Virus record (IMG/VR): IMGVR_UViG_3300025117_000038
Location: 1 to 64,000 of that record
Reading direction: 5' to 3' (one strand)
Source of the DNA: a virus
DNA length: 64,000 nucleotides
Shown: in pieces, positions 1-64,000 of the stretch
Layout: each line of letters begins with the position of its first letter
Numbering within the stretch: position 1 is the stretch's first letter
Position numbers and translations under genes: made by a program
Notes under the pieces: generated by a model
Database searches by the model: none
The model's input: the letters and a program-made list of their open reading frames with translations, nothing else
What the model was told of the DNA's origin: nothing

Positions 1-569
1 AATATAGGGATAATTTTCAAACTCCAAAGACAATTATTCTTCACAATGAAAATTATCCCTATATTGAGCGATTGGACAATATAATAGGGATTGAAGAATA
101 TGGACACCCAAAAGGAGAATATACTTTTCACTTGAAAAATAGTGAAATAGAAAAAAAGATAAAAAATATCGAACAAATGATTGTTTTGGATTAAAGAATA
201 AATATTAGGATAAAAAATGAATAATCCAAAATTACCCGACCTTAATTTCAAACAAGAACAGTGTCAGGTTTGTGGAAGAATCAATGAGTACCTTGGCAAA
301 AAAAGAAAGGCATGTCATAGTTGTCGTGGGGTATTTGAGAATAGAATTGATATCGCTTATTGGGTAGCTCCTAAAGGGAAGTACCTTATTCAACACAACC
401 AAGAGATTAAAAGACTAAAAACACTTGCTGAATATAGTGAAGAAAGAAGATTACATTATCTTCAAATTAACAAAGAAAAAAAAGATATATCGGGGAAAAA
501 TTAAATGAACTATTAGAAGACCTTCATGGTAAGGTTTATCCACTTTAACATTTTTATTAGAAGATTAAA

Positions 570-1571
570 ATGACCAAAAAAGAAATCATCAAAGAATTGG
601 AAAGTGGTGGAATCATTCAACATGGAAATTTGGTTTACCAAGTACGGGATGGTAGACTAACATACGCCCAAATTGATAAACGGGACTATTGGATTTCCAG
701 TGTTTATGAAAAAACTTCTTTATTTGCTTCGGCAAATGTAAAGACGGCCAAAATTTTTAAGAGTGAGGTTAACATGACACTATCAGATTTATGGAAGGCA
801 ATGGAAAACGGGAAGATAGTTTCTTCCGAAGACGGTACTATCAATTATAAAATTGATAATGGTACTCTTTATAAAAAAAGAGGGAATAGTCCTGATTGGC
901 ATTTGAGTTTTCATAATTATATTACGTTTACCGACAAAGCTATCAATACTACAAAATATATTATTAATGGAAATCCCCTAAAGAAAAAGAAAACAATAAA
1001 AAAAGAGGAAACAATGGATGATGTTATGGTTGCAAGGCAAATTGGTGATGAAATTGGGGCAAAAACAGCCGAAGAAATTTTGCTGAATGGTGGAATTGTT
1101 TCAAAGGAAGCCTGTGGAGTAGTTTATTATAGACTTATCAATAACAATCTCGAATATTTGTACCCCTCAGAGGGGCATTCTAAGTGGGACGATGAGGGAT
1201 GGGATTTAGAAACATTTATTAAATATAACAAAAGTAATAAATTCAGAATTATCTCTTTCGGAGAAAAGGAAAATAAGAAAGCCAAGAAAACACCCAATAC
1301 AACCTATGTTAAGAGTGTCCTTGATTCAATGGGGGATAGTTTTTTCAGTATTAAGTACAAAACCAAAGATGGTCGTATCAAAGAAATGAACTGTCGTACC
1401 GGGGTCAGTAAGTACACTAAGGGTATTGAAGCTAATCGTGCTGAAACTGACTCTGACAAAGGGCTAATCACTCTTTATAGTTTGAGTGACCAAGGATATC
1501 GTAGAGCTATTCTTGAGAATATCATGGAAATAAGGGGGAAGGGGGCAGTTATTACATTCAAAAAGGAGTAA
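570..1571 (+). CDS. Hypothetical protein with C-terminal SH3/Sm-like (WYL_2-like) beta-barrel domain
   Basis: C-terminal FFSIKYKTKDGRIKEMNCRTGV...LITLYSLSDQGYRR resembles phage WYL_2/DUF2693-type domains; paralogous to 14427..14759. Confidence 0.55.
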   Translation: MTKKEIIKELESGGIIQHGNLVYQVRDGRLTYAQIDKRDYWISSVYEKTSLFASANVKTAKIFKSEVNMTLSDLWKAMENGKIVSSEDGTINYKIDNGTLYKKRGNSPDWHLSFHNYITFTDKAINTTKYIINGNPLKKKKTIKKEETMDDVMVARQIGDEIGAKTAEEILLNGGIVSKEACGVVYYRLINNNLEYLYPSEGHSKWDDEGWDLETFIKYNKSNKFRIISFGEKENKKAKKTPNTTYVKSVLDSMGDSFFSIKYKTKDGRIKEMNCRTGVSKYTKGIEANRAETDSDKGLITLYSLSDQGYRRAILENIMEIRGKGAVITFKKE

Positions 1572-1958
1572 TATGTATTTTTCACTCGATTATAATTATG
1601 ACTTTGGCTTCCCTCTCTATATGGTTTATAGAGAGGGAGACTTGGTAAGAGTGTTTTGTAATCATCCTGATTATGGAAATGGGTATAATAACGCTGTAAA
1701 CTTTTTTAATCAATTGTCTATGGGGATGGTGACCGAAGAGGAAGTTACTACCCATAGAAGGAGATTGGGGCAGATATGACATACAAAGAACTTTTTGAAA
1801 AAATAAAAACATTCAATCAAAATGACCTAAATAAAGATGTTACTGTCTATGATAAAAATACTGATGAATTTTTTAGAGTTACTAATTTCGGTCGAATTGA
1901 TGAAAGTCACAGTGATATTCTTCAGTTTGGTCATCCTTTTATAGTGATAGGAGAATAA

Positions 1959-2192
1959 ATGGAAAAGAATTTATGTGGAAAGACGGTCAAGAAAGAAAAT
2001 CCATACGAGATATGGTCAAGTTATGATGGTAGTTGGAAATGGTATGTTCTAAAGAAATACCAGTCACCGTCAAAAGAAAAAATAAATCCTTACGCAAGAT
2101 GGTTTTGTTATGTAACATCACCATTGTGTGATGGAGAATATGGCGACGTTTATGTTAGTGAAATTAAAAGTGTAGGAGAAAAAATTAAATGA
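1959..2192 (+). CDS. Small phage protein, DUF2958-like
   Basis: WKWYV...WFCYVTSP..EYGDVYVSEI pattern. Confidence 0.4.
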   Translation: MEKNLCGKTVKKENPYEIWSSYDGSWKWYVLKKYQSPSKEKINPYARWFCYVTSPLCDGEYGDVYVSEIKSVGEKIK

Positions 2193-4160
2193 GTTATATT
2201 AATCATCCGAATTTTCAAGGGTATGGGGACAATCTTGGAACTTTTGATTTGGGTAGAGAAGTTAATGGAGTGTGGGTAGTCGCACTACGAAACAAAATAA
2301 GAATAACCAGTGTCGATAGAACGGTCATTATAGGTGATGAACCAGTTATAAAGATTGACGACATCATCCACGTTGATGCAAAATATATCGAGAGGTAATT
2401 ATGGACTTTACATATCTCAATCAACCACCAAGAAAATGGACATTTGAACAACCACTGTGTTGGTAGAAAGGAAACTATAATGTCTAACATGAGTTATTGT
2501 AGATTTCGTAATACATTAAAGGACTTACAGGATTGCTATGATAATTGGGACAATGAAACATCTTTTGAAGAAGAGGTATCAAAAGAGAAATTAGTAAATC
2601 TTTGCCAAGATATCATTAGTGATTATAGTGAGGAAGAAGATGTTTAATTCAGAACAAGAAGCATTGGATTGGTTTAATAGAGACAAAAACGACCAAGAGG
2701 AGATTTCGGTTTTTCAATGTGACTGTTGCGGTCAATGGTCGGCACTTGAAACAGATGATACAAATGGACAGATAGTTGAATTGCTAAATGGTAAATACAC
2801 CGAATATCTATGTATTGATTGCGAATCATTTTTATCAAGACCGGATAATTTTCAGTAATATTTTCGTAAAAAATTTTAGAAAACAAAGGATAAACAATGA
2901 CTACAATATACAGTAGAAATGCATCAACAAGAATTGTTAATGCATTTAATAATACCAAAGTTCCAATGTCAATGGTATTTCCAAAAGAAAGAAGAGATAT
3001 CGACACTCCGATACATGAAATCATAGAAGATTGTTTCTCTGATTTAATACAAGATTATCTGACAATGCGCCATCTTGTCCTTATAATATCACGTACTATG
3101 GGGAACAGGTCTATCGAACAAATAAGAAAGTGCGATGGAATTAATGATGGCCAAATGAAATCGGGGATATTGGGGGATATTATTGAAATGGCAAGAACTC
3201 GTGAAGAAAGAATAATTCCATTAAATAAAATTTATGGAGAATAAAAACTATGGAAATAGGAACAATTTTATACAAATTGGGAAATAAAGGAGAAAATTGA
3301 ATGATGAACTTTCATTATGAGGTTATAAGAGAGAAGTGGGCTAAACTCAAACGGCACAGATATTGGTTCGATGTTATCGACTTCAACATCAGGCTGTCAT
3401 ATTATTATGAGGAATCGCGCCCCACCACACGGCATAAATATAGAACAGACCGCTATTATAACTACTATGATAGACGCGAATCAAATATAAAAATTGAGAA
3501 CATCATTATTCCCGATGACGTGAAAAATGAAGCCCTTTTCAGGATTCGCTATATGATTGATTTTAAGGAGGACAAAAATGAAATTCAAAAAAGTTAATCT
3601 AAGTGAACATCAGATAGGATTAGTTTACTACTTACTCAGAAAAGTAAGGGAGCACTTTCTTCTTAAGTCAAGAGAAGAGGATGTTTTCAGAGTAGATGAA
3701 ATCATCGAAGAGATTCTATTAAGATTTCACTTGAAGAAGAAAAATAACATCAACTACAAAGACCCCTCTGATATTGAAGATGATTGGGAATTGGAACCGA
3801 TGGTGGTTAAGGAATTACATACTGATAGAATCTATTCCGATGGAATAACTGCTCATTGTATTAAATGCAAATACAAAGGAGATGGATTCAGAGAATACAA
3901 CTTACATCACAGTGATTTACTATTAATCGAATGCCCACGATGTGGAGAGGGGAACTACTATCAAAAAGGAGACTAAATGTTCGCTTTTACGGTAAAAATA
4001 AAGGTCGTTTATAAAGGATGTCCATATGATGTCGGCACGATAGGATATTTTGGTGGGGTTGATTGTACCAATGGAATAGGATATTTCGAAAAACACAAAT
4101 CCCTTCTGAGGAAAAGATATAGACTACCATTTAAGAATGTGGAAATTTTAGGGAGAAATA

Positions 4161-4661
4161 ATGATGAACAAATTTATTGAGTTACAAAATAAAACAATCA
4201 GAATAAGCAGAAGCAAATACTTTTCCAACATTGAGGATATTTTTGATGTTGAGGAAAGGATTCTCAACCGTATTACCAAACTAATAGAAGATGATACCAA
4301 TGGGAATAAATTAGAAGAACGAGACATTAACGTGTGGCAAATAGTGCGGTCTTCAGTGATTGATTCTGACAGAGCAGAAAAAAGGTTTTATAATTATTCT
4401 CAAGAAAAACAATCTCTTCATCAACTTCAAACACCAAAGGATTATACACTATTGTATCAGGCAATTGAAAACTTACCATATAATTATAAAAGAGCCATTG
4501 AACTTAATTTTTTCGATGGTTATCAAATACATGAAATTGCTCAGGTCATGGAATGTTCTTTGGGTACAGCCAGTCGATGGAGAAAAGAAGGCCTAAAAGA
4601 ATTGAAAAAGAAAATAGAAAAAACATCATCCGTATTAAAAGAATTCAGAATAGGAGAATAA
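4161..4661 (+). CDS. Sigma-70 region 4 (ECF-like) HTH protein
   Basis: LYQAIENLPYNYKRAIELNFFDGYQIHEIAQVMECSLGTASRWRKEGLKELKK is a typical sigma region 4. Confidence 0.8.
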   Translation: MMNKFIELQNKTIRISRSKYFSNIEDIFDVEERILNRITKLIEDDTNGNKLEERDINVWQIVRSSVIDSDRAEKRFYNYSQEKQSLHQLQTPKDYTLLYQAIENLPYNYKRAIELNFFDGYQIHEIAQVMECSLGTASRWRKEGLKELKKKIEKTSSVLKEFRIGE

Positions 4662-4882
4662 AAATGAATAAAATATATTCAATCGAAACAGCTAAAGAAA
4701 GATTATACGGAAGACAGAAAGTAAGACGGGTTGATGGTACAATCTTTCATGCAGAAAAAGTCGGCAGGAGAGTCTACGTTTTCGCAAAACGTAAGGGTAA
4801 ACCAACACCATACTGTCCAAGTATCGGAACATTTGGTGTTTTGAATAAAAACATGAAATTCACAAAATAAAAGGAAAATATT

Positions 4883-6037
4883 ATGTATAAAATTTACAAC
4901 GCAATATCTTTAATCCCCGAAGAAGAAATTGAATTAAGTGCTTTAGAGCAGATTGCAAGAGTTTCAAAACATCCTTACTTGGACGCCCCGTTTATTATTC
5001 TCCCCGATGTTCACGCAGGTGAGGGGGCAACTATCGGGTCGGTTATTCCACTCATTAATTTTATTTCACCGAGCATGATTGGGTATGATATCGGATGTGG
5101 AATATGGTGTGAAAGACTTGACTTTGGACATGCTCCTTTTGATAACATCTCTCTTGCAAGATTGGAAGATTTTATCAGAACGAATATTCCACTGGGATTC
5201 AATCATCGTACAACCGTTGACGGTATTGGGGATTTTGTTTACAAAACAGGGCAAAGATTTATCAGTGAAACATTCGAAATAAACGAAAAATACAATCTCA
5301 ATGCATTACTCTCACTCGGTACTCTTGGCGGTGGGAATCATTTTATTGAACTTACCAGAGGAGATGATGGGTTTGTTTATCTATTAATTCATTCTGGGTC
5401 AAGAAATATCGGGCATCGTATTGCATCGGAGTATATGGAAAAAGCCAAAACTACGGCAGAATATACCAATGGGCTCATCCCAACTGGTTTAGGTGGGTTC
5501 TCCGAAGGCGATGATGATTATGATAATTACTATGAAGAATATCTTTATGCTACTTCTTTTGCTCATCAAAATAGAAACATCATGGCTAAATTGATTATTA
5601 ATTACATGGCTCAAGAAGGTTTAATCAGTGGTAGTTTGGGATGGATTGATACTCCACATAATTTTCTTCACGTCGATATTATTAACAGTCAAATAATTCA
5701 TTATAAAGGAGCCATTAATGCTTTTGATAGTGCTATCGTGGCCGGGTCAATGGGAACCAACAGTTATATAGTACAATCAACACCTGAAGCACAGAAAATT
5801 CATTGGGCATGTTCGCATGGTGCAGGTCGCAGATTTTCGAGAAAACAAGCTAAGGAGATTTTGTCGGTAGATGATTTTAAGAGGATGGTAAGAGATGTTT
5901 ATGGATGTCAAACTGACCAGAACCATATTGACGAGTCTCCTATGGCGTATAAAGATATCGAATATGTTATGGAATCGCAAGGAAAAACAATTGTCATTAA
6001 AACCAAGTTGACTCCATTTTTTAACATTAAGGGGTAA
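4883..6037 (+). CDS. rtcB: RtcB family RNA ligase (2',3'-cyclic phosphate/5'-OH)
   Basis: Motifs PDVHAG, IGYDIGCG, LGTLGGGNHFIE, IHSGSR, HN, GSMGT, HGAGR, DESPMAYK. Confidence 0.95.
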   Translation: MYKIYNAISLIPEEEIELSALEQIARVSKHPYLDAPFIILPDVHAGEGATIGSVIPLINFISPSMIGYDIGCGIWCERLDFGHAPFDNISLARLEDFIRTNIPLGFNHRTTVDGIGDFVYKTGQRFISETFEINEKYNLNALLSLGTLGGGNHFIELTRGDDGFVYLLIHSGSRNIGHRIASEYMEKAKTTAEYTNGLIPTGLGGFSEGDDDYDNYYEEYLYATSFAHQNRNIMAKLIINYMAQEGLISGSLGWIDTPHNFLHVDIINSQIIHYKGAINAFDSAIVAGSMGTNSYIVQSTPEAQKIHWACSHGAGRRFSRKQAKEILSVDDFKRMVRDVYGCQTDQNHIDESPMAYKDIEYVMESQGKTIVIKTKLTPFFNIKG

Positions 6038-6194
6038 TTATGTCTATATTAGAAACACTTTTTGGTGCATTTATACTGGGATTGTTGCTTTTTATAAATG
6101 CTCTTATGGAATATCCAAGTCCTACATTTTTCGAAGGTATGATGGGTATTTTTATTATCAGAATACTACTTTATGTCTTTGACAAGGAAGATAT

Positions 6195-7169
6195 ATGAAA
6201 TTAGAAGATATCGGTTTTTATACCTTATCAGATTATAGAGTAAGTCAAGCTTCGGCACAGTCTCCCCTGTGGCGATGTGAATTGATTTTGACTGATAGGT
6301 GCAATTTCAAATGCAACTATTGTAGAGGATTAAAAACAAACATACAAGGTGACCTTAATTGGAATGAGGCACATCGAATTGTTGATTATTGGATATCTCA
6401 GGGACTAAAGAATATTAGATTCTCAGGTGGTGAACCGATGGTGAAATATGACTTGTTGTGTTCTTTGGTCAGGAAATGCAAAAAAGCCGGGGTCGAACAC
6501 ATCGCCATATCAACTAATGGTTCTTATCCTCTTGGGAAGTATTATTACCTGCACTCTCTTGGTGTTAACGATTTCTCAATATCATTTGATAGTGCCTTTT
6601 GTTGTACTGCCGAATTAATGTCGGGGAAGTGTAATTCATTTGAAACCATCTGTACTAATATTGAAGAATTAGCACGTATTACATATGTAACATTAGGAAT
6701 TGTGTTTACTCCCGATAATGTTGGTCATGCTCTTGATACAATCGGCAGGGGACATTCTTTTAACCCTGCTGACATCAGGATTATTCCTTCGGCACAGTAT
6801 AACAAACAATTGTCTGATATAGGGAAAAATATTGATAATTCTCTCTTAGAGTGCCATCCCATTTTGAAATATCGGATAAATAATATTCGTGATGGTCGTC
6901 ATGTCAGGGGTATTGATAAATCTTGTGACAGATGTTATATGGCTCTTGATGATATGGCTGTGGCTCAGGGATATCATTTCCCTTGTATTATTTACATGAG
7001 AGAGCAGGGTGATTATATTGGTAAGATTGGTGCATTCACAAGACGAGACAGGTTTATGTGGGTAATCGGTCATGATATATCAAATGACCCTATTTGCAAG
7101 AAAAATTGTCTTGATGTTTGTGTTGATTATAATATGAAATTCAAAGAAAGGTTATTAAATGGACAATGA
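6195..7169 (+). CDS. Radical SAM enzyme (MoaA/PqqE-like fold), substrate unknown
   Basis: CNFKCNYC motif, FSGGEP, STNGS, Cys-rich C-terminus. Confidence 0.9.
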   Translation: MKLEDIGFYTLSDYRVSQASAQSPLWRCELILTDRCNFKCNYCRGLKTNIQGDLNWNEAHRIVDYWISQGLKNIRFSGGEPMVKYDLLCSLVRKCKKAGVEHIAISTNGSYPLGKYYYLHSLGVNDFSISFDSAFCCTAELMSGKCNSFETICTNIEELARITYVTLGIVFTPDNVGHALDTIGRGHSFNPADIRIIPSAQYNKQLSDIGKNIDNSLLECHPILKYRINNIRDGRHVRGIDKSCDRCYMALDDMAVAQGYHFPCIIYMREQGDYIGKIGAFTRRDRFMWVIGHDISNDPICKKNCLDVCVDYNMKFKERLLNGQ

Positions 7170-7220
7170 AAGATTGGAAAAATTAAAAAATATGATAGAA
7201 AAAACCAAAGGAGAATAAAA

Positions 7221-7616
7221 ATGAATAAGTGGATGAAAACCGATAGGGAAATAATTAAAAAAACTATTCAACATAAAATTGACCCGTTGATAGGTGCAAT
7301 ACGAAGGGGAGATAAAAAAATCAGAGTCAGAGATATTATGGATGGGAATTCACAGAAAAAATCGAAAAGTCTTTGGACGTTTTTTAATTCTGTCGTACAT
7401 TGTGGATGTTGTCAGAAGTATCGAATTGAGGGGGGTAATTGTGGAAGTTGTCCCTTGTATGATAAATATACACACAAAGCATGTTGCGAAACCGATATTT
7501 ACAATCGGTGTGACAAAAGTATAAATGATTATGTATTTGAAAATGGTAGTCCAATCGTAGCGATTGTAAGTTTAATAGAATTAAAAAATTGGGTTTTTTC
7601 AAGGATAGGAAAATAA
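7221..7616 (+). CDS. Cys-rich hypothetical protein, paralog of 8169..8585
   Basis: HCGCC...NCGSCPL motif; shared TIxHKIxP.I N-terminus. Confidence 0.55.
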   Translation: MNKWMKTDREIIKKTIQHKIDPLIGAIRRGDKKIRVRDIMDGNSQKKSKSLWTFFNSVVHCGCCQKYRIEGGNCGSCPLYDKYTHKACCETDIYNRCDKSINDYVFENGSPIVAIVSLIELKNWVFSRIGK

Positions 7617-8168
7617 ATGGAAATAGAAGTCAGAGAAAATCCGAGGGTAGCTCATTCATATGATGTTATTGTATGGTTCAAAGATTTCCCATATGGGTTG
7701 AGCCATCATCTTTTAGAGAGACGGTCATATGAGGTAGCGGTTGAACTTGCTAACGAAATAAAAGACAGTTTAGTGTTCATGAAAATAAAAAAGAGGAGAG
7801 TATGAAAGTTTCAGCAAAAAAAATGAGAGAAAAATTGAGGGAGAAACATATTTTTAACTCTTTTCAGTTAGCTGGGCATGGAAATGTTTATATAACAAAA
7901 CAAAATCAAGACCGTGGAAGATGGTCACAACCTGCTAAATATGTAGTTGTTCGTCCAGGATTCATAACTAATTCTAGTGCTCCTTGGTATGATAGTGGTT
8001 GTAAGGTTTTTACTATTCGCGGCAGGGATGAAGAGAAGGGGTGTTTAGAGGAAGCACAAGAATGGGCATCCAAAAAGTATAATATCGAAGAGTGGGGTAA
8101 GACTCCATTCGGAACTTGGATGGATAGTAAGGTTCTATCAAAAAGATTAAAAGAGATAGGAGTGACAG

Positions 8169-8585
8169 ATGATAGAAAAGGCAATTAAATTAACCATTAC
8201 TCACAAGATTATCCCTATTATCAATCGTGTAAAGCGAGGGAAGTGGAGAATAAGAGCCAGTACGTTTGCGATTGATAAGTATATAAACAGTATTAAATGT
8301 AATTCTGTTATATCCAAAAAAAACGATTTACAAAACGTAAGTGAGAAAAAAGAAAATTACGATTTACTTAAGTTTTTTGGTACTTACAAACATTGTGCTG
8401 TTTGTGTAGAAATGAGTTTCAATTGTATTGATTGTCCTTTGGGTGATTTTAGGGGCAAGAAGCAGATTCCATGTTTCCATAAAACTCTTTATAAGAGAAT
8501 TGAAAGGTTATTGAAAGACGAGAATCCATCGGTAGTCGAGGATTTGGAAAAATTAAAAGAATGGATGGAAGGAAAGATAAAATGA
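8169..8585 (+). CDS. Cys-rich hypothetical protein, paralog of 7221..7616
   Basis: HCAVC...NCIDCPL motif. Confidence 0.55.
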   Translation: MIEKAIKLTITHKIIPIINRVKRGKWRIRASTFAIDKYINSIKCNSVISKKNDLQNVSEKKENYDLLKFFGTYKHCAVCVEMSFNCIDCPLGDFRGKKQIPCFHKTLYKRIERLLKDENPSVVEDLEKLKEWMEGKIK

Positions 8586-9028
8586 AATATTTTCCAAAAA
8601 GTAAAGCAGGGTATCAGAGGGATAAGTGGTTAAGAATAGCGGAGGCATATTTAACTCCGTTTAGTGAGAGGGACGGGGTACAGAAAGACATTAGTGAAAG
8701 TGGACTATGTTGGGCTGAATTTATATTAAATCATGAACATATTTATATGCAGAGTAATTACTTGTTTTATTTTCATCCATCTTCTCCGGGATTTTCATAT
8801 TGGTGGCCTGTAAGAAAGTATATGGGTACTATCGCATATAGAAATTTCAGTGATAAGGATGGTATAATGGATAGTGAAGGTTGTGCAGTACCTTCTTTGA
8901 AGTTATCCCAAATAGTGATTCAAACAAGGGCTGACGAATTGCGCGGTTTGGTAGCTTGTTTTATAGCAACCATGCCAGAAGACATGAGGAAGGATTTTGA
9001 ATGATATCCCTTTATATATAACATTATA

Positions 9029-9074
9029 CCAGAGACTGACGTTAAATAACATTATATATAATATTATATATAAC
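9029..9074. repeat. ~46-bp element (CCAGAGACTGACGTTAA plus AT palindrome); inverted copy at 32413..32458
   Basis: Exact 17-mer shared in reverse complement, plus palindrome TTATATATAATATTATATATAA. Confidence 0.85.
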
Positions 9075-9631
9075 ATTTAGTACTACACTTGACGTCTAAC
9101 CTTACTCTTCAAGTATAACGTCAAGAGTAGTTTCTTATTTTATTAATAAGATTAATAAAATAATAAACACAGGGAAGCCCTGTGACAATAATTATGCCGA
9201 ATTTTTTATTTGGATGAAATCGAGACGTTTGGTCTTAAAATACTGACGGCAAGGTGGTATGAATGGTCAGCATAAATAAAAATCAAGCAGACGTAAGGTG
9301 AAGGGCGCGGCCATTCAGTCGGCTAATCAAGTTGTTTTGGAAAATGCCCTACTACCCTTTTTTGTTCAAAACAAAGACCACCAATCGGTTGGAGCAGTTT
9401 TAGGAGAATTAACAGACTTGAAACGGAAGGGTAGAGCCAAAAAACAGTTAAAGAGGGGTTGTAAGAATGGGCAAAAAACTGCGAAAGAGGCTTGCTGTGG
9501 AGTTTTCTTAGTTTAACCCATAGATTGGTATGGATAACGGTAAAAAGTGTCTTAGAATCGAGATATGGCGGTTTTTTGAGGATAGGTAAAAGTGAACTGA
9601 ATCACAGATTGTCAAATTCGTGAGGTTGCGT

Positions 9632-9751
9632 GGTTTTCGACTTTTTTTTCGAAAAGTTTTTCGAATTAGTTTTCAAAAAGATTTTCAAACAAATTTTCAA
9701 ATTAGTTTTTGAAAAAGTTTTCGAACAAAATTTCAAACTTTTGTTTAGAAA
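9632..9751. repeat. Tandem array of ~10 degenerate 12-bp quasi-palindromic units (core TTTTCRAA)
   Basis: Units such as GTTTTTCGAATT, AGTTTTCAAAAA, GATTTTCAAACA, AGTTTTCGAACA at 12-bp period. Confidence 0.8.
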
Positions 9752-10465
9752 GGTGTTAAAATGAGGTATTTTACTGGTGATATGGCAGGTTGTCAATCTT
9801 CGAGAAGGAAGGAATTTAAGGCGGTTTATTATCCCAATAAAGAGATTCCATTTAATGGTAAAGCGTTTGTAAGGTGGTGTGATTATTTTAGGTTGGACTC
9901 ATATGATATTATTAGGGTGGTGTGGAATTTATTGGGGGAGTTTGGTTGCCAATTTTACCGTTATCCATATCAATATTATAATATTGGTAATAATTGTCAG
10001 GGAATGCCTGTAATAAATCCCGATATATGGGAGGGGATAAAAAAATATTATAATAACCCTATATTTATAAAAGAAGATAAAAGGAGTGAGGAGTTTTTAC
10101 AGGCTATACTGTTTTGTCTGTATTCTCAAGGGGCGATAGAATAATAGATAGTTATTAAAATAAGAAAGGAGCTATGGTGATTAAAGAGAAAGACGATTTG
10201 GAGAAAAGTGAATCAAAACAATTTACCGCAGACAATTTAAGAGAATGGGCCGACTATCTTGACAATCGCACAATAATAAGACCTTCAGGGATTAACCCAG
10301 CCACCGCGCCGGAGACGCTGGAATTATTAAAAGATATTCTCGAATGGGACGGAATATTGCCCCACAGCAAAGAGAGAATCCGTGCCATCATTGCCAGAGC
10401 GGAGAAGGGGAAAAGTATTATATTCAAATCATGACAAAATGGCAGTCCGACTGACATGTTGGCAG

Positions 10466-10483
10466 TGTGTCAAATTTGACACA
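10466..10483. promoter_or_regulatory. Perfect 18-bp palindrome TGTGTCAAATTTGACACA (operator-like); 1-mismatch copy at 11656..11673
   Basis: Seen directly; both copies lie in the gene-poor control region. Confidence 0.65.
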
Positions 10484-10496
10484 GTTTGTCAAGTTT

Positions 10497-10524
10497 TCTT
10501 TACATAATGTGCGGTAAACCGAAC
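10497..10524 (-). other. dif-like Xer recombination site
   Basis: Minus strand GTTCGGTTTAC-CGCACA-TTATGTAAAGA; good XerD-like arm, divergent XerC-like arm. Confidence 0.4.
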
Positions 10525-10746
10525 ATAGGTGTCGTGTATTTATAACAAACTGTTGTAAATATACAACAAGGTGGGAGAAAGTGGGGAAAAAGGGTAAGTT
10601 ATTGGGTATGAAATGGGTATAAAAGGGGTATAAAGGATACCCATTGCCTCATTACGCATACAACTCCTTAAACGCCAATGACTTACGCCTCCCCACCCTC
10701 TCTCTTTTTGCTCCTAATATGGATAAATATACCCATTTATCCATAA

Positions 10747-10762
10747 TGTTTCACGTGAAACA
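10747..10762. promoter_or_regulatory. parS site (ParB/Spo0J consensus)
   Basis: TGTTTCACGTGAAACA, exact match to the widespread chromosomal parS consensus, intergenic. Confidence 0.85.
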
Positions 10763-10787
10763 TTTTATATATGCAAGTTTTTACACA

Positions 10788-10823
10788 TACTAAAGAAGTG
10801 ATAACTTCTTTCGTTGTTCACTA
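10788..10823 (+). mobile_element. 32-bp micro-element copy 1, TA-flanked
   Basis: TA-CTAAAGAAGTGATAACTTCTTTCGTTGTTCAC-TA; homologous to 17912..17947 and 25668..25703. Confidence 0.75.
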
Positions 10824-10856
10824 AAAAAAATCCCCTGTTTTTGGCAGGGGATTCTT
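10823..10856 (-). terminator. Rho-independent terminator for leftward early genes
   Basis: Minus strand ATCCCCTG-loop-CAGGGGAT followed by a T run. Confidence 0.75.
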
Positions 10857-11839
10857 AACGGACGTTGTTATCCTATTTAACTTCCCAATCGTCACACTTG
10901 TCTTTAATTTCAATGATTCGATTGTGGAGTTTACAGTAGCCAACACTGACTACCGATAAGCAAAATATACAGTTCTCACACCTTGCGGAATGGGGATGTT
11001 CACGTAAGTTCATGTTATCCTCTTACGAATATGGTTTCTGTCACTTTGTCAGCACTGACGCTGTATTTGGCATACTGGACGTGGCAGACCACGTTGACGT
11101 TGGTAAATCGATTTAGTCGGTACCAACAAGCTTTTTTCATTGCTTCTAAACGTGGGTTATTTACCTCTACAACATTTTCAAAGGGATTTTCCATTGTTAT
11201 TTCTCAATCTCTTCCCAACTGATGATTACTATAAAATCTCTCATCTTGTGTTGCCATTCGACTATATCACTATAGCTTTCGAATAGCTTAATTCCCCTGG
11301 AACCTGACCTTTTGAAGCGGTAGATGACTCTAAAACTCATACTTGTTTTCCCATCATATCAAAAGTTAACAAAACAAATGGATGAGAATATCCATCATTT
11401 TGTTGCATGACGGTGATTTTTTGGCCTGTTACAACTGCATGATGTTGTGCAAATAAACAAGCCTGTTCTCCATCATAAAATAATCTTCCAGAAACTCTAA
11501 ATCGTGGATACATAAATCTCCTTTCACAGTGCAAAATTTTCGCTGCTCCTGTGTATATAAGCTTAAATCGAAAAAATCAAAATTGCCCTGCTATTTTGTA
11601 TATTAGCTTAATAGGGTTTTTATTGTTAAATCTTCTATTGCGTATCTTTTGCGTATGTGTCAAATTTGCCACACTTTTGATGGGTACAGCAAAAAATGTG
11701 CCGAAAATAAGAAAATTATTCAATCCAGGAAATAATTATAGACTTGGCACGATTTTTGAATTAGAGATTTTTGGATATAGTTATAGAAGACCGATTTTGT
11801 CCGGTTTTAGTTTTATTTATCCGGTATCGGATAAAATGG

Positions 11840-11869
11840 ATTATACTGTCCAGTATATCCAATTGTCAA
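11840..11869 (-). promoter_or_regulatory. Consensus sigma70 promoter (leftward)
   Basis: TTGACA-18 bp-TATAAT on the minus strand. Confidence 0.75.
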
Positions 11870-11895
11870 TTATCAAAATAACAAATAAGCAATAT

Positions 11896-11924
11896 ACTAT
11901 AATTAATACGTCGTCATTTGTCAA
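11896..11924 (-). promoter_or_regulatory. Sigma70 promoter (leftward)
   Basis: TTGACA-17 bp-TATAGT on the minus strand. Confidence 0.7.
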
Positions 11925-11953
11925 GATAAATTTAGCATAAAATAAAAAATAAT

Positions 11954-11970
11954 TTGGCATGTTTTTTGCA
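11954..11970 (+). promoter_or_regulatory. Putative sigma54 -24/-12 promoter
   Basis: TTGGCATGTTTTTTGCA with correct GG-N10-GC spacing; variant TTGGCACGATTTTTGAA at 11744..11760. Confidence 0.55.
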
Positions 11971-12011
11971 TTTTTTTTTATCATTATATATATGTTTTTT
12001 GCTCAATTATA

Positions 12012-12039
12012 TTGACACTCAACCGATAATAAGTATATT
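12012..12039 (+). promoter_or_regulatory. Sigma70 promoter (rightward) for the 12.3-15 kb cassette
   Basis: TTGACA-16 bp-TATATT. Confidence 0.55.
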
Positions 12040-12311
12040 GAGACTGTTGAATGAAACCTGCTAATTGAAAACTAAATAGCTCTATTAAAAAGCTTGTGAA
12101 TCGCTTTTATTGCTGTATATCGGCTTGCAATTTGTACATGCAATCAAAACCGTACTTAGTGATAAAATCGACAAACAAGTCAATAATAGACGAAACGGAA
12201 AAATTGAATATAAAATTAATCTTAATATAGAGTAAAAACTACATGATACGTACAATTTGTTTTTTGTTTTTTTTGTTAACTATACCTATAGCTTTTTAAG
12301 ATGGTGAAAGT

Positions 12312-12887
12312 ATGGATAGCTTAGAGATTATTAAAAACGGCGATTATGTCATAAAAATCGTCCAAGATGATAACCCGGAAAGTCCTAGAGAATATGATAA
12401 TTTAGGTATAATGGCTTGCTTTCATGACCGGTACGTCTTAGGCGATAAAACAGATTTTAGAGATACCGGAGAATTATGCGAATTTATAAAAAAAAATAAG
12501 TCTGTTTATTTGCCTTTATATCTATTTGAACATAGCGGAATAAGTATATCTTGTAACGCTGAACGGTTTCGGGCGGTAGATTCGCAAGGCTGGGATTGGG
12601 GACAAGTCGGGATAATATACGTAACATATGACAAGCTACGTAAAGAGTATAGTCGTAGAAATATCACAAAAAGCTTCATTAAACAAATTAAAAAATATTT
12701 GATTGGTGAAGTCGATATATATGACAAATATATATCCGGCGAATGTTACGGTTATATTGTAGAAGACAAAAGTGGTAATTTTTTAGATTCGTGTTATGGT
12801 TTTTTTGACTTTGATGAATGTATTAGTCAAGCTAACGATTATGTAAAAACGTTGCCGCAACAATTAACCCTTAATATGGAGTATTAA
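12312..12887 (+). CDS. Phage/MGE hypothetical protein
   Basis: DDNPESPREYDNLG, LPLYLFEHSG, WDWGQVG, DSCYGF motifs recalled from phage and conjugative-element early regions. Confidence 0.55.
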   Translation: MDSLEIIKNGDYVIKIVQDDNPESPREYDNLGIMACFHDRYVLGDKTDFRDTGELCEFIKKNKSVYLPLYLFEHSGISISCNAERFRAVDSQGWDWGQVGIIYVTYDKLRKEYSRRNITKSFIKQIKKYLIGEVDIYDKYISGECYGYIVEDKSGNFLDSCYGFFDFDECISQANDYVKTLPQQLTLNMEY

Positions 12888-13357
12888 AAATGATTAGCGC
12901 AAGTTATAAGACAAAAAAACAATTAAAAGAGAACGTCGGCAAGCCATTGAATTATGTCGAGACCTCCATTTTTGGCTTGGAGTATAAGGAAAATGGTCAT
13001 TTTTGTGTCGTGGGACCTTCACCATATATACGAAAGTGGTATGCCGAAGTTTATATGGAAAACGGTTTAATTAAAAAGGTTAAATAAAATGAAAATATCT
13101 CAATTCAAAAATAAAAACGGTCAGCCAATTCATAATCAATTTATTTTATACGATTCGGAATATACTGTTTTTCAGTCTTATAATTCCATTATCGTCAAAA
13201 TCATTTTTGAAAATGGTAAACAGCAAGTATATCTTGATATTAATACTTGGAATTATTCCAAAACCACAACTAAATATAGAAATCAATTTTTAAGCGAAAC
13301 CACAAAACAAACGCAAGCCAAAATTGATAATGGAATTTATAAGCTTGTTGACTTAAA

Positions 13358-14014
13358 TTGATTATGAAAAAAAACAGATTCAATGGTCAATTTTTTACAT
13401 TCGGAAATCGAAAATTGCCGAATAATACGGCAATTTTTAACTTGGAACCGTCAACGTTTTGCTCTAGTCGCAAGCTTGGATATTGTCAATTGGATAATAT
13501 GCCAAGTGATTTATTAGACCGCAAATATTATAGCGGCCTATGTTACGCTTTGAAGGCGGAACGACTATATCCCGGTATTTTGGCATATAGAGTGCGCCAA
13601 TCGGTATTTTTTGAGAATTGTACTAGTACAAGCTTTGTGAATCAATTAATATCGGATGCAGGAACTAATATTGATTATATAAAGTACTTGCGGCTGAATG
13701 AGTCCGGTGATATTGGCAACGTCAATAATTTTTTTAAGTTAATCGACATTAGCAATAAACTATATAGATACGGAATAGTAACGTATTTATATACTGCTAG
13801 AAAGGATATATATAATATAGTCAAAAAATACGATTTTAGAAATTTAGTCGTCAATGGTTCCGGTTTTATGGCAGATAATCAATTCCAGATTATTTCAGCC
13901 AATAAACTAAAAGAGATTAAACAAAAAAATACTTTGGTATGTAAAGGCAATTGTAGATTATGCCATTTATGTACTATTAAAACGAACCGGATAATATACA
14001 ATATTATTCATTAA
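13358..14014 (+). CDS. GP88-like Cys-rich phage protein
   Basis: GNRKLP...FNL...C...CYA.K...LRLNESGD...CKGNCRLCHLC. Confidence 0.6.
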   Translation: MIMKKNRFNGQFFTFGNRKLPNNTAIFNLEPSTFCSSRKLGYCQLDNMPSDLLDRKYYSGLCYALKAERLYPGILAYRVRQSVFFENCTSTSFVNQLISDAGTNIDYIKYLRLNESGDIGNVNNFFKLIDISNKLYRYGIVTYLYTARKDIYNIVKKYDFRNLVVNGSGFMADNQFQIISANKLKEIKQKNTLVCKGNCRLCHLCTIKTNRIIYNIIH

Positions 14015-14029
14015 TTAAGAGGTTATAAA

Positions 14030-14437
14030 ATGAGTACTAGATGCCAAATTGGTTTTTATGAAAATGACACCGATAAATTATCAAAGTATAAAACTTTGAT
14101 ATATAAACATACAGACGGTTATGAGGAGGGTATCTTACCATTGCTTATACCATTAGTGCGCGATTTTAATAAATATCGCAATTCGAGCGACTGGGAATAT
14201 AAGGCCGCACAAGTCTTATATGCCTTTATGGACGCGACAACAAAATACGATAAAAAAAATGAATATTATAATGATATATCAAAATATATGGGTTATGGTA
14301 TATCGCGGTCAATTCAGTGCGATATAGAATACTATTATGCCGTATATCCAAGCTTTATTAAGGTATATGAAGCTAAAGCATATTTAAGCAAATTAAATAT
14401 GAGTAAATGGTCTTTAATTCAAACAATTGAGGTCTAA
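14030..14437 (+). CDS. Phage hypothetical protein
   Basis: MSTRC.I...IYKHTDGY...DIEYYY pattern. Confidence 0.55.
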   Translation: MSTRCQIGFYENDTDKLSKYKTLIYKHTDGYEEGILPLLIPLVRDFNKYRNSSDWEYKAAQVLYAFMDATTKYDKKNEYYNDISKYMGYGISRSIQCDIEYYYAVYPSFIKVYEAKAYLSKLNMSKWSLIQTIEV

Positions 14438-14759
14438 AATGTCATATTCTAATCTGTCATTGAATAATCAGATTGCGTTACGTCGTGCGCTTTTAAGAAG
14501 TACAAATGGAAAAATTTTCGGCTGTACTTTCAAAAAGCAGAACGGCGATATGCGCCATATGGCTTGTCGTATCGGTGTTGCTAAGTACGTTAAAGGTACG
14601 GCGACACCGAACCAAAAAGCGGTCGATGATACATACGGTTATTTGACCGTCTATGATTTTAACTGTAAAGATTATCGAAAAATTAACCTTGCAAGTTTGA
14701 CCCGTTTTAAGTATGGAAGCTTCGAGTTAAGTTTGCCTATATTGGACAGCGAGGTATAA
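14427..14759 (+). CDS. SH3/Sm-like (WYL_2-like) domain protein
   Basis: IFGCTFKKQNGDMRHMACRIGV...YLTVYDFNCKDYRKINL; paralog of the C-terminus of 570..1571. Confidence 0.6.
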   Translation: MRSKMSYSNLSLNNQIALRRALLRSTNGKIFGCTFKKQNGDMRHMACRIGVAKYVKGTATPNQKAVDDTYGYLTVYDFNCKDYRKINLASLTRFKYGSFELSLPILDSEV

Positions 14760-14974
14760 TAATATGAAGTATAAAATAATCGAAGCTGGAACGTGTCCCA
14801 AATGTTTTAGTAATGACATTGAGTTTAATTCGGCATCATTGATACATTACGATTCGTCATACCAAAACAAATGCAACAATTGTGGATTTGTTTATTATGA
14901 ATGCTATTCAATTGAATTTGTCGGGATAGTCGATAGTAATGATGACTTTTTTCCAGCAGATTAAATAATAAAAC

Positions 14975-15007
14975 TTGCCCGGTCTAATCGACCGGGCAAT
15001 TTTTTTT
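14975..15007 (+). terminator. Rho-independent terminator
   Basis: TTGCCCGGTC-TAATC-GACCGGGCAA followed by T8. Confidence 0.9.
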
Positions 15008-15682
15008 GTACTATATATTCATATATAACTATATATCTATATTAGCATATGTATATATAGATATATGTTTATATTTATATATTATTATATTGATATATGT
15101 ATATATATTTATAATGGATTAATATATCCAAGATTGAAAGAAGAGTGATAAGTCCAGGATTAAAGAGGATAATAAAGGTCATAATTGCCCATGATGACGG
15201 GGCTTAAACAGGACAAAAAAGGTCTTAATATCGAGGATATACTGTATAGTGGTCACCAAATATAACGTCCCCCCTTTTCCATTGACTCAATATGATGGAC
15301 TTTTCTTAAATCCCCTCTTGAAAAAATTTTCCGGCTCTATTTTTTGGCTGACTCATTCCTTTATATTGTTTATAAAATCCGCTAATCCGCTTTTACTATC
15401 AATAAAAATAATCCAAGTAATATTACAAAAGCAAGGAAAGATTGGGAAGATAGTAAAAATTTCCCATTAAATAATGACCATATAAATATTCCCAACTCTA
15501 ATCCCGTTATCAATAATAAAAAAATTTTTCCAAAATATTTCCACATTTTTATTTCTTTTGTTATAATTTTATCATTTCTAAAATAAAAGGTTTTTCAATG
15601 ACAACTACTCTGATAAAGCTTTTTTCATTATCAGCGTTACTCTCAATTTGAATATCGGGCGCATTTTTTTGTTTAACTTCCA

Positions 15683-16096
15683 TTATATCCCTGCCATTTC
15701 TAAAATTAATTTAATTGCATAATATTCTGGATTCATGTAAATCTGTAACAAAGTAACTGAGTTTATTAAAGCTATCACAAAAATAAAAAGTCCCATTATA
15801 TAACATATCCACTTACCGACATCACATCCAATCCTACCATCTCTAGTTTCTGTATACTTTTTGAGTTTATTTATTACAAAACCTGCCGTAAAAAACCCTG
15901 CCATTATTACTAATGCCACTAAAACATCCCCAATAGCATCAACGTAAACTTGTTTGATTGCTATCTCCCATAATTTAGGGGCAGTTTGTTCTACCATTTC
16001 GGCTAACTTAGCAATGGCCGCGCTTCCCATATCGAGAGCTTTGTCCATTACTGAGGCAACCTCATAGTTGTTTACTACCGCCAACGAATCACCCAT
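15683..16096 (-). CDS. Membrane protein (2 TM)
   Basis: Two hydrophobic helices, C-terminal NPEYYAIK motif; RBS AGGAG. Confidence 0.6.
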   Translation of the reverse strand: MGDSLAVVNNYEVASVMDKALDMGSAAIAKLAEMVEQTAPKLWEIAIKQVYVDAIGDVLVALVIMAGFFTAGFVINKLKKYTETRDGRIGCDVGKWICYIMGLFIFVIALINSVTLLQIYMNPEYYAIKLILEMAGI

Positions 16097-16757
16097 AATA
16101 ACTCCTAATTTCCATACTTTGCTTTAAGGGTTTCAAATAATTCTTTTTCCCGTTCATTTCTTTCTATCTCTTTTTTCTCTTGGTCTTCTCTTTTTTGTTT
16201 TGCCTTTCTTTCTTCTGTGTTTTTTTCTCAATCTTCTCTTTTTCTAATCTTAGTTCCTCTACTTTTTTCCAATCTTCCCAGAGATAAAACAAAGGAAAAT
16301 TAAAATGGTAAAAATCATCCTCGCCACAGTGGTATTCTTGCCACTCAATGGTGATATCTACCTTACTGATACTTATCCCATTGTATTCTTCTGAGGGGAA
16401 TACATTACTAAGAGATGGATAGTCCTTTCCTCTAAAAGAAGCAACATCTCGGCCAACATAATAAGCATTTTGTCTTAATATATCCATCTGTTCCTCTGCA
16501 AGATAAAAATCATCAATTATTTTCCGAATTTCTTGTTCTTTCATGGTATTTCCTTTGGATTATCTTGTTAAAAATGAAAATATTAACATAACAATAATAA
16601 CAAACAAAATAAATATTCCTGTTATCCATAATGGTGACAATACCCACCACCACGACCAATCGATTACATGGGTTAATTTTAATATTATAAAAGTCAAAAT
16701 TAGTAATGTTAAGCCATCCACTCCACTTGATTGTGCCATTTCAATTTTCCTTTATAT

Positions 16758-17264
16758 TCATTTCGTTTTTGGAATTGGTAAATTGGGATTAATTCCCATT
16801 TTTTTTCTCATGGCGATAATAGCTTGTCTTTTCCATATCGTAGCCATTGAATTAGTTACTCCTCTTTCTTTGCTAACCTCTATCCCTGTCTTCCCTAAGA
16901 TATACGTATCAATAAGAAAATCTTTCAATTTTTTATCTATTTTATTTAAATTAATAAACAATTCTGTATAATAATTAGGAACATAAGAATAATTATTTAA
17001 AATATTATCACTTAATTCAATAAAATCTATCTTTTTAACACCCCTGCGACTAAGTTCCACATTATTCCTATAATAATCCCCAAATTCCCACTTAACCAAC
17101 TTTCTTAAATTAATTTTTTTATTTTTTTTGAATTGAATCCAATATCTTAAACAACAATCTCCGATAAAATCATCGGTTTTATTTTTTAGATAATGACCAT
17201 AAAATTTATAAGTATATTTCTTAATAAATAATATTGCATCTTTATGAGAATATATTTTATCCAA
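16758..17264 (-). CDS. Sigma factor-like HTH protein
   Basis: C-terminal GKTGIEVSKERGVTNSMATIWKRQAIIAMRKKM resembles sigma region 4. Confidence 0.55.
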   Translation of the reverse strand: MDKIYSHKDAILFIKKYTYKFYGHYLKNKTDDFIGDCCLRYWIQFKKNKKINLRKLVKWEFGDYYRNNVELSRRGVKKIDFIELSDNILNNYSYVPNYYTELFINLNKIDKKLKDFLIDTYILGKTGIEVSKERGVTNSMATIWKRQAIIAMRKKMGINPNLPIPKTK

Positions 17265-17267
17265 TAT

Positions 17268-17585
17268 TTAAGTCCCTATCGTTGTATTCATCCATGCCCG
17301 ATATACAAATCCTGTTGCTACTGTAGTATTGGGATTTACGGTAGAGTAACCATCCCATGTACTGACTGTTGAACTATTGGTTGTGGCGGCAGCGACATAA
17401 TATGTTTGTATGCCGTTGCGTCTATCCCATCGGTCGGATGTAATTCTTCCATTTAAGACAACTCGGCAATGTTCGTGGCCACAATTGGGACAATGGAGAA
17501 CGTGATTACCGTTTAAGCTAATATCAACATTAAACTGAACATATTTATCACATTCATGACAATGTAGCTCTTGACGTTCAGTCAT
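17268..17585 (-). CDS. Zinc-ribbon protein
   Basis: CHEC...CPNCGHEH. Confidence 0.55.
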   Translation of the reverse strand: MTERQELHCHECDKYVQFNVDISLNGNHVLHCPNCGHEHCRVVLNGRITSDRWDRRNGIQTYYVAAATTNSSTVSTWDGYSTVNPNTTVATGFVYRAWMNTTIGT

Positions 17586-17911
17586 TCCTCACTCCTTTCA
17601 GTTGTCATTTGCGTCTCCTTGCCGCCCACCATACAGCAGAGATGCAAACGACGCCACTCACGAGGTAGCCGATAAAAAAAGCCGTTTCAGCCGTCATTGT
17701 TTCTCCTTTATCCCACACTCTTCATCTGAATATTGTCCATCATATTCCAATTCGACATCACCACACCGCTTGCACTTAGCAATGCACTTATACCCGGCTA
17801 TGGTTTTAGGCGGGGTCGTGAATCGGCGGCACTTGGGACATCGCGTATCAAATACTGCGTTACCGTTACCATCATCCTTGTAAGCAATAAGAGGACTCAT
17901 CCCTTCTCCTT

Positions 17912-17947
17912 TAGTGAACAACTGTCGAAGTTGTCACTTCTTCAGTA
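17912..17947 (-). mobile_element. 32-bp micro-element copy 2, TA-flanked, inserted at the 3' end of a CDS
   Basis: Minus strand TA-CTGAAGAAGTGACAACTTCGACAGTTGTTCAC-TA; removal restores ...VAIKEKG-stop with ATGA coupling to the next gene. Confidence 0.8.
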
Positions 17948-20039
17948 TGGCGACGATTAACTCAAAGAGAGCATCGTCGGGGGTGTCAGCGTAAACTTCG
18001 ATATTGTCAAACGTCCCCGTTCCGGTTGACCACACATGATATTTATTTTGGCGCGGGTCAAAAGCAATCCCCAAATGATATTCTGGCCTCAATTCTCTTA
18101 CCCACGCTATCAGTTCCCCCGTCTGGGGGATGTGGATATAATGGTCAAATGCAAGTCCTTCCATTCCAATATTCAATATAGTTCCAACGGGTTCGTCCTC
18201 ATCATCGTAATACCAGTCACCAATATCCAGCGTCTGGTCTGCGCCCAGCTCTTTCAGCTTTACGCACTCTTCAAGACTTAGCATCATTGTTCTCCTTTTT
18301 CCGCCAGAAGGCGGCGTTAATTGTTTTATATTTTCCCCAATATCTCCGCAAACGATAATGATATAGATTCGTGTTTCTGTTGTTTGCAAGATGGACATTT
18401 AATATTTAAGATTATATCTACATAACCGGGTCTTAACTTTGTTCCGACAATAGTTTTTTCTAAATCATTCCAATCACCGTGTGTGCAAGCGCATGTTGAT
18501 TCCATCATTGTTCTCCTTTGGAAGGCGGGCAAGCTCGGCCTCGGCTTCGGCTTTTTATTTCCCGCCTTAAGATGTTCGATTTCGTCCTGATAGGCGTCCA
18601 CTTGGCCCTTATTCAATACCGCGACGTGGGACGCCTTGATATATTCGACATCGGTGTCATACATCCTATCCCGACACCATGTTATCTCTGCCGCTTCACT
18701 GAAGCCCCCCCATCATCTTCAGGGTCAACCTGCAACCATATTCGGTCGGGTGCTTCTTTACTCATTGGCCCCCCATTCATCGCAAGTGTTGCGAGGTTTA
18801 ACAATCTGACCTGAATACGGCGATTTGCCGTTTGCACATTCAAGCGTATGAATGAATAATCGTCGGTATTGGATAGCCCAATTACAGGTCATGCACGTTC
18901 CGCATGTCTTACTCATCACAGACCTCCAGTTTTACCTTGACGGTGCGGACATTTTTGTCGTTGATTTTACGTCGCTCAAAATGAAAATGGCCAAAGGCAT
19001 TATTCCATAATTCAATCGACCTTCGACGCGAGTTTGAAAGGGTAAATATTTCATTAACCCATTTCCCATTATTGAGACACTGTTGCACAATGTAGAAATT
19101 CTTACTCATTATTGTCCCCTCGCTTTCCGGCGGCTCTTTTAACCGCGTCGGCAAATTCCTCGGCTGTATCAGAGGTTACATCCAGAATGGATATTGGGGG
19201 TATAGCGTCTTCCCTTGACCATATCCTTATCATTCCAGCCGAATCAGGTGGCATGATAAGAATTTCGCCATCCTCATAATCAATGCGATGAAACGCCTTC
19301 TCTGCGGCGGCGTCCATAGCATCAGACAGTTCATCGAACATCTCGGCGGGTTCGCCCTGCGGCTTCGATATTATATGATTTGGCATTTCAGTTCGAGCCT
19401 CTGGCGTCAAATGAACCGTCACCATTCTCTTAGTTGGTTCGGGTGTTCCGCCCAATCCTTCCGCCGCTTCTACAAAGTCGTCAATCGTGGGTTCGCCCTG
19501 GGACTCGGTGGAACAATCGACGTGCAGTTTGTTGGGCTGGAAGTCTTTGGCGAACTTCTCAAACAGCTTGGTATCATCTGGCTTCCGTTCAATCGGGCCA
19601 TAAACAAACGGCTGTTTCCGCTCCAACTCGGCGAGGCGGGTGTCCACGTCCTTTGCTTGTCGATATAAACCTTCGACTAAATCAAACCGTAATTTCTTGG
19701 CATCCAATATTTCCGCGATGTGTTCAAGTCGTTCCATAATACCAAGTAACAATCTATCTTTATCATTGGGAAGCCACGGAGAGAGATTCCCTTCCTCAAT
19801 TCTTAGAAATGGGAAATCGTTTGTATTAACATAATATTCCATCATTCCCCCAATATCTCATATAAATCATTTTCTAATTTATCTAATTTTTCTCTTGTTT
19901 CTTTAAATTCTATCCATTTTTGTGCTAAATCTTCAGGTAATTCATCAACATCAATATAATCCTCAAATGAAAGATAATAAAATCCACCTTCTTCAAGAGA
20001 AATTTTTAAAAAGTCTTTTTTAGTCATTGTCTCTCACTT

Positions 20040-20495
20040 TCAAATTTTGTGAAACCATTTTATCCATTCCTCTAATTTTTCACCGTATTCTATTAGAAAA
20101 TCTTTTCCAAACAAATACATCAATGATTTTTTATCATCTCCTCCTTTGATGATTCTTATATATTTATAAGTAAATATCAAATGTTGTAAGATATCAACAC
20201 TAAACGAATAGATTTCTCCACCGATGGAGATAAACCAATAATCGGCTTCAGTCGTCTGAATGCCAGAAGGTTTTGTATTGTATTCAAACTCTATTGCTAC
20301 ATTATCAGTATATCCAGACATAATATCATTTTTTATCTCTATCGGGATAGTTATATCCCCTTTTATTACCACCATATCATAACTTCTGGAATTTATCAAT
20401 CTAGCGTGAATTTGGTTGTCGATAAATATCTCAAGAATTTTATTCTCAAGATATTGACCATCTTTTAAATCTTTATTAAAATCATAATGTGTCAT
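20040..20495 (-). CDS. PD-(D/E)XK family nuclease
   Basis: YDM...IEIKND...NVAIEF...PSGIQTTEADYW. Confidence 0.7.
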   Translation of the reverse strand: MTHYDFNKDLKDGQYLENKILEIFIDNQIHARLINSRSYDMVVIKGDITIPIEIKNDIMSGYTDNVAIEFEYNTKPSGIQTTEADYWFISIGGEIYSFSVDILQHLIFTYKYIRIIKGGDDKKSLMYLFGKDFLIEYGEKLEEWIKWFHKI

Positions 20496-20543
20496 TGTAT
20501 TACCCTAAAAAGAATTCACATAACAAGAGAATGACCACAATAA

Positions 20544-21668
20544 TCAATGAAAATCAGTATTATTTTTTAACAATAAATACTCAGGATTTATATGTTTTAA
20601 GACCATTCTGCCACATCTTCCCGTTTTTTCTATTAGCGTTTTAATAACAATTCCTTCTTTAAGCGGTTGTTCCTTTGAAATTTCCGAACCCTTATTAAAA
20701 AATTCGTCTAACAACTCTGGGTTCCATGGTCCTATGTATAATGTATGAGGTAAAATAAAATCTACATTCATAACAATATTATCAATATCATAAAACATGT
20801 CTCCAAAATCACCATCACTTAAATAGTGTGGTTCTTCCCCGTTTTCATAAACCATAATATCAAAAACCATTAAACCTCTTTTGTTTTTCATTCCGTATGT
20901 ATATCCGTTTTGAATACCATCACCAAAAATTTCCCCATAGATTACACATCCCATGGGAATAGCTTTTTTCAAATTATATTTCTCTACCGCTTCTAAATAG
21001 ACATTATTCGAATAGTAATGTTTTCGACGATTTGAAAATAACTGTAACTGTACATTATGAGAGCCGAAGACAAACTCGTATTCAGGAAGAATGTTAAAGA
21101 ATTTTTTTATCTTTTTCCACCATGTATTCGCTATGGTTGGAACCCATCCGGCTCTAAAGTTGGTTCCATGTACTTTTTCGGTGATAACAACCATCTCCCC
21201 ATCAAAAATGTTAGGATAGTTTTTGATGTTCTCAATATCGGTATATTTTCTAAAGAGAGGATGGGTTTTTTTCTTGCTGACTTGGTATCCACCCTTCATG
21301 GTAATAGAGACAGTCGGTTCAAATTTAGTAATACCCAGAGTTTTAGTTACATCAATCCCCTCTTCTCTGGTTGTGATTTGAACCGTATCCAAGTCAACTA
21401 AGATTCCCTGAGAAATAACACCCCTGAGTTTGATTGTCCTGACTCTACCTTTATCCAACTTTATTTTGGCATTGCCAAGGATTTTTTCTTCCAACTCAGG
21501 GGTGAGAATGGCATCAATCGGGATATAGACAGCAATATCTCCCGATTTGAATTGCCCCTTTCCAACAATACAAACCCATCCTCTTATATAAGCCACTTCC
21601 AAACGGTCGGCATTCGGATGTGGTTCGATTCTATCGATTGAGACTGTTTCTACTTTAAGTGTTGACAT
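20544..21668 (-). CDS. ATP-dependent RNA ligase, Rnl2/DRB0094 family
   Basis: N-terminal OB-like HPNADRLE...IKLRGVISQG; motif I EKVHGTN; YGEIFG, FDI, EGIVIK. Confidence 0.9.
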   Translation of the reverse strand: MSTLKVETVSIDRIEPHPNADRLEVAYIRGWVCIVGKGQFKSGDIAVYIPIDAILTPELEEKILGNAKIKLDKGRVRTIKLRGVISQGILVDLDTVQITTREEGIDVTKTLGITKFEPTVSITMKGGYQVSKKKTHPLFRKYTDIENIKNYPNIFDGEMVVITEKVHGTNFRAGWVPTIANTWWKKIKKFFNILPEYEFVFGSHNVQLQLFSNRRKHYYSNNVYLEAVEKYNLKKAIPMGCVIYGEIFGDGIQNGYTYGMKNKRGLMVFDIMVYENGEEPHYLSDGDFGDMFYDIDNIVMNVDFILPHTLYIGPWNPELLDEFFNKGSEISKEQPLKEGIVIKTLIEKTGRCGRMVLKHINPEYLLLKNNTDFH

Positions 21669-23249
21669 TGCATCATCCTTATGTAAATAATATTATTGTT
21701 GCTGAGATTATCACAAACAATGTTAAAATCACATAACATCCGGCGATTATTTTCATAGCTATTGATAAACTTTGTGCTGTTGCTAAAAAATCTTCGAATT
21801 GTTGTGGTGTCAATGTGTCCCCAAATAATTTTTCATTGCTTTTAAATATTTTACGCGACTATAAAAAGGCATTTCGAAAATTGGGTTTAAGAAATTTTCC
21901 ACATCTTGTGAAATTTCTAATTCTTCCGCTCTCTCAAAAGCAAAAATTAAATCTTTTATCATATTTTCAGTGGCAAATCCATATTTATAATCGGCTATAT
22001 CATATTTGACTATACCACTAGACCCGTATTTATTGATATATTGGAAAAGAGGACTATGACCCTTAATGGCATCACTAAACCGATGTCTATAGCTAGGAAT
22101 ACCCATTCTTGTGGTAGCCTTGTCAATCCCAATCTGTTTATTTCCATTGTCTTTTTTAGAAACAAAGGATAGTCCAAAACGATAGAGAACTATTCCCCTT
22201 ACTGTGGTATTACTACTATAAGTATCATAAACCAATGTGGCAAGTAACTTGCCTTTAGTCTTGAAATGTTTTATTTTCATTTTTACTCCATTGGAATATA
22301 TTTATCAAAAATATGAGCTAAAAATTTTTTCTATATATTCTTCTTTATCGTTTGATTTTACAAAACATTCGGGACATACTAAATAAGTGTCACCACCATC
22401 GTTCTCCTTAAAAACCATATATCTTTTCTTGTGGATGAAGCATTTCTTAAAAGGATTATTTTTGCGTATATATAATTTTCCATTTTTATTTAATAAATTG
22501 AAATCATAAAACATTTTATAGGTATTCTTACTAATACCCCAGTTCAACAATTGTTTTTCGTAAACAAATGACTTAATTGGCGTATAGAGAAAAAGGGGAT
22601 AAAAACTCAGCCAAATTGTGGAAATACTTGTTATTAGAGATATGTTTATAAAAATACTACAATCTTGTTGATTGACAAGGGCAGATAACCACATTAATCC
22701 AAATACAAAAGTAAATAATAGTCCAAACGTTAACAAAAACAGGCTTCTATTAGTCCAAGTTTCTCTTATTCTTTTATACCACATTTATTTTTACCCTCTT
22801 TCTTCTCCTATAAAAAATATACCATGGTATTAAAGCAAGAACAATTATATTTAAAGGTTCTCGGCATATCAATTCTTCCCAAAAAATTACATTATAGACT
22901 ATCGGGAAAAGAACCATCCCAATAAAAAGAAAATATTTCCACATTCTTTTCATAATATAACCAAGAGTCAAAACTCCACCTATAACAATAATAACAACAA
23001 AAGAAATAATTCCAATTATTGTATTACTTATCCATTTCAAAAATCTCATTATTTTTTCCCCTTATTAATTTCTTCTTTCATTTCGTTATACAATGAAACA
23101 AGGCGTTTTTTAATAAAGTTAAATAATCCAATAATTTTGACTCGATTAGCATAGATTATTGATACAATAAGTATCCCAAGTCCAATTTTAGTGTACAGAC
23201 TTTTGATTTGAGACATGTTTGTTCCCTTGTTAAATTTTGTTTTTTTGTA

Positions 23250-23311
23250 TCAAGGAGACAGGACTCGAACTTCAATCCTTCTGGATTGCGGACTACTTAT
23301 CCTACCCCTCG
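23250..23311 (-). pseudogene. Degenerate tRNA-like sequence lacking an anticodon loop
   Basis: Acceptor CGAGGGG/CTCCTTG, D-arm GGA..TCC, CAATCC-AGAA-GGATTG hairpin, GTTCGAGTCC without its 5' T-stem. Confidence 0.55.
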
Positions 23312-23323
23312 TTTCTATATACA

Positions 23324-23785
23324 TTATACGCTTATCTTATTATTTTTATTCATTTTTATATATCTATCAGATAAAATAATTGAACCAGCGACAGAGACAT
23401 TCAATGAAAAATCGTAAAGTGTTGGGATATAAACAGTTGGATATATATTAGTAATTTCCTTAGGGATACCATAATCTTCGGCTCCCAATAAATAAATCCC
23501 CTGTTCGGGATGGATAAAATTAGAAAGAGAATGAGAGGTTTCTGTTTTTTCGATACAAATAAGCCGTGAATCTTTGGGAATACTGTTTTCAAAAGTATTA
23601 AAATCATGATAATCAAAAAGAGGGATACTCAAATAAGCCTTACTGGTATCGGTTTTGTGATTTTTATATCGATTGCCAATTGTGAAAATAAACGAAGCTC
23701 CAAAAAGGTGTGCCGACCTCCACAATGTTCCTATATTTTGTGGAAACTTATTTCCTATGATTCCAATTCCGCAATAACCTCTCAT
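23324..23785 (-). CDS. SpoU/TrmH family RNA 2'-O-methyltransferase (SPOUT)
   Basis: PQNIGTLWRSAHLFGA, LLGAEDYGI, SLNVSVAGSIIL. Confidence 0.9.
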   Translation of the reverse strand: MRGYCGIGIIGNKFPQNIGTLWRSAHLFGASFIFTIGNRYKNHKTDTSKAYLSIPLFDYHDFNTFENSIPKDSRLICIEKTETSHSLSNFIHPEQGIYLLGAEDYGIPKEITNIYPTVYIPTLYDFSLNVSVAGSIILSDRYIKMNKNNKISV

Positions 23786-23804
23786 GACTTAACCTTTTTA
23801 TATA

Positions 23805-23877
23805 CAGGTAGGGAAAGATTCGAACTTTCATTCTTCAGTTTTGGAGACTGATATTCTACCAATTTAATTACCTACCT
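23805..23877 (-). tRNA. trnW: tRNA-Trp(CCA)
   Basis: Cloverleaf; TCAGT-CTCCAAA-ACTGA; GTTCGAAT. Confidence 0.85.
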
Positions 23878-24079
23878 ATTTTTTATGGTTGAGAACTTTC
23901 AAATTCACTTTCTTTAATACAAAAAAGATGTTCAATAGGATATTTAATTCTTTCTTCACCATTCTCAACACAAAACAAATCACCTTTAGTATAGGTTGAT
24001 TTTGCATTTTTAAATACTATTGGTTGGGATGCTCTTTGAAACCAAATTTTTACTACCATTATACACTCCTTTTTATTTA

Positions 24080-24153
24080 TCCCCACAGGTGGATTCGAAC
24101 CACCATTGGAGGGTGTTTAAGACCCTTGCCTCTACCTGTTGGGCTATGTGGGG
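24080..24153 (-). tRNA. trnL: tRNA-Leu(TAA), short variable loop
   Basis: AGGGT-CTTAAAC-ACCCT; acceptor CCCCACA/TGTGGGG. Confidence 0.85.
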
Positions 24154-24575
24154 GTTGTTTTTTTGGGTTTTACTTTTGTGGTACAAAACCCATTAAAAAT
24201 GCCGTTACATTTTCTTGAACAGAAAGTATTTTTATAACCTTTTAATAATGGGGATTGATTTGCATATCTTTCAAATTTTATTCCACAATTTTTACAAATA
24301 AATATTTTTGTTGTTCTGCCGTTTGGATATCTTATTTTTCCATGAAGTCTTGCATGCTCTTTTCTTTTCATGATTTTTATATTTTCTGGTCTATTATCAT
24401 GTTTGTCGTGATTTATATGATGAGCAACTTCATCATCGTTTAGCAATCTTTTTATTTTATTTTCTGCAATAATGCGATGGGCAAGTACGTATCCATGTAT
24501 ATCGGCTTTTGGGTGTTCTGGAACAACTCCATATAAATACTCGCCTTTTTTAACAATTTTTTTTATAGTCCACAT
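24144..24575 (-). CDS. HNH homing endonuclease in the tRNA array
   Basis: AHRIIAE...VAHHINHDKHDNRPENI...EHARLH plus C-terminal zinc finger. Confidence 0.9.
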   Translation of the reverse strand: MWTIKKIVKKGEYLYGVVPEHPKADIHGYVLAHRIIAENKIKRLLNDDEVAHHINHDKHDNRPENIKIMKRKEHARLHGKIRYPNGRTTKIFICKNCGIKFERYANQSPLLKGYKNTFCSRKCNGIFNGFCTTKVKPKKTTPT

Positions 24576-24586
24576 ATTTATGTTTT

Positions 24587-24610
24587 CTCACCAGACTGAG
24601 CTACGAGAGA
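24587..24610 (-). pseudogene. 5' fragment of a tRNA (acceptor 5' strand plus D-arm) truncated by the HNH gene
   Basis: TCTCTCG-TA-GCTC-AGTCTGGT-GAGA directly upstream of the HNH start. Confidence 0.55.
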
Positions 24611-24752
24611 TTGTTCCCTGTCTTCCCTTTTTTGATTACGACGAATCCATCTATTCCAATAGGTTTTGTACCATCTATTCCGTCTTTCTGGGAATCGACC
24701 ATCACCGTTATATGCCCATCGAATATGTTTTCTACGTTTTTTCATAATTTTG

Positions 24753-24863
24753 TTTCCCCAACAGAACTTGAACCCGTAGTCGATGGATTAGTAAACAAAT
24801 TTTAATTTATTAATACTTATGCAATTAGAAATCCATTACTTTATCCAATTGAGTTATGAGGAA
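24753..24863 (-). tRNA. trnR: tRNA-Arg(TCT) interrupted by a 37-nt insertion in the anticodon loop; probably decayed
   Basis: ATGGA-TTTCTA[insert]A-TCCAT; TA duplicated; G:U-rich stems. Confidence 0.7.
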
Positions 24864-25391
24864 TTATATTGATATAATATAAAATCTATTGTCCATCCCT
24901 ATATATTTGTCTAAAAGACCTAAAACACTATTCCACGAAAGTTCCCCATTTCCACAACCTGGTCTTGGGATAATTATTTTTTTCCATTCATTTATGTCGG
25001 CTAAATAAATAATCTGCCTTAAAGACCTTTCTATAATTTCTAAAGTAGCTTTAGCAGCCCAACCTGGAACTATATCACCACATTGGAATTTATCAGCCAT
25101 GTGTTTTACCACATTGCTTTTATCTTCATAACAAATAGTTTGTCTTGGTTTTACTGGAAAAGAATAAATAGAATATTTATTATATTTAATAAGTGGAAAA
25201 ACGCTATTCCCAAAAAGAGAAATTCCCTGTCCCAAAATAGCCTCAAGATTTTGTCCCGGATATAATTTAACGGCTTGTTTGGCTACTCCCCTACCCATAA
25301 CCCCATTTCCATTGGCTTTTACGAATCCATTAGTTGTGACACAAATTACATCGGCTTTTTGTTGAAAAATATTTCCAGAAATAAGATGCAT
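24864..25391 (-). CDS. Macro domain (Appr-1-p/ADP-ribose processing) protein
   Basis: GNIF, ICVTTN, MGRGVAKQ, FPVK, PRPGCGNGELSW; start moved to MHLISG because the upstream ORF extension overlaps tRNA-Ser. Confidence 0.85.
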   Translation of the reverse strand: MHLISGNIFQQKADVICVTTNGFVKANGNGVMGRGVAKQAVKLYPGQNLEAILGQGISLFGNSVFPLIKYNKYSIYSFPVKPRQTICYEDKSNVVKHMADKFQCGDIVPGWAAKATLEIIERSLRQIIYLADINEWKKIIIPRPGCGNGELSWNSVLGLLDKYIGMDNRFYIISI

Positions 25392-25411
25392 TTTCCATTC
25401 CTTTATAAAAG

Positions 25412-25497
25412 AGGAAGGTGTAGGATTTGAACCTACGGGGGTTGTTAACCCCAATAGTTTTCAAGACTATCGCCATAAACCACTCGGCCAACCTTCC
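25412..25497 (-). tRNA. trnS: tRNA-Ser(TGA)
   Basis: ATAGT-CTTGAAA-ACTAT; long variable arm. Confidence 0.9.
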
Positions 25498-25505
25498 ATA
25501 ATTAG

Positions 25506-25589
25506 CGGAAGGGGAAAGAATCGAACTCTCAGGCCAAATACATGGCCACAGATTAGCAATCTGTTGCATTACCATTATGCTACCCTTCC
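25506..25589 (-). tRNA. trnS: tRNA-Ser(GCT)
   Basis: ACAGA-TTGCTAA-TCTGT; long variable arm. Confidence 0.9.
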
Positions 25590-25635
25590 AATGACAGGAG
25601 AAGGATTTGAACCTCCGAAGCTTGCGCGACAGATT

Positions 25636-25653
25636 TACTGAAGTAATTCATTA
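25636..25653 (+). mobile_element. 14-bp ends-only derivative of the micro-element, TA-flanked
   Basis: TA-CTGAAGTAATTCAT-TA, sharing the CTGAAG and TTCAY ends. Confidence 0.65.
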
Positions 25654-25667
25654 CAGTCTGTTGCCAT

Positions 25668-25703
25668 TACTGAAGAGGTGATAACTTCTTCCGTTGTTCA
25701 CTA
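25668..25703 (+). mobile_element. 32-bp micro-element copy 3, TA-flanked, in the tRNA-Tyr D-loop
   Basis: TA-CTGAAGAGGTGATAACTTCTTCCGTTGTTCAC-TA. Confidence 0.85.
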
Positions 25704-25739
25704 ACCACTCGGCCATCCTGTCTAATTCTTATTTATTTG

Positions 25740-25904
25740 AGCAAAGTGGCAGGACTCGAACCTGCAAAAGGACTTTCTTGGTGGCATTTATTAGTTCCTC
25801 GGCCTTAAGGAATCCTTGCGGACGGCTTAGAGCAAGTAAGCCTACATCGCCACATCGCCGGTATTTCAACTTATCATAGCGTTTACATTCCGCCACACTT
25901 TGCT
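25740..25904 (-). ncRNA. tRNA-framed structured RNA with a ~113-nt multi-hairpin domain replacing the anticodon/variable arms
   Basis: Acceptor-like GCAAAGTG/CACTTTGC, Leu-like D-arm, T-arm GCAGG-TTCGAGT-CCTGC. Confidence 0.7.
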
Positions 25905-25910
25905 TTTTTA

Positions 25911-26009
25911 GGAAACAGAAGGAGTATAGTATCTCATATAAGCCGATATCAAGCTTCCACCCCTTTGATACAGGCTTGTGGCTACCCTTTTATACCCCTA
26001 ACCTGCTCC
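25911..26009 (-). ncRNA. Rod-like hairpin RNA with a central bubble
   Basis: Nested pairings GGGGTATA/TATACTCC, AAGCC/GGCTT, GTATCAA/TTGATAT; G:U pairs favour the minus strand. Confidence 0.55.
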
Positions 26010-26022
26010 ACCACGAATTTTT

Positions 26023-26126
26023 TGGCAAAGTCTCAACAGATTCGAACTGTTCATGCAACCAGCACTATCCCGGATTCGAACCGGATGGGGTAGCTAACCC
26101 TCTTCGACCATCTCGTTGACTTTGCC
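26023..26126 (-). ncRNA. Double T-loop tRNA-mimic RNA
   Basis: 9-bp terminal stem GGCAAAGTC/GACTTTGCC, two TTCGAAT T-arms, two TGG-containing D-like loops. Confidence 0.7.
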
Positions 26127-26140
26127 TATATATTATACGC
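26126..26140 (-). promoter_or_regulatory. Recurrent promoter-like motif GCGTATAATATATAG
   Basis: Related copies at 23315..23331 (-), 31195..31209 (-) and 31280..31295 (+), each just upstream of a gene or RNA. Confidence 0.6.
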
Positions 26141-26178
26141 TCAAATTACATTTTTCACTTATTTTTTTATAAAAATTA

Positions 26179-26250
26179 TAGCTCTGCTGAGAATCGAACT
26201 CAGGTCGTAAGATTGAAATTCTCACATCCTATCCACTGGACGACAGAGCC
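26179..26250 (-). tRNA. trnE: tRNA-Glu(TTC)
   Basis: TGAGA-ATTTCAA-TCTTA; GTTCGATT. Confidence 0.85.
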
Positions 26251-26251
26251 A

Positions 26252-26327
26252 TGGAACGGTGACAGGGATTCAAACCCTGACCCTCAGTTTGGAAGACTGA
26301 CATGCTATCGTTAAACACCATCACCGC
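26252..26327 (-). tRNA. trnG: tRNA-Gly(TCC), encoded CCA
   Basis: TCAGT-CTTCCAA-ACTGA. Confidence 0.9.
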
Positions 26328-26677
26328 GACTACATTTGTTTTAAAAACTTATCTCTTTCGTCAATATCTAAAAATTGTTGGATAATTACAACCGCTTGTT
26401 GTAAACCTAACCCAATACCTCTATTAACACCATGTAGAAAAATTGCTTTTTCTTTTTCATCAAGATATTCTGGTTTCTTCTGAAGATAGTTTTGACTGAT
26501 TTTTTTCGTATCATCAAGTATTTCTTTTAATTCTTGATTTGTCATTTTTTCTTTCTTTTTTGCTTTTTATTTTTGGGGTCTAATTTATTTGTTTTCCCAG
26601 GTTCGTCACTATACGTTTTTTGTCTCCTGCCCTTATTGGCCGGAATCTTCTTTTGTTTTTTATCTCCCATTTTTACC

Positions 26678-27028
26678 TCAACTATATAAATATTCTAAAA
26701 TAATCTTAGCATCATCAATATTGATTTTACCGTCTTTATTTAAATCAAGACGATTAAACCAATTAGCGACATCATTAAGGTCAACTAAGTTATCTCCATC
26801 GCTATCAAATGATTTAATAAAATTAACCAAAAAAGTAAAATCCTTAAGATTTACCGTTTCATCTTGATTAACATCCACGTCATTTTTTAAAATTTCCATC
26901 ATCTTCCTCTTATATAAAAAACTTATTTCTTTTGATTCGCAAGATTTACATATTGGTAAATTATGAGAACAACTACTTTCCATCTCTTTATGGCAAACAA
27001 AACATAGTTTGAGCAACGGTTTAAACAT
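26678..27028 (-). CDS. Zinc-ribbon plus EF-hand pair protein
   Basis: CFVC...CKSC; loops DSDGDNLVDLND and DLNKDGKINIDD. Confidence 0.7.
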   Translation of the reverse strand: MFKPLLKLCFVCHKEMESSCSHNLPICKSCESKEISFLYKRKMMEILKNDVDVNQDETVNLKDFTFLVNFIKSFDSDGDNLVDLNDVANWFNRLDLNKDGKINIDDAKIILEYLYS

Positions 27029-27273
27029 ATATATTTATTTCCAAATCTTTTGGTTCAATTTTAAATATTTCCTTATTTTTTTGCACCAATATAATAAAGT
27101 CCACCTTAGAACTGTCTACTAATCTGGCATTTAGATACTCTTGTCCAAATTTGGATTTTAATTTGTAACCTATTTTTACTTTATAACTTTTTGGTACATT
27201 GTCAAGTTTTGTATCAGACGGAAAATGATGAGTAATCATTGGTTTCCCATTGCTTTGTTTTGTATTTTTCATT

Positions 27274-27477
27274 TTATTTCCTTATTATATCCAATTCATC
27301 ACAAAAAATTATTGAAATTGCATTATTAATATCTCCCCCCATCCGAGTATAATCATCACCGCCATCAATAAATAAATTTTTACATTTGCACCATCTAAAA
27401 TCATGTCGGTAAAATGAAAAAATTCTATCGTGACATTTGGGACATTCTATTCCATATTTAATGGGTTTATTTAACAT
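27274..27477 (-). CDS. Small phage zinc-binding protein
   Basis: CPKC.D.I.S..RHDFRWCKC...IDGG. Confidence 0.65.
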   Translation of the reverse strand: MLNKPIKYGIECPKCHDRIFSFYRHDFRWCKCKNLFIDGGDDYTRMGGDINNAISIIFCDELDIIRK

Positions 27478-28061
27478 TATTGCCTCAAATCATAAGTATA
27501 AATATGTTTTCCTAAAGTATCTAAATAATATGCAACACCCAATTTAAGCATACTCTTTAGTTTTTCTGCAAATGGTTTTAGTTTCCCTTTATATTTTGTT
27601 CTAATGGCTTTATCGTGAAAAGTTTGTCCATTAAAGCGAATTACTTTTCCTGGTTTTGTCATTCCAAGGTATTTAAAATTAGAGGCCTTATAAATAGTCC
27701 CTACATGACCATAAGTAGCATCAGCATATGAAATAACCATTTTAATGTTCGTGTTTTTTTGGAGCCATTTTAAAGTCTTTCCTATAAAATAACTTTCAGT
27801 ATTTCGCGGGGTATTATCAATACAACATAACCTTCTTAATTCAATTATATCTTCCTGTTTATTAACATATCTTTTCCATACATTAGCCATTGCTATTTTA
27901 CCATATACCATGGCTCCTATTAAAGCATCTCCATCATATAAGCCAAAACAATAATCACTAATAATACCATTCATATTATGGGAATAATGCCACAACTCTA
28001 TAAAATTAGAAATTTCTTTTCTAGTACATGGCTTAACTGTGTATGTCCTAACCTTTCCCAT
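27477..28061 (-). CDS. Mom-like (GNAT-fold) DNA adenine modification enzyme
   Basis: HYSH, IELRRLC, RNTESYFIG, ISYADATYGHVGTIYKASNF; start moved to MGKVRTY. Confidence 0.8.
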   Translation of the reverse strand: MGKVRTYTVKPCTRKEISNFIELWHYSHNMNGIISDYCFGLYDGDALIGAMVYGKIAMANVWKRYVNKQEDIIELRRLCCIDNTPRNTESYFIGKTLKWLQKNTNIKMVISYADATYGHVGTIYKASNFKYLGMTKPGKVIRFNGQTFHDKAIRTKYKGKLKPFAEKLKSMLKLGVAYYLDTLGKHIYTYDLRQ

Positions 28062-28089
28062 AAATACCCTTTTAATAAAAAATTTTAAA

Positions 28090-28156
28090 CGGGAGCAACG
28101 GGATTCGACCCCCTGACGTGACAGGCCAGTGGTTGTATCCATTTAACTATGCCCCC
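28090..28156 (-). pseudogene. tRNA-Asp(GTC) lacking the variable loop and part of the T-stem
   Basis: CTGGC-CTGTCAC-GTCAG followed directly by GGGGTCGAATCCCG; only 67 nt. Confidence 0.7.
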
Positions 28157-28224
28157 TCGGAATCTTCACAAGATTCATAAAACATATATCCACATTTATT
28201 ACATTCTATTCTTAATGTATCCCT

Positions 28225-28326
28225 ATGTTCCATTGGTTCAAGTTCCATTTCTTTAGGAATATCCACAACTGTAAAATGTCCCATTGGTTTAAGTTTTATT
28301 TCTTTAGGAATATACACAACTGTAAA
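28225..28326. repeat. 2 x 51-bp tandem duplication within CDS 28147..28425
   Basis: FTVVYIPKEIKLKPMGH / FTVVDIPKEMELEPMEH. Confidence 0.85.
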
Positions 28327-28988
28327 TTGGTCGTCGCCCTCTATACAATTGGGATATTTTATAAACCTTGCTTTACCACATTTAGGGCATTTGGTAATTG
28401 TTTTATATCTTTCCACTTCCCCCAAACTCCTCTCTGTATTTTGCTTTTTTAGTTATCTTGTACAAAATCAAATAAGGAAACCAATGCCAAAATGTAATCG
28501 TAAAATATTTTCCATATTCCTGTAATTCCTTTCTTTGGATATAATGTTGAACAACATCATCAATCATCAACCATCCCCCAAATCCCAACAAAAAAATTAC
28601 AAGCCACTCGTACCATCCATTCATCGAGAGATTAAAAAAAATCATAACAAAACCAATTAAACACAATATCATTCCAGTAAAGAAATGATGAGATTCAAAA
28701 GAACTAAATTTAGTTCTGCCTATTGTATAATATCTATAATACATTAGTTATTGCTCTTTTTAGAATTTAATAACGCTTCAGCCAAAATCTTTGGATGAAT
28801 ATTTTTTAGTTTAGCCATTTTCTTGATGTTGTCAATCAATTTCATAAAATTATCCCTTCAAAAATAATAAAATCAATTAAAGCAACTAATAGTAAGTTTT
28901 CATTTTCTTTGTTGATTGTTAATGTCTCTGATAGCATATAAAATTATTCCTATATACATTATACTTAACACAAATGGTATTAAAAAAA

Positions 28989-29061
28989 CAGGGGAGAAGG
29001 GAATCGAACCCCTATCTGGAGAGTCAAAGTCTCCTGTTATATCCATTTTCACTACTCCCCT
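28989..29061 (-). tRNA. trnQ: tRNA-Gln(TTG)
   Basis: GGAGA-CTTTGAC-TCTCC. Confidence 0.85.
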
Positions 29062-29062
29062 A

Positions 29063-29138
29063 TGGTCTGGGCAACAGGACTTGAACCTGTAACACTTTGG
29101 TCCCAAACCAAAGACTCTACCATTTGAGCTATACCCAG
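29063..29138 (-). tRNA. trnP: tRNA-Pro(TGG), encoded CCA
   Basis: TTTGG-TTTGGGA-CCAAA. Confidence 0.9.
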
Positions 29139-29561
29139 TTAATTGAAAAAACCAAAATCTATAATCGCAGCCGGAGCTACGCAGTCCTGAGTTGTCTTAA
29201 AGATAACATTAGAAATGGGTGACCAATTGATAATTTCATCACCAACCCTCATGGCAAAATAATAAGTTTGATTACATTCTAAATTAATTGTAGTTGTCCA
29301 TGATTCTGATGTCCCGGCAGGAAGAGGAATAAGGGCGGTACAACCGGGAACTTGAGTAGCACTTAAAAATGCTGTACTATCGGCCAATGAATTCTTTCCA
29401 TATCGAATGTCGTAATGGGAAGCGGTTCCGGTAGTACCATCATCTCCACTTGCCGTCCATACAAAAGTCAATTCTACATTCTTGGTTTGTGCGTTACATG
29501 CTATATTAAACAACACCAACGCACTGATAACTAAAAAAAATACAGTCAAACACTTTCTCAT
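29139..29561 (-). CDS. Secreted fibronectin type III-like protein
   Basis: Signal peptide; WTASGDDGTTGTASHYDIRY...TYYFAMRVGDE..NWSPISN. Confidence 0.7.
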   Translation of the reverse strand: MRKCLTVFFLVISALVLFNIACNAQTKNVELTFVWTASGDDGTTGTASHYDIRYGKNSLADSTAFLSATQVPGCTALIPLPAGTSESWTTTINLECNQTYYFAMRVGDEIINWSPISNVIFKTTQDCVAPAAIIDFGFFN

Positions 29562-29580
29562 TATAAATCCTTTCTTTTTA

Positions 29581-29653
29581 AGCCCTTGACAGGAATCGAA
29601 CCTGTTGTATCCTGTTTACAAGACAGGTGCTTTGCCGATTAAGCTACAAGGGC
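29581..29653 (-). tRNA. trnT: tRNA-Thr(TGT)
   Basis: CCTGT-CTTGTAA-ACAGG. Confidence 0.9.
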
Positions 29654-29657
29654 AATT

Positions 29658-29732
29658 TGGTGGAGTCGGAGAGAATCAAACTCTCAATCTTCTGCTTGCA
29701 AAGCAGGTGCTTTCTCGTTTAGCTACGACCCC
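29658..29732 (-). tRNA. trnA: tRNA-Ala(TGC), encoded CCA
   Basis: G3:U70; CTGC-TTTGCAA-GCAG. Confidence 0.85.
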
Positions 29733-29741
29733 GTTACTTTA

Positions 29742-29812
29742 TGGCAGGGATGGGATTCGAACCCATGAACTCGGCGTATGAGACCGATAAGTTACCGTTA
29801 CTTCACCCTGCT
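29742..29812 (-). tRNA. trnM: tRNA-Met(CAT), initiator-like 1:72 mismatch
   Basis: TCGGT-CTCATAC-GCCGA; A1xC72. Confidence 0.85.
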
Positions 29813-30290
29813 AAACTTCATCAATAATATCCTCTGAAAATTCTGACGGAAATTCATCATTATCCTGAGTGTATGCATAAGCATAGTAAAACTCATACGT
29901 AATATCTGCAACGGACTGTTCTCCACGAAGAAAAACTTGAAGAGCATCTAACAAAATATATGTATCTATTTTGGCACACTCTGTCATAAGATGTCCATTA
30001 AAGTACAACGCTTCCCATTCATCCCCCTCAACAATTTTGACTTCCAATATCATGATGGCAGACTCACTTTCCGAATCTCCATGGATTCCAAAAGAGGCTC
30101 ATTTTGCCAATTCTTCTGTAACTTTTTGGCATCAGGTATTGAATCAAAAAAAGCCGTTGAGCCATAAAATTCTTTTACCTTAGTTTTTTCCGTAGGAATC
30201 AGGGGAAGCCAATAAGAGTCCCCACTCTTGAACACTCCCCAAACTCCATACTTTTCGAATAAGTTTTTCTTCATAAATTCCTTTCTTTTA

Positions 30291-30363
30291 TATTGGGAGA
30301 GGGATTCGAACCCTCACTGGATAGGGTCTAAGCCTATTGCCTCTACCGTTGGGCTACCCCAAT
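30291..30363 (-). tRNA. trnL: tRNA-Leu(TAG), short variable loop
   Basis: ATAGG-CTTAGAC-CCTAT. Confidence 0.85.
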
Positions 30364-31173
30364 AATATCTCCAATGTTACTTGACCCAAAACTAAACTGT
30401 AGTCCATTTCCATGGTGACACATGCTTGCCACCATTTGCAATAAAGAATCAGCCTTTTTATAATCAATCTTAGATGGTAAAACTGATTTTTCTCTTATAT
30501 TTTGTAAATCACTGAATCCATTTTCGGCCAACTCTTTTACTTCTTCCAATGAATATTTCCCCTCTTTGATATCCATTAAAAATTGATGGTCATTATCTCT
30601 AAAAATTTTAACTTTTCCGGTTTCAAGAATTTCTTTTCCCATTGTTAGCAAACGGACTAAATGAGAGGCATTCTTCGTATCGTAGCCATATCTTTCAACA
30701 AGAGCCTTTCTTTTTTCTCCCATATATCCCTCTCTATGGCCGTGTTGCATTTTTTGTAATTGAGAGTAGGCATATCCACTAAAAGCCTGATAAATTCCAT
30801 CAGTATAAAGGAACTCTTCTCTGTGGTCAATTAATATTTGCCCTGCTACTGTAATTGTTTTATAAAATTCTCTTTCATTCCATAACAAAGAAAATATATT
30901 AGGGTTACATTTCATTAACAATCGAAAAAACTTTTTTACCTCATACGAAACGATGTCATTGGGGTTATCTTTTGTTGGCAATTGTTCATATTGTTCTATT
31001 TTATTTAATCCATAATAATAAGATACCGGAGCCGAAAATACCCCAATCCAATCAATATCGTCAATACCATGCTCATCCATTGAGGGTTTATAAAGTCCAT
31101 GAGCAATACTTCCCCTTAAACAATACAACAAGTGTCTTTGCCCAATTTCTTCTTCTAATTTTGAGTCTATCAT
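30343..31173 (-). CDS. Pol-beta superfamily nucleotidyltransferase (RlaP/YcgL-like)
   Basis: RGSIAHG, DDIDWIG, CNPNIFSLL, FSGYAYSQ, YDTKNASHLVRLL. Confidence 0.85.
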   Translation of the reverse strand: MIDSKLEEEIGQRHLLYCLRGSIAHGLYKPSMDEHGIDDIDWIGVFSAPVSYYYGLNKIEQYEQLPTKDNPNDIVSYEVKKFFRLLMKCNPNIFSLLWNEREFYKTITVAGQILIDHREEFLYTDGIYQAFSGYAYSQLQKMQHGHREGYMGEKRKALVERYGYDTKNASHLVRLLTMGKEILETGKVKIFRDNDHQFLMDIKEGKYSLEEVKELAENGFSDLQNIREKSVLPSKIDYKKADSLLQMVASMCHHGNGLQFSFGSSNIGDIIGVAQR

Positions 31174-31320
31174 CTTTCCTCTGTTTTTATGGTTCTATAT
31201 ATATAACGCACAAAAAAGAATAATATGCCAAAAAAAATGAAATTATTTCTAAAAAATGGTCATTTTTTGTGTTTTTTTTGCGTATTATAGTATAGGACAC
31301 AAAAATGGTAAGGAGGTTTT

Positions 31321-31824
31321 ATGAAGAAAGTGCTTATCATTGCTTTTGTTATGGTTTTAGGCACGATTTTTGCTACAAATTTATATTCTCAGACTAACCC
31401 ATTAGGTAACAGTGCTTTTGCTGGTGGTGGTTACGATAGTAATGCCGGATTTATTTTTAATGCCGGATTGGGTCAAAAAGTTAGTAGTTTTCTGTGGACA
31501 TTTGAAACTTTTGATATTGCCCTTGATAAAGACCTTGGGGCTGATTTGGCGGCTATGACAAGTCTTAATTTTATAGACCCCAAACTGGCTAATTTAAAGG
31601 TTGGTCTATTGGCAAGCCCAGGCGTTAATTGGGTTGCTAACGGGGAAACAGATGAAAATATTGATTATTTAGCTTATTTCCGAGGAGCCGGGGGTATTAT
31701 TGCAATTTATAACTTTACCGAAAGAATCGGTGTTATGGCGTTGAGTAAATATAAATTTGCCCTGAAGGATAATCAATATGAAAAACAATGGGCTGTTAGA
31801 GGAAACTTAGTGGTTAATTTTTAA
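31321..31824 (+). CDS. Outer-membrane beta-barrel-like protein
   Basis: Signal peptide, amphipathic strands, C-terminal aromatic beta-signal (VRGNLVVNF). Confidence 0.6.
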   Translation: MKKVLIIAFVMVLGTIFATNLYSQTNPLGNSAFAGGGYDSNAGFIFNAGLGQKVSSFLWTFETFDIALDKDLGADLAAMTSLNFIDPKLANLKVGLLASPGVNWVANGETDENIDYLAYFRGAGGIIAIYNFTERIGVMALSKYKFALKDNQYEKQWAVRGNLVVNF

Positions 31825-31923
31825 GGGGCTAAATGGTGTCGATTTGGGTGTTGTGACTCTTTGGGAGTTTGCCTGACAAGGCGGTAACACCCGAAGACCT
31901 CGGTTCGATTCCGAGTAGCTCCA
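31825..31923 (+). ncRNA. Minimal tmRNA-like RNA (tRNA-like domain only)
   Basis: GGGGCTA..TCGA start, helix TTTGGGTGTTG/TAACACCCGAA, GAC linker, T-arm CTCGG-TTCGATT-CCGAG, TAGCTCC-A with G3:U70. Confidence 0.85.
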
Positions 31924-32093
31924 TTTTATTATGAAAACAAAAAAAACAAAACAAGAAAAACAGTTTGAAAAAATTGTTAAAGAAATTAAGAAAAAAAAGA
32001 GTAAAAAAGAAGAAAAACAAGAATTCCGTAATCTTATAAGGGAATTCGAGTAATTTTTACCCATTTTTGTGTAATTGGAAGTCTACTGTATAC

Positions 32094-32118
32094 GGTGGGG
32101 AGAAATTCCCCACCATTT
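32094..32118 (+). terminator. Probable terminator or processing hairpin
   Basis: GGTGGGGA-GAAA-TTCCCCACC, short T tail. Confidence 0.55.
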
Positions 32119-32135
32119 AAAATTAGGAGAAAAAT

Positions 32136-32411
32136 ATGGATTTAACACAATTAGTACCAGTCATTATTTCGTTTTTATCTGGCCCCGTTATTGCCCCTAT
32201 CGCGGAATGGATTAAATCAAAAATTCCAGAGGGGTCGCCGCTAAAAACTTTGGGAGTTGTCTCTATTTTGAACGCTTGTGTTGTAGTAATTCTAATGCTT
32301 AGTTTTGGTTTAGAACTAAACCTTTTGAATATTTTATCTCTTGCTTTTGGAACAAGCTCAACTGCCCAATTATCGCATGTTATTAAAAAGAATGTGGCAG
32401 AGAAAGAATAA
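32136..32411 (+). CDS. Small membrane protein, holin-like
   Basis: 2-3 hydrophobic helices, charged C-terminus. Confidence 0.45.
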   Translation: MDLTQLVPVIISFLSGPVIAPIAEWIKSKIPEGSPLKTLGVVSILNACVVVILMLSFGLELNLLNILSLAFGTSSTAQLSHVIKKNVAEKE

Positions 32412-32412
32412 C

Positions 32413-32458
32413 GTTATATATAATATTATATATAACATTAATTAACGTCAGTCTCTGG
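32413..32458. repeat. Inverted copy of the 9029..9074 element
   Basis: 24-bp palindrome GTTATATATAATATTATATATAAC plus TTAACGTCAGTCTCTGG. Confidence 0.85.
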
Positions 32459-32675
32459 AGTACTATATATTACGTTATTCATCATAGTAGTCGTCAAGTC
32501 TCTAAAGAAGTCGTCAAGTCTATGAATATTATTTTCTTAATTTACGTCTTCTTAGAAATTAATATTAATAAAATAATATTCTCGACGACTCCATTTTTTA
32601 GGAACGTTTGATAAAAGGGAAGAACAAAATTAACATTCTGTTGTTAGTTGAGTAATTAGTAGAAATTTTGCAAAC

Positions 32676-33434
32676 ATGAGGAAGGGAAGTTTTATGTTAC
32701 CACCTATCAGCATTATTATGCCAGTATATAATCAACGTAAACATCTTCTTGAGGTTGCCGCGCGGTCGGCTATCAATCAGATTGGGGTCGAGGGTGAACT
32801 TATTATTATTAACGATGGTTCTACAGACAATTGCATGGAAGTCCTTAATTTTGTACCATCGAGCAGTAATATAGAAATAAAAGTTATAAGTAGAGTTGAA
32901 AATGGTGGTGTTGCCGCCGCATTAAACGATGGGATTAAGGCTTCTCAAAATGAATATATTGCATGGTTGCCTTCCGATGATTATTTTATGCCTGAAAAAA
33001 CATTGGTTCAATTATCTAATATGATAGAAGCAAAAACTTTGTTTTCTTTTACTGCCTTCCATCAACTGGTTTGGGAAAATGGAGTTCTTACTGAAGTTCA
33101 GGCAGTTCCCACCCCCTACCCATCGGGAAAAATTGGGGCAGTCCAGTTACATCAAGCATTATTAAATCGATTTCCTTCGTGTTTTCTTAACGGGGCATCA
33201 ATTATGGTACATAAAGAAGTTTTTAATAAGGTTGGTTTGTTTGATGAGGATTTAAAATATACCCAGGATTACGATATGTGGTTAAAAATAACGGAATATT
33301 ATGACACTTTTGTTAATGCTGACGCTTTAATGGTCAAAAATATCCACGACAATCAGATGGAATTTATCTTTAAAAATAAGACCGAACAAAGAGCAATAGA
33401 AGAGGGGATTTTAAAAAAGAGGTATTTATCTTAA
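32676..33434 (+). CDS. Glycosyltransferase family 2
   Basis: ISIIMPVYN, INDGSTD, NGGVAAALNDG, QDYDMW. Confidence 0.92.
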   Translation: MRKGSFMLPPISIIMPVYNQRKHLLEVAARSAINQIGVEGELIIINDGSTDNCMEVLNFVPSSSNIEIKVISRVENGGVAAALNDGIKASQNEYIAWLPSDDYFMPEKTLVQLSNMIEAKTLFSFTAFHQLVWENGVLTEVQAVPTPYPSGKIGAVQLHQALLNRFPSCFLNGASIMVHKEVFNKVGLFDEDLKYTQDYDMWLKITEYYDTFVNADALMVKNIHDNQMEFIFKNKTEQRAIEEGILKKRYLS

Positions 33435-34399
33435 TGAATGTTGCTTTTATTTCCGATAAAGATGGAGGAGGAACCTTGGGGCATTATTCTTCCTTGATTA
33501 ACAAGTTTACTTCTCATCATAGCGACTGTATTGTTAATTACAATCCGTATCAATTTAAAGTAGATTATGAGAGTAGGGACTCAGATAACGGCAAAATAGG
33601 TACAATATGTCGGTATATTTTAACAAATGCTGACATTTTGGTTTTTAACAATGGCTATGAATCGGTTGATTTCGCACAACGGGCATTTGAGTGGAAATTT
33701 GATGTCACTCAAAAAAACTTTTTCTTTTATGGTGATATAAATTACTTTGAGGAAAAAAGAAAATATAACCTAAAAGTTCCCGTCCTTACTACTCAATACA
33801 TTATTAAGAATTTCTTTGATACATATGTTTACGAGGCAGACAAAACTATTTATATTCCAATTGCTATTGATACTGGTTCCGCTAATTATAATAACAAAAT
33901 AAAATATGCCAATAAAATTGGTATTGTTCATGCTCCCGCAAGTCGTCAGAATAAAAATACCGAAGGATTTCTTTCAGTTAATTCATATGTAGAAATGTTT
34001 TTTGATAGTGCAACTTTTGATATTATAGAAAATGTTTCTTGGAAAAAGTCTTTATCAGATAAAAAAAAATATCAAATCGGAGTTGACCATATTAATCCCA
34101 ATTATGGGTATTATGGCATAAGTTCACTGGAAAATTCCGCCATTGGATTATTTAATTGTGTTAATCTCCCAATAGACGAGGCAATTTATTTATGTAGTAT
34201 GGTTGAATGTGATATTATGCCATGGGCATTTACATCTGATGAAGGAGCTTTATATGAAGTTGTTGGTGCATATATTAAGAGTCCCGAAAGCCTTTTTCAA
34301 GACAGGGTAAGAACGAAGAAATGGTTTGATGAATCATGGGATGGCAAAAAAATTATCAATAAAGTAATGCAAGCTATGGAGGAAAGATGTACGATTTAG
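33434..34399 (+). CDS. GT-B fold glycosyltransferase-like protein, paralog of 34755..35777
   Basis: IVHAPASRQNKNT...GVDH...YGISSLENSAIG. Confidence 0.7.
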   Translation: MNVAFISDKDGGGTLGHYSSLINKFTSHHSDCIVNYNPYQFKVDYESRDSDNGKIGTICRYILTNADILVFNNGYESVDFAQRAFEWKFDVTQKNFFFYGDINYFEEKRKYNLKVPVLTTQYIIKNFFDTYVYEADKTIYIPIAIDTGSANYNNKIKYANKIGIVHAPASRQNKNTEGFLSVNSYVEMFFDSATFDIIENVSWKKSLSDKKKYQIGVDHINPNYGYYGISSLENSAIGLFNCVNLPIDEAIYLCSMVECDIMPWAFTSDEGALYEVVGAYIKSPESLFQDRVRTKKWFDESWDGKKIINKVMQAMEERCTI

Positions 34400-34758
34400 A
34401 CCCCGATGGAGATTTTGGTTTTAATAAATATCAACAAAAGGCTCATGAAACTGCTGAGTATCCAAATATATATGTTGGGGGACATCCTTCTAATTATATT
34501 TATGCTGCCATGGGATTAGCGGGAGAGTCAGGTGAACTAATTGAAAAATTAAAAAAGGTTGTTCGTAACAAGAATGGTCTTGTTGCGGAGTCTGATTTAT
34601 TTGATATTAAAAAAGAGGTTGGGGATGTTTTGTGGTATCTGTCTGAATTATGTACCTGTCTTAATCTTAGTCTGAAACAAATAGCAAGAGAAAACATTAA
34701 AAAGTTATCTGATAGAAAAAACAGGGGTGTTATCAAATCGGAAGGGGATAATAGATGA
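34387..34758 (+). CDS. MazG-like nucleotide pyrophosphohydrolase
   Basis: GLAGESGELIEKLKK...EVGDVLWY. Confidence 0.9.
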   Translation: MYDLDPDGDFGFNKYQQKAHETAEYPNIYVGGHPSNYIYAAMGLAGESGELIEKLKKVVRNKNGLVAESDLFDIKKEVGDVLWYLSELCTCLNLSLKQIARENIKKLSDRKNRGVIKSEGDNR

Positions 34759-35777
34759 ATATACTTTGGGTAGGAGCAGTCGATGCAAGTGGAGCCTGTA
34801 TGGCTTACTGCAATGCTATCAATAAAGGTGGTGAACATAATTGCCGTTTAGTGACTCAATTCGAAACAAGGGGATTTGATAGCGATATTGTTATACAAAG
34901 AGATATGTGGTCGATTCCCGATGGGAGAACAAAAGAGGATAAAATAGAGGAATTTAAAAGTTTGGTTGAAAAGGCTGATGTAGTTATTTTTAACGCTGCT
35001 CTTTTCCCTGGTATTGGGTCTTCCTATTCCCAGGTTGTATCAGATACATATGAAATGCAATGGTACGGTATCAATTGGTATGATTATATTGATAAAAAGA
35101 AATTTTTTGTATTTTTTTCTGGTTCTTGTTCTTTAAGGGGAAATTATCAGTATTATATAGATTTGCACACTAAATATAATATTCCTATTATTACATGTCA
35201 GACAGATGTATATAAAAATATTAAAAATTTAGCCGAAAATATTACCTATCTTCCAAACTTGATTAATAATAATCATCCTCGCTATTTAAGAACTCCTTCT
35301 TATGAAGAAAAAATTCATATCGTACATTCTCCCACTGACAGAAGAGTAAAAAACACCAGTGAATTCACGAGGGTTTGTCGTAGATTAAAGAGGGAGTTCG
35401 ATTACTTAGATTTTTCTCTTATTGAAAATAAAGGCTATAATGAATCTATTGTTATTAAGCAAAATAGTCAAATAGGTTTTGACCATATGCAGGGATATTA
35501 TAGTTTGTCTTCTGTGGAAAATGGTTGTTTGGGATTGATTAATGTGGTGGGGTTATCTGAATGGGGCATTGAATTTATTGAGGATAGTATCGGGGGAGGC
35601 TCTCTTCCTTGGGTTACCCCAAGAAATGAAGAAGAACTTTATGCAAATATAAAATATTTAGTTGAAGATAGAGAAAGGTTATACCAATTAAGACTACAAT
35701 CGTATAATTGGCATCACAAATATTGGAGAGATGATATTCATATTAAAAAGTTAATTAATGTTCTGGGGGGGAAATGA
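34755..35777 (+). CDS. GT-B fold glycosyltransferase-like protein
   Basis: IVHSPTDRRVKNT...GFDH..GYYSLSSVENGCLG. Confidence 0.7.
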   Translation: MNILWVGAVDASGACMAYCNAINKGGEHNCRLVTQFETRGFDSDIVIQRDMWSIPDGRTKEDKIEEFKSLVEKADVVIFNAALFPGIGSSYSQVVSDTYEMQWYGINWYDYIDKKKFFVFFSGSCSLRGNYQYYIDLHTKYNIPIITCQTDVYKNIKNLAENITYLPNLINNNHPRYLRTPSYEEKIHIVHSPTDRRVKNTSEFTRVCRRLKREFDYLDFSLIENKGYNESIVIKQNSQIGFDHMQGYYSLSSVENGCLGLINVVGLSEWGIEFIEDSIGGGSLPWVTPRNEEELYANIKYLVEDRERLYQLRLQSYNWHHKYWRDDIHIKKLINVLGGK

Positions 35778-36583
35778 AAGTTATAGGTATAGCACAAGTT
35801 TATAATGAAGCTATTAATTTAGAAAGATTTCTTAAATATTATAAAGAAATTTGCGATGATATTATCTTACTCGATGATGCTTCTACTGATAATACAGTTG
35901 AAATAGCAAAAAAATATACCGATAATGTTATTTCAAATAAAGAAAATAGATGGAAACATCAAATGGAAACTTTTAATAAAGATTTCTTATTGCAAGAAGC
36001 CAAAAAAATGGGGGCAGAATGGGTTGTAAATTTTGATGCTGATGAAATTTTTGAAGCACAGTTTAACAGAGAAAAATTAGATAAGGCAATTGATTGGGCG
36101 GAGTTTTCAATAAAAAGAGGAATTCCTACTTATTCATATGGAGCAGCGTGGATTAATTTGTGGTTGTCGGAAGCCTATTTTAGAGTTGATGGAGGGCTTA
36201 CTATGGTTTCTCCTCCAAGAATATATAAGGTTTTAAGCGATGCCAAAATAGAAACTGTTGGAGGATTACATAGAAGGTTGTGGCCTTCATATGCGGACAA
36301 TCCATATCAATTACCATTTAACTTATTACACTATAGTTCAGCTTCTCTGCCGGGAGTTATTTATAAAATTACTCGTTATTATAAGTTGGGTAAAAAATTT
36401 CCCAATATTGAGATGGCCAAACAGCACTATATTTATAATTTATTAAAAGGAACGCAGATTGCAAAAGTCCCCCCCCTGTGGTTCCCCAATGAACTAAGAC
36501 CAATATATAGTCCCATTAATTTAAGTGCTCTTCATAATGAAATATCTAACGCTATTGAATATATGATGGAGAATGAAAAATGA
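35774..36583 (+). CDS. Glycosyltransferase family 2
   Basis: VYNEA, LDDASTDNT, FDADE. Confidence 0.88.
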   Translation: MKVIGIAQVYNEAINLERFLKYYKEICDDIILLDDASTDNTVEIAKKYTDNVISNKENRWKHQMETFNKDFLLQEAKKMGAEWVVNFDADEIFEAQFNREKLDKAIDWAEFSIKRGIPTYSYGAAWINLWLSEAYFRVDGGLTMVSPPRIYKVLSDAKIETVGGLHRRLWPSYADNPYQLPFNLLHYSSASLPGVIYKITRYYKLGKKFPNIEMAKQHYIYNLLKGTQIAKVPPLWFPNELRPIYSPINLSALHNEISNAIEYMMENEK

Positions 36584-37671
36584 AAATACTTTTAGACAGT
36601 ATGTCAAGACGATTCGGGGATACCTTAACTGCTCTTCCTTTTACTTCTTTATTTAGAGAGAAATTTGGCAAAGATGTTCATATAACATTTGGAAGTAGTC
36701 CATATGAATCAGATATTGAGTTTTATCGACATATTTCGACTATTGATGATGTTGTTTTAGGAACTCTATATAATCCCTCTGGGCGTGGATACGATATGTC
36801 TTTTGATATAATTTTAAGAACATCTTTTGATGTTGATGTAAAATTTTCACCACATAAAATTTTTGGAGAACTAGATACAAAAGAGGGATGGGACATATGT
36901 ATGAAAAATTACCCTATAAAATTTTTATATTACAACAAATCACACAAATTTCCTAAAACAAAAAAAAGAATTGGTCTGTTCGTTAATTTTCCTAGAAAAG
37001 ATATTTCTATCCCAGTTGAAATTGGAGTTTATCCCGTTAACCTATGGCAACAACTTATTAATATTCTTAATAAAAAATATCACGTTTATGTTTTTACTGG
37101 GATGATGGAACCAGACTATAACTTCGACAATTGCCATAATCTTGGAAAACTAAAAGCCTGTGACGAATTAAGTGTTACTTCAAATATGGATATCGTAATC
37201 GGAACATCTTGTGGTTTTATGGATATGGTAGCAACTTTCGCAGATATTCCCAAAATAGTTTTAAGTAGTTGTGAAGAAGATGAAACATGTGTTTGGTCTG
37301 GAATACCCGATAAGTGTACCTTACCACAAAATAGATATAATTATTTTATTTCACCGAGGGATGATATGTATAGTTTTATTAAGCCATCGAAGGGAGCCAG
37401 ATTAGTTGAATGGTATTATCAACATCTTCTAAAAAAAATGCCATTGATTAGAAATATGAGAAGTTTAAGTGGAATTGACCCATTAATCATATCAGAACAT
37501 ATTGACTATCTTTTAAGTGGTGGAAAATCCGTAGAATGGTTTGTAGAAGGACATGTTTGTGATACATGTAAACTAAAAAAAGACTTTAATCAGTGTTCAT
37601 ATGTTTATAAGCCCTCTTTAAAGGATGGAAGTTATTATAAAGGAAATTGGGATGGATATAACACAAGATAA
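36580..37671 (+). CDS. Glycosyltransferase family 9-like (heptosyltransferase fold)
   Basis: N-terminal FGDTL...P, YPVNLWQQLI, NLGKL, IVIGTSCGFM. Confidence 0.55.
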   Translation: MKILLDSMSRRFGDTLTALPFTSLFREKFGKDVHITFGSSPYESDIEFYRHISTIDDVVLGTLYNPSGRGYDMSFDIILRTSFDVDVKFSPHKIFGELDTKEGWDICMKNYPIKFLYYNKSHKFPKTKKRIGLFVNFPRKDISIPVEIGVYPVNLWQQLINILNKKYHVYVFTGMMEPDYNFDNCHNLGKLKACDELSVTSNMDIVIGTSCGFMDMVATFADIPKIVLSSCEEDETCVWSGIPDKCTLPQNRYNYFISPRDDMYSFIKPSKGARLVEWYYQHLLKKMPLIRNMRSLSGIDPLIISEHIDYLLSGGKSVEWFVEGHVCDTCKLKKDFNQCSYVYKPSLKDGSYYKGNWDGYNTR

Positions 37672-37770
37672 AAATAGTTTAGAGATAATAATCACTGAGT
37701 TAAAACAGAAGATAGGTGATTTAGAAAAGAGAATAGAAAAAATAGAGTATTTTTTTAAGGGTCCAAAATC

Positions 37771-38724
37771 ATGTTAACCCACATTTTTATTATTACAATA
37801 TGTTCATATTTAATAACCCTATTGGAAAGAAGAGCGACATGGGATATTGGCCATCAGGCAATTGGGATTGGGGCTGTTAATAGAGTGGTAAATAATGAAG
37901 CGGGTATGCCTACTCAACATCGTCCATTGTCGTATTTACTTATGCATATTTTGAGATTAAATACTATAGATTGGCAAATGGGAGTCGTCTATCTTCCTCA
38001 TAGGAAAATTCACATTCATATAAAAGCAGATACAATAAATCAATACTATATCTTAAAATTTTTTCTAATATTGGGTTCATCATTGACCTTTTACTGGTAT
38101 CTGTGGATACTGTGTTTTAACCCATTGGTGGGGTCATTATTGTTTCTTTTGTTTGTATCGTTTGGGTTTATGTTTGATTATATAGACTGTTATCTTGATA
38201 TTATTTTTATTGGATTAGTTTTAATTGGAATTTTAAGTAATTTCCCTATGTGGATAATTGGCCTTGTGATTTTGATGGGGTCATTAAATAGAGAAACGAT
38301 TGTTGTTGTTGTTCCATTTGTTTTTTATTACTATGGATTACCCTATGGTATTGCTTTAACAGGAACATTTTTGCTTGGGAGATTTTTAATAAAAAAGATG
38401 TATCCACGGAAATATAAAATCAGTTTCGTTGGATGGGATGTTTATAGGGATATAAAAAATATTTATAAAGGAATAAATTCTCCAAAAGAAACTTTTATAA
38501 ATGAAGTTTGGGGAGGGGTTGTTTTTGTATTACTTTACATCTCTTTATTTTTTATAAATGAGAAATTTACAATAATGCCTATAGAAATACGCAATATCAT
38601 ATCCGTTGGATATATAATTTTTGGTATTTTCATAATTTTAATATCAATTCCCGGTGACATCAGAGAAATAAGAATATATTACCCAACTTTATATGTTGTT
38701 ATACCACTATTAATGTCTTTATAA
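37771..38724 (+). CDS. Polytopic membrane protein (possible GT-C transferase)
   Basis: Many TM helices; HRPL, LNRET, REIR motifs. Confidence 0.55.
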   Translation: MLTHIFIITICSYLITLLERRATWDIGHQAIGIGAVNRVVNNEAGMPTQHRPLSYLLMHILRLNTIDWQMGVVYLPHRKIHIHIKADTINQYYILKFFLILGSSLTFYWYLWILCFNPLVGSLLFLLFVSFGFMFDYIDCYLDIIFIGLVLIGILSNFPMWIIGLVILMGSLNRETIVVVVPFVFYYYGLPYGIALTGTFLLGRFLIKKMYPRKYKISFVGWDVYRDIKNIYKGINSPKETFINEVWGGVVFVLLYISLFFINEKFTIMPIEIRNIISVGYIIFGIFIILISIPGDIREIRIYYPTLYVVIPLLMSL

Positions 38725-38734
38725 TGGAGGAAAG

Positions 38735-38971
38735 ATGCAAACAATAGGAGAATTAATAGATAAATTGACAATAGCGAATATTCGGCTATGGCATCTGGAG
38801 GATATACGTAGAAACAAAAATTTGACAAATGATGAAAGGTTAAAGGCGTGTGATTCTGTTTCTGTTGTTAATAAGCAAAGAAATAATTTGATTGATGAGA
38901 TAGACAAATGTATTGACGATGCTATCCATAATGGAGAAGCACCAGTTTTTTTGAAGAATAAACTTTATTGA
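38735..38971 (+). CDS. DUF4254-like helical protein
   Basis: TIGELIDKLTIANIRLWHLED...NKQRNNLIDEID. Confidence 0.65.
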   Translation: MQTIGELIDKLTIANIRLWHLEDIRRNKNLTNDERLKACDSVSVVNKQRNNLIDEIDKCIDDAIHNGEAPVFLKNKLY

Positions 38972-38981
38972 AAGGAAAGTA

Positions 38982-48840: not shown

Positions 48841-49930
48841 AATTAATGTTGAGAATATTAAAAAGTATCTAAAAGTTCTTTACGGGACATTTACCAAATC
48901 CGATACGGATGCTTATAGATATTTGTTCTTTGATATCAATGGTGATAATATGGCTGTCAGTGCCTTTAATGACTATTTTGCAATTAAATGTTCCGTTCCG
49001 ATAACTAACAATGGCGACAATGAGAAAGTATGCATTGAGGGGAAGTCTTTTCTTGAACTTATGAGAGTCTCATATGGTAATGTTAAAATGTCTTATAAAA
49101 GTGGGAAGAATGTTACTATTAGATTAAATAATAACTCTGAATATAAGTTACCAACTATGTTCTACCAGGATTTTATAAGCATGGTTCCTACTTATGATAT
49201 CTTTTACACCCCCAAAGAAGTTCCTAAAATGGTATCGTTTGATATCAACTCATTACAAAGTAAGATTAACAGCGTAGCACATTGTCTTTCTGCTGACGAT
49301 GCTTACCCTCCTTTGGAGCATATTTATGTTTATAGTAATTACTTTTTGGCCTGTAACCAAGGATACGGTAGTCTCAGTAAGATAGATACAGATGTTCTGA
49401 GTGGTATCATGATTAATAAATTCGCCATTTACTGTATCAATAACATGACTGACAAAAAAATCTCCATAGGACAAATTGACAGTATTATCTATGGTACTAG
49501 TGATAGTATTGATTTCTTTTGTTTTACTGGTATGTTAGACGAATATCCCATCAAAGAAATAGAGGAAATAATCAATGGTGGGAACTCTAATATTTATACG
49601 ACAGATATTACATTTGCATCGGAATCAGTACTTGATTCTTTGAACAGACTTGGGGTTGTCGCTGAAAAAGATTACAATAGTGTCGACTTTTGGTTTGATA
49701 AAAATGGGCTACACCTAAGTGTTACTGATGGAACCCGTTCAGGTGAAGAAGAAATAATGGTTAATGGTAATTACGATGAAAAAACCCATGTTACCTTCGA
49801 TGGGAAAATGTTTGGGAAGATGATGAAAATATATAATTCTGATGTTAGGTGGTTTTCAAAGGGGAGTGATGATATACAATATTTAAGTGATGGAATAACT
49901 CTTCAGTTCTTTAAAAAACAGGCCGAATAA
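48830..49930 (+). CDS. DNA polymerase sliding clamp (beta-clamp-like)
   Basis: 366 aa three-domain alpha/beta pattern; EYP, LDSLNRL, GEEEI, FDGK segments resemble DnaN. Confidence 0.7.
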   Translation: MNIEINVENIKKYLKVLYGTFTKSDTDAYRYLFFDINGDNMAVSAFNDYFAIKCSVPITNNGDNEKVCIEGKSFLELMRVSYGNVKMSYKSGKNVTIRLNNNSEYKLPTMFYQDFISMVPTYDIFYTPKEVPKMVSFDINSLQSKINSVAHCLSADDAYPPLEHIYVYSNYFLACNQGYGSLSKIDTDVLSGIMINKFAIYCINNMTDKKISIGQIDSIIYGTSDSIDFFCFTGMLDEYPIKEIEEIINGGNSNIYTTDITFASESVLDSLNRLGVVAEKDYNSVDFWFDKNGLHLSVTDGTRSGEEEIMVNGNYDEKTHVTFDGKMFGKMMKIYNSDVRWFSKGSDDIQYLSDGITLQFFKKQAE

Positions 49931-50460
49931 TGTATAGCAAACTTTTTCGTGAACATAAACATTTGATAGATAAATATGTTAATATGTATGGTAAGTTGGA
50001 TGGGTATGCCGACTTTAGGCAGAAACTTCTCTTGTCGATATTTATTTATATTGAAAAGAAGACGGTAGAAACAGGGAAAAGTCCCGAAGAACTTTTATTT
50101 GGGGCAGTTAAAATCCTTGCCAAAAGGATTTTCTATGATTCGATTAATAATAAACAAACATCTTTCGAAAGAGGGTTTTGTTCTATAGACAATATTAATG
50201 AAATATATCTATCTGATGATAATACTGATATCATAAAATCTATTCCCAAACATATCTTCGACGATTTTGATGATATTGAAAAGAAAATAGCCTATGCCAT
50301 TGATACATATGGATTTGGAGAGGTTATTAAATATACTAAGATAGCTAAGAAATTAGGCATTTCTGCTAAAACTATTATGTATAGAGTACAAAAAATAAAG
50401 AAAATTATAGAGAAATATCAAAAAAGAAGAGCTGTTTTCGAAAGAGTTTGTAATATATAA
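49930..50460 (+). CDS. Sigma factor-like HTH protein
   Basis: C-terminal KYTKIAKKLGISAKTIMYRVQKIKK; lies just before the packaging genes. Confidence 0.6.
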   Translation: MYSKLFREHKHLIDKYVNMYGKLDGYADFRQKLLLSIFIYIEKKTVETGKSPEELLFGAVKILAKRIFYDSINNKQTSFERGFCSIDNINEIYLSDDNTDIIKSIPKHIFDDFDDIEKKIAYAIDTYGFGEVIKYTKIAKKLGISAKTIMYRVQKIKKIIEKYQKRRAVFERVCNI

Positions 50461-50467
50461 ACAAATA

Positions 50468-51460
50468 TTGTCATTATTTTTTAAAAAAGCTGTATGTTAT
50501 ATAGAAACATACGGCTTTTTTTATGGAGAAAAAATGAGTAGGAAAAACGATGCAACCTCTGTTTTTGTGGAACTAAACGAAGAAGAGGTCAAGGAATGGA
50601 CGAGAATTTTAACATCTTTTTATAATGAAAAATTTCCCGGTAGATTTAAGACCGACGAAGAGTTGAATGCCCACATTTCGGGGGTCTTGAAAATATGTCA
50701 GGTCGGTTGGAGTAGAGGACCAAAGGACATTGAAACAAGGATTAAAAGGAAAACGGGATATGGATGGGAAATTAGAGCTCCTAGAAAGCCCAAAAAAACT
50801 GAAACGGAAGAAAATATTGAAAGGCTCCAAAAAATAAAAGAAACAACCAAAATTGGGAATATAGATTTTATTGGCAATCTTGATTATGATACTGCCTTAT
50901 CAAAGAAGGAAAGGGAACAATTCAGAACAAAAATGGAAACGTATATGAGAGAGTTTGAGTTTAATGAAAGTTCTGATGTTGCTCTTTTGGAAAAATTAGT
51001 TATTGAAGAAATAGTCGCTAAACGATTATCCGTTTACCAATTAATGAATCCCCTTGATATTGATATGAGCAAACTGGCTACAGAAGCTCTTAAAAGGGTT
51101 CATGACCTTCAAAGTAAATTGGGTATTACTAGAGAACAGCGTTCCGATGAAATAAAAAGTAAAGCTGGTGACATTGCAACTTTAGCTCTTCAATTAGACA
51201 ATAAATTAAAACAGATTCACGATATAGAGAAAAAAGAACGGGAAGAAGAGGAATATTACGAAGCCGAAAAAGCCAAAAGGGACCCAGTTAATATTTTACC
51301 CGAAGAAGAAAAGATAATTGCGACACTTGGTATAAGCGAATCTGGAATAGAAGCAATCGACAAGGATTTAGATATTACCTCTCAGATAGAAAAGATGCAC
51401 TATGCATCTATGAATGTTGAAACTCCCCAGATAACGGAACACGAAGATGTTGACAGTTAA
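50468..51460 (+). CDS. Possible terminase small subunit (true start probably 50533)
   Basis: Helical protein immediately upstream of and overlapping terL. Confidence 0.45.
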   Translation: MSLFFKKAVCYIETYGFFYGEKMSRKNDATSVFVELNEEEVKEWTRILTSFYNEKFPGRFKTDEELNAHISGVLKICQVGWSRGPKDIETRIKRKTGYGWEIRAPRKPKKTETEENIERLQKIKETTKIGNIDFIGNLDYDTALSKKEREQFRTKMETYMREFEFNESSDVALLEKLVIEEIVAKRLSVYQLMNPLDIDMSKLATEALKRVHDLQSKLGITREQRSDEIKSKAGDIATLALQLDNKLKQIHDIEKKEREEEEYYEAEKAKRDPVNILPEEEKIIATLGISESGIEAIDKDLDITSQIEKMHYASMNVETPQITEHEDVDS

Positions 51461-52988
51461 AGAAAAAAATAGTCTGACACAAGAAGAGAGATTAATTCAA
51501 TTCTATCGCGACCATCCCGTCGAAGCAGCCAAAGACTTACTTGGGGTTGAACTTGTCTGGTTACAAAGAGTAGCTCTAAGGAAAGCGTGGAAATCAAGAT
51601 TTTTCATGTTGCTTCTAACGAGAGGACTTGGGAAAACTTGGTTATCTGCGGTGATTGTTGTTTTGTATGGGCTTCTTTACCCAAAAACTAAAATAGGAGT
51701 GATAGCTCCAGTATTACGTCAAGCAAGTTATATGTTTGATTATATCGAGGAATTGTATAACGAATCACCTTATATAAAAGTTGCTACACGAAAATTCAGC
51801 AGGTCTTTGAATAGAGAATATATAGAGTTTAAAAATGGGTCTTATATAGAGGGACTTCCGTTAGGAGATGGGAATAGGATTAGAGGAAGGCGTTATCATT
51901 TTGTTATTATAGATGAATATTCACAAGTCCCAGAACAAATTATTATTCTTGTTATTCGCCCTATGATGAATATTAAAAGGAGAGGAATAAACAATAAACT
52001 TATTATATCTGGAACTGCCTACTATCCTTGGAATCATTATTATAAACAATATCTTATTTTTAATGTTATGTCAAGATTACGTCCCGACCTATATAGCTTT
52101 GTCGAATATGATTATGAGGATTTGCTTGTTGTAGATGACCCCCCTTATCAAATAGATATACAAAATCTTGAAATGATGAAAGCGTCTTCTACTCACGATG
52201 AATTTATGATGGAGAATAAAAACTTGTTCCCTGTTGTCAGTTCTGGATTTTTCCCCGCTAAATTAATCGATACTTGTACTCCTACATTAAAAGAGGGTTC
52301 TCCTATTGAGGAAATAGGGAGAGTAGATAAAAAATATGTTATTGGGGTTGATGCGGCCAGAGTCGAGGGTGGTGACAACTTTATTATTCAGGTGTTAAGA
52401 ATCGATGGTATGGTTAAGAGACTCGTAAAAACAGTTAAAATGAATGGAGCCTCTTACCCTGAAATGGCTGCAGCAGTTAGAAATATTTGTGTTAATTTTA
52501 ATGTTGTTAGAGTATTTTTGGATGCTCTTGGTGGAGGATTGGCTATTTATGATTTAATATCAAAACCATGGGTAGACCCTGTTACTGGAAAAATAATGCC
52601 AGCAATTTTAAATATGGATGATAAAGATACGGAGGGTCTTCCTGGTATGAGATATTTAAAGTTTATCATACAAACAATGCCTCTAAACAGTGAAATATTT
52701 CATGGGCTGAAATCAGAAATGGAACATAATAGGATGTTATTCCCAATGACAAGAAGAAGGGATAATGACCCCAATATCGAATCTATACTGGCTGAAATAA
52801 ATCAAACAAAACAAGAGCTAATGATGTTAATCGCAGAAGGAACTGGTATTTATTTTAAATTTTCGGCTCCATCTGGAAGAAAAAAAGATAGAGCAGTAGC
52901 ATTGGCTCTCGCTAATGCGGCAGCAAAAGATTATTTAAATATTACTCCTATAGTACAAAAGGGTCTTGCCTCAGGAAGGTGGATATAA
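51447..52988 (+). CDS. terL: Terminase large subunit
   Basis: Walker A TRGLGKT, IRGRR, Walker B VIIDE, nuclease IGVDAAR...KKDRAVA. Confidence 0.92.
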   Translation: MLTVKEKNSLTQEERLIQFYRDHPVEAAKDLLGVELVWLQRVALRKAWKSRFFMLLLTRGLGKTWLSAVIVVLYGLLYPKTKIGVIAPVLRQASYMFDYIEELYNESPYIKVATRKFSRSLNREYIEFKNGSYIEGLPLGDGNRIRGRRYHFVIIDEYSQVPEQIIILVIRPMMNIKRRGINNKLIISGTAYYPWNHYYKQYLIFNVMSRLRPDLYSFVEYDYEDLLVVDDPPYQIDIQNLEMMKASSTHDEFMMENKNLFPVVSSGFFPAKLIDTCTPTLKEGSPIEEIGRVDKKYVIGVDAARVEGGDNFIIQVLRIDGMVKRLVKTVKMNGASYPEMAAAVRNICVNFNVVRVFLDALGGGLAIYDLISKPWVDPVTGKIMPAILNMDDKDTEGLPGMRYLKFIIQTMPLNSEIFHGLKSEMEHNRMLFPMTRRRDNDPNIESILAEINQTKQELMMLIAEGTGIYFKFSAPSGRKKDRAVALALANAAAKDYLNITPIVQKGLASGRWI

Positions 52989-54442
52989 TGATAGTAACAA
53001 AAAATGTTGGTATTTCAATTACCAGAGAATTGGCAACTGGCGTTAAAGTTCCCAATACCGTAAAGCCTCCAATGAACTTTTTGCATGATTCGAAAGATTA
53101 TGAAATGAGTTTCTCGAATGACATAAAAAGAACAATGGAGTTATGTGATAAAATATATAAGCATGAAGCAATCATAGGCAATGCTGTCGATATTCTCGTT
53201 GAATTCGCAACCACAAAACTGTGGGCAGAAGATACCGGGAACGAAGAGTTAAATAAAATTCTGAACTTTTTCAATAACAATGTTAATGATGGATTAACCG
53301 GACAATCCCCCGGAATGTTTGCATTGTTCGAGAAATTATTCACCGAATATCTTGTTTTCGGTAATGTCTTTCCATACGCATATTGGCAACAGGTACAAGT
53401 AGAAGGTATAAAGAAACCGTTTTCAATACCTACATCTATTACATTATTAAATCCTCAGCATATTCAAATCCCAAGCGAATCGGTCGCTTTTGGAAATGAA
53501 GTTCTATATTTTACTCCAGATTACAATACTATGCAAGTTTTGAGGTCTGACGGAAGAAGTTATCCAGAATACATGAAATTAAAGAAGTCGTTGCCCAATA
53601 ACATGATAAGAAAATTAAAAAATCAACGAAGTGATAAATTAATGCTTGATTCAAGATTTGTCTCACATATCAAGAGAAAGGGGAGGGACTATAGTGGATG
53701 GGGAATCCCATTTATTTTAAGAACCTTTACGGCTTTATCGATTATTAAAAAAATAAGAAAACTGGATGAATCAACAATAGAAGGTTTAATGAATTTACTT
53801 GTTTTGTTTAAGGTCGGAACTGACGAATTCCCGGCAAGTCCTGAGCGCGTAGCCGCTTTAGCTTCTCTATTATCCGAACAAAAGGCCTCAACTCAGTTGG
53901 TTTGGGCGCACGATTTAGATGTTTCGACACATGGCCCCGATGGTAAGGTTCTCGCGTTTAAGGATAAATATGCCGAAGCATACACCGAACTGAAGAGAGG
54001 ACTTGGTGTCCCTCCTGGACTTTTGGGTGAACCACAGCAGGTTCGTTATGAAGATTTGCTTGCCATGACAGAGAGATTGAACACAATAAGAAGAATTGGG
54101 TTGACGTGGTTACAGCACAGTATTTATAACAAGATTGCCATACAAAATGGATTTACTGATATTATGCCGAATCCGAGAATGGCAAGAATGAATCTGTCGA
54201 ATAGTGATTCATTGAAGACTCATATAATGAACTTCTATGATAGAGGGTTAATTGACACCGACACTGCCCTAACTGAAGCTGGATATGATTACGACTCTGT
54301 TGTTGATGCTAAAAAAAGAACAAAGAAAAATGACAAACTTTTCCAACCACCACAATTACCTTGGGCTGGACAAGATAATAAACAAGGTTTCAAGAATGAC
54401 AACCCGGAGAAAACAAACAAAAGAAACTCAGATGAGGAATAG
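52979..54442 (+). CDS. Portal protein
   Basis: Follows terL; YLVFGNVFPY, LLNP, WGIP, LGVP features; 487 aa. Confidence 0.82.
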   Translation: MDIMIVTKNVGISITRELATGVKVPNTVKPPMNFLHDSKDYEMSFSNDIKRTMELCDKIYKHEAIIGNAVDILVEFATTKLWAEDTGNEELNKILNFFNNNVNDGLTGQSPGMFALFEKLFTEYLVFGNVFPYAYWQQVQVEGIKKPFSIPTSITLLNPQHIQIPSESVAFGNEVLYFTPDYNTMQVLRSDGRSYPEYMKLKKSLPNNMIRKLKNQRSDKLMLDSRFVSHIKRKGRDYSGWGIPFILRTFTALSIIKKIRKLDESTIEGLMNLLVLFKVGTDEFPASPERVAALASLLSEQKASTQLVWAHDLDVSTHGPDGKVLAFKDKYAEAYTELKRGLGVPPGLLGEPQQVRYEDLLAMTERLNTIRRIGLTWLQHSIYNKIAIQNGFTDIMPNPRMARMNLSNSDSLKTHIMNFYDRGLIDTDTALTEAGYDYDSVVDAKKRTKKNDKLFQPPQLPWAGQDNKQGFKNDNPEKTNKRNSDEE

Positions 54443-54824
54443 TATGACCCGAAAGGATACAATAAAAGAATTAGACTCTTTATGTCTAATTGATAAAGAT
54501 AACAAAAGTTTTGGTATTATGGGAAGCCATAAATTCCATGTTTTGAATAATTTATTGACATCCAAAGATTGTCAGATAATTGAAATGGTGGGGATGAATG
54601 GCGGTAAAGAAATAGACGTTGGTAAACATATTCATGAAAAAAGCACAGAAATTTTTTATCAATTATCTGGGACAACCTACTTTCACGATGGAACACATAT
54701 AAAAGAGGGAGAAATAAAGTTAATATCTCCAAATGAACAACATAATTTACATATTCAAGGAAATGGTTCTGTTGTTATTATTATCCATCCGGTAGATGAA
54801 AAATTAAGATTATTAACTTCATAA
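54432..54824 (+). CDS. Cupin-domain protein
   Basis: HIHEKSTEIFYQLSG...ISPNEQH. Confidence 0.65.
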   Translation: MRNSMTRKDTIKELDSLCLIDKDNKSFGIMGSHKFHVLNNLLTSKDCQIIEMVGMNGGKEIDVGKHIHEKSTEIFYQLSGTTYFHDGTHIKEGEIKLISPNEQHNLHIQGNGSVVIIIHPVDEKLRLLTS

Positions 54825-54833
54825 GGGGGTGAA

Positions 54834-55151
54834 ATGGGTGATGATTTAAAGGAGTTGAGTGCTAAATGTTCTGAACTGTCCTCAATTTGTAGTGATATGA
54901 AAGCACAACTAAGAATGCTTAATCCTGCCGATTTAATAGAATTTAAAGGTAAAATTGTTAATGCTCTTGCCCATTTTGATAGTGATTTAGCTTCTTTGGA
55001 GAAAAGAATGACAAAGAATGAAACCGAGATAGCAAGCAACAAAGAGAGTATTGCTATTTTAAAAGCTAAAATTGGAATAGTTGGATTTATTTCTGGGTTA
55101 TTTGCCGGAGGAATAATTAACGCAATTTTATATTTAATATTTAGGGTGTAA
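54834..55151 (+). CDS. Coiled-coil protein with C-terminal TM (holin/XhlA-like)
   Basis: Coiled coil followed by a hydrophobic tail. Confidence 0.45.
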   Translation: MGDDLKELSAKCSELSSICSDMKAQLRMLNPADLIEFKGKIVNALAHFDSDLASLEKRMTKNETEIASNKESIAILKAKIGIVGFISGLFAGGIINAILYLIFRV

Positions 55152-55263
55152 TTTGTTGTTATATATAGTGTTATATTAAACAAAATGATTATGTTAAAAA
55201 AAATGGGGAATATTTAATAAAAAATAAGTATTTGTATTAGAGATACAATTTAATGGAGTAAAA

Positions 55264-55977
55264 ATGATTATAGCCGACAAAATTACCCATTTCATGGGTT
55301 CGAATGTAGAAATTTATAGTAAGCCTATTAGTGAAGCCGGAGAAGCTATTGCCAGAAAAAATCATACCGAAGATTTAATGTATCTGAAATTTGAATTATT
55401 ACATGCTAATACTAATCGCAATAAAGACGAATTTTTAAAAGATGAATTAAAAGCTGCTTATCAAACACTGGTTGACAAACCGATTAACTGGGAGCATCGC
55501 CCCAACGAAATAATCGGTCATGTTTATTCGGCTGATTATGTTGAGTATAAACCGGAGGCTGAAGCCAGTTCACCAGTAGATACTAAAACCGATGTTGTTG
55601 TTTGTGAAGGTGTTGTTTATAAATATAAAATTCCCACAAGAGCTATGGAAATCCAAAGACGTTATGCTGAGAAGAAACTTTTCTATTCCATGGAAACGTA
55701 TTTTGAAAAAGCTAAATGTTCTGAGTGTGGAAAAGAATTTGAAGATAGTATTGACTATTGTGAACACTTGACAACAAGATTCGAAAGAGGTAGTACAGCA
55801 AGGAGACAGTTAATTGGTCTATTATTCGGTGGTGCTGGTTGTGTTAAAAATCCAGCCGATGATGCAAGGGGATTAATTGTAGCTTCTCAAAGGACTAATT
55901 CAATTATATCATTAATCGATATTCTTGGTGATAGATTTACTGTTGAAGATTATTTCGAATACATTAAAAAACAATAG
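55264..55977 (+). CDS. Prohead maturation protease
   Basis: NRNKDEF, KPINWEH...IIGH, SME, GAGCVKNPAD; position between portal and capsid. Confidence 0.75.
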   Translation: MIIADKITHFMGSNVEIYSKPISEAGEAIARKNHTEDLMYLKFELLHANTNRNKDEFLKDELKAAYQTLVDKPINWEHRPNEIIGHVYSADYVEYKPEAEASSPVDTKTDVVVCEGVVYKYKIPTRAMEIQRRYAEKKLFYSMETYFEKAKCSECGKEFEDSIDYCEHLTTRFERGSTARRQLIGLLFGGAGCVKNPADDARGLIVASQRTNSIISLIDILGDRFTVEDYFEYIKKQ

Positions 55978-55986
55978 GGGTTTATT

Positions 55987-56811
55987 ATGATAAATAAAAT
56001 AGATGAAAAATATAGGAATGTTTTATTAAAGTATGTTTCACCAGTTGGTGAAAAACCTGTTTTTGGTGATAATATTAATGGAATTTTTTCTATAGATACG
56101 AAAGAAGCGATAACCGCTTCTATAGAAGGACTGTTAAATGATGCTAATGTTCTGAAGATTTATTCAAATACCGAAAGGTTGGAAATTTTTAGAAACATTA
56201 TAGAGGCATCTTATGATATGGGAAATGATATAACCGATATAATAAAGGAAGTTTCGAAAGGAGGCTTTACAGTGAAGGTATACACAGAAGAAGAAATGCA
56301 AGCCAAAGCCAAAGAACTTGCTGATTCTATGTTTGAGGAAAAACTGAAGAGTACGGCTAAAGAAGATACCGAATCTTTGTTTACCCAAAAACTCGATGAA
56401 GTCAAAGCTCAGGTGACGGCACTTGAAAAGAAAAATTCTGATTTAGAACAGAAGGTTGCAGATGCAGAAAAAGAAAAACAAGATATTTTAGCAGAGCAAA
56501 AAAAGCAAGAGACAATTGCCAAAAGAACTCTTGAGCTGAAAGCACTTGGTTTTGATTTCGAAGCTAATAAAGAGATGGTTGCAACCTACCTTACTTCTAA
56601 TGACGGAGACTATGAAAATTTCAAAAAGATTATAGCTAAGATTGCCGCCGATACCGCTAATGATATAAAGGCTAAAGCTGAAGCTGAGAAGGCAAAGCTT
56701 GGTAGTGATGGCGACTTGGCTGCGGCATCGACCATTGTTCCTAACAATGTTAGTGATGCAGGTGAAGGTGTTTTTGATAAAATTATGAAAGAAAAATTGA
56801 AAATAAAGTAA
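55987..56811 (+). CDS. Capsid scaffolding-like coiled-coil protein
   Basis: Charged coiled coil between protease and capsid genes. Confidence 0.6.
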   Translation: MINKIDEKYRNVLLKYVSPVGEKPVFGDNINGIFSIDTKEAITASIEGLLNDANVLKIYSNTERLEIFRNIIEASYDMGNDITDIIKEVSKGGFTVKVYTEEEMQAKAKELADSMFEEKLKSTAKEDTESLFTQKLDEVKAQVTALEKKNSDLEQKVADAEKEKQDILAEQKKQETIAKRTLELKALGFDFEANKEMVATYLTSNDGDYENFKKIIAKIAADTANDIKAKAEAEKAKLGSDGDLAAASTIVPNNVSDAGEGVFDKIMKEKLKIK

Positions 56812-56831
56812 CTTGAAAGGGGTGAAGATAA

Positions 56832-57509
56832 ATGTTAGAAGTAAAAGTTCCCGGTTTTAGAAATGGGTACAGTTATAAAGCTGGCGAAGCTCTATTAATG
56901 GGTACAGTTGGATATATTTCTGGTATTGATTCAAGTGGATATTTTTTAATTAAAGCTCCTAGTACATCAACAACGGCTGCTTTAACTATTTATCCGTTTA
57001 AGAAGTATACAGATGATAATGAGGGCAGTGATACTGCTTCTGCTTACGAATCTATTCCTAGTGGCTCCGGTCTTGTCGTTTTTGAGGGATTTGGAGAATA
57101 TGTAACAGATAAGTTCGTTCATACTGGTCTTGTTAATACAAGTTCAACTCAGTTGTTCCACGATTCTGCTCAGTATGCATCAATGACATCTACGGCACAT
57201 TATACTACATATGGAACAAAAATGAAATTCCTGTATCCGTGTATTACTGCTGGAAAGCTTGGATATTTAGCTGGTACATCGACCAACGCTGGATTTGCTG
57301 ACGCTGCTTATACTGGTACTCAAATAAAGCCATCATGGAATAAGAATTTTATTCTTGTTAGACCTTATTCTGGAATGTATATCAATAACTCAAAGATTGC
57401 GTTCAGAACAGTGCCGTCGTCACCAGTTTGGGGTGGAATGTATGTTAGTAGCACAAATGCTGCTAATGGTAATCCTACCTTAGAAATGTCACCATATTAT
57501 AACAGTTAA
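56832..57509 (+). CDS. Head decoration protein candidate
   Basis: G/S/T-rich beta protein immediately upstream of the capsid gene. Confidence 0.5.
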   Translation: MLEVKVPGFRNGYSYKAGEALLMGTVGYISGIDSSGYFLIKAPSTSTTAALTIYPFKKYTDDNEGSDTASAYESIPSGSGLVVFEGFGEYVTDKFVHTGLVNTSSTQLFHDSAQYASMTSTAHYTTYGTKMKFLYPCITAGKLGYLAGTSTNAGFADAAYTGTQIKPSWNKNFILVRPYSGMYINNSKIAFRTVPSSPVWGGMYVSSTNAANGNPTLEMSPYYNS

Positions 57510-57534
57510 TATTAATTTGAAGGAGGTTGTTTTA

Positions 57535-58422
57535 ATGGACATTAAAGATAGACAAGCATTGGCAAAAGCATTTGCAGAAGAAGCTGCGAGTGCTATGGAA
57601 ACTCCCGAAACAAGGGAAGCCTTTGCTACGAAGATTGTTAAATATCTTCGAATGGACGTTCAACAGCGCGACCTTGCAGAATTAATGTTGACTAAGGATT
57701 ATTTTGAACTTGGACAAACGCCGGAATATACTGAGTTTGCCGGACTGAAAGCCCACTGGCATGAGCCGGGGTCATATGCACCAAGAAGTGCCATGACTCG
57801 TAAGGTTTTTACTGTTCCGACAGACATGATAAGTGTCCATCCAGAATATGAATTAGGGCAACTTAAATCTGGTCGCTACGGAACGATTTTAGACCAAATG
57901 GATTCAGCGAGAGATGAAATCCTCGGAGCTACCAATGCTCTTGTTTTTAACACTATTAAGGGGTCGATTGTGTCTGGTGATGCTAACTATTTCGCCGCAA
58001 GTGGACAGGTTACATTAGCGGCACTTGACCAAGCTATTAGTTGGGTTAATGACCACTCTAATGGTGTTAAGGCTATTGTCGGAAGGCGTAGCAGGTTGGA
58101 TAAGATTCTTGGTTTGAATACAACCAGTGGTCCTTATTCTGATAGAATTTTGGACGAAATCATGAGAACCGGAGTTTTGTCAATTTATAAGGGTGCTCCT
58201 GTTATTGGACTACCTCAATACTACGACGGTTTCGGTCAAGCTACAATATCCCCTGACGATATTATCGTTCTTGGTGATAATGTTGGCCGTTATGTTGTAA
58301 AAGAGGAAGTTCAACAAATGAACGATATCGACATTGATACACTAAATTGGCATATGCATGTGTGGAGTAGACTCGGTTGCGCGATTTTCAAGCCCGAAAG
58401 AGCTGCACGTATTTATATGTAA
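57535..58422 (+). CDS. Major capsid protein (HK97 fold)
   Basis: Synteny, GGAGG RBS, size ~295 aa, C-terminal GCAIFKPERAARI, downstream hairpin. Confidence 0.8.
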   Translation: MDIKDRQALAKAFAEEAASAMETPETREAFATKIVKYLRMDVQQRDLAELMLTKDYFELGQTPEYTEFAGLKAHWHEPGSYAPRSAMTRKVFTVPTDMISVHPEYELGQLKSGRYGTILDQMDSARDEILGATNALVFNTIKGSIVSGDANYFAASGQVTLAALDQAISWVNDHSNGVKAIVGRRSRLDKILGLNTTSGPYSDRILDEIMRTGVLSIYKGAPVIGLPQYYDGFGQATISPDDIIVLGDNVGRYVVKEEVQQMNDIDIDTLNWHMHVWSRLGCAIFKPERAARIYM

Positions 58423-58429
58423 TTTTAAA

Positions 58430-58445
58430 GGGGGAATTATCCCCC
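58430..58445 (+). terminator. Hairpin after the capsid gene
   Basis: GGGGGA-ATTA-TCCCCC. Confidence 0.5.
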
Positions 58446-59100
58446 ATTATTAGGAGGAATGGAAAATGGACGAGAAGAAAAGAGGAAGACCGAAAGGAAG
58501 TAAAAATAAATCAAAAGATAATCAAACATCTGTTGAAGTTACGCAACAGGAAAATAACAAGAGAATTGTCTTAAGACCAGTCAATGAAAGTGGTCGATTT
58601 ATTAATTCCGAAGGCGTTCTATATGAAGAAAAAGTTTTTTATAGCTTTAAGAATAGATTAAAAGGTGCATTTTTTTATAAGGGTGATGACGGTTCCGATA
58701 AAAAAATCGATGGACTAACAATCAGAAATGACATTACCCCAAGAGAAAGAGAAGATATTACCGGATGTCACGCATTTCAAGAAGGTTTTATAGTAGAGTG
58801 GGCTGATGATACTGTTAAGCCTACGAATTATAATGCCATGAGTGACAGGCAAATAGATGCAGTTATGAAAGAGTATGGTTTATTAGAAGATAAAGATAAA
58901 TTCAAAAACTATATTAACAGTATGACATCTATTTTTTCTCTTGAATATTTTAGGGACAAAGTAAAAGATACTTTACCGGGTTCGATTATAACATATATTG
59001 ACAGTCGCATTGGCGAATTAAGAGAAGCTGAATATGCGAAGTTAGCTGTCAACAAAAAAGAATATAAACAAGGTTTAAAAAAATAGAAAGGAGATTATAG

Positions 59101-59724
59101 ATGGCAGCTACTTGGGAAGTTACTGGTATCGCTGGAGATAGTAATACCGCTACTGCTGGGGCTGTTAGGGTTCCCATTAATGCTACGTCAGCAATTGCAT
59201 TTGGTGGTGGAACGAGGGGAACCGCATTATTAACGGCAATTCAAAAAGATGAAGTCGCGATGTCGATGCATATTTGCGATGCCGCATCAGAATCTGCTCA
59301 TGATAGATGTGCTAGTCCTCATATGCATGTAATGGCATATGCAGCAACGGCAGGATATTGCTATAATGATACCGTATACGAAGCTATTTCGGTAGCATCT
59401 CCTCCAGCAGCAAGGGGTATTGAGTTTAGATTTGGATTTGATTCAGACGTTGAAATTACAGCATGTACAATTCATGCTGGAACTGGTGCTAATGTTGATG
59501 GTATGACTGAAAATTGTGGAATTTATTTTTGTGAAAGAAGCAATAGCAGTGCAGTGTGTGGGCAAGTTACATGGAGCAGAGCTTTTTACGGAAGTGCCTT
59601 AAGTCTACATCCATTTTCAACGGCAGCAAATTCAAGAGATTGGTATGTTGGAATTTCATTAAAAGCAACCGCAGTTGGTTTTGAGTCTGATAATAAAATT
59701 AAAATTGAAGCAACTTATCAATAG
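59101..59724 (+). CDS. Putative virion structural protein
   Basis: Ala/Gly/Thr-rich beta protein in the late operon. Confidence 0.5.
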   Translation: MAATWEVTGIAGDSNTATAGAVRVPINATSAIAFGGGTRGTALLTAIQKDEVAMSMHICDAASESAHDRCASPHMHVMAYAATAGYCYNDTVYEAISVASPPAARGIEFRFGFDSDVEITACTIHAGTGANVDGMTENCGIYFCERSNSSAVCGQVTWSRAFYGSALSLHPFSTAANSRDWYVGISLKATAVGFESDNKIKIEATYQ

Positions 59725-60741
59725 GTGGTAATATGGATGAAACAAAAGGCGCAAAGCCCCTTGAAATAGTTGGTTCCGTATCTGTTTCGATTATGTCAGA
59801 TGGGGTGTATTTATCATTTAGAGAAGAGCCTAAAACTGATGATGGTTGGGCGTCAACGGTTAATCTTCCATTTGCCATATATGAAAAATTTAAAGCTAAT
59901 AAAGTAAAAATAACTGTTTCGAAGGCAGAATAGGGGGGATAATGGTTGGTTTTGTAACATTATTATCGAGTACTGATGCTCAAACAGCATTCCCTTCTGG
60001 TTCTCATATTAAAATTAATGGGATATACCCATATCGATTGGTTGGTACAGCAGAAGCAACGGCATCGTTCTATAACGCTAGTGATGGTTTGATATATTTC
60101 TATACGGCGTATCAAAACCACCCTACTATTCCTATTACATTCCCCAATGGAGTAGAAACAAATGGTTTTGTTGTTAATACCGGAACCAACATAGGATGCA
60201 CGATAGCGGTTGAATTTTTATACGCAAACTAAAAACGAGAAAGTATGCAGAAATCTCCTATTTGAACAAATGAAATATAAATAGGAGACTTTCTCTTATT
60301 TGGAGGATAGGATGAATAATAAGTGGATGGTGAGTTTGTCTGACGGTCAGACAATCGTTGAGACAAAACTTATCAACAACGGAAACAAGCTGAGTCCTTG
60401 GTTGCAATTATTGAATTACTTAAGGAAAAATAAGGACAAAAAAATCCTAAGTATTCAGGTGGTAATAAATGGGAAAATTTATAATACTCCACGACTGCAA
60501 CATAAAACTAATGCTAAGTTTGTTGATTCCGATAAACCAGATAGACTATGGTGTTCTAAAAAAGCATCACAGATATTTGTAGGGGGATGGACTTATTCAT
60601 CTTCTTACGGTTTATCTTATCGTTTTGGTGACTATCGACATTATTTGTGGATAGACGAAAAAACAAACGAAACTCATACCGAAATAGTTCCAATCAAGGG
60701 TCACAGAGAAGAAGTAATAGAAAAATTCTATGACGAGGTAG

Positions 60742-61251
60742 TTGGTAATGAGTGCGACATTTCAACTATATAGAGATTATGGTGAAAGTCTTCACTCTTC
60801 CAGTAATACCAACTGGGTTGTAAATTTACTTAATGTAGATAGTGTTAATTGTATTTCAACAAATTACCCAATAGCCAGACCCGATGATGGAACTATTAAA
60901 ACTTCATATGAAGCTTGGACATATTTTTATATGACCAAAGCTCCCCAGACGAGATGTGAGAACTTCAAATTCTGGGGTCCCTCAGATAATGTAGCCCAAG
61001 GAGTAACTCTTTGGTGTTCTGCAATTCCCCGCGCAAGCGGACAAACCCCATCATTAACATCTTTAATATGCGTAACTTCCGCAAGACCGCACAATACCCC
61101 AGGTACATCGGTACTTTTGAATGGAAATTGCAGTGGTGTTGGAAGTCCCTCTGGTTATTTGGTTTTACAACTTAGAGTAGATAGCTCTGCTAATATAGGT
61201 CAAATAACCGGGGACACTATGGTTATGCATATCTCGTATGACGAATCATAG
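60742..61251 (+). CDS. Putative virion structural protein
   Basis: YPI..P....SYEAW...NFKFW...YLVLQLRV...YDES pattern. Confidence 0.5.
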   Translation: MVMSATFQLYRDYGESLHSSSNTNWVVNLLNVDSVNCISTNYPIARPDDGTIKTSYEAWTYFYMTKAPQTRCENFKFWGPSDNVAQGVTLWCSAIPRASGQTPSLTSLICVTSARPHNTPGTSVLLNGNCSGVGSPSGYLVLQLRVDSSANIGQITGDTMVMHISYDES

Positions 61252-61593
61252 TCTCTCCACAAGGAGAGTATATGGGTCATAATTCAATCTATGAATGGAA
61301 AATTCTTAAAAAGGATGGTTCTATAGTTACATCTGATGGGAAAATTCTTTCTAATGTTAATCATTCTGAAATTGAATCGATTTTATTCTATCCTTTTACG
61401 TATAGATTCCCATCAATATATTATAAAACAGAAGGAAGAAAAATAATTCATTTTACCAGAGTTTTTTGTAATATTACCAATGGAGAGGTCGACAGGGTAC
61501 TTTACGTATTCGGAGTTGATGGTGATGATATTGATGTTATTGAGTATCCTTCTGGTAACTCATATAAGGTTAAAAGAATAGAGGATATAGACA

Positions 61594-62217
61594 ATGTATA
61601 ATATAGAAGAAATTAAAAATACAATAATTTGTGATGATTACAATAATGTGGTCGAGTCGATTCCAGATAATTGGGGACATTTGATTATCAGAGATTTTGA
61701 TGCTCCATTAATCTGTAACAGTAATTACAAAATTTTTGACTATTTAATTAACGAGATAAACAATATTGTAGTCAAATGGACGTCTAAACTTATTAATGGA
61801 TGTTTCTTTGTTTTTATTTTACCACAAGATTTTAGTGATGAAAATAAATATTGGAGTTATGTCTCAAATATTTCGGCTATATTTGATATGAATAATATTG
61901 TTTTACATGCTCATCAGAAAAATGCTCCAAACGGAAGACAAATTATAGTTGGAAGGAAAGGTAAAAAAACAAGAAAATATATATTTAGAGATGTAAATCT
62001 TTACGATGATACTACATATTATAAAGATGGATTGTTTTACCTACCTGTGGTAAAATTAGTTTGCGACATGACTGGTATTTCCGAAAATATTGTTGACCTT
62101 GGTTGTGGTGGGGGAACGATTTGCTTGGCAGCGAAGAAAGAGGGAAGAAATTTCATAGGGATAGATAATATAGCAGGAAACGTAAAAATATCGAGGAATA
62201 GGTTAAATGAGATATAA
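61594..62217 (+). CDS. N4/N6 DNA methyltransferase-like protein lacking DPPY
   Basis: SAM motif VDLGCGGGT..AAKKEGRNFIGID intact; IIRDFD where the catalytic xPPY is expected. Confidence 0.7.
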   Translation: MYNIEEIKNTIICDDYNNVVESIPDNWGHLIIRDFDAPLICNSNYKIFDYLINEINNIVVKWTSKLINGCFFVFILPQDFSDENKYWSYVSNISAIFDMNNIVLHAHQKNAPNGRQIIVGRKGKKTRKYIFRDVNLYDDTTYYKDGLFYLPVVKLVCDMTGISENIVDLGCGGGTICLAAKKEGRNFIGIDNIAGNVKISRNRLNEI

Positions 62218-64000
62218 AATAGGGACATATAAAAGATGGGGTCATGCCGACTACTTTACCATTGGAGATAGTCTTTCTGGTGCTAATTACGGTGGATTGG
62301 GTCATAAATTTACCGGGAGAGGGAAAGAATTATACGGTATTTATTATGGGTATTACAATATAAACACAGCAAGTAAAACAACCAGTTATTTAAATTGGTG
62401 GTTAGCTTCTGTGACTGGGAGTGGAACCCCTGGTACAATCTTGGGGTCAAGTGGAGCTATTGCATTAGGAACGGAAGATGCTTGGAATTTTAGAGATATA
62501 CCGAATAGTGCTGGAACTGGTCATGTTACACTAAATAGTGGTGTAAATTATTGTGTTTATTGTACTCTTGGGGCTGGATGGGGAACTAAGTCTGCTCATT
62601 ATACAACATATTTTTGTAAACAACCTTTGGCAAATGGTATTATTCATGTGTCATCTGGGGAAAGTTGGATTGCTACTACTGACCCTAACTTTGATGGTAT
62701 TACAACTCCACCTTATTCACTGTCTCCTACATGGTCAGATAGAAATGCCATGTGGCCGATTATGTGTAGAAATACAGATGAATCCCTCTATGGTCACGGA
62801 TATTTAGATGAATACCAAGTAACTGAATCACAAGTTACGGATTATTTCCCAGTTTTTTATAATGATACCAATCGTAAGGTTGTCGGGGCTGGCTATTCTT
62901 ATTGGTATGGAGCCACTAACTTTACTAATGTGGGAGATTTAAGATTTAGAATTATTGAGGGACGAGATAATACCGACCCAACTGATATTGTTGGTACGTC
63001 ATTTACTATTAAACACTCCGCTTATTTTAATAATCTTTCTTCGGCATATGTTTCAACATCGTTAAGTGAAGCATCAATATACCCGGCTTCTGGTGGAATT
63101 TTGCTTGAAGCTGGTAAATGGTATACAGTGGGGTTCTATTCATGCAGTGCTTATCCAACAAGAATAGGGGGGACTGATGCCCATATTTATTCTCAACTTG
63201 CCACTACTTTAACTTATGATAGTGGAAATTCATATGTATACAAAAAATCAACTACCACAAGGAAAACTACTCATGATTTTCCTTATTATTTAGAAGTTGA
63301 AGATTATTATTCTTTAGCGTCTGTATACGGATATGTTTATTATTCCGATTATACAAAACCAATACAAAATGGACTAATAGATATATATTATAGTGGAGAA
63401 CTACAAATGACAACAACATCTGATGCGTCTGGGTATTATGAAGCCATTGCATCAACAGGTGGAATAACTCTTATCCCAAGGAAATATGATTTTGATTTCA
63501 ATCCACAATATTATAATATTAATTTACAAAACAAAACAGAACAATTAATTTATGCAAGTAGTCAATCTAAGTGGTGGAGCTATAGTAGTCCCACTGGGAA
63601 GGGTTCTTTATTTGCTTTTAGAGATTTAATATCCTTCACATCAAACCATGGAACAATTCCAAAGGGATACACCGTTAAAATAGAATTCCCCACTGGATAT
63701 CAGGAAAGATTTGCCACTTCTGCATATTTTAATGAATCTATTCAACACTCCATGGGACAAGGAATTATTTACTGTGATGGTAAGATACATGCATGTTATT
63801 TGGCTACTGGGGCAGGAGTAAGGGTCGCAACAAAAGACGAAACAACTAAAGAAATAACAGTTAATCGTATTTTTTCTAAGTCCGGCGTTGCTGTTTGGGA
63901 TACCCATTACTATCCTAATTTAGTATCTAATAAAAATAATTATATATATGTTGGTGTTGCTGGACATAATTCCGGTAAATTGGATTTGTTAAAAAGCGTT
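62207..64000 (+). CDS. Large virion/tail-associated protein, runs off the window end
   Basis: Frame from ATG 62207 (MRYKIGTYKRWGHADYF...) in phase with the window end; G/S/T/Y-rich; absent from the ORF track, probably because it has no stop; both ends read by hand, middle not checked codon by codon. Confidence 0.65.
   Translation, partial: MRYKIGTYKRWGHADYFTIGDSLSGANYGGLGHKFTGRGKELYGIYYGYYNINTASKTTSYLNWWLASVTGSGTPGTILGSSGAIALGTEDAWNFRDIPNSAGTGHVTLNSGVNYCVYCTLGAGWGTKSAHYTTYFCKQPLANGIIHVSSGESWIATTDPNFDGITTPPYSLSPTWSDRNAMWPIMCRNTDESLYGHGYLDEYQVTESQVTDYFPVFYNDTNRKVVGAGYSYWYGATNFTNVGDLRFRIIEGRDNTDPTDIVGTSFTIKHSAYFNNLSSAYVSTSLSEASIYPASGGILLEAGKWYTVGFYSCSAYPTRIGGTDAHIYSQLATTLTYDSGNSYVYKKSTTTRKTTHDFPYYLEVEDYYSLASVYGYVYYSDYTKPIQNGLIDIYYSGELQMTTTSDASGYYEAIASTGGITLIPRKYDFDFNPQYYNINLQNKTEQLIYASSQSKWWSYSSPTGKGSLFAFRDLISFTSNHGTIPKGYTVKIEFPTGYQERFATSAYFNESIQHSMGQGIIYCDGKIHACYLATGAGVRVATKDETTKEITVNRIFSKSGVAVWDTHYYPNLVSNKNNYIYVGVAGHNSGKLDLLKSV

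Follow-up and report, generated by a model that had tools for sequence, protein, structure and literature searches.

Copies and sites of a 32-bp unit

The stretch of DNA analyzed here (the window, 64,000 nucleotides) belongs to a groundwater bacteriophage, represented by IMG/VR record IMGVR_UViG_3300025117_000038 (117 kb, 68% complete). Genes for sigma-70, DnaB, DnaG and RuvB/C point to a bacterial host. Within the window we identified three copies of the pattern CTRAAGARGTGAYAACTTC-N4-GTTGTTCAC, each without a mismatch and flanked by TA, as described in the original prediction. Allowing up to 3 mismatches produced no further match in the window, and none of 100 dinucleotide shuffles contained any match to the pattern. 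Extension of the search to the full genome, which had been proposed as a check, added a fourth copy. The copies, the tRNA genes concerned and the candidate derivatives are as follows.

10790..10821, plus strand: c1, 32-bp element; TA at 10788-10789 and 10822-10823; 60.2 bits (R1 model)
17914..17945, minus strand: c2, 32-bp element; TA on both sides; 57.8 bits (R1 model)
25670..25701, plus strand: c3, 32-bp element; TA on both sides; 60.4 bits (R1 model)
113177-113208 of the genome (outside the window), minus strand: c4, fourth copy; TA on both sides; 2 core differences
25592..25722, minus strand: tRNA-Tyr(GTA) gene, 131 nt with two inserts; long variable arm
24753..24863, minus strand: tRNA-Arg(UCU) gene, 111 nt; called by ARAGORN as a 75-nt tRNA after deletion of 37 nt
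25638..25651, plus strand: I2, 14-nt insert between TA and TA, anticodon loop of tRNA-Tyr
24791..24825, minus strand: I3, 35-nt AT-rich insert between TA and TA, anticodon loop of tRNA-Arg(UCU); R1 10.1 bits, E 3.1
16051..16075, plus strand: c5, candidate short member, TA CTGAGG CAA CCTCAT AGTTGTTTAC TA; R1 17.8 bits, E 0.035

The four canonical copies score 58-60 bits with the R1 model, and nothing else exceeds 17.9 bits. Copies c1-c3 are covered by contigs of three sequencing runs with 0 differing letters; these runs are possibly the source samples, and therefore do not count as independent confirmation. Chance similarity, an adapter or an assembly artefact, the last two named in the original prediction as grounds for refutation, is hardly credible given the empty shuffles, the gap in scores and this agreement between contigs.

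All four canonical copies have TA on both sides, and so do I2, I3 and c5. As TA makes up 9.5% of dinucleotides, eight TA flanks out of eight are not due to chance, unless the TA belongs to the unit itself. Past the TA, the flanks of the copies have nothing in common. Copy c1 lies in a gap of ~390 bp and adjoins a GC-rich hairpin that, on the minus strand, runs into T8, and c4 lies in the sense of an upstream RuvB-like gene; both are in 3' intergenic regions, each near a terminator-like hairpin. Copy c2 occupies the final codons of a 154-aa ORF (17934-18398, minus strand), with the following ORF's Shine-Dalgarno sequence and ATG immediately after it. Copy c3 is located in the D-loop of the tRNA-Tyr gene, antisense to the tRNA. 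In agreement with the original prediction, both orientations relative to transcription occur, with the CTGAAG sense on the coding strand in c2 and c4 and antisense in c3. ORFs contain all but 9.3% of the TA sites, yet two of the four canonical copies are intergenic and a third falls within the final five codons of a CDS. This placement at harmless sites fits insertion followed by purifying selection.

Fold of the unit and the genes it interrupts

The minimum-energy fold of the unit is an 11-bp hairpin (ACTGAAGAAGT / GAYA loop / ACTTnnnnnGT), with ACTTCTTCAGT as its 3' arm and its first A contributed by the flanking TA. The hairpin is followed by an invariant TGTTCAC and then by TA, giving an off-centre layout with a conserved tail of 8 nt. 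In the CTGAAG sense the hairpin energy ranges from -8.4 to -10.3 kcal/mol (z -1.8 to -2.7). Stem cells are paired in 88.6% of cases, against 27-57% when the partners are slid, and include one compensatory pair and one G.U pair. The stem sequence differs between copies; covariation in these four sequences does not attain significance, its level being reached in 126 of 500 shuffles. An internal GTGA/TCAC hairpin with a variable loop, as proposed before, is compatible with the copies (96.9% of cells paired), but its pairing is invariant and the 11-bp fold is favored. The two folds are mutually exclusive, and the supposed variable loop corresponds to the 3' arm of the 11-bp hairpin. The imperfect terminal inverted repeats TACTGAAG / TAGTGAAC are present as claimed, sharing 6 of 8 positions (10 of 13 in c2, by direct reading). 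The combination of an off-centre hairpin and a conserved 8-nt tail implies that single-strand recognition (REP/IS200-like) fits at least as well as a DDE enzyme that binds terminal inverted repeats.

A 32-nt unit with a hairpin followed by an 8-nt tail also has the layout of a Cas6-processed repeat. The unit might hence be a functional motif whose spread is secondary, either mimicking a class 1 CRISPR repeat (as a solitary unit or RNA anti-CRISPR) or acting as a 3'-end hairpin that stabilizes or processes mRNA. The positions of c1 and c4 beside terminator-like hairpins, and the sense orientation of c4, are in line with such a role, and in the CTGAAG sense each of the four copies, taken with its 3' TA+A, has a stop codon in every frame of the three (direct reading). 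Solitary repeat units are known from intergenic regions of phages, according to the accessible part of PMC10651486. Against this, array-like or repeated matches were absent from 185,579 species genomes (exact patterns), the surroundings of c1 and c4 are not enriched in promoter-like sites over shuffles, RNAs of this kind are not encoded within a tRNA D-loop or at the end of a CDS, and the stem is not constant among copies. Overall, we regard a functional motif as very unlikely.

The interrupted genes can be restored exactly. On the minus strand at 17.9 kb, deletion of c2 plus one TA yields ...GTC GCC ATA AAG GAG AAG GGA TGA, which overlaps the ATG that opens the next ORF, so that the CDS end and ATGA coupling described earlier are recovered; with c2 present, the ORF ends in ...AILKK at a TGA within the element. 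For tRNA-Tyr, removal of 34 nt gives a normal D-loop, as the original prediction had indicated, and the restored gene aligns with the neighboring tRNA-Ser and with two other phage tRNA-Tyr genes. That description had missed a second insert (16 nt including TA) in the anticodon loop, and ARAGORN calls an 81-nt tRNA-Tyr(gta) only after both inserts (34 + 16 nt) are deleted. Deletion of the insert from tRNA-Arg likewise leads to a call of Arg(tct). The 7-nt anticodon loops, CTGTAAA (Tyr) and TTTCTAA (Arg), require that exactly one TA is left behind, which indicates that the TA is derived from or adjacent to the target, rather than only a part of the motif.

In both tRNAs the stems are fully paired and the conserved loop residues are kept, whereas I2 and I3 look diverged or decayed. 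Such intact tRNAs would be unexpected if old insertions had killed the genes, and this counts against an origin as DNA elements. I2 matches the 32-mer lacking 18 nt of the hairpin at 11 of 14 positions and is oriented like c3; it is likely a hairpin-less derivative. The 3' end of I3 (TTTGTTTAC+TA) resembles the tail of the element, a weak link that makes I3 a possible decayed member. The candidate c5 adds 25 + 2 = 27 nt, in frame, to the N-terminal codons of ORF 15683-16096 (minus strand), and could tentatively be a 25-nt in-frame copy within a CDS. Both I2 and c5 fit a decaying family, which overall comprises 4-7 members.

RNA-repair genes, relatives and possible mobility

The phage encodes RtcB (phrog_1075, E 1.7e-92), and a second RNA ligase, with an OB domain, adjoins the tRNA cluster. 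Other RNA-related genes encode an RlaP nucleotidyltransferase, a Macro domain protein and a SpoU methylase. Other inserts interrupt the anticodon arm of at least two more tRNA genes, located at the genome end. These features are compatible with removal at the RNA level, in which the TA-flanked inserts would be small introns, excised at both U|A junctions by an endoribonuclease, with the exons sealed by RtcB or the second RNA ligase. This would leave the interrupted tRNAs functional, and the elements could be mobile as DNA too. Both anticodon-loop inserts are compatible with the canonical intron position 37/38, and the structural integrity of tRNA-Tyr and tRNA-Arg despite the state of I2 and I3 points the same way. 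However, the 117-kb record has no match to the tRNA-splicing endonuclease (PF01974), and a bulge-helix-bulge could not be drawn by hand at the Arg or Tyr junctions. In addition, three of the four canonical copies lie outside tRNAs, and the element runs antisense to tRNA-Tyr yet in the sense direction at c2 and c4. As c2 alters the C-terminus of a protein and c5 adds 9 codons, these two are plainly not spliced from the coding mRNA. Phage RtcB and RNA ligases are usually explained by the repair of tRNAs cut by host nucleases, and we know of no protein-spliced tRNA introns in bacteria, the type of host indicated here.

On balance, we consider RNA-level removal unlikely. A composite reading is a little less likely again: mobile mini-introns of a bacterial virus would move as DNA into TA sites, those in tRNA loops among them, and would leave the tRNA transcripts at U|A, with rejoining by RtcB or RNA ligase. 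If the mini-intron reading were true, the 'RNA repair' genes would double as a splicing system, and protein-dependent tRNA splicing would for the first time be linked to a bacteriophage, explaining the intact tRNA-Tyr and tRNA-Arg. Interrupted yet intact tRNAs together with RtcB and a second RNA ligase bear on the roles of phage RNA ligases beyond the repair of tRNA damage inflicted by the host.

Six-frame searches of the 117-kb record (68% complete) gave no matches to PF13358, PF01359, PF01797, PF00665 or PF00589, and just two sub-threshold matches to PF07282 (13.9 and 13.4 bits). No integrase was found in this record, and there was no transposase among the 68 of 161 ORFs that were scanned. 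The statement that no transposase is visible thus extends to the whole record. The earlier link to IS630/Tc1-mariner elements retains the TA on both sides as its only basis, with no transposase of this or another type in the record.

Three pattern scans of IMG/VR revealed no copy. Two matches in JGI metagenome contigs both lack the left arm and are not real copies, and in the 185,579 species genomes the strict pattern gave 0 matches and the loose pattern 4 chance-like single matches, lacking the left arm or TA. In a single related phage (TerL 65% identical) the best match reached 13.8 bits, with no copy. No copy in another genome was found in these collections, and the family appears, as far as can be seen, specific to this phage lineage. 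Empty alleles, which the original prediction had named as a check, did not appear either: contigs of 4 runs, which hide rare variants, showed no 34-bp skip at c1-c3.

The uniform contigs, the confinement of copies to one genome in the searches made and the lack of a transposase in the record would suit features that are not mobile, being old, fixed and spread by recombination or duplication, with the TA as part of a 36-bp motif such as the binding site of a dimeric phage protein. In c2 the two halves form inverted repeats that agree at 10 of 13 positions, like a dimer site (direct reading). A binding site has no reason to occupy a D-loop or an anticodon loop of a tRNA, though, and both the lack of shared flanks beyond the TA and the single TA needed to rebuild the anticodon loops argue against it. 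We therefore judge such immobile features improbable, about as much so as the mobile mini-introns.

We favor, with modest confidence, a family of ultra-small non-autonomous DNA elements that insert at TA. Clean-looking insertions at TA are found in unrelated sites (the D-loop of a tRNA gene, the end of a CDS and, twice, a 3' intergenic region), which suggests the DNA-level mobility that was originally proposed; as the contigs, record and collections searched yielded no empty allele, transposase or copy in other genomes, internal reconstruction is its sole basis. Insertion would take place at the DNA level, by an enzyme acting in trans. The mobile unit would consist of the 11-bp hairpin and the invariant TGTTCAC tail in single-stranded form. 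On insertion, either the TA would be duplicated or an element with a terminal TA would land beside a TA, two routes with indistinguishable products. Copies would persist where harm is small, at 3' untranslated ends by terminators, in the last codons of genes and in tRNA loops, and shorter or degenerate derivatives would arise through hairpin loss and decay. The enzyme could be a host product, an unrecognized phage nuclease, or a protein encoded in the third of the phage genome that the record lacks. A TA-duplicating DDE transposase (IS630/Tc1-like) and a hairpin-recognizing single-strand HUH enzyme (REP/RAYT- or IS200/IS605-like) are about equally likely.

If it truly transposes, a unit of 32 bp, with a 14-bp derivative, is near the lower size limit for mobile DNA, and it appears to be among the smallest mobile DNA elements seen. 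It would mark an unrecognized mobilizing enzyme or a minimal substrate of a known one, and could serve as a marker linking host and virus.

Comparison with known systems

The anticodon-loop inserts resemble tRNA introns in being compatible with position 37/38 and in the presence of RtcB. They differ from the protein-spliced introns of archaea and eukaryotes in that attempts by hand gave no bulge-helix-bulge and no splicing endonuclease was found, and most copies of the phage element are outside tRNAs. Group I introns of bacteria and phages have a ribozyme core of ~200 nt or more, compared to 14-35 nt for the inserts, and no Rfam intron matches were obtained in the interrupted tRNAs.

Solitary CRISPR repeat units and RNA anti-CRISPRs are similar in length, in the hairpin with an 8-nt tail, and in being phage-borne and partly intergenic. 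In contrast to solitary units, the phage element had no matching array in the species genomes searched (exact patterns), has a variable stem, and carries a TA-flanked insertion signature that has no counterpart there. An intergenic position just downstream of a promoter, characteristic of solitary units and Racr, does not apply: c2 and c3 are inside genes, and promoter-like sites at c1 and c4 do not exceed shuffles.

With MITEs of the IS630/Tc1-mariner type the element shares a TA at either flank, short terminal inverted repeats that match imperfectly, the lack of coding capacity and dispersal in both orientations. The TA flanks agree with insertion at TA, and equally with an element ending in TA placed beside a TA. 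According to PMC11602168, prokaryotic MITEs measure 50-800 bp and have terminal inverted repeats no shorter than 10-15 bp; in phage genomes their occurrence is documented, though infrequent. The 32 bp of the phage element fall below this range, as the original prediction had pointed out, and its inverted repeats span ~8-13 bp, with 6 of 8 positions shared at the ends. Its best hairpin sits away from the centre and leaves a conserved tail on one side, the search of the 117-kb record (68% complete) gave neither a DDE_3 nor a Transposase_1 gene, and no copies were found in the bacterial genomes searched. Its genome is that of a virulent-looking phage, a setting where transposable elements are seldom seen and face strong counter-selection.

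Cyanobacterial 'very small mobile repeated elements' of a few tens of bases were reportedly described by Elhai et al. in 2008; such small dispersed repeats are alike in size class, and differ in sequence and host. REP elements are imperfect palindromes of ~30 nt with a GTAG head, extragenic and present in many copies. REPINs, for their part, are miniature mobile DNA, according to the accessible part of PMC3116915. The phage element differs from REP/REPIN-RAYT systems in that the record has no Y1_Tnp gene (PF01797, 0 matches), the conserved flank is TGTTCAC instead of GTAG, TA is present at both flanks, and just two of the four canonical copies are intergenic, the others being in genes, within a phage-borne family of 4-7 members. 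As in REP elements, its copies are found at 3' gene ends near terminators, with the structure kept while the stem varies. As in REP/REPIN-RAYT and IS200/IS605 systems, a short imperfect palindrome of ~30 nt forms a single-strand hairpin with a short conserved single-stranded flank.

Copies of the element and the sites they interrupt

The original prediction described three copies of a 32-bp, TA-flanked hairpin element, and its pattern matches exactly those places with 0 mismatches. No further match with up to three mismatches was present in the window, and 0 of 100 shuffled sequences matched. When the search was extended to the full genome with a relaxed core pattern, a fourth copy was found beyond the window.

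Canonical copies of the element, each with the stretch scanned for stop codons
Window 10790-10821 (+): first copy; scanned stretch 10788-10824
Window 17914-17945 (-): second copy; scanned stretch 17911-17947
Window 25670-25701 (+): third copy; scanned stretch 25668-25704
Genome 113177-113208 (-): fourth copy; scanned stretch 113174-113210

Aligned in one orientation, all four copies consist of TA, 32 nt and TA, with nothing in common beyond the TA, which makes up 9.5% of dinucleotides. The 3' flank is TAA in 4 of 4 copies. In the CTGAAG sense and including the 3' TA with the following A, every copy contains stop codons for all three reading frames, namely TGA/TAA at element positions 2-4, TGA at positions 10-12 and a TAA made with the flank. 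The region is reproduced without differences in contigs of three runs (possibly the source samples themselves).

The interrupted targets can be restored. As anticipated, without the second copy and one TA the 154-aa ORF that carries it ends in VAIKEKG, its TGA overlapping the next ATG, an arrangement frequent among the genes of this phage. With the copy present, the ORF ends in AILKK at a TGA within the element, and the ribosome-binding site of the downstream gene is kept. The proposed restoration of tRNA-Tyr was confirmed as well: after deletion of 34 and 16 nt, ARAGORN calls a tRNA-Tyr(gta) of 81 nt, and deletion of one insert only, whichever is chosen, yields no call. The tRNA-Arg gene minus 37 nt is called as a tRNA-Arg(tct) of 75 nt. 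Anticodon loops of 7 nt in both tRNAs require that exactly one TA is retained; the TA is therefore either a duplicated target or a target adjoining an element with a terminal TA.

Two canonical copies are intergenic, beside terminator-like hairpins, and a third falls among the final five codons of a gene. Such a bias, despite a non-ORF share of TA sites of 9.3%, is the pattern expected if selection removes harmful insertions.

Hairpin, tail and shorter candidate copies

The hairpin proposed originally paired GTGAYAAC with GTTGTTCAC around a variable N4 loop. These arms do pair in 96.9% of alignment cells, but they contain no informative variation and do not form the fold adopted. Single-strand folding in the CTGAAG sense gave another hairpin, the same in 4 of 4 copies and mutually exclusive with the first, in which A(-1)CTGAAGAAGT pairs with ACTTnnnnnGT in 11 pairs closed by the loop GAYA (-8.4 to -10.3 kcal/mol; z -1.8 to -2.7). 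In this stem the N4 forms the 3' arm rather than a loop. In the four-copy alignment 88.6% of the stem cells are paired, compared to 27-57% with the partners slid. Covariation comprises one two-sided change (G:C in three copies, A:T in the first), with a G.U in the third copy; it is not significant with four sequences and was equalled by 126 of 500 shuffles. The hairpin is followed on its 3' side by the invariant tail TGTTCAC and then TA, and this one-sided conserved tail makes the unit asymmetric. The predicted terminal inverted repeats (TACTGAAG and TAGTGAAC) are real, though short. By analogy, the layout of a hairpin with an 8-nt tail suggested that the element might mimic a CRISPR repeat; however, pattern scans of 185,579 species genomes showed no array of this kind, and copies are situated inside genes.

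A covariance model (R1) was built on the four copies, which themselves score 58-60 bits. Three shorter or decayed candidates were considered.

Candidate family members
Anticodon loop of tRNA-Tyr, second insert (I2): 14 nt flanked by TA on both sides, oriented as the third copy
Anticodon loop of tRNA-Arg(UCU), 24753-24863 (insert I3): 35 nt, AT-rich, between TA and TA
16049-16077: one further candidate, R1 score 17.8 bits, E 0.035

Insert I2 matches the 32-mer minus 18 hairpin bases at 11 of 14 positions, and we read it as a putative hairpin-deleted derivative of the element. The end of I3, TTTGTTTAC plus TA, is similar to the element tail, and the insert matches R1 weakly (10.1 bits, E 3.1); its possible kinship to the element is only suggestive. 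The candidate at 16049-16077 combines a shorter hairpin with the tail AGTTGTTTAC, is bordered by TA on either side, measures 27 nt counting one TA, and supplies, in frame, N-terminal codons of an ORF. Another R1 match (E 0.35), at genome 108740-108775, falls within ordinary coding sequence and probably arose by chance. The 9-mer TTGTTCAC, common to an insert in the tRNA at genome 116535, occurs 6 times genome-wide against 4.8 expected; as the motif is not enriched, this insert was not counted as a member.

Several features argue for insertion at the DNA level: the interruptions are clean and bounded by TA, the targets are unrelated and can be restored exactly, both orientations occur, the positions are harmless, and decayed or deletion derivatives are present. 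With modest confidence, we therefore favor a tiny non-autonomous element that inserted as DNA.

Phage genome, RNA-repair genes and unusual tRNAs

The IMG/VR record of 117,395 bp, whose first 64 kb form the window, is classed as linear, with a completeness of 68% (CheckV) and a GC content of ~33%. The standard code reads well, 83% being covered by ORFs of at least 100 aa. The virus is a tailed phage, encoding a large terminase, a portal and a major head protein, and its host is judged to be bacterial from a sigma-70 region 4 protein, DnaB, DnaG, clamp loader, RuvB and RuvC. The runs containing the phage DNA are groundwater and soil metagenomes, with no RNA run among them. Other genes in the window encode a Mom-like DNA modification protein (27477-28142, -), a phage sigma factor (4161-4661, +) and a glycosyltransferase/sugar epimerase block (32676-42004, +). 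The large subunit of ribonucleotide reductase (42850-45798, +) contains an in-frame HNH endonuclease segment at residues ~364-478, which suggests an intein or an inserted homing endonuclease.

RNA-repair genes within and near the tRNA cluster, and the ORF adjoining the RNA ligase
4883-6037 (+): RtcB
20544-21668 (-): RNA ligase with N-terminal OB domain
30343-31173 (-): RlaP nucleotidyltransferase
24864-25454 (-): Macro domain protein
23324-23785 (-): SpoU methylase
20040-20495 (-): 151-aa ORF adjoining the RNA ligase, PD-(D/E)XK nuclease motif (D40, E53-x-K55)

The main rival explanation, removal of the inserts at the RNA level, fits the presence of RtcB, a second RNA ligase, RlaP and the Macro domain protein, the structurally perfect interrupted tRNAs, and the further insert-bearing tRNA genes at the genome end. 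However, a splicing endonuclease was not found in the record, a bulge-helix-bulge could not be drawn by hand, and the majority of copies lie outside tRNAs.

Several other tRNA-like features are unusual. Between tRNA-Glu and tRNA-Tyr lie two stretches uncalled by any tool (window 26024-26126, -, and ~25735-25910, -): one of 103 nt with a tRNA-Sec-like fold and a 9-bp acceptor, at only 16.4 bits, the other with good acceptor and T arms and ~100 extra bases. When deletions were tried exhaustively on the remaining odd tRNA-like stretches, ARAGORN accepted so many alternatives that the outcome was uninformative. Further odd tRNA genes, without a match to any ribozyme or intron family, are located beyond the window at genome 116355-116990. 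They include a 3' tRNA half that runs straight into its matching 5' half, possibly representing a tRNA gene that is permuted or rearranged, a tRNA with ~25 extra anticodon-loop bases forming an 8-bp hairpin, and a tRNA (43.9 bits) in which 101 nt replace the 15-nt anticodon arm. A stretch of 102 nt (window 31825-31926, +) matches the tmRNA family (49.8 bits, barely above the cut-off) at the model ends only, corresponding to a tRNA-like domain without the usual body. The Leu-anticodon tRNAs (taa, tag; window 24080-24153, -, and 30290-30364, -) measure only 74-75 nt and so are without the long variable arm that a bacterial tRNA-Leu should have; the same two short tRNAs occur in the sole related phage found (TerL 65% identical).

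Mobilizing enzymes, distribution and comparison with known elements

For DNA-level insertion, an enzyme was sought throughout the record. Six-frame searches for DDE_3, Transposase_1, Y1_Tnp, rve and Phage_integrase gave 0 matches, the TnpB zinc ribbon gave two sub-threshold matches in small zinc-finger ORFs, and no transposase was seen in 68 of 161 ORFs scanned (Pfam or PHROG). The record encodes the following nucleases: an HNH protein of the tRNA cluster (24144-24575), the HNH insert in ribonucleotide reductase, a PD-(D/E)XK nuclease, RuvC and the 151-aa ORF; none of them was tied to the element by the evidence gathered. The family of the 151-aa ORF comprises at least 1,251 proteins. Folding from the single sequence was not usable (pLDDT 32.7), while a prediction with 80 homologues was confident (pLDDT 96.1); its structure is similar to that of two junction resolvases, RecU and Hjc, as well as to I-Ssp6803I, a homing endonuclease of a tRNA intron (Foldseek E 2e-5 to 2e-4; PDB profile search E 0.017). 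As a candidate mobilizing or splicing nuclease this ORF was rejected, nothing connecting it with the element.

Three pattern scans of IMG/VR found no copies elsewhere. A metagenome scan gave two matches, both without the left arm, and among 185,579 species genomes the strict pattern had 0 matches and the loose pattern four chance-like ones; lacking the left arm or TA, these matches were treated as chance. A 22-kb contig of one run matches the second copy with 4 differences. It most likely represents the phage's own fourth locus, because exactly 4 of 36 positions distinguish the fourth copy from the second, and the depths are comparable. Empty alleles, by which mobility was to be checked, were absent from contigs of four runs. 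The related phage (58 kb, 12 intact tRNAs) contains no convincing element match (best 13.8 bits), no tRNA-Tyr or tRNA-Arg(TCT), and no homologues of the 154-aa and 137-aa proteins. In the search for close relatives, megablast against phage records gave no match, and an exact IMG/VR scan with the tRNA-Tyr 3' half found nothing. Relatives of the RNA ligase are at most 38% identical, with the element in 0 of 24 loci, and the 154-aa protein matched only itself among 5.8 billion proteins. A literature search, made without the supplementary tables that list viral MITEs and solitary repeats, brought up no description of short TA-flanked inserts in tRNA genes of phages.

Cyanobacterial small dispersed repeats, reportedly described by Elhai in 2008, are an example of very small mobile DNA. 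The TA alone suggests an IS630/Tc1-like enzyme, a link also noted in the original prediction. By analogy, the size, off-center hairpin and one-sided conserved tail look more like the substrate of an HUH single-strand enzyme (REP/RAYT, IS200/IS605 ends); both types of enzyme appear similarly probable. Prokaryotic MITEs are described in one account as 50-800 bp long, carrying inverted repeats no shorter than 10-15 bp, and as rare in viruses (PMC11602168), and REPINs, as presented in another, are evidence that very small mobile DNA exists (PMC3116915). The element differs from IS630 MITEs in size and in having no transposase in the record, and from REPs in the lack of a RAYT and of GTAG. We therefore place it among the miniature palindromic mobile elements, outside the IS630 MITE and REP families.
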